In this document: one piece after another, positions 1 to 64,000 of the stretch
Layout of the letters: each line of letters starts with the position of its first letter
Numbering within the stretch: the first letter of the stretch is position 1
From: Eledone cirrhosa
Lineage: Eukaryota
Direction of reading: 5' to 3'
Assembly: GCA_964016885.1 (NCBI GenBank)
Contig: OZ024741.1
Location: 166,656,001-166,720,000, forward strand
Length of the DNA stretch: 64,000 bases
Position numbers and translations under genes: made by a program
The notes under the pieces: model-generated
What the model was told of the DNA's origin: nothing
The model's database searches: none
The model's input: the letters and a program-made list of their open reading frames with translations, nothing else

Positions 1-483
1 CGTAATTCCTCATTCAATGACAATACACACAGATCCTAATTCCTTAGTCATGTAGTTTGCAAGGAATTCTGAAGCCGCAAATTTACTGCATGGTGTTACT
101 TTGGAAGAACATGCAGGCATTCCCGGGTACCTCTGCTATATAAAGTAGTATAAGTGAGGACTTTGAAGCAAAAAGGAATGGTTCTATGTGATAACTCGAT
201 CTACTAGAAATATTAGCAAAATCCATTTCAAATCACAAACAACTGTCTTACACACATACATGTGTGTGTATGTATCTATGTATGTCATGTGAGCCACTAT
301 AACTGTTGGTATAGCTAATAGAAATAGAAAACAAATCTCCCTCAAACAAGATCCTATTGCCATAGAGGCAAAGATTGGTGAAAGCTACAGTGTACAAATT
401 TAAATACACTTTCCCTGAATTACAGAAATGAGTAAGTAAATGCTTCATTCAATCATAAACCAACGCTAAATATATTTTATTAT

Positions 484-669
484 TGGTGAATTGGCAGTAT
501 CGGTAGAGGGTTGGACGCCATGCTTTCTAGCATAGTTACGTCCCTTTAAAGTCTGAGTTCAAATCCCGCCGAGGTTAACTTTGCCTTTCATCCTTACGGG
601 GTCAATAAAATAAAGTACCAGTAATGTACTGGATAATTGCTGGCCTTGTGCCTAAAGTAGAAACAATTA
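484..669 (+). mobile_element. tRNA-derived SINE with Meta-type core (MetaSINE-like)
   Basis: A-box-like TGGCAGTATCGG, B-box GAGTTCAAATCCC, core CTTTGCCTTTCATCCTTACGGGGTC(G/A)ATAAAATAAAGTACCAG, tail GGCCTTGTGCCTAAAGTAGAAACAATT. More than 10 copies in the window. Confidence 0.8.
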
Positions 670-1040
670 CTTTATTTATGGTTTTTAAAATAGTCTTTAC
701 ATGTTTGAATTTCAGAAGTTCAGTTTGAGCAAAAAAAAAAAAGAAAAAGAAAGAAAAGGATAAGTAAAAAAAATCTAAATGTATTTTTTTAGTCATGCCC
801 TGACAACATACCTAATGATTCATCTATGAGTAAAGCATTATATATGCTGACTGTAATAGGGAGCAGTATTCAAAAAATCACCACTGGAAAAAACTAATAT
901 TTTTATCTAGATGATTTACTTTGACCAAACGGCAATAAATATTCTGCTATAATTCCTACTTTGGTTAAAATTCAACAATCATATTTGAACGGTCAAACAT
1001 TTTGTAATGTGTGCCAAATATATTATAACTTTCATAAAAT

Positions 1041-1069
1041 ACCCGGGTATCACCGGGTAGCTCAGCTAG
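1041..1069 (+). mobile_element. Helitron 3' terminus (hairpin plus CTAG)
   Basis: CCCGGGTATCACCGGG hairpin followed by AGCTCAGCTAG|T. Same layout as the other Helitron ends in the window; the 5' end was not located. Confidence 0.55.
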
Positions 1070-1424
1070 TTTAATATAAAATGAATATATCGTAACATTT
1101 CATACAGTCATGGAGAGATTTTCTAAAATTATTATTTTATCATTAAGATGGTAGTTGTAACTAAGTTAACAAAAAGGTTTTTATACAAAATTAATATTGA
1201 AATATTTTAATTTAAATAGGAGCTGCTTAGAATGTGTGCTGTTGTTTTATAGAACCAAATGCAGTTTGAGGTTAAATCAATACAAACATTGGCATGTTTC
1301 CGTGCTGTCATCATTAAACAGGTCGATAGATCAATGAGGATTTGAAACTCAACATATGTATTCATTTTATTCAGTATATTTTTTGGTATTTTTTTTTTTC
1401 ACTGTAATTACACACACACATCCT

Positions 1425-2180
1425 CATCCTGCTCCTCATCATCATCGATTAACGTCCATCTTCCATGCTAGCATGGGTTAGATGGGTCCATTTAGAGGCA
1501 AGTAGGGTTGGGTGACCATGTCTCGCTCATATATATATATATATACATATTTATACATATATAGTTGGCCAAACCATACCTTGCTGAAATGGAACAGCAT
1601 TTTAGCCAGTTTTTTTTACAGCTTGATGCCCTTCCTAACACCAACCAACTTTACAGTGTGGAACTGGGTGACACAGTTATGAGAGGGGCCTGACCAGTTG
1701 GCCGTGTTCTACTTTGCTCATACAGGATCACGTTTTTACAGCTGCTGGATGCCCTTCCTAACACCAACCATGTTTAGATTGTAGGGCTGGGTGGTCCCAC
1801 TTATGAGGCATGTCTGGCCAGTTGGCCACACTGTACCTTGCTTATACCGGACCACATTTTGACTGGGACTTTATGGTTGCTCAATGTACTTCCCGACACC
1901 AACCACATTTATAGTGTGGAACTGATTGGTACTGTTATGAGGAGGGTCTGGCGAGTTGGCTATGCTGTACCCTGTTCATGACGGAACTGTGGAACTGTGT
2001 GGGGATGTTATGAGGAAGGTCTGGCCTTGTACAAAGCAGGACCTGTGGTTTGGCTGGGTTTTTACGGCTGCAGGATGCCTTTTCTAACACCAACCACATT
2101 TACAGTGTGGGACTAGGTGGTACAATTATGGGAGAGGTCCAGCCAGTTGCCCATACCATATCTTGCTCATAGTAGGACTC
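1425..2180 (-). repeat. RTE-LINE 3' UTR fragment with tandemly amplified ~120-bp units
   Basis: (CAT)n tail and AACGTCCATCTTCCATGCTAGCATGGGTT end motif, then several repeats of GATGCCCTTCCTAACACCAACC, matching the 3' UTR at 26400-26580. Confidence 0.7.
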
Positions 2181-2648
2181 TCTTATTCACAATATATAAA
2201 TATTTATATACATATATATTCGCATGAAAATATTCATATATATTGTGACCTGATAATTAATTCTCAGTTATACCCCATTCAATGGACTTTGCAGTTAACT
2301 ACAAACAAATTATGTAGAAAATTGAAATGGCAGCGCTCTTCAAAAAATAGATTTGTATCCTTGAAATTCAATCTGTCAGTGATACAAATTTGTTCATTTT
2401 ATTCAATTAGAGTAACACTAAAACAATTACTTTGTGGTGAAAAGAGTAGATGATATTTAGGAAATATTTCTAGGCAATTACTGTCAGTTAACAGCTGAAA
2501 TATGTTGATTGAGAAGACAGGAAAACTATAAGCTACTAAGGATTATTTGGCAAAAGTTTTATATACATAAAGTATATATAATCATATGAAAGTATCGAAA
2601 TTCAGTGTAATCATACCAATATAATAATATTTATCATATTTATTAATC

Positions 2649-2960
2649 ATCATCATCACCGTTTTACGTCAGCATGGGTTAGACGGATTGTCCTGTTGTG
2701 GGCAATGCTAGGTCAGGTGACCATGTCTTGCACATACAGAACTGATTTCAGTTTGGATTCTACAGCTGGATGCCCTTCCTAACACCAACCTCATTTACAG
2801 TGAGTACTGGGTACTTTTTGTCATGTCACCTACATGACCACTATACAATGTGGGCTTTTTTGTCGTGTCACCTACATGACCACTATACAGTGTGGGCTGG
2901 GTGCTTTTTGTCATGTCACCTACGTGACCACTTTACAGTGTGAGCTGTGTACTTTTTGTC
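2649..2960 (-). mobile_element. RTE-tail fragment (SINE or LINE 3' end) with ~45-bp internal repeats
   Basis: (CAT)n tail, GGATGCCCTTCCTAACACCAACC, and three TGTCACCTAC(A/G)TGACCACT units. Confidence 0.6.
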
Positions 2961-3169
2961 AGAATGAAATCAATTTTAATCTATCATCAGACAATGCTGC
3001 TAACTAATCAACAGACACTCTAAACTATTTTAGCTGAATGTTGAAAAGAAAAATTATGGAAGCTACATTTTCCATGCTGAGAGGGAAAGCAGATGATGAT
3101 GTTATATGCATATGTATTTGTTCCGTCTCAATGAGGTCAACATTACTTTCATCTATTCATGATCTATAA

Positions 3170-3390
3170 ATAATGGTTTCTGATTTAGGCACAAGGTCAG
3201 CAATTTGAAGGTGAGGGGAAAGGTGAATAAATCAACCCCAGTGCATTAATGGTGCTTTATTTATCGTTCCCGTAAGGATGAAAGGCAAAGTTGAACTCGG
3301 CGGGATTTGAACTCAGAACATAAAGTGCCGTAACTCTATGCCACAAAGCATAATGTTCAATGCTTTAAAGATACTGCCAATCCACCACGG
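3170..3390 (-). mobile_element. MetaSINE-like copy
   Basis: Reverse complement of the 484-669 family (GTAAGGATGAAAGGCAAAGTT...GGGATTTGAACTCAG). Confidence 0.75.
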
Positions 3391-4016
3391 TCAATAAATA
3401 ATGTACCAGTTCGAGGGGTAGTGTATTGGCAGAATTATAAAGGAATTAGACAGGATACTTTGCCTTATCTTATCATGTGTGTGTTCTGAACTCAAGTCCT
3501 GCTTTTTTCACATTAGCTACAACCAGTAGATAAAACCAACAATGGAATGTCCGATGGAAACATTGCTTCCTTGGTCCAATCTGATGATTGGTTCCCTTCC
3601 GTTCCTTTCTTTTTCTTATATAAACATATATACATGGTAAAGCAATCATTAAATTATGATTTTATATTTTCCTACTGAATCTCATATTTGTTAAGTCTAT
3701 TTAGCGTAGAAATTATAATAATATCGATGACTTGCCGTAGCTCATAGGGTTGGTTACCATAGGTTCATTAAGGTTAGGCTAGGCTGGTTTACTCAGTGAG
3801 TTACAACTCATTTATGACTGAAGTGTTTTAGAAGAGTCTTAGCCTTTAGCGTGCCACTAAATTTTTTGAATTATTTCCCATGCAGCTGCCTTATATTTTT
3901 GGGTTCATCTTATCTGGCAAAAATCGGCCTAAACCTGAATTACACCTCAGAATTTTAGGGGTCGACCTATGCGCCAGATCGACTTGTACGCCAGCATATA
4001 CGATGTATATATATAT

Positions 4017-4063
4017 CTTCCTGCTGATTTCTCCCGAATGAAACAGTTCTAGTCCTGTAGAAG
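4017..4063 (+). ncRNA. Type-I hammerhead ribozyme motif, core-mutated (CUGCUGA)
   Basis: CTTC-CTGCTGA-TTTC TCCC GAAT-GAAA-CAG TTCTAGTC CTG-TA-GAAG; same family as 30961-31009. Confidence 0.5.
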
Positions 4064-4136
4064 CCTTTCTATATATAAATATATATAACCCATGCGAGCA
4101 TGGAAGATGGACATTTAACGAAGGTAATGATGATGA

Positions 4137-5730
4137 TCATCATCATCAACATCACTGTTGAACGTCATATTTCCATTCTTGCATGGATCAGATAGGTCGT
4201 TATGAAGCAAGGGTAGCCAGTTGGCTACCCTGTACCTTGCTCAAATTGAACGGCATTTTGGCCAGTTTTTTACAGCTGGATTCCCTTCTTAACAACAGCC
4301 ACTTTTACAGTGTGGAACTGGGTGGTCACATTATGTGAGGGGTCTAGCTAGTTGGTTGCACCATACCCTGCTCATAAGCGGATTTATTTTGGGGAGCTGA
4401 GTAGACCTGTAATGAGGTAGGTCTAGCCAGTTGGCCACGCTGAACCTTGCTCATAGTGGAGCCTGTGTTTTGGCTGGGATTTTTACAGTTGTTGGATGCC
4501 TTTCCTAACACCACATTTACTGTGTGACTACGTGGTCACACTTATGAAGCAAGTCTGACCAGTTGTCTGCACCATACCTTTTTTCATATGAGAGCGTGTC
4601 TTGGCTGGGTTTCTATGGCTGCTGGATGTCCTTCCTATCAACAACCACTTTTACAGTGTGGAACTGCATGTTCCCATTATGGGGAGGATCTGGCCAGGTG
4701 GCCATACCATACCTTGGACATAGGCGAACCATGTTTTGGTTGAGATTTTACAACTTGGTTTGTGCTCTTCCTAAGCACAAACCAAGTTTGCAGTGTGAGC
4801 TTCACTGGGTTGTTGGCTTGGGTCTTCTGTTGTAATTTGTAGGTCCAGAGGTCTCAGTCCTGTGTTATCTTTATCAAGAGGTCCAGCTGTGAAAGGTCAG
4901 CCTTTATTATGTCATCCCACCTTTTCCCCTTCTGAGGCACCTACTACCTCGAGCGCCATGCACCTTTTTATACAACTGTCATCCAGCATGTGCATCACAT
5001 GCCCATACCATTGCAGTCTTGCACACAGCATTTAATCTCTCTTCACAATTCATTCCCAATTCATTTACACTTTGCCATTCATGTATACTACTGTTACATA
5101 TCCATCAGAGCATGCAAGCTTCATTACTTTCCAATCTACGTAGATCTTCAGTGCACAGTGCCCAGGTTTCTCTTCCATCTATCATTGCTGTTACATACAG
5201 ACATCATACAGCTAGCCTTTTATCTTGAGTTGCTACCAGCAGCAGCTCCCTGAACGTTTTCCATCCTGTCTTTACTGTACTTTCTGATCATCCACCCCCA
5301 CTTCTGATTTGGTTTTCTAGGTAGCAGAGACTATCAACTATTTTTATTGAGTCCTCTGTGCATTTAAAAGAGCTTGTTTCCGAAGAGTTTATTCTTACTG
5401 CCCCTGTGCAATGTCCAAATAGGTTCTTTGCTAACCTGCCTGATTTCCCATTACACCTTTAGTGTACCAATAATTTGCATTTAGGACACAAGATTGAGTT
5501 ACTACATACTCCTTTCCTGCATACAGAGCAGCGCTATTTCCCAGAGAGGACCAGGGCCCTGTTTTCTTTTCTACTCACTAGGATTATGGCCTTTGCCAGG
5601 TTGAAATTAAGGCCTTTTGTTTCCAAGCTGTGCCTGAATGTCAGAAATGTCTCCTCTAATTCTGTCACAGATCCAGCTATGAGGGTTAGATCGTTGGCGT
5701 ATATGAGTTTCCTTGGGCAACCAGTCTTAA
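4137..5730 (-). mobile_element. Degenerate 5'-truncated RTE-PHD LINE copy
   Basis: Minus-strand FKTGCPRKLIYANDLTLIA...NLAK... similar to ORF 23244-26036. 3' UTR repeats at 4140-4800; the 5' end abuts a (TA)n tract. Confidence 0.8.
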
Positions 5731-5737
5731 AATATAT

Positions 5738-5786
<49 letters not shown>

Positions 5787-6119
5787 TACACACACACATA
5801 TATACATACATATATATATATATATACACATACAAACCTTATCAAATAGAATGAATGGACACAGCTTCAGTTGTTTTGCCATTCACTAAATAATTTAATT
5901 AAGTCTGTATTATTAAAATACAAACCCAATCAATTAGAATGTACACTTATATGTTAATCAGTGAGGAAAACGAGTTCATATGGACGAAATTGGCTGTGTT
6001 CAGACATAGAACTTAATGTATTTTCTCTGTAAACATCATTTGTCAGGAAAACCAGGAAAATCAAACAGCTTTCAAAATTTATTAGAGGTTATTAAGTAAA
6101 TATGTATTGCTTAGTGGTT

Positions 6120-6655
6120 AGGACAACTGACGCTGTACACCAGGTCCGAACACAGAGATGCGAACTCTCACTGTCATTGCCTCCATCACTCTCACCCTCC
6201 CCATCTCTCTCTATTATGAGCAAATGGGGTCCCTAAGGTTGTGAGTTTGATTTTTGGTGGTGCATTGTATCCTTGAGCAATACACCTCATTTCACGTGAT
6301 GAATTATGTAACAGGATTACGTTTAACCCAAACATAATAATACAACACAAGGTTCTAAAAACCTTCGCTAAGTACAAACCACTACCTCCCTATGGACAAC
6401 TGACATTGCACCCCAGGTCCGAACACGGAAGAGCCGAACTCCCACTGTCATCGCCCCCATCTCTCACCCTCCCCATCTCCCTGTATTATGAGCAAATGGG
6501 GTCCCACGTGCTGGCTGTCCCACAGCCCCAGTGGACAGAATGGAGAAGGTGTTTCCCCCGGAGGATGGTGAGGGAGATGCGTTGGAAAAGCCATTCTAAT
6601 TCCATCTTGCAGGGCTCACACCTGCGACTAGCCATCTCTGCTCCAGTCCACTCAG
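6120..6655 (-). pseudogene. Two 3'-end fragments of a CRE-like RLE non-LTR element
   Basis: Minus-strand GAEMASRRCEPCKMELEWLFQRISLTILRG matches the C-terminus of ORF 53165-53548; 6120-6232 duplicates 6393-6505. Confidence 0.6.
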
Positions 6656-6879
6656 CTGGCAAAAATGAGTTGTGCCTGTAACTCAAGTGGCCAGCCTTGT
6701 CATTCACACACTGCGTCAAACTGAAACACCCCGAGAACTATGTTATACTTACATGTTTCAGTGGAATGCTGAACTACTTGAACGTTAATTTCACATGTAG
6801 GCTATTATGTTGTTCAATCAATGGGAATACTTGTCATAAGTGACAGATGTCCAACAACACATACACTATCAGCAATATT

Positions 6880-8430
6880 TATCAAGAAATTGAAAATATT
6901 TCATAATGCTCTAGAGAAGCAAATTAGTTAGTTACTGAAATATCAACAGTCATCAACAAAGAACAAAATACTATTGCAGAACCCACCATAAAAGATTCTT
7001 GTTATGTGATAGCTAGAATGTTTGGGCCGAGTTTCAATCCCAAAAATAATAACAATAAAAAAAAATATTCCTTAAGCAGTCAACATAACTGGAAGACAAA
7101 TTTAAGATATTGTCTGAAAATAATAAATACCAGTGCAAGATATTTATGCAAATGATAAGATGCTGCATTGCAACTAGATGAATCAACAGATGTTTAAAAC
7201 AACTATTGGTTTTTATGTGTTATATTTATAAGAACAGGATTATAGAGCAATTCTTGTGCTGTCAAAAAGCTCCACTAAAAGTCAAGATATATTTGAAATT
7301 TTATATAGTTTCCTCCCTCTCTTCTTCTTTATCATCATCATCTTCACCATCATTACCATCTATTATTTTATATCCTCTTTCTATGCTATCATGGTTTGGA
7401 TAGGTCGTTACGATCCAATTCAGTCCTTATTTTGAGCAACTCCTCTTCTAGATGGGTCGGAGCAATATATCTTGCTCATAGGTTCCATTTTTAGCATAGT
7501 TTTTACATCTGGATGCCCTTTCTAACAACAACCACTTTACTAAATAAAGAAAAAATGATTGACAAGATCCCAGGCCTCATTTGCTTATCAAGTGGCATGG
7601 AACTCATCAAATTGGACCAAGGAAACAATGCTTCCATTGGTCTTTCCATTGCTGATACTATATACTGGTTGCAACTCCTGACAGAAAGAACAATATGAAA
7701 TAAAGTACCTTGCTCAAGAACATAACACATCACTCAGTCCGGGGAATCAAACCCGCAATCTCAAGATGGTGAATCCAATTCTCTAACCACTAAGCCATGT
7801 ATAGGACAATGTAGAGATAGTGTATACTCAATACTTTATAGCTACGACAAAAAACAAGAATGAAAATATTCTAAGCACTCGTTGCTATGTACAATGTGAA
7901 GCACTAACTGCAGAAACAATTCAAAGGGAATTTAAAGTAGTCATGGATAAAGTTGTTTAGCCCTTTTAAAACCTCTGAAACTACTCCTGGTTCTATGATA
8001 GTAAACTTTATTTTAAAGTGTTTACATTTATCTAAAAACCTCTATCATGATTTCATGCAAGAACCACTGTTAAGTTATGTTCCAAACATCAACTTTATAA
8101 CAAGAAAGTTTCGCTAAATCCCTCCAAATTCTTGATTATTTTCTGTGTATTTCATTAGAAATATAGTAACGAAAAGGTTAAATAAGCAACTTTATGAAAA
8201 GTAAATCTTTTAAGTAAAGATTATTTGATCGTATTTGTGGAGAGGTGGAAGCAAAGTTTGAAAACCTTATTTTGCACACTTAAGTCTCCTCTAGTTCTCA
8301 ATGTGTGCAGAGGTTTATCATGTGTATGAATTCAGAGAAATTATGTTTAAATTTTGCCAAGCTGAATTCTGTGATTTAATTAAAAATGAGCTTTGATGCA
8401 CAAAGTGAGCATAATTTTCTAACATAGTCC
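6880..8430 (+). pseudogene. Degenerate hAT (Charlie/Buster-like) transposase relic interrupted by a SINE
   Basis: GCATTGCAACTAGATGAATCAACAGATGTT = ALQLDESTDV (~7165); NLILHT*V (~8265) resembles LLLHTEVRWLS; many stops. Boundaries uncertain. Confidence 0.5.
7330..7800 (-). mobile_element. tRNA/CORE-type SINE with RTE 3' tail
   Basis: Minus-strand head GGCTTAGTGGTTAGAG...GGTTTGATTCCC, CORE-like TTCTTGAGCAAGGTACTTTATTTC, and RTE tail GAAAGGGCATCCAG. Confidence 0.7.
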
Positions 8431-8804
8431 AGTGTATATATTCACTGGACTTTCACAAACCTGGAAGCATTTGCCTGCAGCATATCAACTTACCCAAATT
8501 TCTTCACATAATGGTATTAGCATATGATGATGTTACATCTTTGCTAGCTTGTAATGATTGCATATTAGCTGTACACAAGTGCCACTGGAATATGTATTAT
8601 GCAATAAATGTGACTATGTAACCATAACATCTGTCTTAACATTAATTCATACAAAGAAACTCCATCTTGGCCATCATAATGCCAGATATATATGACTGAT
8701 GTGGTGTGCTTTTACCTGTTTATCAACTCTCACAGATAAGCAACTCAGATAAGTGTTCAATTTTAATTCCATAGAGATTTTTGAAATGTTCATATATATA
8801 CTGC

Positions 8805-11455
8805 TCAGAGCAGTCATGGGGTGAACAGAGCCTCTGTAAGCTGTAGTGTGGGCAACCCGTCTAGGAGAGCTACCCCCTCCAAATAAATTGGTGCGGGGTG
8901 GAGAAGCCCCCTAAGTCCAGTAAGACGGCTTCCCTAGTGCTGGTGGTATGAATAAGAACACCCTGTCCATGTTGTAAAATGGAAGAAATAGAAGTAGCAT
9001 TCAGCCATTAAAAACCATGTCAAAGTATGGGGTGCAGAGGGCCCCTGACTCCAGTAAGACAACCTCTCTAGTGCTGGTGGCACAAATAAAAGCACCCAAT
9101 CCATGCTGTAAAGCGGTGCTGGTGATAGGAAGGGCATCCAACCAGTATATTAATGCCAAAAAATTATGAGCACTACAGACAAGTATTGCAATAACTGCGT
9201 AAACAACAATAACACTAACCATGTTAGGGCTGCGCACAGTAGTGGTATGGCTAGTGCTGCCATGTGAGAGAACCCCCGATCGTCATCAAGCAATCGCACA
9301 ACAACAACAACAGTAATAATAATGTTAATGATTCTAAATATTTTTTTTGCAGTAAAGGAAAAATCAACAAAAGATGTTACAACTTAATGTTGCACTTAAT
9401 GTTGGCACCCTGAGAGGTAGATCTGGTGAGATAGTGGAGATGCTAGAGAGAAGACATGTGAATGTGTGATACGTACAAGAGGTGAGATGGAGAGGTGCCT
9501 CAGCAAGACTAATCGCAGGCAAACAGCTTAGCTATAAGCTTCTCTGGGTAGGAAATGATGATAAGTTAGGTGGAGTAGGCAGTTTACTGGCTGAGAAGAG
9601 GATCAACAAGACAATAGAGGTAGTTAGAGTAAGATCAGCTTAGTTGTAGGCAATAGACTGCTGACAGTTATCGCTACCTATGTTCCCCAAGCGGGCCTAG
9701 GTAAAGAAGAGAAGGGTTGTTTTTATGAGAAACCTCTAGAGACAACTATAATGATAGAGGATAGAGACCTAGTTATACTAGCAGGTGACTTCAATGGTCA
9801 TGTTGGACAGGTCCAAGATGGATAAACTGGAGTACATGGTGGTATTGGTTATGGCTCAAGAAACGAAGAAGGACTGAGGCTTCTTGAATTTTATGATGCA
9901 CGTGAACTAACCATTTTCAACACTAATTTCAGGAAACACGACAGACAGATGGTTTTGAATACTAAGGCATACCCTGGGGAAGAATGTACCCCCCAACATA
10001 GGTTAGTTATTAGTGACATCTCAATAAGCAAGAGACAGAATGAGACACACAGGAAGGTATGGAAAAGGAAGGTCTGGAAGCTAAAAGACCTTTCACTTAA
10101 ATATAAATTTAGGAAAGCTCTTCAAGATGTGTATGACGAGAAAGAAGACAAATTAGAATTGTATGACATAGAAGATAACTGGAAGTTCTTACGTGACAAC
10201 TTACTGCAAACAACTGAAGAGACTTGTGGCTGGAGCAGAGCTCCAACCAGACAGAGGGTGACTTGGTGGTGGAACAGCACAGTAGATAGAGCCATTAAAG
10301 ACAAAAGACAAGCATGGAAGGATTGGAAAAATGGGTGGAGTAGAGACCGATACTCAACTGCTAAAAGAGAGGCTAGACATCAGGTATACTTAGCATGCAA
10401 GGAAGCTGCGAGCAGGAGGTTTGCCAATGTTCTGCGATGAGAGGATCAGTGACATGATGTGTTCTGCATTGCAAGTCAGTGTGTTAGTGTAAATCAGGAT
10501 GTTGTTGGAGATAAGTGTGACCGAAATTATGCTGGTGCACTTAGCATCACTTATGCTCAGAAAAAGGAGGCCTGGAAATGTCATTAGGAGAGACTGATGA
10601 ATGTTTATAATGAATAGGAGAGAGAGAGAAACTACCCTCAACAGACCCAGCAGAGGGACCAGCTATTGAGATTGATGATTATAGGGTCAAAGAGACAATT
10701 AAGGAAATGAAAAGGGGTAAGGCCGCTGGACCATCAAGTATAGTTGCTGAGATGCTGAAGGCATCAGGAGAAGTAGGCACTAAACTAGTTGCACACATCA
10801 TTAATCAAGCTATATATGGTGGTGTCATACCGAAAGACTGGTGCAGCAGTATTCTTATAAATTGCTACAAAGGTAAAGGGATACTCTAGAGAGGAGCAAT
10901 TATAGGGGCATAAAGCTGATGGATCAGGTTATGAAAGTGGCAGAGAGAATATTAGCACAACTGATTAGAGAAAGGGTCAAATTAGATGAGATGCAATTTG
11001 GTTTTGTGCCTGGGAAAAGTACAACAGATGCCCTCTTCTTAGTGAGACAATTACAAGAGAGGTTCTTAGAGAAGAATAAGCCACTATACTTAGCTTTTGT
11101 TGACCTAGAGAAGGCCTTTGATAGGGTACCTCGATCTGTCATCTGGTGGTCCCTAAGGAAACTAGGTGTAGAGGAATGGCTTGTGAGGACAGTGAAAGCT
11201 TTGTACAGAGGTGCTGTCAGTAAAGTGAGAGTAAGAATGGAGTTTAGTGAAGAATTCCAGATAAAAGTAGGAGTTCATCAGGGTTTGGTCGTCAGCCCAC
11301 TCTTATTCATTATAGTCCTCCAAGCCATAACAGAGGAGTTTAAGACTGGCTGCCCATGTGAACTTCTCTATGCTGATGATCTGGTACTTACAGCAGAATC
11401 AGTAGAGGAGCTAGAGAATAAATTCCAGCTATGGAAACAGCAGTTTGAATCTTTA
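8805..11455 (+). mobile_element. Decayed RTE LINE (second subfamily): 5' UTR, APE and RT, 3'-truncated
   Basis: LNVGTLRGRSGE (~9395), AGDFNGHVG, ORFs 9949-10440, 10707-10889 and 10919-11566 with FVDLEKAFDRVP and LYADDL; stops and frameshifts. Confidence 0.9.
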
Positions 11456-11463
11456 TGTAAGAA

Positions 11464-11538
11464 GCTGTCTGATGAGAGCATGGCACTGGGTACGCAGAAT
11501 TACGTGGCCACTGTCGTCATCAAAATATGTATCACAGC
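11464..11538 (+). ncRNA. Decayed Penelope-type minimal hammerhead motif
   Basis: GCTGT-CTGATGA-[long helix II]-C AAAA (GAAA with a CpG-type G>A change)-TATGTA-TC-ACAGC; helix I GCTGT/ACAGC. Confidence 0.45.
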
Positions 11539-11662
11539 CTTATCAATAAAGGACTTTAACATCTGAAAGTACTTTGCATCTTCTTATTCTAAATATACTC
11601 TGTCAGTCCTATGTGGAAAAAGTACATTGAATTGAATTGCATCAATATTTACCGTAAGTATA

Positions 11663-12410
11663 TCTGTATATATATATAAAGACAAAGTTTTCTGTATGTG
11701 TGTGTATGTGTGTGTGGACAATTTTTAATGAAGGCTCATATATTCTAAACCATTCATGCGATTTCTTTGAAATTTTTTACAGAGCATCTCCTTGCACAAA
11801 ACCTGTACATGATCTACAAAGGCTTTCAAAAATCGATATTGGGACCTTTGGAGACATTAAAAAAGTTTCAGTTATTTGTGTGAATTTTCGTGATTAAGTA
11901 AGACAACAGTTATCTTTCGTAATTCGGCTCATTCGGATTTTAATTTACTCTTTCTACTTGATACCAAATGTACGCTTCCTTGAGACTAACAATATCATTT
12001 TGTATATTTCACAACCAGCAATTTCTAACAGATTACTAAGTTAAGTTATAGATTTGACGTTGTATAATTTATTGTTTCAAGCTTGATGTTCATACATTAA
12101 GTAATGTCATAACTTTTACAATATTATGCTTTGTACATAATAGTGTCTATTATTCACTTCACTTCTCTATATCATGATGCACTTTTACTGCTGTCAAAAA
12201 AATTTATACCTAGACTGGATTTCTGTTGTTACATGGTATAACGGATGACACCGAGCTCACATCATAATATTATTTCGCTGGAATAGTGGGTAAAGTTTTC
12301 ATGTTTACATAAAGTACGTTTTTCTTCTATGTATTCAAATTTACTTTGTTTAGTTTAATGAGCTACAACGAAAGCTACTTGAACAGTCCAAAGGACGGGT
12401 AGTTTAGCTA

Positions 12411-12411
<1 letters not shown>
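11663..12411 (+). mobile_element. Non-autonomous Helitron
   Basis: Starts A|TCTGTATATATATAAAG and ends GTCCAAAGGACGGGTAGTTTAGCTAG|T; AT target, no TSD. Confidence 0.7.
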
Positions 12412-12504
<93 letters not shown>

Positions 12505-12874
12505 TGCCAGTAGACTGTGCTTTAAAATACTCTCTGCTTTATCTTAAAAACTAAACAAGTTTACTGCTAGAATTTATCAGATTTCATTACAGAAATTCCT
12601 TAGTCAAAACCAATTTCATGTTCCACCAACTACCTGAAACTCTAAATAGCATCTTATTTATGTTGGCTCTCTTCCTCTCTCTGGATCTCTTTCTCTCTCT
12701 CCCTTTAAATATATATATGTGTGTGTGTGTGTATATATATATGTTGGCTCTCTTCCTCTCTCTGCATCTATTTCTCTCTCTACCTTTAAATATATATATA
12801 TATATAATTATTTAACAGCCATTAAATGATGATGATGATATATGTGCATGTGGGTGTGTTTATGTGTATGTATG

Positions 12875-12934
<60 letters not shown>

Positions 12935-13441
12935 TACATTATCATCATTTAGTGCCTGTTATTTCTGTTAGGAAGAGTTGGATGTGTCATCACATACCAA
13001 GTTAGAATTTAATCAGATATACTTTCTAATGGGCTGAGCCACACATCTCACATACATTGCCTAAGGAGGTTGTCAGAACACAACTAAAGAGTCTAAATGA
13101 CCCATTGTTTTGCAAGTTTTCTATGGCTGGATGTTCATCCTATCACCAATCACTTTACAGAGTGTACTGGGTGCATTTTGTTACCACCACTAGAGAGCTT
13201 GTCCTACTCTTGAAACAGTAGAAGAGTCCTCTTGACATGGTTTCTATGGCTAGATGCTCTTTCTAACACCCAGTACTTTACAGAGTGCACTGGGTGTATT
13301 TATCGTGACACCGACACTAGGAATGTTGCTAATCATTGACTCAACAGAAAAGTTATTTCTACCATAAAGGAGGGAATAGCATAGTAGGAGGATGTGTCAA
13401 GAATGAAGGTAAATATGATGGCATTGGTAAATGACATTAAG

Positions 13442-14177
13442 AGTGGCATTGTAATGACTGTATAATGTCATGAATGTGCTGTATATAAGTGGCATTGTAA
13501 TGACTGTATAATGTCATGAATGTGCTGTATATAAGTGGCATTGTAATGACTGTATAATGTCATGAATGTGCTGTATATAAGTGGCATTGTAATGACTGTA
13601 TAATGTCATGAATGTGCTGTATATAAGTGGCATTGTAATGACTGTATAATGTCATGAATGTGCTGTATATAAGTGGCATTGTAATGACTGTATAATGTCA
13701 TGAATGTGCTGTATATGAGTGGCATTGTAATGACTGTATAATGTCATGAATGTGCTGTATATGAGTGGCATTGTAATGACTGTATAATGTCATGAATGTG
13801 CTGTATATAAGTGGCATTGTAATGACTGTATAATGTCATGAATGTGCTGTATATAAGTGGCATTGTAATGACTGTATAATGTCATGAATGTGCTGTATAT
13901 AAGTGGCATTGTAATGACTGTATAATGTCATGAATGTGCTGTATATAAGTGGCATTGTAATGACTGTATAATGTCATGAATGTGCTGTATATAAGTGGCA
14001 TTGTAATGACTGTATAATGTCATGAATGTGCTGTATATAAGTGGCATTGTAATGACTGTATAATGTCATGAATGTGCTGTATATAAGTGGCATTGTAATG
14101 ACTGTATAATGTCATGAATGTGCTGTATATAAGTGGCATTGTAATGACTGTATAATGTCATGAATGTGCTGTATATA
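13442..14177. repeat. 46-bp minisatellite, 16 near-identical copies
   Basis: Unit AGTGGCATTGTAATGACTGTATAATGTCATGAATGTGCTGTATATA; period checked at 13442, 13488 and 14132. Confidence 0.95.
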
Positions 14178-14282
14178 TCTATACATATATATAAAACTGT
14201 AGTTGTCTCTCTGTGTGTGTGTGTCTTCATTTTTGCAAAGTCTATACAAATCCACATTTCTACTCCGATTGACTTCAAACTT

Positions 14283-14629
14283 CATCATCATCATTTCATC
14301 ATTTCATTTTACGTCCGCTTTTTCCCTGCTTGCAAGGGTGGGACGGGAACTGATTCTGGCTTGATTTCTACAGCTGGATGCCCTTCCTAACACCAACCTC
14401 ATTTACAGTGAGTGCTGGGTGCTTTTTTGCCGTGGCACCTCCACGATCACTTTGCAGTGGAGTGATATGGACCCTAGTCCCTATCATCTCATTTCTACAG
14501 CTGAGTAAACTGGAGCAATGTGAAATAAAGTGTCTTGCTCAAGGAAACAACACATCACCCGGTCTGAGAATTGAACTCACAACCTTTCGATTGCAAGGCC
14601 AATGCTCTAACCACTAAGCCATGTGCCTC
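14283..14629 (-). mobile_element. Full-length tRNA/CORE SINE with RTE tail and 7-bp TSD
   Basis: TSD CAAACTT at 14276-14282 and 14630-14636; head GAGGCACATGGCTTAGTGGTTAGAGC, CORE-like CCTTGAGCAAGACACTT, (GAT)n tail. Confidence 0.85.
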
Positions 14630-15010
14630 CAAACTTGTATTTATATATTCCTTGTGGTCTAAAGATATTAACTGCAGATTTTATTTTTCGATTTTCTGTT
14701 GTTAAAGGGGTGTTAGGCGCCGGTTATCCATCTCTGTCGTGCCCTTGTAATATCTGTCTGTATGCCTGGCTGTCTGCATTGCGACCTTCTGACAAACATT
14801 GATGACGTATTATGTTCACTATTATCCGGTCATTGCCAGGGAACGTCTTCACGAACCAAAGTATCGTCTTGCTGTTTTCCTTCAGTTGCAACGTTTTTCG
14901 AAATATTTACTTCTGCATTCACAGATTGATTTTTTAGTTTCAGAAGATCCGTTAAGGGCGAAAGCAGCGATTCTTTGCTTGAACTTTAATCTGTTATTTT
15001 AATATATAAT

Positions 15011-15183
15011 TGTTTCTACTTTTGGCACAAGGCCAGCAATTACCCAGTACATTACTGGCACTTTATTTTATCGACCCCATAAGGATGAAAGGCAAAGTTA
15101 ACCTCGGCGGGATTTGAACTCAAACCATCAAGGGACGTAACTCTTTACGACAAAGCATGGCGTCCGACCCTCTACGCCATGCT
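15011..15183 (-). mobile_element. MetaSINE-like copy with TSD
   Basis: Flanked by TTATTTTAATATATAAT direct repeats (~14994 and ~15185). Confidence 0.75.
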
Positions 15184-15915
15184 TTATTTTAATATATAAT
15201 GCGTTATTTTAATATATAATATAAGCGAGGCAAGCCAGCCCACTTGCACTTCTTGCCAATAAATATTAACCCTTTGTGCGTCATTCATCTAACTGTAGAC
15301 CAACAAATACCAACTAAACGGAGCATTGACAAGAACGATGGCGAATGAATCTTCGAGGTAAGCAGTTTCCTCCCGAGCTGTTAGTTCATGTGGGATTCTC
15401 TGCTACACCTTTTCGTAATAATACCGAACAACATATTGCTGGTCACTCCTTCCTCCAAAAGCCGTACAAAACGGACATGTGCATCGAGCAGATGGATCGG
15501 GTGCATATCTACACCAGGCCTATGCGAGAAATTCACAAGGGACTGCACCGAGAGGGATAGACAGAAAGAGTAACTTAGTGGAAAGAGTGTGAATGAACTT
15601 TTGAGGTAAGTAGCCTACGCCTTACTGCTATGACACTGGAACCTTCTGCAAACTTAACCTGTGACGTTCTCTTTCACATTTACTCCAAAAGGTCAAAACA
15701 GAGGAGTATGAAAAGAAGAGACTCAACAATATTTCTATGAACAATGCACGTAGACAGCTAAATTGTACTTTCAACTTCTTAATTTTCTCCAAATAAAACA
15801 AGTTTCCTGTCAGTATATTTTCGTGAGTTTTTAACAGGCACTCACAAATAAACGTTTCTCATTGGAGGTGCTGTTACCAATGTTCTTAGCCATGCAACGC
15901 CGTGATACAGTGCTA

Positions 15916-15958
<43 letters not shown>

Positions 15959-16239
15959 TGTTTCTATCTGTACATATATACATGCTTACACACACACATA
16001 TATATAAAGATCTATTGAAAAAAATGGGAAAATTATTGTAATTGATTTAAATAAATGTAAACGAAATGTGCTAATCGCTGCAGTGGGCAGGAGAGAAGAG
16101 AGAAAGAGAGAGAGTGGGGTGTCATGGAAAATCAAGGATTCAAGCATCTTATGTAAATATTCTAATCAAGGAACATTTAAATTACATATCTTTTAGTATA
16201 AACATTGTCATTTAGATGAGTACTGTGCTACCAAATGTA

Positions 16240-16271
<32 letters not shown>

Positions 16272-16616
16272 CATACATACATATATATGTGTGTTGTGCA
16301 CACACACGCACATGCATGCAAATGACTCTTGCAATATAGATCTGGCTAATCTTGTAATTTCAATACCAAAACTCTATTTGGGTAAGTTCAAATCTGAACA
16401 ATTAAGTAAGGGTGAGACCTCTTATGGGTTGAGCTGATCCAAAGTTTTCTGAGCATTTTCAGACAAAGTAGCGGCAGTGTACCTTTTCTTGTTGTTAAAA
16501 CAACGGACATGTTTCCTTAGAGTAAGTGCAACTATATATAAACATATGTGTGTGTTCATGTCATTTCTTCTCCTTGTGTATGTGTTTGCTAATATACATA
16601 TATATATCTTCTTCCG

Positions 16617-17000
16617 TCACTTATTCTTGAGAGGGTCGTGGGGCCAGAGTCCTCAAACACTCCTTCCAGTGGCTACTGTCAGAAGCAACCATCTCCAACT
16701 GATCCAGCTGCATGCCAAGTGTGACCAGCCAAGCTCATGGATGTGATCCAACCATCTTGCTTGGGGCCTACCCCTGGGTCTCTTGCCGGTTGGTTTTACC
16801 TGTATAATCTGTCCAGCAATTCTTTCCTGAGACATTCTAACAATATGCCCATAGTAATGGAGCTGTGATCTCTCAATTTGAAGAAGTAGCAGCTCTACCT
16901 GGAGTGACTCTCTGATCTCCGAGCTACACACTTTATTCAGTAATGTTACCTCCAAAACCCTTCGGAGTAATCCCATTTTGGTTGCTTGCATTTGCGATGT
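16617..17000 (-). pseudogene. 3' fragment of another RTE family (Expander-like)
   Basis: ORF 16653-17027: ERSQLHYYGHIVRM...TGKRPRGRP, the RTE C-terminal motif. Confidence 0.7.
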
Positions 17001-17075
17001 ATATATGTGAGTCCCGAGTTCAATCAAGGGTAACCACAGTTAGTAAGGTACTCAATACATTAGTAGAGTGTAAAC

Positions 17076-17193
17076 ATCAAGTTTAAATTTTTTTAAATGG
17101 TTTCTACAGGACTAGAACTGTTTCATTCCTGATTATTTCTTTTGAATGAAACAGTTTTAGTCCTGGAGAAGCCATTTCTATCTTAAACTTGAT
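17076..17193. repeat. Fold-back palindrome built from hammerhead-family sequence
   Basis: ATCAAGTTTAA...TTCTACAGGACTAGAACTGTTTCATTC / GAATGAAACAGTTTTAGTCCTGGAGAAGCC...TTAAACTTGAT. The adjacent 17025-17070 matches 31020-31075. Confidence 0.7.
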
Positions 17194-17621
17194 ATATATA
17201 TATTAGAAAAGATATATATAAAAAAAGATACGATAGTCATGGCTGGAATGACTGTTGTCATAACTCTTCTTGATCAGGACTGTATTTTGTCTTATACTGT
17301 TTCACAGACTCATTCCTATATTTTGATTGCCTGATTAAAATGTTCTTGATTACTTTCCTTTATATCCACTACTAACATCATCACTACTATCACAACCTCC
17401 ACCATCTCCATTACCACTACTATCACCATCATAACCACTACAGTAACAGCTCCTCTCTCTCACTCATCCTTTATTAATCTCTTCAGTATATCTACTGTCT
17501 CAAGAGAAAGATGATAGTCACTGTTCCATTATCTCCATACTTGCCTTACAAATACATGTCTCTAATCATGCACACACATTGTTTCAGTCTGTCTGTTTTA
17601 TGCCCATTAGTGTGTGTGTGT

Positions 17622-17702
<81 letters not shown>

Positions 17703-18107
17703 TTATATATATATATATAATTCATATATAACAAATTCAGAAACAAAATATATATATATATATATATATATATTTATTAAAATAACAATCTGTTATTTTA
17801 ATAAATATTTGCTCTACGGTTCTTATATATTTGATATATATTTATCCTTATCGAGCCCTCTTTGGATTTTAGTCTTGAAATTTATTATTATTACTATATA
17901 TATATATATATATATAAAAACATGAGAAGAAAGAAGAATACTGCGTGGTTTGCACATGGGTTACATATGTTAAAAATAGTCCTTCGTCAGTGATTTTCCA
18001 ACCATCATTGGTATTTCATCGCATTAAAAATCAGATACCTCAGGTTGGTGCGAGCAATAACTAAAAAAAGTTATTCAGTAATTCGCGTAAAGCGAGGGGG
18101 ACAAGTA

Positions 18108-18219
<112 letters not shown>

Positions 18220-18267
18220 GTATATATATGTATACACACATATATAAATATATATATACACATATGT

Positions 18268-18306
<39 letters not shown>

Positions 18307-18318
18307 CATACACATACA

Positions 18319-18535
18319 AGGCATGTGGCTGAGTGGTTAGAGAATTGGATTCACAATCTTGAGGTTGTAAGTTCGATTCCTGGACCAGGCGATGCGTTAT
18401 GTCCTTGAGCAAGATACTTTATTTCACGTTGCTCCTTCTACCTGGAGTTGCAACCGATAGATAGTATTAGCAATTGGAAAGACCGACGAAAACATTGTTT
18501 CTTCGGTCTGATTAGACGAAAGTCGTTCGATCCTT
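18319..18535 (+). mobile_element. tRNA/CORE SINE 5' part inside a (TA)n array
   Basis: GGCATGTGGCTGAGTGGTTAG...GTTCGATTCC...GTCCTTGAGCAAGATACTTTATTTCAC. Confidence 0.7.
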
Positions 18536-18782
18536 ATATATATATATACATATATATATATATACATATATATACATATATATATATATATACGTATATA
18601 TACATACACATACATATATATACATATATATATATATACGTATATATACATACATATACATACATATATATACATATACATACATATATATACATATACA
18701 TACATATATATACATATACATACATATATATACATATACATACATACATATTTATATATACACATACATATATATAGATACA

Positions 18783-19175
18783 TATCATCATCATCATCAT
18801 TTCATTTTACATCCGCTTTTTCCCTGCTTGCAAGGGTGGGGCAGGAAATGATTCTGGCTTGATTTCTACAGTGAGTGCTGGGTGCTTACATGTCTACACA
18901 TCCACTTTACAGTGTGGGTGGGGTGCTTACACGTCTACACATCCACTTTACAGTGAGTGCTGAGTGCTTTTTTGCTGTGGCACTTCCACGACCACTTTGC
19001 AGTGGAATGATATGTACCCCAGTCCTATCATCTCATTTCTACAGCTGAATAAACTGGAGCAATGTGAAATAAAGTGTCTTGCTCAAGGAAACAACACATC
19101 ACCCGGTCTGAGAATTGAACTCACAACCTTTCGATTGCAAGGCCAATGCTCTAACCACTAAGACATGTGCCTCTA
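18783..19175 (-). mobile_element. tRNA/CORE SINE with RTE tail
   Basis: Highly similar to 14283-14629, with an internal ~39-bp duplication. Confidence 0.8.
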
Positions 19176-19196
19176 CACACTTTATATATATATATA

Positions 19197-20648
19197 TAGC
19201 GTAAAAGTCGGCGTCCATCAGGGCTCTGTTCTCAGTCCACTACTATTTATTATTGCCCTTCAGGCTATAACAGAGGAGTTCAAGACAGGCTGCCCATGGG
19301 AACTCCTATACGCAGACGACCTGACACTCATAGCGGAATCAATGGCCGAGCTAGAGAAGAAATTCCAAACATGGAAGCACGGCCTAGAGTCAAAAGGACT
19401 TAAAATTAACCTGGCTAAGACCAAAGTACTAGTTTGTAGGAAAGAAAACAAGGCGGCGGTCCCTTCTGGGAAATGGTCGTGCTCGGTGTGTAGGAAAGGC
19501 GTAGGTAGAAACTCCATTTTATGTCCTAAATGCAAAGTATGGGTGCATAAAAGATGTAGTGGGATCACAGGTAGGCTAACTAAGAACATAGATTTTACAT
19601 GTGGCCGGTGCTCTGGTGCAATAAGTAGCAGCAAGTGCCCACAAACTACTAGCTCTTTCAATTGCGCAGAGGGTTCTATAGAAATAGTGGACAGCTTCCG
19701 TTACCTGGGCGATAAAATCAGCAGTGGGGGAGGGTGCTCTGAAAGTACTGTAGCTAGAGTCAGAACTGGTTGGAAAAAGTTCAGAGAGCTTATACCACTA
19801 TTAGCTGCTAAAGGGTTCTCACTAAAAATGAAAGGCAGGTTGTACGATGCCTGCATACGAACAGCAATGCTGCATGGCAGTGAGACCTGGGCATTGTGTG
19901 CAGAGGATATACGCAGACTAGAGAGGAACGAAGCTTGCATGCTCCGCTGGATGTGTAACAGTAATATACGTGAACGGCAAAGCATAAACGAACTAAGGAA
20001 TAAACTAGAGATAAGAGGGATCAGATGTTGTTTACTCGAGAGAAGGCTACGTTGGTATGGACACGTGATGCGCATGAAAGTCGATAGCTGTATAACAAAG
20101 TGCAGGGCAATAAAGATAGACGGTAGTCACGGAATAGGCAGACCTAGAAAAACCTGGGACGAGCTGATAAACTCCGACATCACACACTTACACCTCTCCA
20201 AGACAATGTCACTGGACCGAGACCTTTGGCGGTACTCAGTAACAGAGAAGACCCGCCTTACCTAAATATATAGTAAAACCTACTCCAGCCAGTAGGCATC
20301 TCTAACAAAATACACCCCGTCCCACCCGATCCACACCACCCCGTTCTATGTAAAGTTATGTTGGTGCCGCGCCATCGAGGCCGAAACAAATGAGATCGTG
20401 TAGGTGTCACGACAAAAAAACACACAGTCCACGCTGTAATGTGGCCGTGTAGGCAACACGGTAAAAACCTCCCAGACCCACACTGTAAATGTGGTTGGTG
20501 TTAGGAAGGGCATCCAACTGTAGAAAACCTGCCAGACAGTCCTATGCGAGCAAGACAATCACTCTTGCCTCAAGTGGGACTACCCCCGTCCAAACCCATG
20601 CAAGCGTGGAACACGGACGTTAAACGTTGATGATGATGATGATGATGA

Positions 20649-20650
<2 letters not shown>
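19197..20650 (+). mobile_element. 5'-truncated RTE-PHD LINE copy with open C-terminal frame
   Basis: ORF 19165-20265 (real from ~19198): GVHQGSVLSP, YADD, PHD finger, FRYLG, RWYGHVMR. Nearly identical to 25151-26580; (GAT)n tail; both ends lie in (TA)n. Confidence 0.93.
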
Positions 20651-20699
<49 letters not shown>

Positions 20700-20830
20700 T
20701 ATATATATATATATTTATATATATATTTATATATATATATTTATATATATATATTTATATATATATATATTTATATATATATATTTATATATATATATAT
20801 TTATATATATATTTATATATATATATATAT

Positions 20831-21150
20831 CATCATCATCATCATCATCAACGTTTAACGTCCGTGTTCCACGCTTGCATGGGTTTGGACGGGGGTAGTC
20901 CCACTTGAGGCAAGAGTGATTGTCTTGCTCGCATAGGACTGTCTGGCAGGTTTTCTACAGTTGGATACCCTTCCTAACACCAACCGCATTTACAGTGTGG
21001 GTCTGGGAGGTTTTTACCGTGTTGCCTACACGGCCACATTACAGCGTGGACTGTGTGTTTTTTGTCGTGACACCTACACGATCTCATTTGTTTCGGCCTG
21101 GATGGCGCGGCACCAACATAACTTTACATAGGACGGGGTGGTGTGGATGG
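20831..21150 (-). mobile_element. RTE-PHD LINE 3' UTR fragment, inverted relative to the preceding copy
   Basis: Reverse complement of ~20330-20650. Confidence 0.9.
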
Positions 21151-21712
<562 letters not shown>

Positions 21713-22081
21713 ACACAGACTATATCAATCATATAAAGACTTTGCCACCAGATCTACCAACCTAACACTCTTATTTACCTACCTAAGTGCCTCTACCACA
21801 CATATCTCTCTGCCACACTATATAAACAAGACGCACATGCGTGCCACACATATAACATTTGCACTATATAACCACTTATCTTCATGTTGTACTTTAACCT
21901 ATATCTTTGATTTTTTATTGTACCTATTAATATAAATGTAATCTCGAAGTGTGTACTGCCACTCTAAATTCTGTAATGAATGTTGACCCACAATGTTTGA
22001 ATATGTATCAATGTTTGAATATGTATTGGTATGTCTCTCGGCTGAAAAGGAGGTCATATAACTGTCCATGCATTAATAAAT

Positions 22082-22128
22082 TGCTCCGAAGAATCCAAAC
22101 CTCGGTTTGGAGGAAACAGCTGTAAGCA
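22082..22128 (+). ncRNA. Minimal type-I hammerhead motif (Penelope pLTR type) within a ~620-bp TA-flanked segment (21713-22330)
   Basis: TGCT-CCGAAGA-A TCCAAAC CTCG GTTTGGA G-GAAA-C AGCT G-TA-AGCA. Helix I TGCT/AGCA, 7-bp helix II, palindromic loop 3, GUA site; U4C core variant. Confidence 0.6.
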
Positions 22129-22434
22129 CAATAATGTTTTGAACAGTTCTTTGATTCTTATATTTCATATAACTGCTCTGTAAATCATCTGATGTTTTTA
22201 CATTGAGCTACTTAACTTACTGGTAATAAGGTAGTAATACATTACTGCCTACCACTATTTAGGGTGTGTGTAAAATACTTACAACTGCTTAAGGTTTTGT
22301 GTTTACATAACCATAAATAGTATAACTAATACTATATATATATTATATATATTTATATATATATATATTTATATATATATATATTTATATATATATATAT
22401 TTATATATATATATTATATATATATATTTATATA

Positions 22435-22481
<47 letters not shown>

Positions 22482-22989
22482 ATAAGTTCTCCATGTTTAT
22501 TCACTTTCGCCAATCCATCGCTGCTTCAATTATTCCTACTACGGTGTACCATGTAAATCGTAAAGTACAAATTTTTCTCTATCCACTCCACGCTCAATTT
22601 CGTACATAGTCCAAACATCCAATCTCGCAAAATCCGAAATCTGTATTTTTTGTTATCTATTTAAGGTTTAAATACGGTGTTTTTGTCGTATTGAACAGAA
22701 CAAATCTTGCAGTTTTGCTTTTTGTTAAATCGCTTGTTAAATATTCATAACCTTCCAGCTAGCTACCCCACACCCCTCCCACACACCACCATTCTTAATA
22801 CGTGGACCAATCATAAGCCAGAGCCCCCCCCCCCCCCCCACCCCACGCATCACCATTATTATTATAAGCCAGCGCCCCCCCCCCCACGCATCACCATTAT
22901 TATTATTACGCGGACCAATCATAAGCCAGAGGCCTATACTATCGCTTGCCCGGTTGCCTTCGATATATGATGGATGGATGGATGGATGG

Positions 22990-25900
22990 ACGGACTGCGG
23001 AATCCTGGAGAGTGGAAGGGAGAGAAAAATCTGGACTCTCAGAGCGAAAATGCCAAAGTTAAAGTCAAATTCACCTCGTGGACGAGAATGCGAGCACTCC
23101 TCTTTGTTTCGTCCGCGGATGGCTAACATAACCCTATCTCCCCCCGCCCCCACCACCCCCACCCTCCAAACGCAACCCAAAACTTCAGAGTTGGTACCAT
23201 AAATGTAGGCACCCTAAAGGGTCGCGCTAACGAGGTTGTAGAAATGCTTGAACGTAAGGAGGTCGATGTTTGTTGTATTCAAGAGACCAGGTGGAGGGGT
23301 GGGTCTGCTAGATTCATTGAGGGTAAAAAACGATGTTATAAGCTTTTCTGGGTGGGAAACGACGATGGGCTGGGTGGAGTAGGAATCATGGTAGCAGAAA
23401 AGTGGGCAGATAAGATAATAGACGTAAATAGAGTGAACGACAGAATAATTAAAATACGACTTGTCCTCAATAGAACTACGGTGACAGTAATATCTGCGTA
23501 CGCACCCCAATCCGGACTGCCCGGCACTATAAAAGACAGATTCTATGAGACACTGTTGCTAACTACCTCCCAAATATCTGACAGTGACTATATAATTATT
23601 GCAGGCGACCTAAATGGTCACGTTGGACAACATTGTGACGGCTACGACGAAATCCATGGAGGCTATGGGTTTGGTACTAGAAATGAGGAAGGCTCCAGAA
23701 TCCTGGAATTCTGTGATGCAAATAACCTAACTATCTGTAACACTAACTTCAAAAAACGTGACAATCACCTGATCACCTATAGATCCGGGGAACACACAAG
23801 CCAGGTAGATTATATCCTTACCAGAAGACGTGACAGAGTGTCTGTTGTAAACACTAAATCCCTCCCCCATGAAGAATGCACCTCCCAACATAGACTGATA
23901 ATTAGCGACCTCATAGTCAGGACGAGACGTACTCGACAGCAGAAGAGGACTATCCTCAGGAGGAAAATATGGAAACTAAAGGACCCCACAGCCAGAAATA
24001 AATTTCAAAGCATATTACTTGATGCTTTCGACAGTAAGGAAGAGCATCTAGAATCGGACAATATAGAGGGACAGTGGGAATTTCTGAAAGCAAACCTGCT
24101 GTTGGCGACAGACGAAGTCTGTGGCTGGAGCAGGCCTGTAGGCAGGAGGAGAGTAACATGGTGGTGGAACAGTAGGGTGGAGGGGTCAATTAAGGCCAAA
24201 AAGCAGGCTTGGAAAGTATGGCGGGATGGGGGAAGTAGAGTAGACTATCAAGTGGCCAGGAGGGAAGCTAGGAGAGAAGTGTACTTAGCAAGAAGGGAAG
24301 CTGAGGAAAGAAAGTTCAAGCATGTTCTACAACGCGATGACCAAAAACGTGAGGTGTTCATGATTGCTAGGCAATGCGTCAAGGAAAACCGTGATATTGT
24401 CGGGGAGAAGTGTGTACTTAACGATGATGGCATACTTGCCATCACCGACACTGATAAGAAGGTAGCTTGGAAGTGTCACTATGAAAGGCTACTAAATGAG
24501 GAGAATAAATGGAAGAAAGACAGTCTCCCCCATATCGACCCAATAGAGGGACCAGCAGTGTTAGTCGAGGGGAGTATAATAAGTAAGGCAATCAAGGATA
24601 TGAAGACGGGTAAGGCGGCTGGGCCTTCGGAAATAGTTGCTGAGATGCTGAAGGCATCTGGCACGGTGGGACACACCATGGTCACCCGCATAGTTAACCA
24701 AGTCGTACAGAATGGGGTTGTTCCGAAGGACTGGCATAGCAGCATCATCGTTAACTGTTATAAGGGTAAAGGAGACGCCCTAAATAGGAGTAACTATAGA
24801 GGCATTAAATTAATCGACCAGGTCATGAAGGTCACGGAAAAAGTAATAGCGCAACTAATCAGAGAGAGAATTGACCTAGATGAAATGCAGTTCGGGTTTG
24901 TGTCAGGCAAAAGCACCACAGACGCTCTTTTCATAGTACGACAACTACAGGAGAAGTACCTAGCTAAAGGTAAACCCCTCTACTTAGCTTTTGTCGACCT
25001 GGAGAAAGCCTTCGACAGAGTCCCCCGCTCCATTATCTGGTGGGCTCTTAGAAAACTAGGCGTTGACGAATGGCTTGTGAGGGCTATACAAGCCATGTAT
25101 AAAGAAACAGTCAGCAAGGTTAGAATTAACAACGAATATAGTGAAGAGTTTAGCGTAAAAGTTGGCGTCCATCAGGGCTCTGTTCTCAGCCCCCTACTAT
25201 TTATTATTGCCCTTCAGGCTATAACAGAGGAGTTCAAGACAGGCTGCCCATGGGAACTCCTATACGCAGACGACCTGACACTCATAGCGGAATCAATGGC
25301 CGAGCTAGAGAAGAAATTCCAAACATGGAAGCACGGCCTAAAATCAAAAGGACTTAAAATTAACCTGGCTAAGACCAAAGTTCTAGTTTGTAGGAAAGAA
25401 AACAAGGCGGCGGTCCCTTCTGGGAAATGGTCGTGCTCGGTGTGTAGGAAAGGCGTAGGTAGAAACTCCATTTTATGTCCTAAATGCAAAGTATGGGTGC
25501 ATAAAAGATGTAGTGGGATCACAGGTAAGCTAACTAAGAACATAGATTTTACATGTGGCCGGTGTTCTGGTGCAATAAGTAGCAGCAAGTGCCCACAAAA
25601 TACTAGCTCTTTCAATTGCGCAGAGGGTTCTATAGAAATAGTGGACAGCTTCCGTTACCTGGGCGATAAAATCAGCAGTGGGGGAGGGTGCTCTGAAAGT
25701 ACTGTAGCTAGAGTCAGAACTAGTTGGAAAAAGTTCAGAGAGCTTATACCACTATTAGCTGCTAAAGGGTTCTCCCTAAAAATGAAAGGCAGGTTGTACG
25801 ATGCCTGCATACGAACAGCAATGTTGCATGGTAGTGAGACCTGGGCATTGTGTGCAGAGGATATACGCAGACTAGAGAGGAACGAAGCTTGCATGCTCCG

Positions 25901-26580
25901 CTGGATGTGTAACAGTAATATACGTGAACGGCAAAGCATAAACGAACTAAGGAAAAAATTAGAGATAAGAGGGATCAGATGTTGTTTACTCGAGAGAAGG
26001 CTGCGTTGGACACGTGATGCGCATGAAAGTCGATAGCTGTATAACAAAGTGCAGGGCAATAAAGATAGACGGTAGCCACGGAATAGGCAGACCTAGAAAA
26101 ACCTGGGATGAGCTGATAAACTCCGACCTCACACACTTACACCTCTCCAAGACAATGTCACTGGACCGAGACCTTTGGCGGTACTCAGTAACAGAGAAGA
26201 CCCGCCTTGCCAGTAGGCATCTCTAACAAAATACACCCCGTCCCGCCACCACCCCCACCCCATCCACACCACCCCGTTCTATGTAAAGTTATGTTGGTGC
26301 CGCGCCATCCAGGCCGAAACAAATGAGATCGTGTAGGTGTCACGACAAAAAAACACACAGTCCACGCTGTAATGTGGCCGTGTAGGCAACACGGTAAAAA
26401 CCTCCCAGACCCACACTGTAAATGTGGTTGATGTTAGGAAGGGCATCCAACTGTAGAAAACCTGCCAGACAGTCCTATGCGAGCAAGACAATCACTCTTG
26501 CCTCAAGTGGGACTACCCCCGTCCAAACCCATGCAAGCATGGAACACGGACGTTAAACGTTGATGATGATGATGATGATG
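22990..26580 (+). mobile_element. Near-full-length RTE-clade LINE (RTE-PHD family)
   Basis: Single long APE-RT ORF, 3' UTR with GTTAGGAAGGGCATCC and CCATGCAAGCATGG stem, (GAT)n tail running into (TA)n. The 5' boundary is approximate. Confidence 0.93.
23244..26036 (+). CDS. RTE LINE polyprotein: APE endonuclease and reverse transcriptase with inserted PHD finger
   Basis: IQETRW, AYAPQ, AGDLNGHVG, VDYIL (APE); NYRGIKL, FVDLEKAFDRVP, QGSVLSP, YADD (RT); C4HC3 at 25434-25565. The frame is open from 23127 (GTINVGTL), probably frameshifted in the C-runs. A 5-bp deletion at ~26008 moves the C-terminus into ORF 26014-26226. Confidence 0.92.
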   Translation: MLERKEVDVCCIQETRWRGGSARFIEGKKRCYKLFWVGNDDGLGGVGIMVAEKWADKIIDVNRVNDRIIKIRLVLNRTTVTVISAYAPQSGLPGTIKDRFYETLLLTTSQISDSDYIIIAGDLNGHVGQHCDGYDEIHGGYGFGTRNEEGSRILEFCDANNLTICNTNFKKRDNHLITYRSGEHTSQVDYILTRRRDRVSVVNTKSLPHEECTSQHRLIISDLIVRTRRTRQQKRTILRRKIWKLKDPTARNKFQSILLDAFDSKEEHLESDNIEGQWEFLKANLLLATDEVCGWSRPVGRRRVTWWWNSRVEGSIKAKKQAWKVWRDGGSRVDYQVARREARREVYLARREAEERKFKHVLQRDDQKREVFMIARQCVKENRDIVGEKCVLNDDGILAITDTDKKVAWKCHYERLLNEENKWKKDSLPHIDPIEGPAVLVEGSIISKAIKDMKTGKAAGPSEIVAEMLKASGTVGHTMVTRIVNQVVQNGVVPKDWHSSIIVNCYKGKGDALNRSNYRGIKLIDQVMKVTEKVIAQLIRERIDLDEMQFGFVSGKSTTDALFIVRQLQEKYLAKGKPLYLAFVDLEKAFDRVPRSIIWWALRKLGVDEWLVRAIQAMYKETVSKVRINNEYSEEFSVKVGVHQGSVLSPLLFIIALQAITEEFKTGCPWELLYADDLTLIAESMAELEKKFQTWKHGLKSKGLKINLAKTKVLVCRKENKAAVPSGKWSCSVCRKGVGRNSILCPKCKVWVHKRCSGITGKLTKNIDFTCGRCSGAISSSKCPQNTSSFNCAEGSIEIVDSFRYLGDKISSGGGCSESTVARVRTSWKKFRELIPLLAAKGFSLKMKGRLYDACIRTAMLHGSETWALCAEDIRRLERNEACMLRWMCNSNIRERQSINELRKKLEIRGIRCCLLERRLRWTRDAHESR

Positions 26581-26601
26581 ATATATATTTATATATATAT
26601 A

Positions 26602-26647
<46 letters not shown>

Positions 26648-27026
26648 TAGTCCTTCATCAGTGATCTTCCAACCATCATTGGTATTTCATCGCTTTAAAG
26701 ACCATATACCTCCAGTTGGTGCTAGCAACGGCTAAAAAAAAGTCGTTGGGACAGCGAGAGTGTAAACAAACAAAGATGGTGAAGCAACGAAAAGTGAGGA
26801 AGAACGAGTCAAGTCCCAAATTTCCATGAATATAAGTTCGGTGAAATCGTGAACGAGAGAGAATAAAGACCATCAAACCTGGTTGGAATGTGAGCAAGGA
26901 AAGAATTCCGTACAGGTCTAATGGGAGGAAGAAGGAATCTAGTCTGTGAATTCGGTGAACATAAGTTCTGTGAAATCGTAGATGAGAGAGAGAAAAAAGG
27001 CGAACCAGCCTGACCAAGCGTGCGAA

Positions 27027-27085
<59 letters not shown>

Positions 27086-27107
27086 TATATATATATATAT
27101 ATATATA

Positions 27108-29290
27108 TAGTCTGCTTCTCCCTGCTTTCAAGGGTGGGACGGGACCTATTCAGCACAGCATCTCTCCACTTGTCATGGTCCTTCGCCATCTCCACCAAGA
27201 GCTTCAACGGTCTGAGGTTTGCTCTCACCACCTCCGCCCATATTTTTTGTGGTCTACATCTACCATGTCTTCCTTCAACTGGCATTTCTTCACCCATCGG
27301 TCATCCTCCATGCGCATCACATGTCCATACCACCGCAGTCTCCTCTCTCGCATACTACAATCTATCCCTCTCAGACAGTTTTTCTCTCAACACATCCATG
27401 CTCGGTCGTTCACGCACATTGACATTGCACATCCAACAGACCATGTTTGCCTCATTTCTCTCCAGCCGTCGCATATCCTCTGCAGTTGCTGCCCATGTCT
27501 CACTACCATGCAGCATATAACCAGCCTTTTGCATGCAGGGAGAAACCCTTCTTCGTCAGCAGAGGAAGCAACTCCCTAAACTTCTTCCAACCCGTCCTTA
27601 TTCTAGATACTATGGCCTCGGAACACCCCCTCCCATGCTAATCTGATCACCTAGGTACCGGAAGCTATCAACCACTTCTATAGTACCCACCTGTATTTGA
27701 AACATGTGTCTATCAATGCGATTACTACTATCCCTGTACATCTACTGCATACGTATTTCTCCCTACCTGTTAGTTTTCCTGCTATCCCACTACATCTCTT
27801 GTGTACCAAAGATCTGCATTGTGTGCATTTTATAGAATTTATGCCAGTTCCTATTCTGCATATCAAACATGGCCATTTCCCTGATGGAATCAGAGTTTTG
27901 TCCTCTTTTCTACTCATCAACACTTTTGTTTTAGCTATGTTCACTGTCAGGCCTCTTGATTCCAAATGCTGTTTCCATAGCCAGAATTTATTCTCTAGCT
28001 CCTCTACTGATTCTGCTATAAGAACCAGATCGTCAGCATAGAGAAGTTCCCATGGACAGCCAGTCTTAAACTCCTCTGTTATGGCTTGGAGGACTATAAT
28101 GAACAAGAACCGGCTGAGGACCGAACTCTGATGTGCTCCTACTTGTATCTGGAATTCCTCACTAAAATCCATTCTACCCTCACTTTACTGACAGCACTTT
28201 TGTACAAAGTTTTCACTGTCCTCACAAGCCATTCCACAACACCTAGTTTCCTTAGGGACCACCAGATGACAGATCGGGGTACCCTATCAAAGGCCTTCTC
28301 TAGGTCAACAAAAGCTAAGTATAGTGGCTTATTCTTCTCTAAGAACCTCTCTTGTAGTTGCCTCACTAAGAAGAGGGCATCTGTTGTACTTTTCCCAGGC
28401 ACAAAACCAAACTGCATGTCATCTATTTTGACCCTTTCTCTAATTAGTTGTGCTAGCACTTTTTCTGTCACTTTCATAACCTGATCCATCAGTTTTATGT
28501 CCCTATAATTGCTTCTGTCCAAAGCATCCCCTTTACCTTTGTAGCAATTTACAAGAATACTGCTGTACCAGTCTTTGGGTATGACTCTGCCATATATAGC
28601 TTGTTTGACTATGCGTGCAACCAGTTTAGTGCCTACTTCTCCTGATGCCTTCAGCATCTCAGCAACTATCCCTGATGGTCCAGCGGCCTTACCACTTTTC
28701 ATTTCCTTAATTGTCTCTTTGACCCTATAATCATCAATCTCAATAGCTGGTCCCTCTGTTGGGTCTGTTGAGGGTAGTTTCTCTCTCTCTCCTATTCATT
28801 CTAAACATTCATCAGTCTCTCCTAATGACATTTCCAGGCCTCCTTTTTCTGATCATTCGTGACACTAAGTACACTGGCATCATTCCAGACACATTTATCT
28901 CCAACAACATCATGATTTGCATTGACACGCTGCCTTGACAACATTGCATTGACAACACTGCATTGACAACACTGCATTGACAACACTGCATTGACAACAC
29001 TGCATTGACAACACTGCACGTCTCTGATCTTCCCGTCGCAGAACATTGGCAAACCTCCTACTTTCAGCCTCCCTGCATGCTAAGTACACCTGACGTCTAG
29101 CTTCTCTCTTAGCGGCTGTATATCCTTCTCTACTCCGAGCCTTATTCCAAGCCTTCTATGCTAGTCTTTTGTCTCTAATAACCCTACCTACTGTGCTGTT
29201 CCACCACCAGGTCACTCTCTGTCTGGTTGGAGCTCTGCTCCAGCCACAAGTTTCATCAGTAGCCTGCAATAAGTTGTCATGTAAGAAATT
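27108..29290 (-). mobile_element. Decayed RTE-PHD LINE (second subfamily), 5'-truncated
   Basis: ORFs 28139-28702 and 27678-28172 (RT, LYADD, CLIC..CTQC..H..C..CSRC); very similar to 10190-11455; contains a 14-bp CATTGACAACACTG expansion at ~28920-29018. Confidence 0.9.
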
Positions 29291-29362
29291 CCATCTTGAA
29301 GGGCTTTCCTAAATACATATATATATGTATATATATGTGTGTGTGTGTGTGTGTGTATATAT

Positions 29363-29668
29363 ATTGGCCTTGCAATCGAAAGGTTGTGAGTTCAATTCTC
29401 AGACCAGGTGATGTGTTGTTTCCTTGAGCAAGACACTTTATTTCACATTGCTCCAGTTTACTCAGCTGTAGAAATGAGATGATAGGGACTGGGGTCCCTA
29501 TCATTCCACTGCAAAGTGGATGTGTAGGCGCCATGGCAAAAAAGCTCCCAGCACTCACTGTAAATGAGGTTGGTGTTAGGAAGGGCATCCAGCTGTAGAA
29601 ATCAAGCCAGAATCAGTTCCCGTTCCACCCTTGCAAGCAGGGAAAACCGAACGTAAAATGATGATGAT
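29363..29668 (+). mobile_element. tRNA/CORE SINE with RTE tail
   Basis: Same family as 14283-14629, slightly 5'-truncated. Confidence 0.8.
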
Positions 29669-29669
29669 G

Positions 29670-29700
<31 letters not shown>

Positions 29701-30657
29701 ATGTGTGTGATCATTTTAGAGCTGCTTTTCCAAGTTTGCCTGACACACAAAACTTTGAAGAGCAAGTGTAAGTCGTTTAAATGCTACATTCACAAATATG
29801 TATAACACACACATTGTGCTACAGACAGTTGGTTTTGTATTTGAATATATGAATAAATATAGAAATCACATATCCACCCACATGTATGTGTATGTGTTTG
29901 AGTGCTGGACCTGTATCAGTTTACATACTGAGTGTTCCAGTTGTTTGAACAAAGGAACAAACTTCTGGTGAAATTCGTGTGTAAGTAACTCAGCATTCCA
30001 CAAACACATATAACCTTAACATAGTTATCAGCCACTGGATAGATATCACAACACTGATTACAGGAAAAATGACTCATGCCAGCCTATCTGGGCTCTGGTT
30101 AATACCAATAATAATTGTTTCTACTTTTGGCACAAGGCCAACAATTAATCCCCAGCAGGATTTGAACTCAGACCTAAAGGGCCGTAACTCTATGCTGCAA
30201 AGCATGGCGTTCAACCCTCTACTGATACTGCCAATCCACTGCCCTTCAATAATAATGCTAGCATCAATAACACTATTTATAGGATAGATATATAAATACT
30301 TGCTTTTGTAAAAAACAGAATAGGAAAAGAAAAATCACTTAGTATAATTCATCTTTCAATGCTCAGACCAAGGGCCATTTACCCTCTAATTTACTCCCTA
30401 TTATCAGGAAGTCTTTCCTACCAACACAAAAATAATAAATTTTTAATTAATTTACAATTAAACATTCCTTCTCTAAATAATTTACAATTAAATATTCCTT
30501 CTCTACCATGCCTAATCTCCAACAAATGATTGATGTGTCTAATATCTCAAAACTAAGAATTGGTGAGGCAATTGAAAATAGCTCAACACAAAACAGAAGG
30601 CCCAAGTTAAGTTCCATGATAACAGACATGACCTCATTAAATCATATTAATCATAGT

Positions 30658-30845
30658 AATAATTGTTTCTGCTTTTGGCACAAGGCCAGCAATTGTCCCA
30701 GTGTATTACTGGTACTTTATTTTATCGAACCCGTAAGGACGAAAGGCAAAGTTAACCTCGGCGGGATTTGAATTCAGACCATAAAGGGCCGTAACTCTAT
30801 GCTGCAAAGCATGGCGTCCAACCTTCTACCGATACTGCCAATCAC
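30658..30845 (-). mobile_element. MetaSINE-like copy (partial copy also at 30112-30245)
   Basis: Reverse complement of the 484-669 family. Confidence 0.75.
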
Positions 30846-30960
30846 TACTGAATTCAAGCATAATAGCTGAGTTACTGAACGACAGTAGCCCTCAACCACT
30901 TTCTCAGCCATCATTATATATATTATATATATATATATATTTTTTTATTTTATAGAAGGA

Positions 30961-31009
30961 GCTTCTACAGGACTAGTACTGTTTCATTCAGATGAAATCT
31001 TCAGGAAGC
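30961..31009 (-). ncRNA. Type-I hammerhead ribozyme motif with intact core, inside a ~135-bp element (30945-31080)
   Basis: Minus strand: GCUUC-CUGAAGA-UUUC AUCU GAAU-GAAA-CAG UACUAGUC CUG-UA-GAAGC. Helix I 5 bp, helix III 4 bp, GUA site, weak helix II. Confidence 0.65.
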
Positions 31010-31090
31010 ACAAATTTTACTCCGCCATGTATTGAGTACCTTACTTACTGTGGTTATCCCCGACTCAACCAGGGGCCTACGTGTGTATGT

Positions 31091-31130
<40 letters not shown>

Positions 31131-31133
<3 letters not shown>

Positions 31134-31305
31134 TTAGTGGTTAGAGCATTGGGCTTGCAATCGAAAGGTTGTGAGTTCAATTCTCAGACCGGGCGATGTG
31201 CTGTTTCCTTGAGCAAGACACTTTATTTCACATTGCTCCAGTTTACTCAGCTGTAGAAATCAAGCCAGAATCAGGGAAAAGCGGACATAAAATGATGATG
31301 ATGAT
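31131..31305 (+). mobile_element. Internally deleted tRNA/CORE SINE
   Basis: Head and CORE joined directly to the (GAT)n tail at the shared CAGCTGTAGAAAT motif. Confidence 0.75.
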
Positions 31306-31306
31306 G

Positions 31307-31354
<48 letters not shown>

Positions 31355-31382
31355 AAATGATATATATATATATATATACAAA

Positions 31383-34300
31383 ATGTTACTCTTTTACTCT
31401 TTTACCTGTTTCAGCCATCCGGCTGAGGCCATGCTGGGGCACTGCCCTTGTTGCTACACATTTCATCTCCAGCCTGTATTGATTGGCCACTGGTGCAAGA
31501 GGGAGTTCGTTGCTGCTGCCCTTAGGTTTCCCTCGTGCCTTGCTGTAGGCTCATCCGGGATCCTGGATAGCAAGGTGTTGAAATGTTTCTTCAAGATCCA
31601 CACCCACACCATGCAGATCTCTCAGATCCCTCGGCAGCTTGTTAAAGAGTTAAAGGCCCTTGAACCCCAGGCTATTGCAATATCTGCTTCTTATTCTAGA
31701 TGTGGAAGACGGGACCTTTGGCACCGCACAGTGACGTCCTGTTCGACGGTTGGTCCAGCTCCCAATGCCAAAGTTTGGTGCTAGTCCCTTCAGGATTTTC
31801 CACATGTAGATCACTGCATATCTCTCCCGTCTTCGTTCCAAGGAGTAGAGGTTCAGTTCTTTTAGCCTCTCCCTCATCTTGGCAATCCTCTTGGTGTAGC
31901 TTCGCTGGATTGCCTCAAGTTCCGTGGTTAGTTTGACACTATGGGGTGACCACAACTGGGAGCAATAGTCCAGGCAGCTTAGGACAAATGTCTTCCATAA
32001 TGTCAACATGGTGTCTCGGTCTCTTGTCCGGAAAGTCCTCAAGATCCAGCCAGCGAGTCGTCTGCACATTGTCGCCACTTTCATGATGTGTGAGGAAAAA
32101 GATTCATCATCGCTCATGTCTATACCCGGGTCTCGTATCAATTTCGACACGGGGATATTGGTCCCTCCTGGTCCGGCGTAACTGTGTTGTACTGTATTTG
32201 TGTTTTCAGGTTTGTATTGTAGGGCTTGGAATTTTCCAGCATTAAGCTGCATGTTGTTGTCTTCCGCCCATTTGTATATGGCATCCAGATCTTGTTGTAA
32301 AAGGGCAGTGTCAGCCGGGTTTTTGATTGCCTGTGCTAACTTAGTGTCATCAGCATAGCTAGTGAGGGATGTTGTTGTATGTACTACAGAGGGCATGTCT
32401 GAGAGAGCCACCAAAAACAGTAGTGGCCCCAGGACTGTGCCTTGGGGCACACCACTTGTTATTGATGTTTCTTTGAGAGGTCACCGTTTGCTGCGACTGT
32501 CTGGCTTCTGTCCTTTAAGAAGTCATGCAGCCACTCACCTACTTTTCCAGTTATGCCGAGTCCATGTAGTTTGTGACATATCATTCCATGGTGGACCTTG
32601 TCAAAGGTCTTCGCAAAGTCAAGATATATCACGTCCACATGTGAGCTGTCTAGCAGTTGTTTCAGTACCCAGTCGTAGTGATGTAGGAGCTGTATAAGGC
32701 AGCTTCTTCCTGGGCGAAAGCCATGCTGCGTGTTAGTCAGGCAGTCATTTTCCTCAAGGAAAGTGATCAGTTTCTTTCTGATGATTCGCTCCATGACCTT
32801 ACTGATATGTGATGTTAGGGAGACTGGCCTATAGTTTTTGGCCTCCGCTTTGCTACCTCCTTTATGGATAGGGCATATTGTGCCTTCTTTCAGCTCCCTG
32901 GGTAGTATACCACTAGCCAAGGAGCTTCTGAAGAGCATCTTCAGTGGATTTGCTAAGGCCTGCTTACATGTTTTTAAGAGGATTGCTGGGGAATCCATCA
33001 GGTCCAGCAGCTGAGTCTGTTCTAATTTCATCTATGGTGTATATCACATCCTCCTCCATTATGTCTATGTGGTTGATGGTCGCCGTTTCTTCATGGAGTG
33101 TTGTGGCATCAAAGAACTCCTCTGGCTTTGTTGTTTGCATGTGCCTCAGTGGACATGTGAACACACTTTTGTACTGTTCGTTCAGTAATTCACTTATCTC
33201 TTGGGGATTCTCGGTTAATGAACCATCTGTATGGAAGAGTGGCCCAATCTTGCAGTGTACCGAGGCAGTTTCTTTTGCAAATTTAAAGAAGGCCTTAGGG
33301 TTTGTTTTAATATTTTCTATGGCCCTGCTTTCTTTCTTTGCTCTCTCATTTTCATGGGAAAGTTTAAGTGCAATCTCGGTGTCAAGTAGTGCACGTTTCA
33401 AATAGGATTCCTTCTTGTTTTTGTTTCCTTGTGCATTCAACTGGTTTGAGAGCTTGGTTCTTCGTCTCATAAGGATTTTCCTATCTCTGGGAATGAGATT
33501 TTTGTGTCTGTTGGCCTTTTTGTCCGGGATATACTTTTGGCATATAGTGTGTATCGTTGTCATGAAGTGTTGAAATTGTGTGTTGGTGTCTTTTGTGGCG
33601 GTGTTTTCGCACCATATTTGCTTCCAGATTTCTCTCTTGATCTTTTTCCAGTTAGCCTTGTAAAAGTTAAGGCTGGATAAGATAAGGTCCCGGTGCTTAT
33701 TGATGGTTGTTGTGTCTCTGTTGGTTCCCTCGGACCACATAGCATTAGTTCTACTAAGTTATGATCCGAGAAAATTGTTGGTGTCACCTTTACATTGTGG
33801 ATGAGCACTTCGTTGTTTGTAAAACAGAGGTCCAGGACATTCTCGCCTCTTGTTGGGAGGAGTACTGCTTGTTCCATGAACAGCCTGTGTGTCAGGGCCA
33901 GCAGGGACTCCATCTGTCTCTGTTCTATTGATGTCATTCCAGGGAGGAGGTGGCCCTCAGGCCATTTGACCTTTGGCAGGTTGAAGTCTCCCAGCAGTAG
34001 AATGTTGAGACTCTGATCCAGTTTGTCAAGGACCTCTTCTATCCTACTGAGGCTATCCTCAAATTTACCCTCATGACTGGGGGCATCGGGCGGCCCGATA
34101 TGTGACACATATTACTGTCTTTAGTTGCTTCATATGTACTATCAGTGTGTCACAGACTGAGTTTGAATGTGTCAACAGTACAATTAGTGTGATATCTTCA
34201 CGGATATACAGAGCAACCCCACCACGAGTTCTCTCCTTCCTGTCAGAATGAAATACAGTATATTTCTGTATATGTATTTCTGCATCTGCTATACTGATTG

Positions 34301-34820
34301 TCAGGTGCGTTTCAGTTAGTGCCATGCATAATGCTTGATTGCTTATGGGTAAGTCTCCCAGGTAGGAAATTTTACTCATGTTAGTGAGTTTCACCAGGCC
34401 TCTGACATTCAGCAGCAGTACTGGTGTGACTTTTGGGGTGCCAGCAATGGCTGTCGGTATGACACCTGGCCCAGTGTAAACGGCGGCCACTCTGGGTCCC
34501 TTAGCTGTGGTGGTCTCGAGTGCTGGTGTGGGTGATCCTGACTCTGAAAACGATGCAGCCAAGTCAGCTGTCCCACAATCTTCTCTGCCATCACTAAAAA
34601 ATTTTTCTGCTCTGCTGCTGCCATCTGTATCTCGTCGGCATATGCATGCCTTCTCCTTGTTGGAGCGGCATGCGCGACATCAGCATACTTCTGGAGCGGC
34701 TTGTTATAGTTTTGGCTGGGGGATGTTGTGCAAATAGGATGGGCATAGTTCGCTTGGGGCCTGGGGTGACCAAATCTGCAGACTGTCCCTGTCTCTCCAT
34801 GCCAGCAGGTCCCTGAAGAA

Positions 34821-34822
<2 letters not shown>
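31383..34822 (-). mobile_element. CR1/L2-group LINE with frameshifted APE-RT ORF2
   Basis: ORFs 34071-34562 (LNVRGL, LTETHL), 33560-34108 (GDFNLP, LDLCF, SDHN), 32964-33740, 32459-33031 (NYRPVSLTS, QHGFR, YLDFAK) and 31650-32450 (PQGTVLGP, YADD); (AGTAAAAG)n tail at ~31385-31405. Confidence 0.9.
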
Positions 34823-34867
<45 letters not shown>

Positions 34868-35030
34868 TATATATCATATATTATATATATATATAAATAT
34901 ATATATATATGATATATTATATATATATATATATTTATATTATATATATATATATATATATTTATATTATATATATATTTATATTATATATATATTTATA
35001 TTATATATATATATATATTTATATTATATA

Positions 35031-36440
35031 TTCATCATCATCATGGTTTAACGTCTATCTTCCATGCCAGCATGGGTTAGACGGAAATTGTCCCACTTGA
35101 GGCAAGATTGGTCGGGTGATTGTGTCTCGCTCATATAGGACTGTCTGGTGGGTTTTCTATGGCTGGATGCCCTTCCTAACACCAACCACATTTACAGTGT
35201 GGACTGGGAGGTTTTTACCATGTTACCTACACGGCCACATTACAGCGTGGACTGTGTGTTTTTTTGTCGTGACACCCACACGACCTCATTAGTTTGGACT
35301 GGATGTTGTGGTACCTACATAACTTTATAGAGAAAGGATGGTGTTGGTGGGAGTGGAAGGATGGAGTAGGGGTAGTGGGTTGGGGTGTATATTTGGTTAA
35401 GAGGTGCCTACTGACTACAGGTTTCGCTTTGTACATAGGCAAGGCGGGTCTTCCGTATTACTGCGTGGCGCCAAATATCTCAGTCCAGTGACATTGTCTT
35501 AAAGAGGTGTAAGTGTGTAAGGTCGGAATTTATCAAATCGCCCCAGGTTTTTCTGGGTCTACCTACTCAGTACCTTCCATCAATTTTGATCACCCTGCAC
35601 ATTTTTATACAGCTGTCGTCTTTCATGCGCATCACGTGACCATACCAAAGTAGACTTCTCTCAAGTAAACAGCCTCTGATCCCTCTTATTCCTAATTTCT
35701 CACTTAGTTCGTTTATGTTTTGCTGTTTGTGTATATTACTATTACACATCCAATGGAGCAAGCATGCTTTGTTCCTCTCCAGTCTTCGTAGGTCTTCTGC
35801 ACACAATGCCTATGTCTCACTGCCATGTAGCATTGCTGTTCATATACAGGCATCATACAATCTGCCTTCCATTTTTAGAGAAACCTTTTGTGGCCAACAG
35901 CGGTATACGCTCTCTGAACTTTTTCCATCCCATTCTGACTCTGGCTACTGTACTTTCAGATCACTCTCCACCACTGCTGATTTTGTCACCCAGGTAACGG
36001 AAAATGTCCACTATTTCTGTAGAACCATCTGGGCAATAGAAGGAGCTAGTATCCTGTCGGCACTTGCTACTTATTGCACCTGAGCATCAGACACATAAAA
36101 TCTACGTTCTTAGAAGATAGCTTACCTGTCATCCCACTACATCTTTTATGTACCCATACTTTGCATTTGGGACATAAAATGGAATTTCTACCTACTCCTT
36201 TCCTACACACTGAGCATGGCCATTTCCCAGAAGGCACCTGTACCCTATTTTCCTTTCTATATACTAGAACTTCAGTCTTAGACAAGTTAACTTTAAGGCC
36301 TTTTGATTGTAGGCCATACTTCCATGTGTGGAATTTCTTCTCTAATTCAGCCATTGATTCAGCTATGAGAGTTAGATCATCTGCGTATATAAGTTCCCAT
36401 GAGCAGCCAGTCTTAAACCCCTCTGTTATAGCCTGAAGGG
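35031..36440 (-). mobile_element. 5'-truncated RTE-PHD LINE copy
   Basis: ORF 36067-36528 (LIYADD, CSVC..CPKC..WVH..C) and 35567-35806; 3' UTR and (GAT)n tail; flanked by (TA)n. A further tail fragment lies at 36727-36910 (+). Confidence 0.88.
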
Positions 36441-36441
36441 C

Positions 36442-36477
<36 letters not shown>

Positions 36478-36673
36478 ATATATCCATGAAACTAATATTA
36501 ACATTTTGTACTGCCTCTTCGCTTCCATGTTATTGTTTTTTTGTTTACTGTTTCAACTATAATATATATATTATATATATATATATATATATTATATATA
36601 TTATATATATATATAGTATATATATTATATATATATATAATATATATATTATATATATATATAATATATTTAT

Positions 36674-36707
<34 letters not shown>

Positions 36708-36908
36708 ATAATATATATATTATATTAGGCAACACGGTAAAAACCTCCCAGCCCCACACTGTAAATGTGGTTGGTGTTAGGAAGGGCATCCAACTGTAGA
36801 AAACCCGCCAGACAGTCCTATGCGAGCAAGACAACGACTCTTGCCTCAAGTGGGAAAACTCCCGTCCAAACCCATGCAAGCATGGAACATGGACGTTAAA
36901 CGATGATG

Positions 36909-36971
<63 letters not shown>

Positions 36972-37091
36972 TATATATTATATATATATAATATATATAT
37001 ATATTATATATATATATATTATATATATATAATATATATATATATATTATATATATATAATATATATATATATATTATATATATATAATAT

Positions 37092-37153
<62 letters not shown>

Positions 37154-37185
37154 AAAGAATAGAGGTGTAACATGATGATGATATA

Positions 37186-37702
37186 TCTATATATATAAAA
37201 CTGTGGTTGTCTGTCTGTCTATCGATTTTTGGCACACATCTCCTCTTAGAATCTCTGACGGAATTGCACCGAAATTGCTAGACTTGTACATTGAGCCCTA
37301 GCGAAGACATCGGAAAAAAAAAAATTTCAAATTGACCCACCCTATGTGACGAAATCGAATATAATGTATCGATTTTTGAGCGTAAGTTATCAGTTATTTC
37401 CCTTTGTTCTGTTTACATTGAGCGTCTTACGTAAAAAATTACGCTGGCTTTCTCAGTCTTTGTTAATAAATAACCAGTGCAGTTTTTATCCCCAGCATCC
37501 TCTTTTGTTATAACATTCGGGTTATCGTTATGTTTTCTTAACTTCATAAGGCATATTGTTGGTTGAGGGAATATTAATCAAAAACACCACATGCAAGTCT
37601 GCACAGTAGACACTACAGTTTTTAAGCCAAAAAAGAAACTTAACATTGTAACTTTAACACAGCTACTGAGGGACCCCGAGCAACGCCGGGCTTTACTGCT
37701 AG
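37186..37702 (+). mobile_element. Non-autonomous Helitron, copy 1 (short form)
   Basis: A|TCTCTATATATAAAACTGTGG ... CCCGAGCAACGCCGGG-CTTTACTG-CTAG|T. Confidence 0.85.
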
Positions 37703-38694
37703 TATATATATATATATATAAAACTGTGGTTGTCTGTCTGTCTATCGATTTTTGGCACACATCTCCTCTTAGAATCTCTGACGGAATTGCACCGAAATTG
37801 CTATACTTGTACATTGAGCCCTAGCGAAGACATCGGAAAAAAAATAATTTCAAATTGACCCACCCTATGTGACGAAATCGAATATAATGTATCGATTTTT
37901 GAGCGTAAGTTATCAGTTATTTCCCTTTGTTCTGTTTACATTGATCGTCTTACGTAAAAAATTACGCTGGCTTTCTCAGCGTTTAAAATGACATTAACAC
38001 AATACACGAACAGTTGTCGAGCCAGCAAAATATTGACCTGCAAAATTCATCAGTTCGAACACTAAGCTTCCGTTTTGCTTCATTTCCATTTAAAAGCATT
38101 TTAAAACAATATTTTTACTTGAAAACAAGTCTATTTAAAGACTACGTAAAACAAGCAAATATTTCGTCGTTAGGCGTGCAGACAGACAGTCGTGCAGACA
38201 GACAGTCGTGCAGAGAGGTGATATAGGCGTGCAGACAGACAGTCGTGCAGAGAGGTGATATAGGCGTGCAGACAGACAGTCGTGCAGAGAGTTGATATAG
38301 GCGTGCAGACAGACAGTCGTGCAGAGAGGTGATATAGGCGTGCAGACAGATAGTCGTGCAGAGAGGTGATATAGGCGTGCAGACAGACATAACTGATAAT
38401 TTGGTTACGCTAATGTTTTTCTCTGCGTTGCAGTGTTTACATTTTCGATCTTTGTTAATAAATAACCAGTGCAGTTTCTATCCCCAGCATCCTCTTTTGT
38501 TATAACATTCGGGTTATCGTTATGTTTTCTTAACTTCATAAGGCATATTGTTGGTTGAGGGAATATTAATCAAAAACACCACATGCAAGTCTGCACAGTA
38601 GACACTACAGTTTTTAAGCCAAGAAAGAAACTTAACATTGTAACTTTAACACAGCTACTGAGCGACCCCGAGCAACGCCGGGCTTTACTGCTAG
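37703..38694 (+). mobile_element. Non-autonomous Helitron, copy 2 (tandem, longer, with 37-bp internal array)
   Basis: Same body and 3' hairpin plus CTAG; an extra ~470 bp includes ATATAGGCGTGCAGACAGACAGTCGTGCAGAGAGGTG x~5 (38172-38389). Confidence 0.85.
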
Positions 38695-39002
38695 TATATA
38701 TATATATATATATATATCATCATCATCATCATCATCATCATTTTACGTCCGCTCTTCCTTGCTTGCAAGGGTATATATATATATATATATGTTTTTTTTT
38801 TACTTCCAGTAATTCATGCACAATAATAACTGAAATAAACTGAAAGTGGTTATGAATCCTGTTAAACAGCATGTGTGCAGAGGCAAACTTCCTAGAAACC
38901 ATGTCAAAAATTAGAACGTTCAAGAGAAACATGAATACCTAGCAGTAATTCCAAATAGAAAACTAACCAAACAATAACAATCCCATGCCATGGAAAGCAT
39001 GA

Positions 39003-41048
39003 TAATGGTTTCTTATATAGGCACAAGGCCAGAATTTTGGGGGAGGGGATAGTCGATTAAATCGACCCCAGTGTGTGACTGGTACTTTATTTTATCGATC
39101 ACGTAAGGATGAAAGACAAAGTTAAACTCGGCGGGATTTGAACTCAAATCATAAAGGGCCGTAACTCTATGCTGCAGAGCATGGTGTTTGACGCTCTACC
39201 GCTACTGCCAATCCACCGCCCTCACATAAAATGATGATAATGATTTCTATAAAGGCAATGAAATTGTTAGAGCATAAGGTAGAAATGCTTTGCAGTTTTT
39301 AGTCCAGTTCTCTGATCAAATCTCACTAAGCTTAACATTACTTTTCATTTTTTTTTTATTTTAAGCCTATAAAATCTATAAATAAAATACAAAGCCAGGG
39401 CAGGAGATTAATGAAACTGTTAGAGTTCAGTTTTTCCCAGCTTATTACAAAGTGCTGGAATAAAATTCCATGTAAATAAGAGACTGCCTAAAAAACTTCA
39501 ATGAAATCAGAAATATAATGCGGAGTAAGTTCGTAAGACTCCTATTACAGGGTTTATTTTAAGGAAAAAATATCATGAACCTATGTTTGATATTTGAGAA
39601 GCATTTCTGATGGCTATTTTAAACATTTTAATATGTAATATTTGACAAAAAATGTAAACTTACTGCCCAAAGTTAGATTTAAGATTGCATAAAATTATAT
39701 TTAGAACTACACAAGCCGAGGTCAACGACATGTTAAAATAATTACTCCCTATCTAGATTAACAAGGCATGGGAATTGGCCGCCCTCCTTAAATGTAACAT
39801 ATATACCTTCCACTAGAGCAAACACAAGTATAAAAGTGAAAGAATGTTCATAGGCGCCCTAATCCTTCATTCATTTATATATATAACCCATAAGATTTTG
39901 AGTAGAAGTGTGTATTAGGGTCGGACATCATGCTTTGCGGCATATTGTTACGGCCCTTTACATTCTGAGTTCAAATCCCGCCAACGTTAACTTTGCTTTT
40001 CATCCTTACGGGGTCGATAAAATAAAGTGACAGTCACGCACTGGGGTCGATTTAATGGACTTTCCCCTCCCCACAAAAAAATTGCTGGCTTTGTGGAAAC
40101 CAATAATTATTATGTTTAATGTGAATGATGACAAATGTTGACACGGATGGGATGGGAAGTACATTGTACAGGCTTTGCTAAAACAATAATAACTACAAAC
40201 TTCATATTAACTATAGTCTTTGTTTGGAATATACAGAAAATAATTGTTTCTACTTTAGGCACAAGGCCAGCAATTACCCAGTGCATTACTGGTACTTTTA
40301 TTTTATCGACCCCGTAAGGATGAAAGGCAAAGTCAACCTCGGCGGGATTTACAGAAAATAATGACTTTTAACATAAGCACAAAGCGAGCATTTTTTTTTT
40401 TTTTTTTTGTGGTGGTGATAGAGGAGGGTAGTAAGTTATATCGAATCCAGTACTTGACTGGTACTTTATTTTATCCACCCCGGAAGAATGGTAAAATTAG
40501 CCTCGGTGGGATTTGAACACAGAACACAAAGAGCTGGAACATAATACTACAAATTACTTCATCCGATGCTCCTAACAATTCTGTTAGTCCACCACCTTTC
40601 TGGAATATATAGAAATAATGGTTTCTTATATAGGCACAAGGCCAGCAATTTTGGGGGGAGAGAAAAGTCGATGAAATCGACCCCAGTGCATGACTGGTAC
40701 TTTATTTTATCGACCCACGTAAGGATGAAAGGCAAAGTTAACCTCGGCGGGATTTGAACTCAGTCCGTAAAGGGACGTAACTATGCTGCAAAGCATGGCG
40801 TCCGACCCTCTACCGATACTGCCAATCCACCGCCCTAAAATAATTGTTTCTACTTTAGGCACAAGGCCAGCAATTACCCAGTACATTACTGGTACTTTAT
40901 TTTATCGACCTAAAATAATTGTTTCTATTTTAGGCACAAGGCCAGCGAATACCCAGTACATTACTGGTACTTTATTTTATCGACCCTGTAAGGATGAAAG
41001 GCAAAGTTAACCTCTGCAGGATTTGAACTCAGATCGTAAAGGGACGTT
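39003..41048. mobile_element. Cluster of MetaSINE-like copies (39003-39222 -, 39910-40110 +, 40240-40350 -, 40360-40590 -, 40615-41048 - tandem)
   Basis: Repeated Meta core and B-box motifs. Confidence 0.75.
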
Positions 41049-41720
41049 AAAATAATAAATATATTTAAGAATCGATCGTAGTTTGTTCATTCAGCAGCAT
41101 TTCCCAGTGATTCATATAGGACAAACTAACTAACCACAATGAACGTAAGCCCCCGAACAACGAACAAATACCATTTCACATCATCAACTTCACAAAAACT
41201 TATTATTTCCTAGCAGGGGCTTCGTTTGCTTTAAAACTGTGAGGGGTGACAAACCAATATTTGTTGATTCGTATAGGAGCATAAATTGGTTATAGCGCCT
41301 TTCCCGGACCCTATCACATAAGCAAAATTTTACGCTAATTAAATTTTATATATTCAAATGAAGTTCAGATATAAAAATATAGGCTTAAAAAGAATTTATT
41401 ATATCAAATAAACAAAAAATAAAACAGACGTTTGAAAAAAAAAGGCGGGGGGGGGGGGCACTTAAACAAGGTCCTCTCCGGCAAAATTTTATTTTGTAGC
41501 ATTCCTGTGGCAATTAATTTTCTTTATACATTAAAAAACATTATACATGATAAAAACGTACAATACTAGAAAAGTATAAAATAAATAGGAAGGGTTGGGG
41601 TCTCAATATTTAAAATAAAAGACTAATTCTGGTTTTTTAAAAGAATCAACGGAGACAATGTTGAAAAATTAACAACTTTCCACCCTCCCCCCTATTATTT
41701 GGGACCTGAGAGTACTCGCA

Positions 41721-41737
41721 ACATATATACATACACA

Positions 41738-41779
<42 letters not shown>

Positions 41780-41784
41780 ATATA

Positions 41785-41849
<65 letters not shown>

Positions 41850-42056
41850 TATACATATATACATATATATACATACATATATATATACATACATATATAT
41901 ATACATACATATATATATACATATATATATACATACATATATATATACATATATATATACATACATATATATATACATACATATATATATACATACATAT
42001 ATATATACATACATATATATATACATACATATATATATACATATATATATATATAC

Positions 42057-42095
<39 letters not shown>

Positions 42096-42240
42096 CATAC
42101 ATATATATATACATACATATATATATACATACATATATACATACATATATATATACATACATATATATATACATACATATATATATACATACATATATAT
42201 ATACATACATATATATATACATATATATATACATATATAC

Positions 42241-42271
<31 letters not shown>

Positions 42272-42272
42272 C

Positions 42273-42343
<71 letters not shown>

Positions 42344-42806
42344 CATATATATACATATACATATATATACATATACATATATATACATATACATACATAT
42401 ATATATATATACATATATATATACATACATACATATATACATATACATACATATATATATATATACATATATATATACATACATACATATATACATACAT
42501 ACATATATATATACATACATATATATATATACATACATACATATATATACATACATACATATATATACATACATACATATATATACATACATACATATAT
42601 ACATACATACATACATATATACATACATACACATATATATATATATATACACATACATATATACATACATACATATATATATATATATACATACATATAT
42701 ATATATATATACATACATACATATATACATACATACATATATATATATATATACATATATATATACATACATACATATATACATACATACATATATATAT
42801 ATATAT

Positions 42807-42855
<49 letters not shown>

Positions 42856-42885
42856 TACATACATACATACATACATACATACATA
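41721..42885. repeat. ~1.16-kb compound (TA)n/(TACA)n/(CA)n microsatellite
   Basis: Seen directly. Similar arrays at 44505-44991, 49805-50262 and 50842-51463; a nearly pure (TA)n tract at 62829-63080. Confidence 0.95.
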
Positions 42886-43930
42886 CAGTAACACCTTCAA
42901 CAGAGGAAAAAGGTTGGCGACCATCTTGCTCAGGTTTATGAGCATGAAAAAAGAAATATCATTAGAATAGCGACTGATCTGGAGGAGAGATATGGAATAA
43001 AGCCTGATATAAATCTCTCACCCAGAGAAATCGGAAGATCCTATTCAATGTTCAAACAAGAAAAAAAAATTGACCAATTTACAGAGAAAGTTGTGCATGG
43101 ATACTTGAGGCGTAAAACACAGACCATAGAGGGGATAAACCACTCAAAAAGCCTGGCATGGAGTTCCGACAAGTTTATGACATCACACCTTGAGGGATAT
43201 CTCTATGCAATACAGGAACAAGAACTCCCTACCAAATATCTGCTGCACAAAAGAGGAGGGCCAGCAGCTGACAATAAATGTAGGCTATGTAAAACAAAGA
43301 TCGAGGATGTAAGCCGCATTGTTGCCAGCTGCGAAAGAATGTAATCTCGCTACTACCTCCCCATGAGACACGATGGGAGAGCTAGAACCATCTGGAACGC
43401 ACTTCGGAAAACAAAATTAACAACAAACGAGGAAGAATATATTGAGACAGATGGCACTAAGGAATACTGGTGGAACCTGAAAATAAAAACTGCCACCAAA
43501 TTAAGCACAACCGGCCTGATATTGTAGTTTGGGACCACACATTGAGAACGTGTTCTGTTGTGGAGATCAGCTGCCCACTTGTGTAAACGTTGTCAGAAAA
43601 ATACAGGAGAAGGAGGACATCTACGGACCATTGATGAGGAGTTTACAAATCCAGTATCCAAGATACACCTTTAGCTTCATATCCATCATTATTGGTGCTA
43701 CGGGTTATATACCAACCCGCTTGGACCAAAGTATGACCGAACTTGGATTTGCGGACAAAAAGCGCAGCTCCCTAATTCATAGTCTACAAATGGCTGCGAT
43801 AGCTGGCACCTTCAAAATATGCAAAACATTCTTGCGATTCAAGGGATGACAATTTCTTTTCTTTTACAACCTTGCCACCAGGAAGGTGGCCGGTCAAAAA
43901 AATATACTCGAAATTAAGAGAAAGAGAAAA
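42886..43930 (+). mobile_element. 5'-truncated R4/Dong-like element
   Basis: Near-identical to 47972-49012 (zinc knuckle and RLE region); flanked on both sides by (TACA)n. Confidence 0.9.
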
Positions 43931-43940
43931 CATACATACA

Positions 43941-43976
<36 letters not shown>

Positions 43977-44040
43977 TATACATACATACATATATATATA
44001 TACATATACATACATACATACATATATATATATATATACA

Positions 44041-44490
44041 TGGTGGCTGCCAACTCGTTTTCGAGTACGGCCACTACTTTACATCCATGTAGGATAACCC
44101 CTACCGAAGCGCTGAACGAGTGTGACTTTTTAGTCCAGCCAGCGACTTGAAACCTCTGGTACAAACACTACACCTGTGACAATCATTGACACATAGTGCT
44201 GGGCCCATGGTAGGACAATTATTGACACATAGTGCTGGGCCCATGTGAGGACAAGTGCAGAGAGATCTCCAGATATAAAGCAATGCCTGTGCCGTGAAGC
44301 TTTTATAGTGAGCAAAGGCACTGCACAAAGCCAGTCCCACTCTCTTAACCAAGATGATATTTACCAAAAAGAAGAACAAGTCAACATCATTGGATTACCA
44401 TCAGGGTTGCAGGTGTTATATCAGAGTTTTCCTTCTCCTAGAATTCTGCCTTGACAAAGGCTAAGGGGTCATCTCTCCCGGTGATTTTGG
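44041..44490 (-). mobile_element. Bipartite non-autonomous RTE derivative, copy A (5'-truncated)
   Basis: Minus strand: RTE 5' UTR motif CTAGGAGAAGGAAAACTCTGAT fused to an ORF end [19 protein letters not shown], a 3' stem CTCGAAAACGAG and a TATG/TA tail. Confidence 0.75.
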
Positions 44491-44510
44491 ATGTATATTT
44501 TGGATATATA

Positions 44511-44546
<36 letters not shown>

Positions 44547-44574
44547 TATAGATACATACATATACATACATACA

Positions 44575-44610
<36 letters not shown>

Positions 44611-44785
44611 CATACATACATACATATATATATATACATACATACATACATATATATACATACATACATACATATATATATATACATACATACATATATA
44701 TATATACATACATACATACATATATATACATACATACATACATACATATATATATATATACATACATATATATATATATACATAC

Positions 44786-44822
<37 letters not shown>

Positions 44823-44831
44823 CATACATAC

Positions 44832-44866
<35 letters not shown>

Positions 44867-44915
44867 CATACATATATATATATACATATATATATATACA
44901 TACATATATATATAC

Positions 44916-44964
<49 letters not shown>

Positions 44965-44991
44965 CATACATATATATATATATACATACAT

Positions 44992-47900
44992 AATATGGCG
45001 ACCGTTGTGGTCAGTGTCCGATAATCGGACGTGTGTAATTATGGCTTACATGAAGGCAACATACCATATATTGGAAAAATTTGAGCTACATTACGCGGTA
45101 AGATTACATACAATAATTCTACATAAGTGTTTGAACTGTAAGTGTGTTGTAAAACACCTATTTATATGAACGATACATACACTTATGATATATGAACGAT
45201 ACATACACTTTAACATATAAATGCAACGTTGTTATATTACATTTATAAAGAAATATTACATTTATATAAAACACAGCTGTAGAATTAAAAACTAACTGAA
45301 AAGAAATATTACTCAAGCTGTGAATAACTTTAAATTTGATTCTGACAGAACTTTGTCGTAACTTTTAAAGAAGATCATCGACTATTTTGAAAAATAAATA
45401 CGAAATATTAGTGAATAGACGAACTCATCATGGCAAAAAGTACAAGTCTCCTTCGACCAAATCGCAATTACAACCGTTGTATACAGTGGACCTACGAGCT
45501 TAACAAAGTATTATATGAAGCATACAAACAATCTGAACCCCAAAAGTTCGGTTTTATGCAAAGGCTAAAAACTTTATGGAACTCCAAACACCCAGAATTA
45601 GACTTTTCTCCAAAGCATTTAAATGAACAGGCAAAACGTATCATTAGATGTAAATTGATACATCTAACGGAATCGAGTGGTACTACAAATACAGCCCTTG
45701 TAGACAACCACCCCACCTCCACTGACAGACAAAGGGAATGGCCAGCTAAATCTAACAGTGAACAGCTCACCAACAATTTTGCTGAAATTCATCCCACTTC
45801 CACTGAAGAACAGCGAGAAAGGTCAGCTGACTCTAGTAGTAATTGTCACCACATCAACAACGAGGCTGAAATTCATGACTCTACTGAACAAACAGAGCAC
45901 CAAAAACTTGTGGGCTCCCTACAAGTGATATGGAATGATATGTTTCAAGAGATACACAGCCTTAATGTGAGTGACAGACCATACAACACTAGAGTCAGTA
46001 AAGAACCCACTAAATTGGAAGCGGTGAACGAAATAGCTGGCAATTATCTGAAGGCTATACGATCTAAAGGTGTAGAAACGACATTTGAAACGCTTAATGT
46101 TTTGTTATATGTTTCAGCTGTCACATTGCTATCATATAACACACATCTAAAACCACGCAATCAAGATACAAACAGAAAGCCTGAACCAGCGTGGATGCGA
46201 AATTTAGAAACCAAAATTTTGTCCCTGAGACGAAGTATCTCACACATCGCAGTCGTTATGAAATGCAACATAGAGAGCAACTTCACACAACACCAGGAAG
46301 ACCTAAAGAAAAAGTTAGAGAGAAGATTTGGAGATACAAAATTTAAAACTTTGAACTCCAAATTACACCAGTTGAAACAACAACTCACAGCTACAACAGA
46401 AAGACTAAAATATAAGTCAACAGCACATAAACGACAAGTGCTAAATAGATTGTTTGCCAGAGATCCTAAATCAGTTTATCGCAGCTTCGGTGGCAAAAGC
46501 TCAATCTCTGTAAATGACACCCCTTCAAAAGAACAGGTTGAGAGCTACTGGAGATCTGTATGGGAAACGGATGACGGATTCAACAGACAAGCTAATTGGC
46601 TAAAAGAACTGGAACAGGACTACTGCCAACATGTCCAGACAAAACAATATGACATAGATGGGTCAATACTGGAAACATCTCTACAGAAAATGTCGAATAG
46701 GAAATCGCCAGGCCCAGACCTCATTACAGGATACTGGTTGAAGAATTTCACTTTCTATCGGCAAGATCTCATACGGCTGTTTACAGAAACCATTAAGGGC
46801 ACACAAGAACTGCCCAGATGGTTATCAACTGCCTCTACTCTCCTCATTCCCAAAAATAGCCAAACCACCCTTGCTAAAAATTACCGCCCAATTGCCTGCC
46901 AAAACATCATGTATAAATTATATACTGGGTGCCTTAACCTGTTCTTACAGGATCACTGTGCTACCAACAACATCATAACACCTGAGCAAGCTGGTGGAAA
47001 GAGGGAGGTGTGGGGTTGCATAGATCACCTACTAACTAACAAAATGATTCAGGAAAAAACAACAAAGAATCGCAGAAACATGACTGTCGTGTGGCTGGAC
47101 TATCAAAAAGCATTTGATAGTGTACCTCATGGGTGGATTGTTAAGGCTTTACAGTTAGCTAAAGTCCCACAACCATTGGTAGCTGCTGTTGAACGCCTGA
47201 CCAAGAACTGGTACACCAGTTTGATCCTTAGAGGTGAGAAGGAGCAGGTTAAGACTGATAAGATACATTACCAGAAGGGCATCTTTCAGGGTGATAGCTT
47301 GTCAGTGCTACTCTTCGTTCTCTCACTGAATCCACTATCTTACCTACTCAGGAAACAAGGTCGACAAAGAAGTGGGACCAGAAGTATCTCCCATCTTTTC
47401 TTTGTTGATGACCTGAAGTTGTATGGGCCAAATATCAATGACATCAAGAAACAATTGGACCTCATTACACAATTTTCAACCGACATCAAAATGAAATTTG
47501 GTGAGTCCAAGTGTGCATATTTGGCAGTAAAACGTGGAAGAGCTGTGCCCTCCTCTAGAAATCTAGAGATGAACGGCCTGACAATACAACCTCTGCAGTC
47601 AGGTGACAACTACAGATATCTTGGACAGGATGAGAATGTCAGATATGATGGACCCATAAATAAGGAGAGAACCAGAACTGAATACCTCAGAAGAGTAAAG
47701 AAAATATGGTCATCAGAACTGTCAGCATACAACAAATACATTGCCCACAATACTTATGCTGTGCCAATTCTAACGCCAACATTTGGCCTACTGAACTGGT
47801 CATTGCAAGAACTAAGTGAGATGGATGTTAGAACTCGAAAACTTCTCAGTGTTACTGGGAACTTTAACATCAATGGTGATGTGGATAGGCTATACTTCTC

Positions 47901-49012
47901 ACGCAAGGAAGGTGGCCGGGGTCTAAAATCAATATTAACAACATATGAGACCCGGATAGTGACACTGAAGCAACACCTTCAACAGAGGAAAAAGGTTGGC
48001 AACCATCTTGCCCAGGTTTATGACCATGAAAAAAAAAATATCATTAGAATAGCGACTGATCTGGAGGAGAGATATGGAATAAAGCCCGATATAAATCTCT
48101 CACCCAGAGAAATCGGAAGATCCTATTCAATGTTCAAACAAGAAAAAAAAATTGACCAATTTACAGAAAAAGTTGTGCATGGATACTTGAGGCGTAAAAC
48201 ACAGACCATAGAGGGGATAAACCACTCAAAAAGCCTGGCATGGAGTTCCGACAAGTTTATGACATCACACCTTGAGGGATATCTCTATGCAATACAGGAA
48301 CAAGAACTCCCTACCAAATATCTGCTGCACAAAAGGGGAGGGCCATCAGCTGACAATAAATGTAGGCTATGTAAAACAAAGATCGAGGATGTAAGCCACA
48401 TTGTTGCCAGCTGCGAAAGAATGTCATCTCGCTACTACCTCCCCATGAGACACGATGGGATAGCTAGAACCATCTGGAACGCACTTCGGAAAACAAAATC
48501 AACAACAAACGAGGAAGAATATATTGAGACAGATGGCACTAAGGAATACTGGTGGAACCTGAAAATAAAAACTGCCACCAAATTAAAGCACAACCGGCCT
48601 GATATTGTAGTTTGGGACCACACATTGAAAACGTGTTCTGTTGTGGAGATCAGCTGCCCACTTGTGTAAACGTTGTCAGAAAAATACAGGAGAAGGAGGA
48701 CATCTACGGACCATTGATGAGGAGTTTACAAATCCAGTATCCAAGATACACCTTTAGCTTCATACCCATCATTATTGGTGCTACGGGTTATATACCAACC
48801 CGCTTGGACCAAAGTATGACTGAACTTGGATTTGCGGACAAAAAGCGCAGCTCCCTAATTCATAGTCTACAAATGGCTGCGATAGCTGGCACCTTCAAAA
48901 TTTGCAAAACATTCTTGCGATTCAAGGGATGACAATTTCTTTTCTTTTACAACCTTGCCACCAGGAAGGTGGCCGGTCAAAAAATATACTCAAAATTAAG
49001 AGAAAGAGAAAA
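44992..49012 (+). mobile_element. Near-full-length R4/Dong-clade RLE non-LTR retrotransposon
   Basis: ~440-bp 5' UTR, single ORF, short 3' UTR ending AGAGAAAA; embedded in TACA/TA microsatellite. Confidence 0.9.
45430..48669 (+). CDS. R4/Dong-like polyprotein: Myb-like N-terminus, RT, CCHC knuckle and PD-(D/E)xK endonuclease (C-terminus continues in the -1 frame to 48932)
   Basis: SPGPD, NYRPIAC, DYQKAFDSVPH, GIFQGDSLS, FVDDLK, YRYLG, EGGRGL, CRLC..HIVASC, RHD, RPDIVVWD..VEISCP; then EKEDIY..IPIIIGATG in the other frame. Confidence 0.9.
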   Translation: MAKSTSLLRPNRNYNRCIQWTYELNKVLYEAYKQSEPQKFGFMQRLKTLWNSKHPELDFSPKHLNEQAKRIIRCKLIHLTESSGTTNTALVDNHPTSTDRQREWPAKSNSEQLTNNFAEIHPTSTEEQRERSADSSSNCHHINNEAEIHDSTEQTEHQKLVGSLQVIWNDMFQEIHSLNVSDRPYNTRVSKEPTKLEAVNEIAGNYLKAIRSKGVETTFETLNVLLYVSAVTLLSYNTHLKPRNQDTNRKPEPAWMRNLETKILSLRRSISHIAVVMKCNIESNFTQHQEDLKKKLERRFGDTKFKTLNSKLHQLKQQLTATTERLKYKSTAHKRQVLNRLFARDPKSVYRSFGGKSSISVNDTPSKEQVESYWRSVWETDDGFNRQANWLKELEQDYCQHVQTKQYDIDGSILETSLQKMSNRKSPGPDLITGYWLKNFTFYRQDLIRLFTETIKGTQELPRWLSTASTLLIPKNSQTTLAKNYRPIACQNIMYKLYTGCLNLFLQDHCATNNIITPEQAGGKREVWGCIDHLLTNKMIQEKTTKNRRNMTVVWLDYQKAFDSVPHGWIVKALQLAKVPQPLVAAVERLTKNWYTSLILRGEKEQVKTDKIHYQKGIFQGDSLSVLLFVLSLNPLSYLLRKQGRQRSGTRSISHLFFVDDLKLYGPNINDIKKQLDLITQFSTDIKMKFGESKCAYLAVKRGRAVPSSRNLEMNGLTIQPLQSGDNYRYLGQDENVRYDGPINKERTRTEYLRRVKKIWSSELSAYNKYIAHNTYAVPILTPTFGLLNWSLQELSEMDVRTRKLLSVTGNFNINGDVDRLYFSRKEGGRGLKSILTTYETRIVTLKQHLQQRKKVGNHLAQVYDHEKKNIIRIATDLEERYGIKPDINLSPREIGRSYSMFKQEKKIDQFTEKVVHGYLRRKTQTIEGINHSKSLAWSSDKFMTSHLEGYLYAIQEQELPTKYLLHKRGGPSADNKCRLCKTKIEDVSHIVASCERMSSRYYLPMRHDGIARTIWNALRKTKSTTNEEEYIETDGTKEYWWNLKIKTATKLKHNRPDIVVWDHTLKTCSVVEISCPLV

Positions 49013-49196
49013 CATATATACATACATATATATATATATACATACATATATATATATACATACATACATATATATATACATACATACATATATATATACA
49101 TACATATATATATATATACATACATATATATATATATACATACATATATACATACATATATATATATATACATATATACATACATATATATATATA

Positions 49197-49805
49197 TGGT
49201 GGCTGCCAACTCGTTTTCGAGTACGGCCACTACTTTATATCCATATAGGAGAACCCCTACCGATGCAGTGAACCAGTGTGACCTTTTAGTCCAGCCAGCG
49301 ACTTGAAAACTCTGGTACAAACACTACACTTGTGACAAATATTGACACATAGTGCTGGGGCCATGGTACCCTGTGACGACAAGTGCAGAGAGATCTCCAG
49401 ATATAAAGCAATGCCTGTGCCGTGAAGCTTTTATAGTGAGCAAAGGCACTGCACAAAGCCAGTCCCACTCTCTTAACCAAGATGATATTTACCAAAAAGA
49501 AGAACAAGTCAACATCATTGGATACCATCAGAGTTGCAGGTGTTATATCAGAGTTTTCCTTCTCCTAGAATTCTGCCTTGACAAAGGCTAAGGGGTCATC
49601 TCTCACGGTGATTTTGGATGGCCATTGACTCTTAAGAGCTCCTTTGCCCTTTGACAGGTCTTGTTTTTAGTCCTGCAGGATGTCCAAAGTCACCCTCCTC
49701 ACCAAGAAACCTTGGTGGGGTTGCCAGTTTAGTCGCCAACGACCCGACCATGGGACAGGTTGTACTGGGATACATGTTACCAGTAGCACCAACTGGTGAC
49801 CTGAC
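49197..49805 (-). mobile_element. Bipartite non-autonomous RTE derivative, copy B (longest)
   Basis: Homologous to copies A, C and D; flanked by TA/TACA arrays. Confidence 0.78.
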
Positions 49806-49975
49806 ATATATATATATATACATACATATATACATACATATATACATATATATATATATACATATATACATACATATATATATATATATACATATATACA
49901 TATATACATATATACATACATATATATATATATACATACATATATATATATATACATATACATATATATATATAC

Positions 49976-50006
<31 letters not shown>

Positions 50007-50262
50007 CATACATATATATATATATATATACATACATATATATATATATATACATACATATATATATATATATATACATACATATATATATACATACATA
50101 CATATATATATACATACATATATATACATATATATACATACATATATATATACATACATATATATATATATATATACATACATATATATATACATACATA
50201 TATATATACATACATATATATATATATATATACATACATATATATATACATACATATATATA

Positions 50263-50842
50263 TGGTGGCTGCCAACTCGTTTTCGAGTACGGCCACTACT
50301 TTATATCCATGTAGGAGAACCCCTACCGATGCGCTGAACGAATGTGACTTTTTAGTCCAGCCAGCGACTTGAAAACTCTGGTACAAAGACTACACTTGTG
50401 ACCATTATTGACACATAGTGCAGGGCCCATGGTACCATGTGATGACAAGTGCAGAGAGATCTCCAGATATAAAGCAATGCCTGTGCTGTGAAGCTTTTAT
50501 AGTGAGCAAAGGCACTGCACAAAGCCAGTCCCACTCTCTTAACCAAGATGATATTTACCAAAAAGAAGAACAAGTCAACATCATTGGATACCATCAGGGT
50601 TGCAGGTGTTATATCAGAGTTTTCCTTCTCCTAGAATTCTGCCTTGACAAAGGCTAAGGGGTCATCTCTCCCAGTGATTTTGGATGGCTATTGACTCTTA
50701 AGAGCTCCCTTGCCCTTTGACAGGTTTTGTTTTTAGTCCTGCAGGATGTCCAAAGTCACCCTCCTCACCAAGAAACCTTGGTGGGGTTGCCAGTTTAGTC
50801 GCCAACGACCCGACCATGAGACAGGTTGTACTGGGATACATG
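50263..50842 (-). mobile_element. Bipartite non-autonomous RTE derivative, copy C
   Basis: Tandem with copy B, separated from it only by microsatellite. Confidence 0.78.
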
Positions 50843-51848
50843 ATATATATACATACATATATATATACATACATATATATATACATACATATATATATAT
50901 ATACATATAAATATATATATATACATACATATATATATAAATATATATATATACATACATATATATAAATATATATATATACATACATATATATAAATAT
51001 ATATATATACATACATATATATATAAATATATATATATACTTACATATAAATATATATATATATACATACATATAAATATATATATATACATACATATAT
51101 ATATAAATATATATATATACATACATATATATATAAATATATATATATACATACATATATAAATATATATATATATACATACATATATATATAAATATAT
51201 ATATATACATACATATATATATAAATATATATATACATACATATATATATAAATATATATATATACATACATATATATATAAATATATATAAATATATAT
51301 ATATACATACATATATATATAAATATATATATACATACATATATATATAAATATATATATATACATACATATATATATAAATATATATATATACATACAT
51401 ATATAAATATATATATATACATACATATATATATAAATATATATATATACATACATACATATATAGTTAGATTCGTTCCTCGAGTTATAATTTCGTATAT
51501 TACTCTCTAAAATGCTTGGTTAGCATATAATTTCGTATATTAGAGGGAAATTTGGAATCTGACGTTGCGTGACTATCGCATGTTTGAAAGGAAACAGACC
51601 GATTTGTCTATTGTTATATTTGGTGAGGGAAGCGGGGCGTCATATTAAAATATTGCCAGAAACCCCCCAAATATAACAATATCTGTTTCAACCAACGATT
51701 TCATATTAAAAACCTTACAAAACAAATACATCGCCGTCATAGACCTATTTACACATGAATATAATACATAAGACATGTTGAATATTTTACTATATTCAAC
51801 AGTAAAATATGCCAACACACCCTCCTGAGTTTTCTTGTTACTTTTCTT

Positions 51849-52920
51849 TAGAATAATATATAGTGCGAGCCGCTTATTGTGATCACTATTGGGCGGGGTG
51901 GGACTAGCCGTTCCTGTAAACAAATAAAAAAAATATCTAAGTTTGGGACCCACTAATTTTTATAACAATAAACGCTGAATATTATTATCTGTGATTATAA
52001 TAAGTGGCTTCCAAACGATCCATGCAAACATGTGTATGTGTGTGTGTGTGTCTGTCTGGGTTAGTATATTTTTATATATTATTTTTGTTTTTAAAAATAA
52101 AAATCCAACAAAACCTACCTCGAAATTTCACTTAGCTGAAGTCTCCAGAAAAAAATATTTTAACTTCTTTGTTTAAAAGTTGTGCAGTTTTGGCGACAAC
52201 TTCTTGAAAAGTGAAAGTTGGATTATTCCTAGAAACTACTAGTACTACTACTATTACTACTTACAGCAGCTCTAGTGCCGTACCTATTCTACTAAAACAA
52301 CTACTACTAGACATTGTTGTAGTAGTGGTAGTGGTAGATACACAACCGAGGCGATGTCGTAACTTCAATATCTTACTAGGTGGGACGAAGTCCATAAACC
52401 ACTACCACTACCACCTTAGAATAACGTATAATGCGAGCCGCTTATTGTGATCACTATAGTGGGGGGGGGGGGGGGGGGCAAATGAAATATATTTAAGTTT
52501 GCGACCTACTAATTTTTATAACAATAAACGCATTAAATTATCTGTGATTATAATAAGCGGCTTCCACTATGTGCAAGAGCGTTGCGTACATTAAATTATT
52601 CAGTGAAGATGTATTGAAAGCAACCCACGCAAACACACACACACATCGGTGTATGTATGCGTATGTGTGTGTAATAGTCTGGGTTAGTATATATTTATAT
52701 ATTATTTTTGTTTTTAAAAATAAAAATCCAACAAAACCTACCTCGAAATTTCACTTAGCTGAAGTCTCCAGAAAAAAAAATATTTTAACTTCTATTTTCA
52801 ATAGTTGTGCAATCTTGACGACAACTTCTTGAAAAGTGAAAGTTGGATTTTTCCTAGAAACTACTACTACTACTACTATTACTACTACTACAGCAGCTCT
52901 AGCGCTGTACCCATTCTTCT
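51849..52920. repeat. Diverged tandem duplication of a ~570-bp unit
   Basis: GCGAGCCGCTTATTGTGATCACTAT at ~51865 and ~52434; AAAATCCAACAAAACCTACCTCGAAATTTCAC at ~52100 and ~52723. Confidence 0.8.
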
Positions 52921-53136
52921 TCTTCTACTACTACAACTTGTAGTAGTAGTAGTAGTAGAAGAGGAAGAAGAATGGTTACAGCGCTAGAGCTGCTGCTGCT
53001 GTAGTAGTAGTAGTAGTGGTGGTGGTGGTGGTGGTGGTGGTGGTGGTGGTAGATAGTAGTAGTGGTAGTGTATCTACTATTACTACTACAAGTAATAGTA
53101 GTAGTGTGTACCTACTATTACTTCTACTACTACAAT

Positions 53137-53611
53137 TAGAGGGAACGGCAAAAGGCCAGATGGCATGACCATCTTCCCGTTCTGCGGTGGCAAACCCCTC
53201 GTCTGGGATGCCACTTGCACCGACACTTTCTGCAGCCGCAACCTGGTGCAGTCTGCGACTGACCCAGGTTCTGCTGCACGTTGGGCTGAGGGGGTCAAAC
53301 TCCTCAAATACCGGTCGCTCTCCGACAGGTTTGCGGTCGTTCCCCTTGCAGTGGAAAGTTCTGGTGTCCTCGTCCCCAGGGCTACCTCCTTACTCACCAC
53401 CATAGGCGCTGAGCTGGCCAGCCGCAGGTGTGAGCCTCGCGAGTTGGAGTGGCTTTTCCAGCGCGTCTTCCTTGCCGTCCTCCGAGTAAACGCCTTCTCC
53501 ATTCTGTCCGCCGGGGCTGTGGGTGGGCCCCATCGCGTACCGTTGTAGTTGTTGTATACAGATATTAACTCATCAATCCCAATCGTTGATGTGCATCTTC
53601 AACAATATAAA

Positions 53612-53612
<1 letters not shown>
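53137..53612 (+). mobile_element. 5'-truncated CRE-like RLE non-LTR element (endonuclease end) in a (TAC/TAG)n tract
   Basis: GNGKRPDGMT..GKPLVWDATCTDT..KY..VPLAVESSG..FQR (ORF 53165-53548); GC-rich; the 3' end AATATAAA runs into (TAG)n. Confidence 0.7.
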
Positions 53613-53651
<39 letters not shown>

Positions 53652-54243
53652 TGTTGTTGTAGATACACAACCGTTGCGATGTTGTAACTAGGTGTGATGA
53701 ATTCCATAAACTACCACCACCATGGCCGCCGCCACCGCGGCCACCACCACTACCTCCACCACCATCAGTTGTAAGCAGTCTGTCTGCATAGAGAAGGCGT
53801 TTCCCCGGAGGACAGCAAGGGAAAATCAGTCTGTCTATATTTACTATGTTTTGCCTGTGAAATAGATTCATTTCGGAAGTTGACTTTTATATTCTGTGGT
53901 TTCAAAGTACGCACACACACACACAATTGCACACACGAAAAATTAATCTCGTACACAATAAACAAACGTAGATGCACATACAGCACACACCGCATCCACA
54001 ATAAGGGCCTATATAAGGGGGGGGGGGGTCAACCGGTACACCAGTTGGTGGTTTTAGCAACCAGAGAGAGACCCGGCATGTAAGCCTCTGGGACAATCTA
54101 TCGTTGGAAGTTCTCACCATTGTCCTGTCAAGACAACGATGATAAATCTACTTTCCATTTGATCTGTGACCTCAACCTCTTTGGAGAGGATAACCACAGA
54201 GCTGACCCTAAATCAACCTTATATAACTTTATTATAAATACAA

Positions 54244-54432
54244 GGGCGGTGGATTGCTAGTATCGGTAGAGGGTCGGACGTCATGCTTTCCAGCATAGTT
54301 ACGTCCCTTTACGATCTGAGTTCAAATCCCGCCGAGGTTGACTTTGCCTTTCATCCTTACGGGGTCGATAAAATAAAGTACCAGTAATGCACTGGAAATT
54401 TGCTGGCCTTGTGCCTAAAGTAGAAACAATTA
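54244..54432 (+). mobile_element. MetaSINE-like copy with TSD
   Basis: Flanked by ATTATAAATACAAGG repeats (~54231 and ~54429). Confidence 0.8.
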
Positions 54433-54787
54433 TAAATACAAGGAGTTAAGGAATCGAAAGGTCAGACACGAAGCGGCAGTCAACAAGATAAGCGATGTAG
54501 CATCAGTAGAACTTTCACTCTATCTTTCTCCTCTGCCCTTACTGGCTTACCTCTTCGGCCACCGAAAAAGCCAGACAGCTAGCCATGCCTGCTTGACAGA
54601 TTGACCACTATTACTAAGACAACAACGTATACTAAGAAAAGGCACACACACACATAGTAAGTTCATATTGTTTATATTATACTCTCGTCCTATTATTCCT
54701 GTAATATTGTATCTGCAAGACACAACACAACTGTTACATCATCGTCTTCTCTGATACATACACATATTAGCTCGTAGTAGCTAATAA

Positions 54788-56431
54788 CACAGTGTAACAA
54801 AAAAATTTGTTTTCTCTGTTCCTGGCTTGTAATCACTTTTTTGTGTTGCTTAGGTCCCAAATAAATTTTAAAAAGTGCTATTAAACAGTTAAAAGTTTGG
54901 GTTTGTAAAAATTCTAAGCTATTCACTAGAATTATTTGTATGTTGGATTTTACGTTGTATGTAAGTTTAATTTGCTTATGTTAAATGATTTTTTTTATAT
55001 ATGTTTCAGGTTAAATTAAAATTATAAAATAAAGAGTAATACCTAAAGAAAATTATAAAAGTGCAATAAAGTATAAAATTGTTAAAAAGTGGATTAAAGA
55101 GATTTATTGATACTGGATTTTCGCACCCTGAATAAAGGGTAAGTTGTGTTTTAAGCATTCGTTTCCAGGATGAAGCAATGGAACTTGGTCAAGGAGGAAG
55201 TGCAGGTGACAAGTCAGAGAAGTCGACACGAACAATTCTCAGGCTGTTACACTCTTAGGGATGGCCTCTGCTTCTGCTATGACGTGCCTGGACTGTTTGG
55301 CTTTATTGGGGTGCCGTTTGTGCCCAAGGAGTGACGGCTATTTATAGACAGCTCCACCACAAGTTTGAAGGCTGTCCTCCTCCACAATGGAAACAAGTTC
55401 CCGACACTGCCTCTAGCTCATTCAGTGTGCCTGAAGGAAGATTACTACAGTGTGAAAGTCCTCTTGGAAGCTCTGCAATACAACCAGTACAATTGGGAAA
55501 TTATCGGAGACTTCAAGATGGTGGCTTTCCTGCTTGGACTCCAAGGAGGTTTTATCAAATTCCAATGCTTCCTCTGCCTTTGGGACAGCAGAGCCACCTC
55601 TGACCACTACAAAAGAAAGAACTGGGGGCAGCGAACAGAATTTGTAGTTGGGACCCGGAACGTCATGTGGGAGCCACTGGTTGATCCCAAGATTGTGCTC
55701 ATGCCGCCACTGCACATTAAGTTGGGGTTGATGAAGCAGTTTGTGAAGGCTCTCAACCAAGAATCAGCCGCTTTTAAGTACCTTCTTGAGTTCTTCCCTA
55801 AGTTATCTGAGGCCAAAATCAAAGGTGGAATTTTTGTTGGACCTCAGATAAAGAAGGTGTTTGAGTCTACCGAGTTCTCCAATAAGCTCAATAGGATTGA
55901 GAGAACAGCATGGAACTGTTTCAAGGCAGTTGTTAAGGGCTTCCTGGGCAACTACAGAGCTGAAAACTACCAGCAACTGGTGCAGGATCTGATAAAGGCT
56001 TTTGGCGCCATGGGATGCAGGATGTTGCTTAAACTCCATATGCTGGACGCTCACCTGGAAAAATTCAAGGACAATATGGGCGCCTACTCAGAAGAACAAG
56101 GCGAACGATTCCACCAAGATGTGAAAGAGATAGAGCAGAGGTACCAGGGCCACTACAATGAAAAAATGATGGGGGACTATATCTGGAGGCTAGTGCGGGA
56201 ATGCGACCTGGACTACAACCGAAAATCCAGGAAATATGAAAATTTCGAAATATCAAACTCCTGACGACAAACCCAAACTTCTGATTAAATAATAGTGTTT
56301 TTTTTTTATAATAATTGTTTCTATTTTAGGCACAAGGCCAGCAATTACCCAATTTTTTTTATAATAATGGGATATAACAAACCATGAAATGACACTTAGA
56401 ACCAGGGAACAAAAAAATATGTTACACGGTG
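54788..56431 (+). mobile_element. Chapaev3-like (CMC/Transib-related) DNA transposon
   Basis: Imperfect TIRs CACAGTGTAACA...GTTCCTGG / CCAGGGAAC...TGTTACACGGTG; 3-bp TSD TAA (54785-54787 and 56432-56434). Confidence 0.8.
55163..56264 (+). pseudogene. Chapaev3-like DDE transposase with an in-frame stop (E*RLFIDSS) and missing N-terminus
   Basis: KAVLLHNGN, GDFKMV, CFLCLWDSR, PPLHIKLG, GIFVGPQI, KLHML..H, SEEQGERFHQD; TGA replaces W at ~55332. Confidence 0.8.
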
Positions 56432-57199
56432 TAATTTAATGTACGGATATTTTCATGTCACAAATGTTATTACTCAGTGTTCAAATCGAATATTGTTATT
56501 ATAAAATAAACATTGTTAACAACTCAATCATGGCATTATTCTTTTCATCCAAACTATCATACCAACAATACAACCTACCCGTTACAGATTAGTTGAGAGC
56601 ACACGAAAAAGGCGAGGAAATTTTTTTTTTTACCACAGAAATGGAATGGGATGTTTTATATTAATACCGGTGTAAGTTCGATTACCGGTGGCACAGTATA
56701 TCCTTGAACAACATACTTTATTTCACGTTGCTCCAGTCCAATGAGTTGTACCTGTAATTCAAAGGACCAACCTTATCATATACAGTGTCACACTGAATCT
56801 CCTTGAGAATTGCTTTAAGAGTACACGTGTCTGTGGAATGTCCAGTCATTTTCTCGTTATTTTCACGGGCTGGCTGTTCGGCTGTTTTTCACTAGAATAT
56901 TCTTCGTCGTTACTGAGAATAGAATACACACATACTGCCCACCCCGTAACACGAGCCAACAGACAGACGCCTATATCGCAGCTCGATCTACTCGAAATAG
57001 CAGCCAAATCTTCCTCAAATCACGCAACTGGAAAAAATAGTTTTAAATATCTCTAAAAAGATGGGATTGTCACATCTAGAATGTTTTCGATCATAAGTGG
57101 TTGACCTACAGTTAAACAATAACACCTTTTCTATCACGCACACGCACGCACACACACACACACATATATATGACATGATAGCTGCCCCCTCGATATTAA

Positions 57200-58236
57200 G
57201 TGTGGCCATCACGAGAACAGCTCGACTGTTTTCTTTCTTTTGTCCAATCTTTCCATCCTGCTCTCAATTTCACCGCCTCTGTCTCCGATTCTTCTGTCGC
57301 TTTTCTAGATATCTCTCTATCTGTTAATCACTCTCACCACACCCTCCCTACTTCCATCTACATTAAACCAACAGACTCCCAATCTTATCTCGACTTCACC
57401 TCCTCCCATCCAACCCACACCAAACACTCCATACCCTATTCCCAATTCCTCCGTCTTCGTCGTCTCTGTACCCAGGACGACGATTTCGAAACCCATTCCC
57501 TTCGCATGGCTTCCTGCTTCATCCAGCGTGGATATCCCCCCCCCCCCCACCTTGATCCAAGCTGCTCTCACCCGCGCCCGTGAAACAAACTGCACCACAG
57601 CCCTCTCACCTCATCCCCGCCCTTCCAACACCCGTGTTCCTTTCCCTCTCACCTATCACCCTACCACTCCGGCGACATATCCTCCGTTCCTTCCGTATCC
57701 TCTCTTCTGACCCCGTCACTTCTCACTTTTTTCCAAACCGACCTAATATTGCTTTTAAGCGCGCCCGAAACCTCTGCCACCTCCTGGTTCGCAGTTCTTT
57801 TTCGTCCTCTCCCACGACTCCACTCGGCTCTCATCCTTGTTCCCGTTCCCGCTGCAACACTTGTCCTTTTATTTCCACCCTCCCCACTCTTACAGGCCCT
57901 AACGGGTCTTTGCGTATCCGCCATTCCTTCACCTGCACATCCACCCACGTTGTCTATGCCCTCCAGTGTTCTCTTTGTGGGCCTTTATATATCGGACAAA
58001 CGGGACGCCGTATGGCGGACCGTTTTGCCGAACATTTGAGGGACATACAACTCAGTTTGGATATTCCTGTCGCCTGTCATTTCTGTTCTGGTCATTCTTC
58101 CCTACATGTTTCAGTCTTGGGTGTCCTTTTACATCATGGATCACAGGCCTTGCGCACCAGGACTGAACAAAGTCTGATTCACCGTCTTGGGTCCTATTCC
58201 CCTCTTGGACTCAACTCACCTCCCCAATTTCTCTAA
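57200..58236 (+). pseudogene. Penelope-like element 3' part: RT thumb and GIY-YIG endonuclease, frameshifted
   Basis: FLDISL..IYIKPTD..YLDFTSSHP..SIPYSQFLRLRRLC; C..CNTC; VVYALQCSLC..YIGQTGR..RFAEH..GLN. Confidence 0.88.
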
Positions 58237-58697
58237 TACCCCGTCCATTATCACACTCCTAAATTCCTATCGCTTTCTGTTTGCTCATAGCTTCGTACTT
58301 ACATCCACACACACTCTTTTACTCACATATACACACACACATTTCTTCTTAGCTTCGTACGGATCTATAAAACACACACACACACGCACACGCTTACGCA
58401 CGTGCTCAAGTATAGCTCTTTTTACAAAACGGTTTTTTTTTCATTTCAGGTAGACGCGCTCCATCATCCACTTTTCTAAAAAAACAAATCATTCACAAAA
58501 CGCCAGCACCAACAGTTTTGCAAGATTTGTCAACATGAATTGCCTTTAATCCTTACGGGGTCGATCAAATAAAGTACAAGTAATGCACTGGGTAATTGCT
58601 GGCCTTGTGCCAACAGTAGAAACAATTATTTTTATCTAAAGACATTTTTTCCAATTCGATCCCGCCCGTCCCCTTAATCTATTTTATTTCTCATTCT

Positions 58698-58736
58698 TTC
58701 TTCTGATGAAAGGACTAGCGTCGGAAACGTTAAAAC
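58698..58736 (+). ncRNA. Minimal hammerhead-like motif in the Penelope 3' pLTR region
   Basis: CTGATGA-AAGGAC TAGC GTCG-GAAACGTTA about 470 bp downstream of the GIY-YIG ORF; helix I weak. Confidence 0.45.
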
Positions 58737-58882
58737 CCTCTTCCTACTATATCAAGCGTTAACCTAATATATACCTTCCATATACTGTACCGATTGTGTT
58801 GTTATTTCTGTTTACCTTTATATATATATATAAAACAAAGAAAGAGTATTCGATACTTAGGGTAGTAGAGTGGATAATAGGA

Positions 58883-58991
58883 AAAGAGTCAGGACCCCGA
58901 CGGCTGAGCTCCGGCCGTTTCGACAGCTAGATCCGAACTAAATCTAGCTGTCGAAATGGCCGGAGCTCAGTCGACGGGGTCCTGACTCTTT
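58883..58991. repeat. GC-rich ~50-bp-arm palindrome
   Basis: AAAGAGTCAGGACCCCG...GACAGCTAGAT [CCGAACTAA] ATCTAGCTGTC...CGGGGTCCTGACTCTTT. Confidence 0.9.
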
Positions 58992-59099
58992 CTAAGGACC
59001 TACCCTTATTGAGTGCTTTGCTAACTCATTCCTATTGTAGGTCGACTTTGCTAGCCCACAGCCAAAGCTTCGATTTTACTAAGCTTCCACTTGTATATA

Positions 59100-61030
59100 T
59101 ATATATGGTCTGCGAGAGCTACTTTCACAGGTTTTTCAGAAATGAGATTGAGGAAATTTTCATTCGCGACAGACGGCTGATTCAAAAGTTCATCAAAGTG
59201 CTCTCGCCACCTTCGCAGAATCCCCTGTGAGTCACGAAGAAGTTCTTTGGCATCCCTGCTGCGAAGCGGTGTCACCAGAGAAGAAGGTGGTCCATAAACT
59301 TCACGCAAGGGATTGTACAACAGCTTTGTGTTATTGGAATCTAATGCAGCTTGTATCTCACCAGCCTTCTCACTCCACCACTTATCCTTCATCTGAGAAA
59401 GCCTCCACCTCACACCTGATTTCACATCCTTGAGTTCCTTATGCAACATATTCTTCTCCTGTGGTTTTGCTGTCAAGTAGCGTGACAGAGCACGCCTCTT
59501 ATCAGCCAACAATTCATCTATATGTTCATCATTTTCATTAAACCAGTCTTGGTGCTTTCTTTGCACCAATCCCAGAATACGCCTGTCTACTTATAAAACA
59601 ACTTTTTAAGGGTCGGCCAATCCTCACCAAAATCTGCAACATGCATTTCTTCTCGCAATACCCACTTCACGCTATTATCCCTAAGACGAGTAGCATTCAG
59701 TCTTTTAGGCAGGGTAACACCAGCAGCCCAGATTTTATGTTTGGTAGTTAATTTCATTTTTGTACGTACCTGGCGGTGGTTCGGCCAACACTCAGCCCCA
59801 CGAAGAACACGAACACATTGCACATCTCATCAGTCACGCACCCTAACAAGGACGTAGTCCAGAAGATACCATTCTTTAGATGCAGGGTGCATCCTTGTGG
59901 TCTTAAATTTGTTCTTTTACTGAAACATGGTGTTAGTAACACACAGATCCATCTCTTCACACATCTGCAGCAGGAGCATACCATTGCTGTTACACTTTCC
60001 CACCCCATGCCTTCCGATTACAGTCCATGTGCTAAAATCCCTACCCATTAATGTCACTAAGCACGATGACCTTGTCTGTCTGAGGGATATTTCTTATAAC
60101 ATCTTTCAAAGCATGGTAGAAAGACACTTTTTCCTCATCAACAGAATTCATAGTTGGAGCATAGACACTCACCAGGATCGCATATCTTCCTTTGTCCAGT
60201 AGAATTTTCATCGACATAAGACGCTCACTAATCCCCACTGGGAATTCTTCCAATTTATCCACAAGAGCAGTCTTAACAGCAAATGCTACCCCAGCCTCTC
60301 TTCTAATTCCTTCATCTCTCCCTTTCCAAAAGAATGTATATTTTCCACAAAATTCTGTAAGATGATCATCTCCAGCTAACCTCGTCTCGGATAAAGCCAC
60401 GATGTCAAGATCGTAACGTCGAAGCTCCTTTGCAACAAGAGCGGTCTTACGTTCAGGACGTTCGGAAGAATCCGTCAAGCAGTATCCGTACGTTCCAACA
60501 GCCAATATTCAATGTTTTGTTTGGTTCTATGAAAGTGACACGATGACGGGCGGGCCCAGGCTCTGATACCCTGGGACCCTGCCGGGCAGGCCCTTTCACC
60601 TGGCGTGGTTCCAGAGCCCTTATTGCCAATTATCCCTTTTATACTGTTTTGGAACATTATTGAATTGGTTGCTTTTTAAGGCTACAGCCAGCCATTCAGT
60701 AGAAGAACAAATAAAATAAAACCAATAATAATAATAACACTATTAATAATTATCAATTAATGCTATTGTGCAATGCCTGTGCGTGAAGATTATTTTTTAA
60801 AGTGAGGAAAGACTGTGCACTAAGTCTCCCACTCTCTGAGCGACAGTAGCTATAACCCGAAAAGAAGAAAAGATCAACATCATCGGTAACTACTGAGCCG
60901 CAGGTTTTATATCGGAGTTATCCCAGTTTCCCGAGTTGCCTTCTCCTTGAAGAATGCCCTGACAAAGGTTAGGGGACCTTCACTCCCAGTAGTTTAACAG
61001 TGAGATCACGTATCCAGCCCGATTATTTCT
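59100..61030 (-). mobile_element. RTE (BovB-like) LINE 5' part: 5' UTR, APE and linker, truncated before RT
   Basis: WNVRIL, PERKTALVAKEL..ALSETRL, SVYAPT, DWFNEND, RWREHF in ORFs 60041-60505 and 59051-59569. Confidence 0.85.
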
Positions 61031-61150
61031 GTCCCCGCGAATGAAAAAAAAAAGTTTCCTTCTCGCTTAGTGACACTCACACATACGACATACACACACA
61101 AACACTCATGCATACAAACAAACACACACATATATATATTACTGTCATTA

Positions 61151-61652
61151 TTGATTGGCAGTATCGGTAGAGGGTCGGACGCCATGCTTTGACGCTTAGA
61201 GTTACAGCCCTTGCCATTCTGAGTTCAAATCCTGCCAAGGTTAACTTTGCCTTTCATCCTTACGGGGTCGATAAAATAAAGTACCAGTAATACACTGGGT
61301 AATTGCTGGCCTTGTGCCAAAAGTAGAAACAAATATTGATTAGCAGTATAGTTCAAATCCCGCCGAGGTTAACTTTGCCTTTCATCCTTACGGGGTCGAT
61401 AAAATAAAGTACCAGTAATGTACTGAGTAATTGCTGGCCTTGTGCCTAAAGTAGAAACAATTATTGATTGGCAGTATCGGTAGAGGGTCGGACGCCATGC
61501 TTTGACGCATTGAGTTACGGCCCTTGCCATTTTGAGTTGAAATATCGCCGAGGTTAACTTTGCCTTTCATCCTTACAGGGTCGATAAAATAAAGTACCAG
61601 TAATGTACTGTTATAATTGCTGGCCTTGTGCCAAAAGTAGAAACAATTATTA
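61151..61652 (+). mobile_element. Tandem array of three MetaSINE-like units
   Basis: Units start at ~61151, ~61335 and ~61462, each ending GTAGAAACAA. Confidence 0.8.
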
Positions 61653-62159
61653 ATACTATAGATGTGGCTACAGTTGTCTTTTGAAAGAGTTGGTACAATT
61701 GAAGCTATTAGTGTGTTGCTGTTTAGATTTATCGTTTCGTTGTTGTTGTTTTCATAAGGTTTGATGGTTGACCGAGTGGTGGTGGCGGTTGATATTGTTT
61801 GGCTTTTTATCGTTTTGATGCCGCTGTTGTTGTTATAGATGTTGGTATTGTTCCTTTTGATGTTGTTGTTGTAGATATTGGTGTTTGTGTTCGTTTTGAT
61901 GCTGTTGTTGCTGTAAATATTTGAGTTAGTGTTAATTCTGATGCTGTTGTTGGGGTAGATATAGGCGTTGGTGTTCGTTCTGATGCTGTTGTTGTTGTTG
62001 TAGAAGTTGGTGTTGGTGTTCGTTAAACGTTGATCGTTTTGACTGAGTGATATATATATATATATATAAACAATGAGTTATACGGTTTGTTGATTATTAT
62101 TCAACAGAGTTAATTTTATAACAGTTTTGAAGCACACTACAAATTTTACCTGGAGTATT

Positions 62160-62534
62160 ATTAATAAATGGAAAATATCTTTATAATACCATATTTATTT
62201 TATTATACGTATTTCAAGGACAGTAAATCTTAGTGTGCTTTCATCAGATAAAATATAATATTTAGTGTTAAGATATTGACATACCTTAGCGTAAACTTAA
62301 TAGTATAAGCCCGCTATCGGCAGTGAGGTAAAAATTCTTATATCCCTTGTGATTTTGAACTTTTACCTCACTGTCGATAGCGGGCTTATACTATTAAGTT
62401 TACGCTAAGGTATGTCAATATCTTAACGCCAAATATTATATTTTATCTGCTGAAAGCACACTAAGATTTAGTGTACTTGAAATATGTATAATAAAATAAA
62501 TATGGTAGTATAAAGATATTTTTCATTTATTAAT
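62160..62534. repeat. Long AT-rich palindrome (~178-bp arms, 19-nt spacer), MITE or fold-back like
   Basis: 62160-62337 is the reverse complement of 62357-62534 with a few mismatches. Confidence 0.9.
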
Positions 62535-62722
62535 TGTTTCTACTTTTGGCACAAGGCCAGCAAATACTCAGTGCATTACTGGTACTTTATTTTATCGACT
62601 CCGTAAGGATGAAAGGCAAAGTTAACCTCGGCGGGATTTGAACGCAGAATGGCAAGGGCCGTAACTCTATGCGTCAAAGCATGGCGTCCGACCCTCTACC
62701 GATACTGCCAATCCACCAACCG
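62535..62722 (-). mobile_element. MetaSINE-like copy with 14-bp TSD
   Basis: TTTCATTTATTAAT at 62521-62534 and 62723-62736. Confidence 0.85.
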
Positions 62723-62743
62723 TTTCATTTATTAATATTGTTA

Positions 62744-62775
<32 letters not shown>

Positions 62776-62825
62776 TTTGTGTTAAGTATTTAAGAAGAAA
62801 AAGCAAAGGAAAAAAGAGTGTTCTA

Positions 62826-63085
<260 letters not shown>

Positions 63086-63660
63086 TAAACAAAATTTGTT
63101 TAATTTTTTGTTTAATATTTTATCTTGACTCTGTATACCGTTTATCTTTCACCGAAAGTGATTTTTCATTACATCTCTTCTTTCCATGATATCCGGAATA
63201 CATTGAGTTCTTCATACGGATTGGACACTACCGTAAACTCTTGGTAGATTTATCTACATATATATATATATATATATACACACCCACATTCAACACAGTA
63301 GGGAGTTTGGAAGCAGGTCAGTGACTTTAGTCTAGATAGGTTGGGCTTGACTTGTATGAGTGTAAATGTGGTGGTCGGGAGAGTGTAGACGTAATTGTGG
63401 TGATGGGAAGCAGAGAAATGTATCTATTTCATTCGTCCGTTTTCTTTTCTTTTCAAAATTTGAAATTTAGCCATGTTTGATTAAAATGCATTAGAGTGTA
63501 AATAAAATGTAAACGATTGCATTGGGAAAAAATGTAAAAGTATTTATGCAACTTTCACAACTTCTGTCAATTTGCAGAGTCTAGTGGGGCAAACATTTTG
63601 TCGAATTTGGATGTGTGAGAAGGCAAAAAGACAGTGTGTGTTATCCAATCTAAAGCTCCC

Positions 63661-64000
63661 TACATACATACATGGTGGCTGCCAACTCGTTTTCGAGTAC
63701 GGCCACTACTTTATATCCATGTAGGAGAACCCCTACCTATGCGCTGAACGAGTGTGACTTTTTAGTCCAGCCAGCGACTTGAAAACTCTGGTACAAACAC
63801 TACACTTGTGACAATTATTGACACATAGTGCTGGGCCCATGGTACCATGTGATGACAAGTGCAGAGAGATCTCCAGATATAAAGCAATGCCTGTGCCGTG
63901 AAGCTTTTATAGTGAGCAAAGGCACTGCACAAAGCCAGTCCCACTCTCTTAACCAAGATGATATTTACCAAAAAGAAGAACAAGTCAACATCATTGGATA
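63661..64000 (-). mobile_element. Bipartite non-autonomous RTE derivative, copy D (runs off the window)
   Basis: Same 3' end as copies A-C, with a short (ATGT)3 tail abutting unique DNA. Confidence 0.78.

What the first reader, a model, noticed from the sequence alone, without database searches (positions are those of the whole stretch)
41721..51463. Microsatellite seeder and targeter pair: a non-autonomous RTE derivative makes (TACA)n tails and R4/Dong lands in them
Seen: copy D of the bipartite element ends in a short (ATGT)3 tail next to unique DNA (63661-63673), so the TACA repeat belongs to its tail. Copies A-C have this tail expanded to roughly 100-450 bp. Both Dong copies sit in TACA/TA arrays with their 3' ends tail-to-tail with a bipartite copy. 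By-eye comparison gives ~2% divergence between the Dong copies but ~7% plus indels between the 3' parts of bipartite A and B, which favours independent Dong insertions over one block duplication. Established: Dong-family R4 elements are microsatellite-specific (TAA repeats in Bombyx). Inference: this is a TACA-specific RLE element whose target sites are manufactured by an unrelated retroposon, producing a 10-kb self-nesting hotspot.
Basis: partly seen in the sequence, partly recalled or inferred. Interest (0 to 1): 0.75.

Follow-up and report, generated by a model that had tools for sequence, protein, structure and literature searches.

The report
Two retrotransposons share one microsatellite
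Five copies of two unrelated jumping genes sit stacked in one long TA/ACAT repeat, facing opposite ways; across the genome both kinds have the repeat on both sides, so both likely insert into repeats that already exist, rather than one building landing sites for the other.

Summary
The anatomy is real: one (TA)/(ACAT)n array holds Dong1(+), A(-), Dong2(+), B(-), C(-). The Dong-like element is repeat-specific: 90 of 90 resolved 5' junctions abut arrays. The 'seeder' idea fails. The 606-bp element is an internal-deletion derivative of an RTE-like LINE and is itself a repeat tenant. Its 5' flanks are arrays too. 8,790 of 28,144 3' ends carry no ATGT unit, and its 'tail' mirrors the 5' flank like a target-site duplication. 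The element neighbours Dong upstream as often as downstream (26 vs 24 of 90). That rate is about 100-fold above random positions but inside the wide range for random ACAT sites. Best reading: co-targeting of one microsatellite from opposite strands. An (ACAT)n target for a Dong and a repeat-seeking RTE were not found in my ten paper searches. This scan has noted the same system several times elsewhere in this genome.

The parts
41721..42887 (.). (TA)/(ACAT)n array ending in (CA)n and (ACAT)n; 5' flank of Dong1
   Evidence: TRF; 133 ACAT, 0 ATGT on + strand
42888..43929 (+). Dong1: 5'-truncated R4/Dong-like LINE (last 1.04 kb), several stops and frameshifts
   Evidence: 98.3% identical to the 3' end of Dong2
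43930..44041 (.). (ACAT)n/(AT)n spacer between the 3' ends of Dong1 and copy A
44042..44493 (-). Bipartite RTE derivative, copy A, 5'-truncated, 28-bp internal duplication
44496..44992 (.). Array between the 5' ends of A and Dong2 (head-to-head)
44995..49011 (+). Dong2: near full-length R4/Dong-like LINE; single reading frame 45415-48669 (RT, CCHC, start of the RLE motif), broken by a 1-bp deletion near 48662; 5' UTR has an internal deletion relative to most full-length copies
   Evidence: intact 1,174-residue frames (stop to stop) in other copies
49012..49197 (.). Array between the 3' ends of Dong2 and copy B
49198..49805 (-). Bipartite RTE derivative, copy B, full length (about 606 bp): RTE 5' UTR joined to the last 180 bp of the RTE
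   Evidence: positions 1-430 are 96.7% and 427-606 are 91% identical to the two ends of the RTE in L301
49806..50263 (.). Array between B's 5' end and C's 3' end
50264..50842 (-). Bipartite copy C, lacking about 24 bp at the 5' end; its two flanks share a 37-bp direct repeat (TSD-like)
50843..51465 (.). Array on the 5' side of C; end of the nest
63661..63673 (.). 13-bp TACA run: edge of a second array, interrupted by copy D
63674..64000 (-). 3' half of full-length bipartite copy D; continues beyond the window into a 77-bp array, a third Dong and a second Dong-like family
   Evidence: L221

Best explanation
This is one TA/(ACAT)n microsatellite holding five copies of two unrelated retrotransposon families, which likely both insert into pre-existing repeats from opposite strands. 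The R4/Dong-like LINE has (ACAT)n on both sides of its sense strand (shown); its restriction-like endonuclease likely nicks the (ATGT)n strand (inferred). The RTE-like LINE and its 606-bp internal-deletion derivative have (AT)n or (ATGT)n on both sides of their sense strand (shown), so they face the other way. Their preference likely comes from the APE endonuclease, from pairing of the RNA 3' end with the target, or both (inferred). Tail-to-tail and head-to-head pairs then follow from polarity alone. Each insertion likely duplicates a piece of the repeat, which, together with slippage, keeps the target alive and lets nests grow.
For: Dong: 90 of 90 resolved 5' junctions abut arrays, 89 of 90 have two ACAT units within 40 nt (4 of 94 unresolved). 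30 of 30 3' ends picked without regard to flank run into ACAT-type repeats, some only a few units. The 15 of the first 100 ends lacking the exact ACATA start also begin with CATA/ACAT/ATAT-like sequence, one only briefly. RTE derivative: 48 of 64 5' flanks are alternating repeats vs 8.4% background; of the 16 others, 8 have an array within 60 nt, 5 are alignment ends inside the element or its parent, 3 are truly non-array. Genome-wide, 5,933 intact 5' ends follow a perfect (RT)5, about 56% of 10,603, vs 2.8% background for (RT)4. 3' ends: 8,790 start ATATATA and 9,295 start ATGTATG, of 28,144. Flank G content correlates across copies (rho 0.46, p 1.5e-4); direct repeats average 9.5 nt vs 6.3 +/- 0.6 in shuffled pairs, 0 of 300 reaching it; clear non-periodic TSDs of 12 and 14 nt in L167 and L211. 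Polarity 142 vs 5 among 165 copies. Next to Dong: 26 upstream vs 24 downstream of 90, discordant 21 vs 19, p 0.87. Autonomous RTE copies also abut arrays at the ends seen.
Against: ATGTATG follows the RTE 3' end about 470-fold above background vs about 16-fold for ATATATA, which allows a short intrinsic (AUGU)n RNA tail that could add units. The matched control is weak: 70-340 sites in 12-39 loci, 15-33% with intervals from 0 to 56%, so a modest true enrichment is not excluded. Samples come from contigs C1-C4 only, and the 94 Dong loci were picked by an ACATA start. Dong1 and Dong2 share a 1-bp deletion seen in only 3 of 81 copies, and Dong2 shares two rare variants with the third Dong 15 kb away, which plain independent insertion does not explain. 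No empty pre-insertion site was seen and no enzyme was tested.
Confidence: 0.85

Rival explanations
1. Seeder and targeter: the RTE derivative inserts anywhere, brings an (ATGT)n tail that expands, and Dong lands in those tails.
For: 27 of 94 Dong 3' ends have the element within 500 bp vs 0.27% of random positions. ATGTATG is about 470-fold enriched after its 3' end. RTEs do seed microsatellites in moths (PMC2887409, Discussion read). 3 of 64 copies have a non-array 5' flank. Several more Dong 3' arrays end at related RTE-like 3' ends.
Against: Arrays lie on both sides; 31% of 3' ends carry no ATGT unit; the repeat is part of the TSD instead of lying between TSDs, which fails the criterion of PMC2887409; upstream and downstream neighbours are equal; copy D has an array and a Dong at its 5' end; 68 of 94 Dong copies have no such element at the end of their 3' array.
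Confidence: 0.06
2. The nest arose by local duplication, gene conversion or 3' transduction of a Dong-array-bipartite unit.
For: Repeated unit Dong-array-bipartite; the rare 1-bp deletion shared by Dong1 and Dong2 (3 of 81 copies); the third Dong's nearest copy is Dong2. True duplicated loci exist elsewhere (L141/L142, L027/L028).
Against: Dong2 is only the 52nd-nearest of 80 copies to Dong1 and they carry different sub-lineage markers, though tree support is weak. A and B rank 84th and 104th of about 131 to each other. No congruence in 25 tail-to-tail pairs.
Confidence: 0.05
3. Passive accumulation: insertions are random but are retained, or assembled, preferentially in repeats.
For: Repeats are neutral ground; passive accumulation has been proposed for Drosophila Waldo (PMC3812793, passage).
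Against: Young copies (about 0.6% and 2% from the majority sequence) already show near-complete flank specificity and strict strand polarity; retention cannot give polarity.
Confidence: 0.04

Closest known systems
Dong (Bombyx mori), DongAg, DongBg: R4-clade microsatellite-specific LINEs
   Same: Single ORF with RT, CCHC and a C-terminal RLE-type motif; colinear end to end with a 1,279-aa B. mori protein (29% identity, E 2e-158; its database name is generic, so its being Dong-type is my inference); microsatellite on both sides. Dong-R4 is reported as recently active in Octopus vulgaris (PMC13282606, passages).
   Different: Reported target is (TAA)n (PMC3812793, passage); here it is (ACAT)n with fixed polarity, shared with a second Dong-like family at about 40-55% protein identity.
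Waldo (R1 clade; Anopheles, earwig)
   Same: Targets ACAY microsatellites (PMC3812793, passage), essentially the same repeat.
   Different: Waldo is an APE-type R1 element; here the targeter has an RLE-type C-terminus, so the target is convergent.
Bipartite non-autonomous RTEs (Bov-A, RTESINE1/2, WALLSI3, MAR4_MD)
   Same: 5' UTR plus 3' end of a parent RTE with the middle deleted (PMC5786205, passages).
   Different: Here parent and derivative sit inside TA/(ATGT)n arrays at both ends; about 28,000 3' ends.
Lepidopteran RTEs that generate microsatellite families (PMC2887409)
   Same: RTE 3' ends adjoin a microsatellite.
   Different: There the repeat is one-sided, lies between TSDs and insertion is described as not sequence-specific; here it is two-sided and part of the TSD.

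Membership tests
R4/Dong clade | Single ORF with non-LTR RT | tested here: met
   RVT_1 E 2.7e-23 in an intact copy; 10 intact frames among 94 loci
R4/Dong clade | C-terminal CCHC knuckle and PD..D restriction-like endonuclease motif, no APE domain | tested here: met
   C-x2-C...H...C and RPD..D motifs seen in the sequence and aligned with P0062; weak alignment of the CCHC stretch to R2; no APE family in Pfam. Motif meaning is recalled.
R4/Dong clade | No N-terminal C2H2 zinc fingers (unlike R2) | tested here: met
   No zinc-finger family in the N-terminus
R4/Dong clade | RT phylogeny groups with named R4/Dong elements | tested here: inconclusive
   No named references available; far closer to an unnamed B. 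mori protein (E 2e-158) than to R2 structures (E 1.7e-27)
R4/Dong clade | Insertion into a specific microsatellite | tested here: met
   90 of 90 5' junctions, 30 of 30 3' junctions
R4/Dong clade | Endonuclease cleaves the repeat | not testable with these tools
   Needs biochemistry
RTE clade (parent LINE) | One ORF with APE then RT, short 3' UTR | tested here: met
   L301: Exo_endo_phos and RVT_1 in one frame; about 4.07 kb; ORF runs to about 60 bp from the 3' end
RTE clade (parent LINE) | RT phylogeny with named RTEs | tested here: inconclusive
   1,924 homologs, none of the 120 listed named as RTE; assignment rests on architecture
Bipartite non-autonomous RTE | 5' and 3' ends of an autonomous partner, no ORF, own amplification | tested here: met
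   96.7% and 91% to the two ends of L301; 10,703 5' ends and 28,144 3' ends, parent included
Microsatellite-seeding RTE (PMC2887409) | Repeat on the 3' side only, lying between two TSDs | tested here: not met
   Repeat on both sides and inside the TSD

The most novel reading that the evidence does not exclude
An RTE lineage has evolved true microsatellite specificity and shares one target with an RLE element from the opposite strand, and it is the Dong, not the RTE, that builds the best targets: pure (ACAT)n runs at Dong 5' junctions have a median of 49 nt vs 20 nt at 3' junctions (p 6e-8, 90 copies), more than simulated duplications of 12-20 nt give. Dong would then synthesise or extend (ACAT)n at its 5' junction, a self-feeding loop that drives array growth and retroelement nests across this 3-Gb genome.
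Probability: 0.25. Interest if true: 0.62.

Novelty: new variant of a known kind. Interest (0 to 1): 0.4.

Why it matters
RTE elements are described as not sequence-specific (PMC2887409), so a family with near-complete repeat preference gives a natural case for asking whether an APE endonuclease or RNA-target pairing (model in PMC6007223) sets the site. An intact, young Dong with a four-base target differing from the known (TAA)n makes RLE target switching testable, of interest for site-specific integration tools. It also bears on practice: insertion calls for octopus RTE and Dong elements from short reads (as in PMC9115989) would be hard if insertions fall inside such arrays.

Tried and rejected
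A DNA search of the genome with the bipartite element returned nothing because its words are too common; exact patterns were used instead. Seeder model: rejected on bilateral arrays, absent tails, TSDs and symmetry. 3' transduction: Mantel test negative. TSDs at Dong junctions: 9 matches of 16 nt or more vs 5.7 +/- 2.1 in shuffles, not significant. Empty alleles: reads and contigs of four public runs laid on the D nest gave no usable empty-site joint. No RNA holder listed. Rfam: 55 hits, none near gathering score, nearly all repeat artefacts, no ribozyme. 3' end hairpins fold at z -2.0 and -2.5, suggestive only. Paper searches: 'RTE bipartite non-autonomous SINE octopus', 'RTE retrotransposon AT repeats preferentially inserted SINE' and 'Dong R4 clade tetranucleotide microsatellite' gave 0 papers; searches listed none describing this target in their titles or abstract openings. 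Repbase, Dfam and Kojima and Fujiwara 2004 were not available, and no supplements were opened; the repeat library of PMC13282606 or Repbase entries may already record these families and their target.
Full report
Setting. The window is G000:C2:166656001-166720000 of a 3.0-Gb animal genome. The closest named homolog of the Dong-like protein is from Argonauta hians (66% over the part covered), so an octopod is likely (inference).

Anatomy. From 41721 to 51465 the + strand reads: array, Dong1 (42888-43929, +, 5'-truncated), array, copy A (-), array, Dong2 (44995-49011, +), array, copy B (-), array, copy C (-), array. All six arrays have ACAT and no ATGT on the + strand, so they read as pieces of one polarised repeat. 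Dong1 and Dong2 differ by 1.73%; A and B by 4.0% plus indels, not 7%. Both values are near the family background (median pairwise 2.1% and 3.6% in 25 pairs). Dong2 encodes RT and a CCHC knuckle and is frameshifted inside the RLE-type motif; 10 of 94 other loci hold an intact frame. The intact protein is colinear with a B. mori protein and only distantly related to R2 structures. The bipartite element is an internal-deletion derivative of a 4.07-kb APE-RT LINE of RTE architecture: its first 430 bp match the parent's 5' UTR at 96.7% and its last 180 bp the parent's 3' end at 91% (L301).

Is Dong repeat-specific? Yes. 30 of 30 3' ends found by identity alone run into ACAT-type repeats, and the 14 truncated 5' junctions among them lie at or within about 30 nt of (ACAT)n. 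Exact patterns count 1,885 ends followed by ACATA and 2,377 ends with a flank-free pattern. The 15 of the first 100 that lacked the exact ACATA start (picked by eye) also begin in CATA/ACAT/ATAT-like sequence. I took 94 of the first 100 ACATA-ended copies on C1 with both flanks: 90 5' ends could be resolved and all 90 abut arrays, 89 with two ACAT units within 40 nt. Because the 5' side of truncated copies cannot come from the RNA tail, this is target preference.

Does the RTE derivative make the targets? (2) Among 64 copies not found through Dong (12 from 100 random 10-kb stretches, 52 from pattern searches), 48 have an alternating repeat right at the 5' junction vs 8.4% background; only 3 of the other 16 are truly non-array. 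Genome-wide about 56% of intact 5' ends follow a perfect (RT)5 (5,933 vs 10,603, not a strict subset) vs 2.8% background. (3) There is no constant tail: of 28,144 3' ends, 8,790 go straight into ATATATA and 9,295 into ATGTATG. (4) The 3' flank mirrors the 5' flank: G content correlates, direct repeats exceed all 300 shuffles, and L167 and L211 show non-periodic duplications of 12 and 14 bp. PMC2887409 (Discussion read) recognises a seeded repeat by its position between the TSDs; here it is part of them. (5) Seeding predicts the element only downstream of Dong; it is upstream in 26 and downstream in 24 of 90 (p 0.87), 50 of 52 neighbours on the opposite strand. Autonomous parent copies abut arrays as well.

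Independent insertion or duplication? Dong1 and Dong2 carry different sub-lineage markers and are not near neighbours among 81 copies; the tree has only 3 starred branches, so this rests on distances and markers. A, B, C and D are mostly not each other's nearest copies, and paired Dong and bipartite copies show no congruence. Against this: Dong1 and Dong2 share a deletion found in 3 of 81 copies, and the third Dong shares two rare variants with Dong2. Local conversion or a polishing artefact could explain it; untested.

Mechanism. Shown: two-sided repeats, strict opposite polarity (142 vs 5), TSDs for the RTE derivative. Inferred from standard target-primed reverse transcription: Dong nicks the (ATGT)n strand and the RTE the (ACAT)n or (TA)n strand; each event duplicates some repeat, so targets persist and nests build up. 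Whether the RTE's preference is enzymatic or due to RNA-target pairing, as modelled in PMC6007223 (passages), is open; the far stronger enrichment of ATGTATG than ATATATA after its 3' end leaves room for a short (AUGU)n RNA end.

Unexplained. Pure (ACAT)n runs are longer at Dong 5' junctions (median 49 nt) than 3' junctions (20 nt; p 6e-8), in both full-length and truncated copies, while simulations with 12-20-nt duplications give 18-20 vs 17 and the RTE derivative shows no significant asymmetry. Either Dong needs a long pure tract upstream or it extends the repeat there. DNA from four public runs did not yield an empty site to decide.

Comparison. Dong elements target (TAA)n and Waldo elements ACAY (PMC3812793, passages). 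RLE clades are mostly target-specific (PMC4640811, passages). Bipartite RTE derivatives are well known (PMC5786205, passages). RTE and Dong-R4 are known as recently active in octopus (PMC13282606, PMC9115989, passages), with no target mentioned in the passages I saw. Ten searches found no report of this target or of a repeat-seeking RTE; repeat databases and supplements were not checked. Earlier notes of this scan on other stretches of the same genome reach the same co-tenant reading; I consulted them after forming my view and they are not independent support.

Verdict. A real nest and a real target specificity; the seeder-targeter story is not supported. New variant of a known kind, interest 0.4.

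Noticed in passing
L221:950-2700 (just beyond window end): Second nest: D, array, third Dong copy, array, fragment of a second Dong-like family, array.
   Followed up: partly
L009, L051, L114, L149, L219, L232 and others: A second Dong-like family (about 40-55% protein identity where a coding part was in reach) whose 3' end was followed by ACAT-type repeats in all 19 ends seen, same polarity.
   Followed up: partly
L224, L242, L248, L249, L296, L008, L023: Several related RTE-like families with similar 3' hairpin ends also face Dong tail-to-tail across ACAT arrays.
   Followed up: no
window 23127-26649, 19197-20717, 27309-29293, 34830-36454: Another APE-RT LINE family with a PHD finger inside the ORF; several copies end in (TGA)n next to (TA)n arrays, in head-to-head and tail-to-tail stacks.
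   Followed up: no
window 48662 and 43579: Dong1 and Dong2 share a 1-bp deletion found in only 3 of 81 copies; conversion or assembly artefact.
   Followed up: partly
L274, L299, L131: Extremely truncated stubs (about 21 bp of Dong, about 14 bp of the RTE derivative) inside arrays, pointing to abortive insertions.
   Followed up: no
L073/L019 vs window 50264-50606: A bipartite copy 38 Mb away is identical to copy C over about 345 bp and also sits tail-to-tail with a Dong. One random stretch (L073) overlapped this Dong locus by chance; controls were run with and without it.
   Followed up: no
window 13442-14177: Near-perfect tandem array, 16 copies of a 46-bp unit.
   Followed up: no
window 57556-58236 and 55335-56264: Two open frames of 226 and 309 residues without Pfam match; by eye the first looks like a Penelope-type GIY-YIG end and the second like a DNA-transposon remnant (recalled, untested).
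   Followed up: no
G000:C12:17.03-17.49 Mb: Eight near-identical hits of the parent RTE spaced about 60 kb apart, suggesting a large tandem duplication.
   Followed up: no
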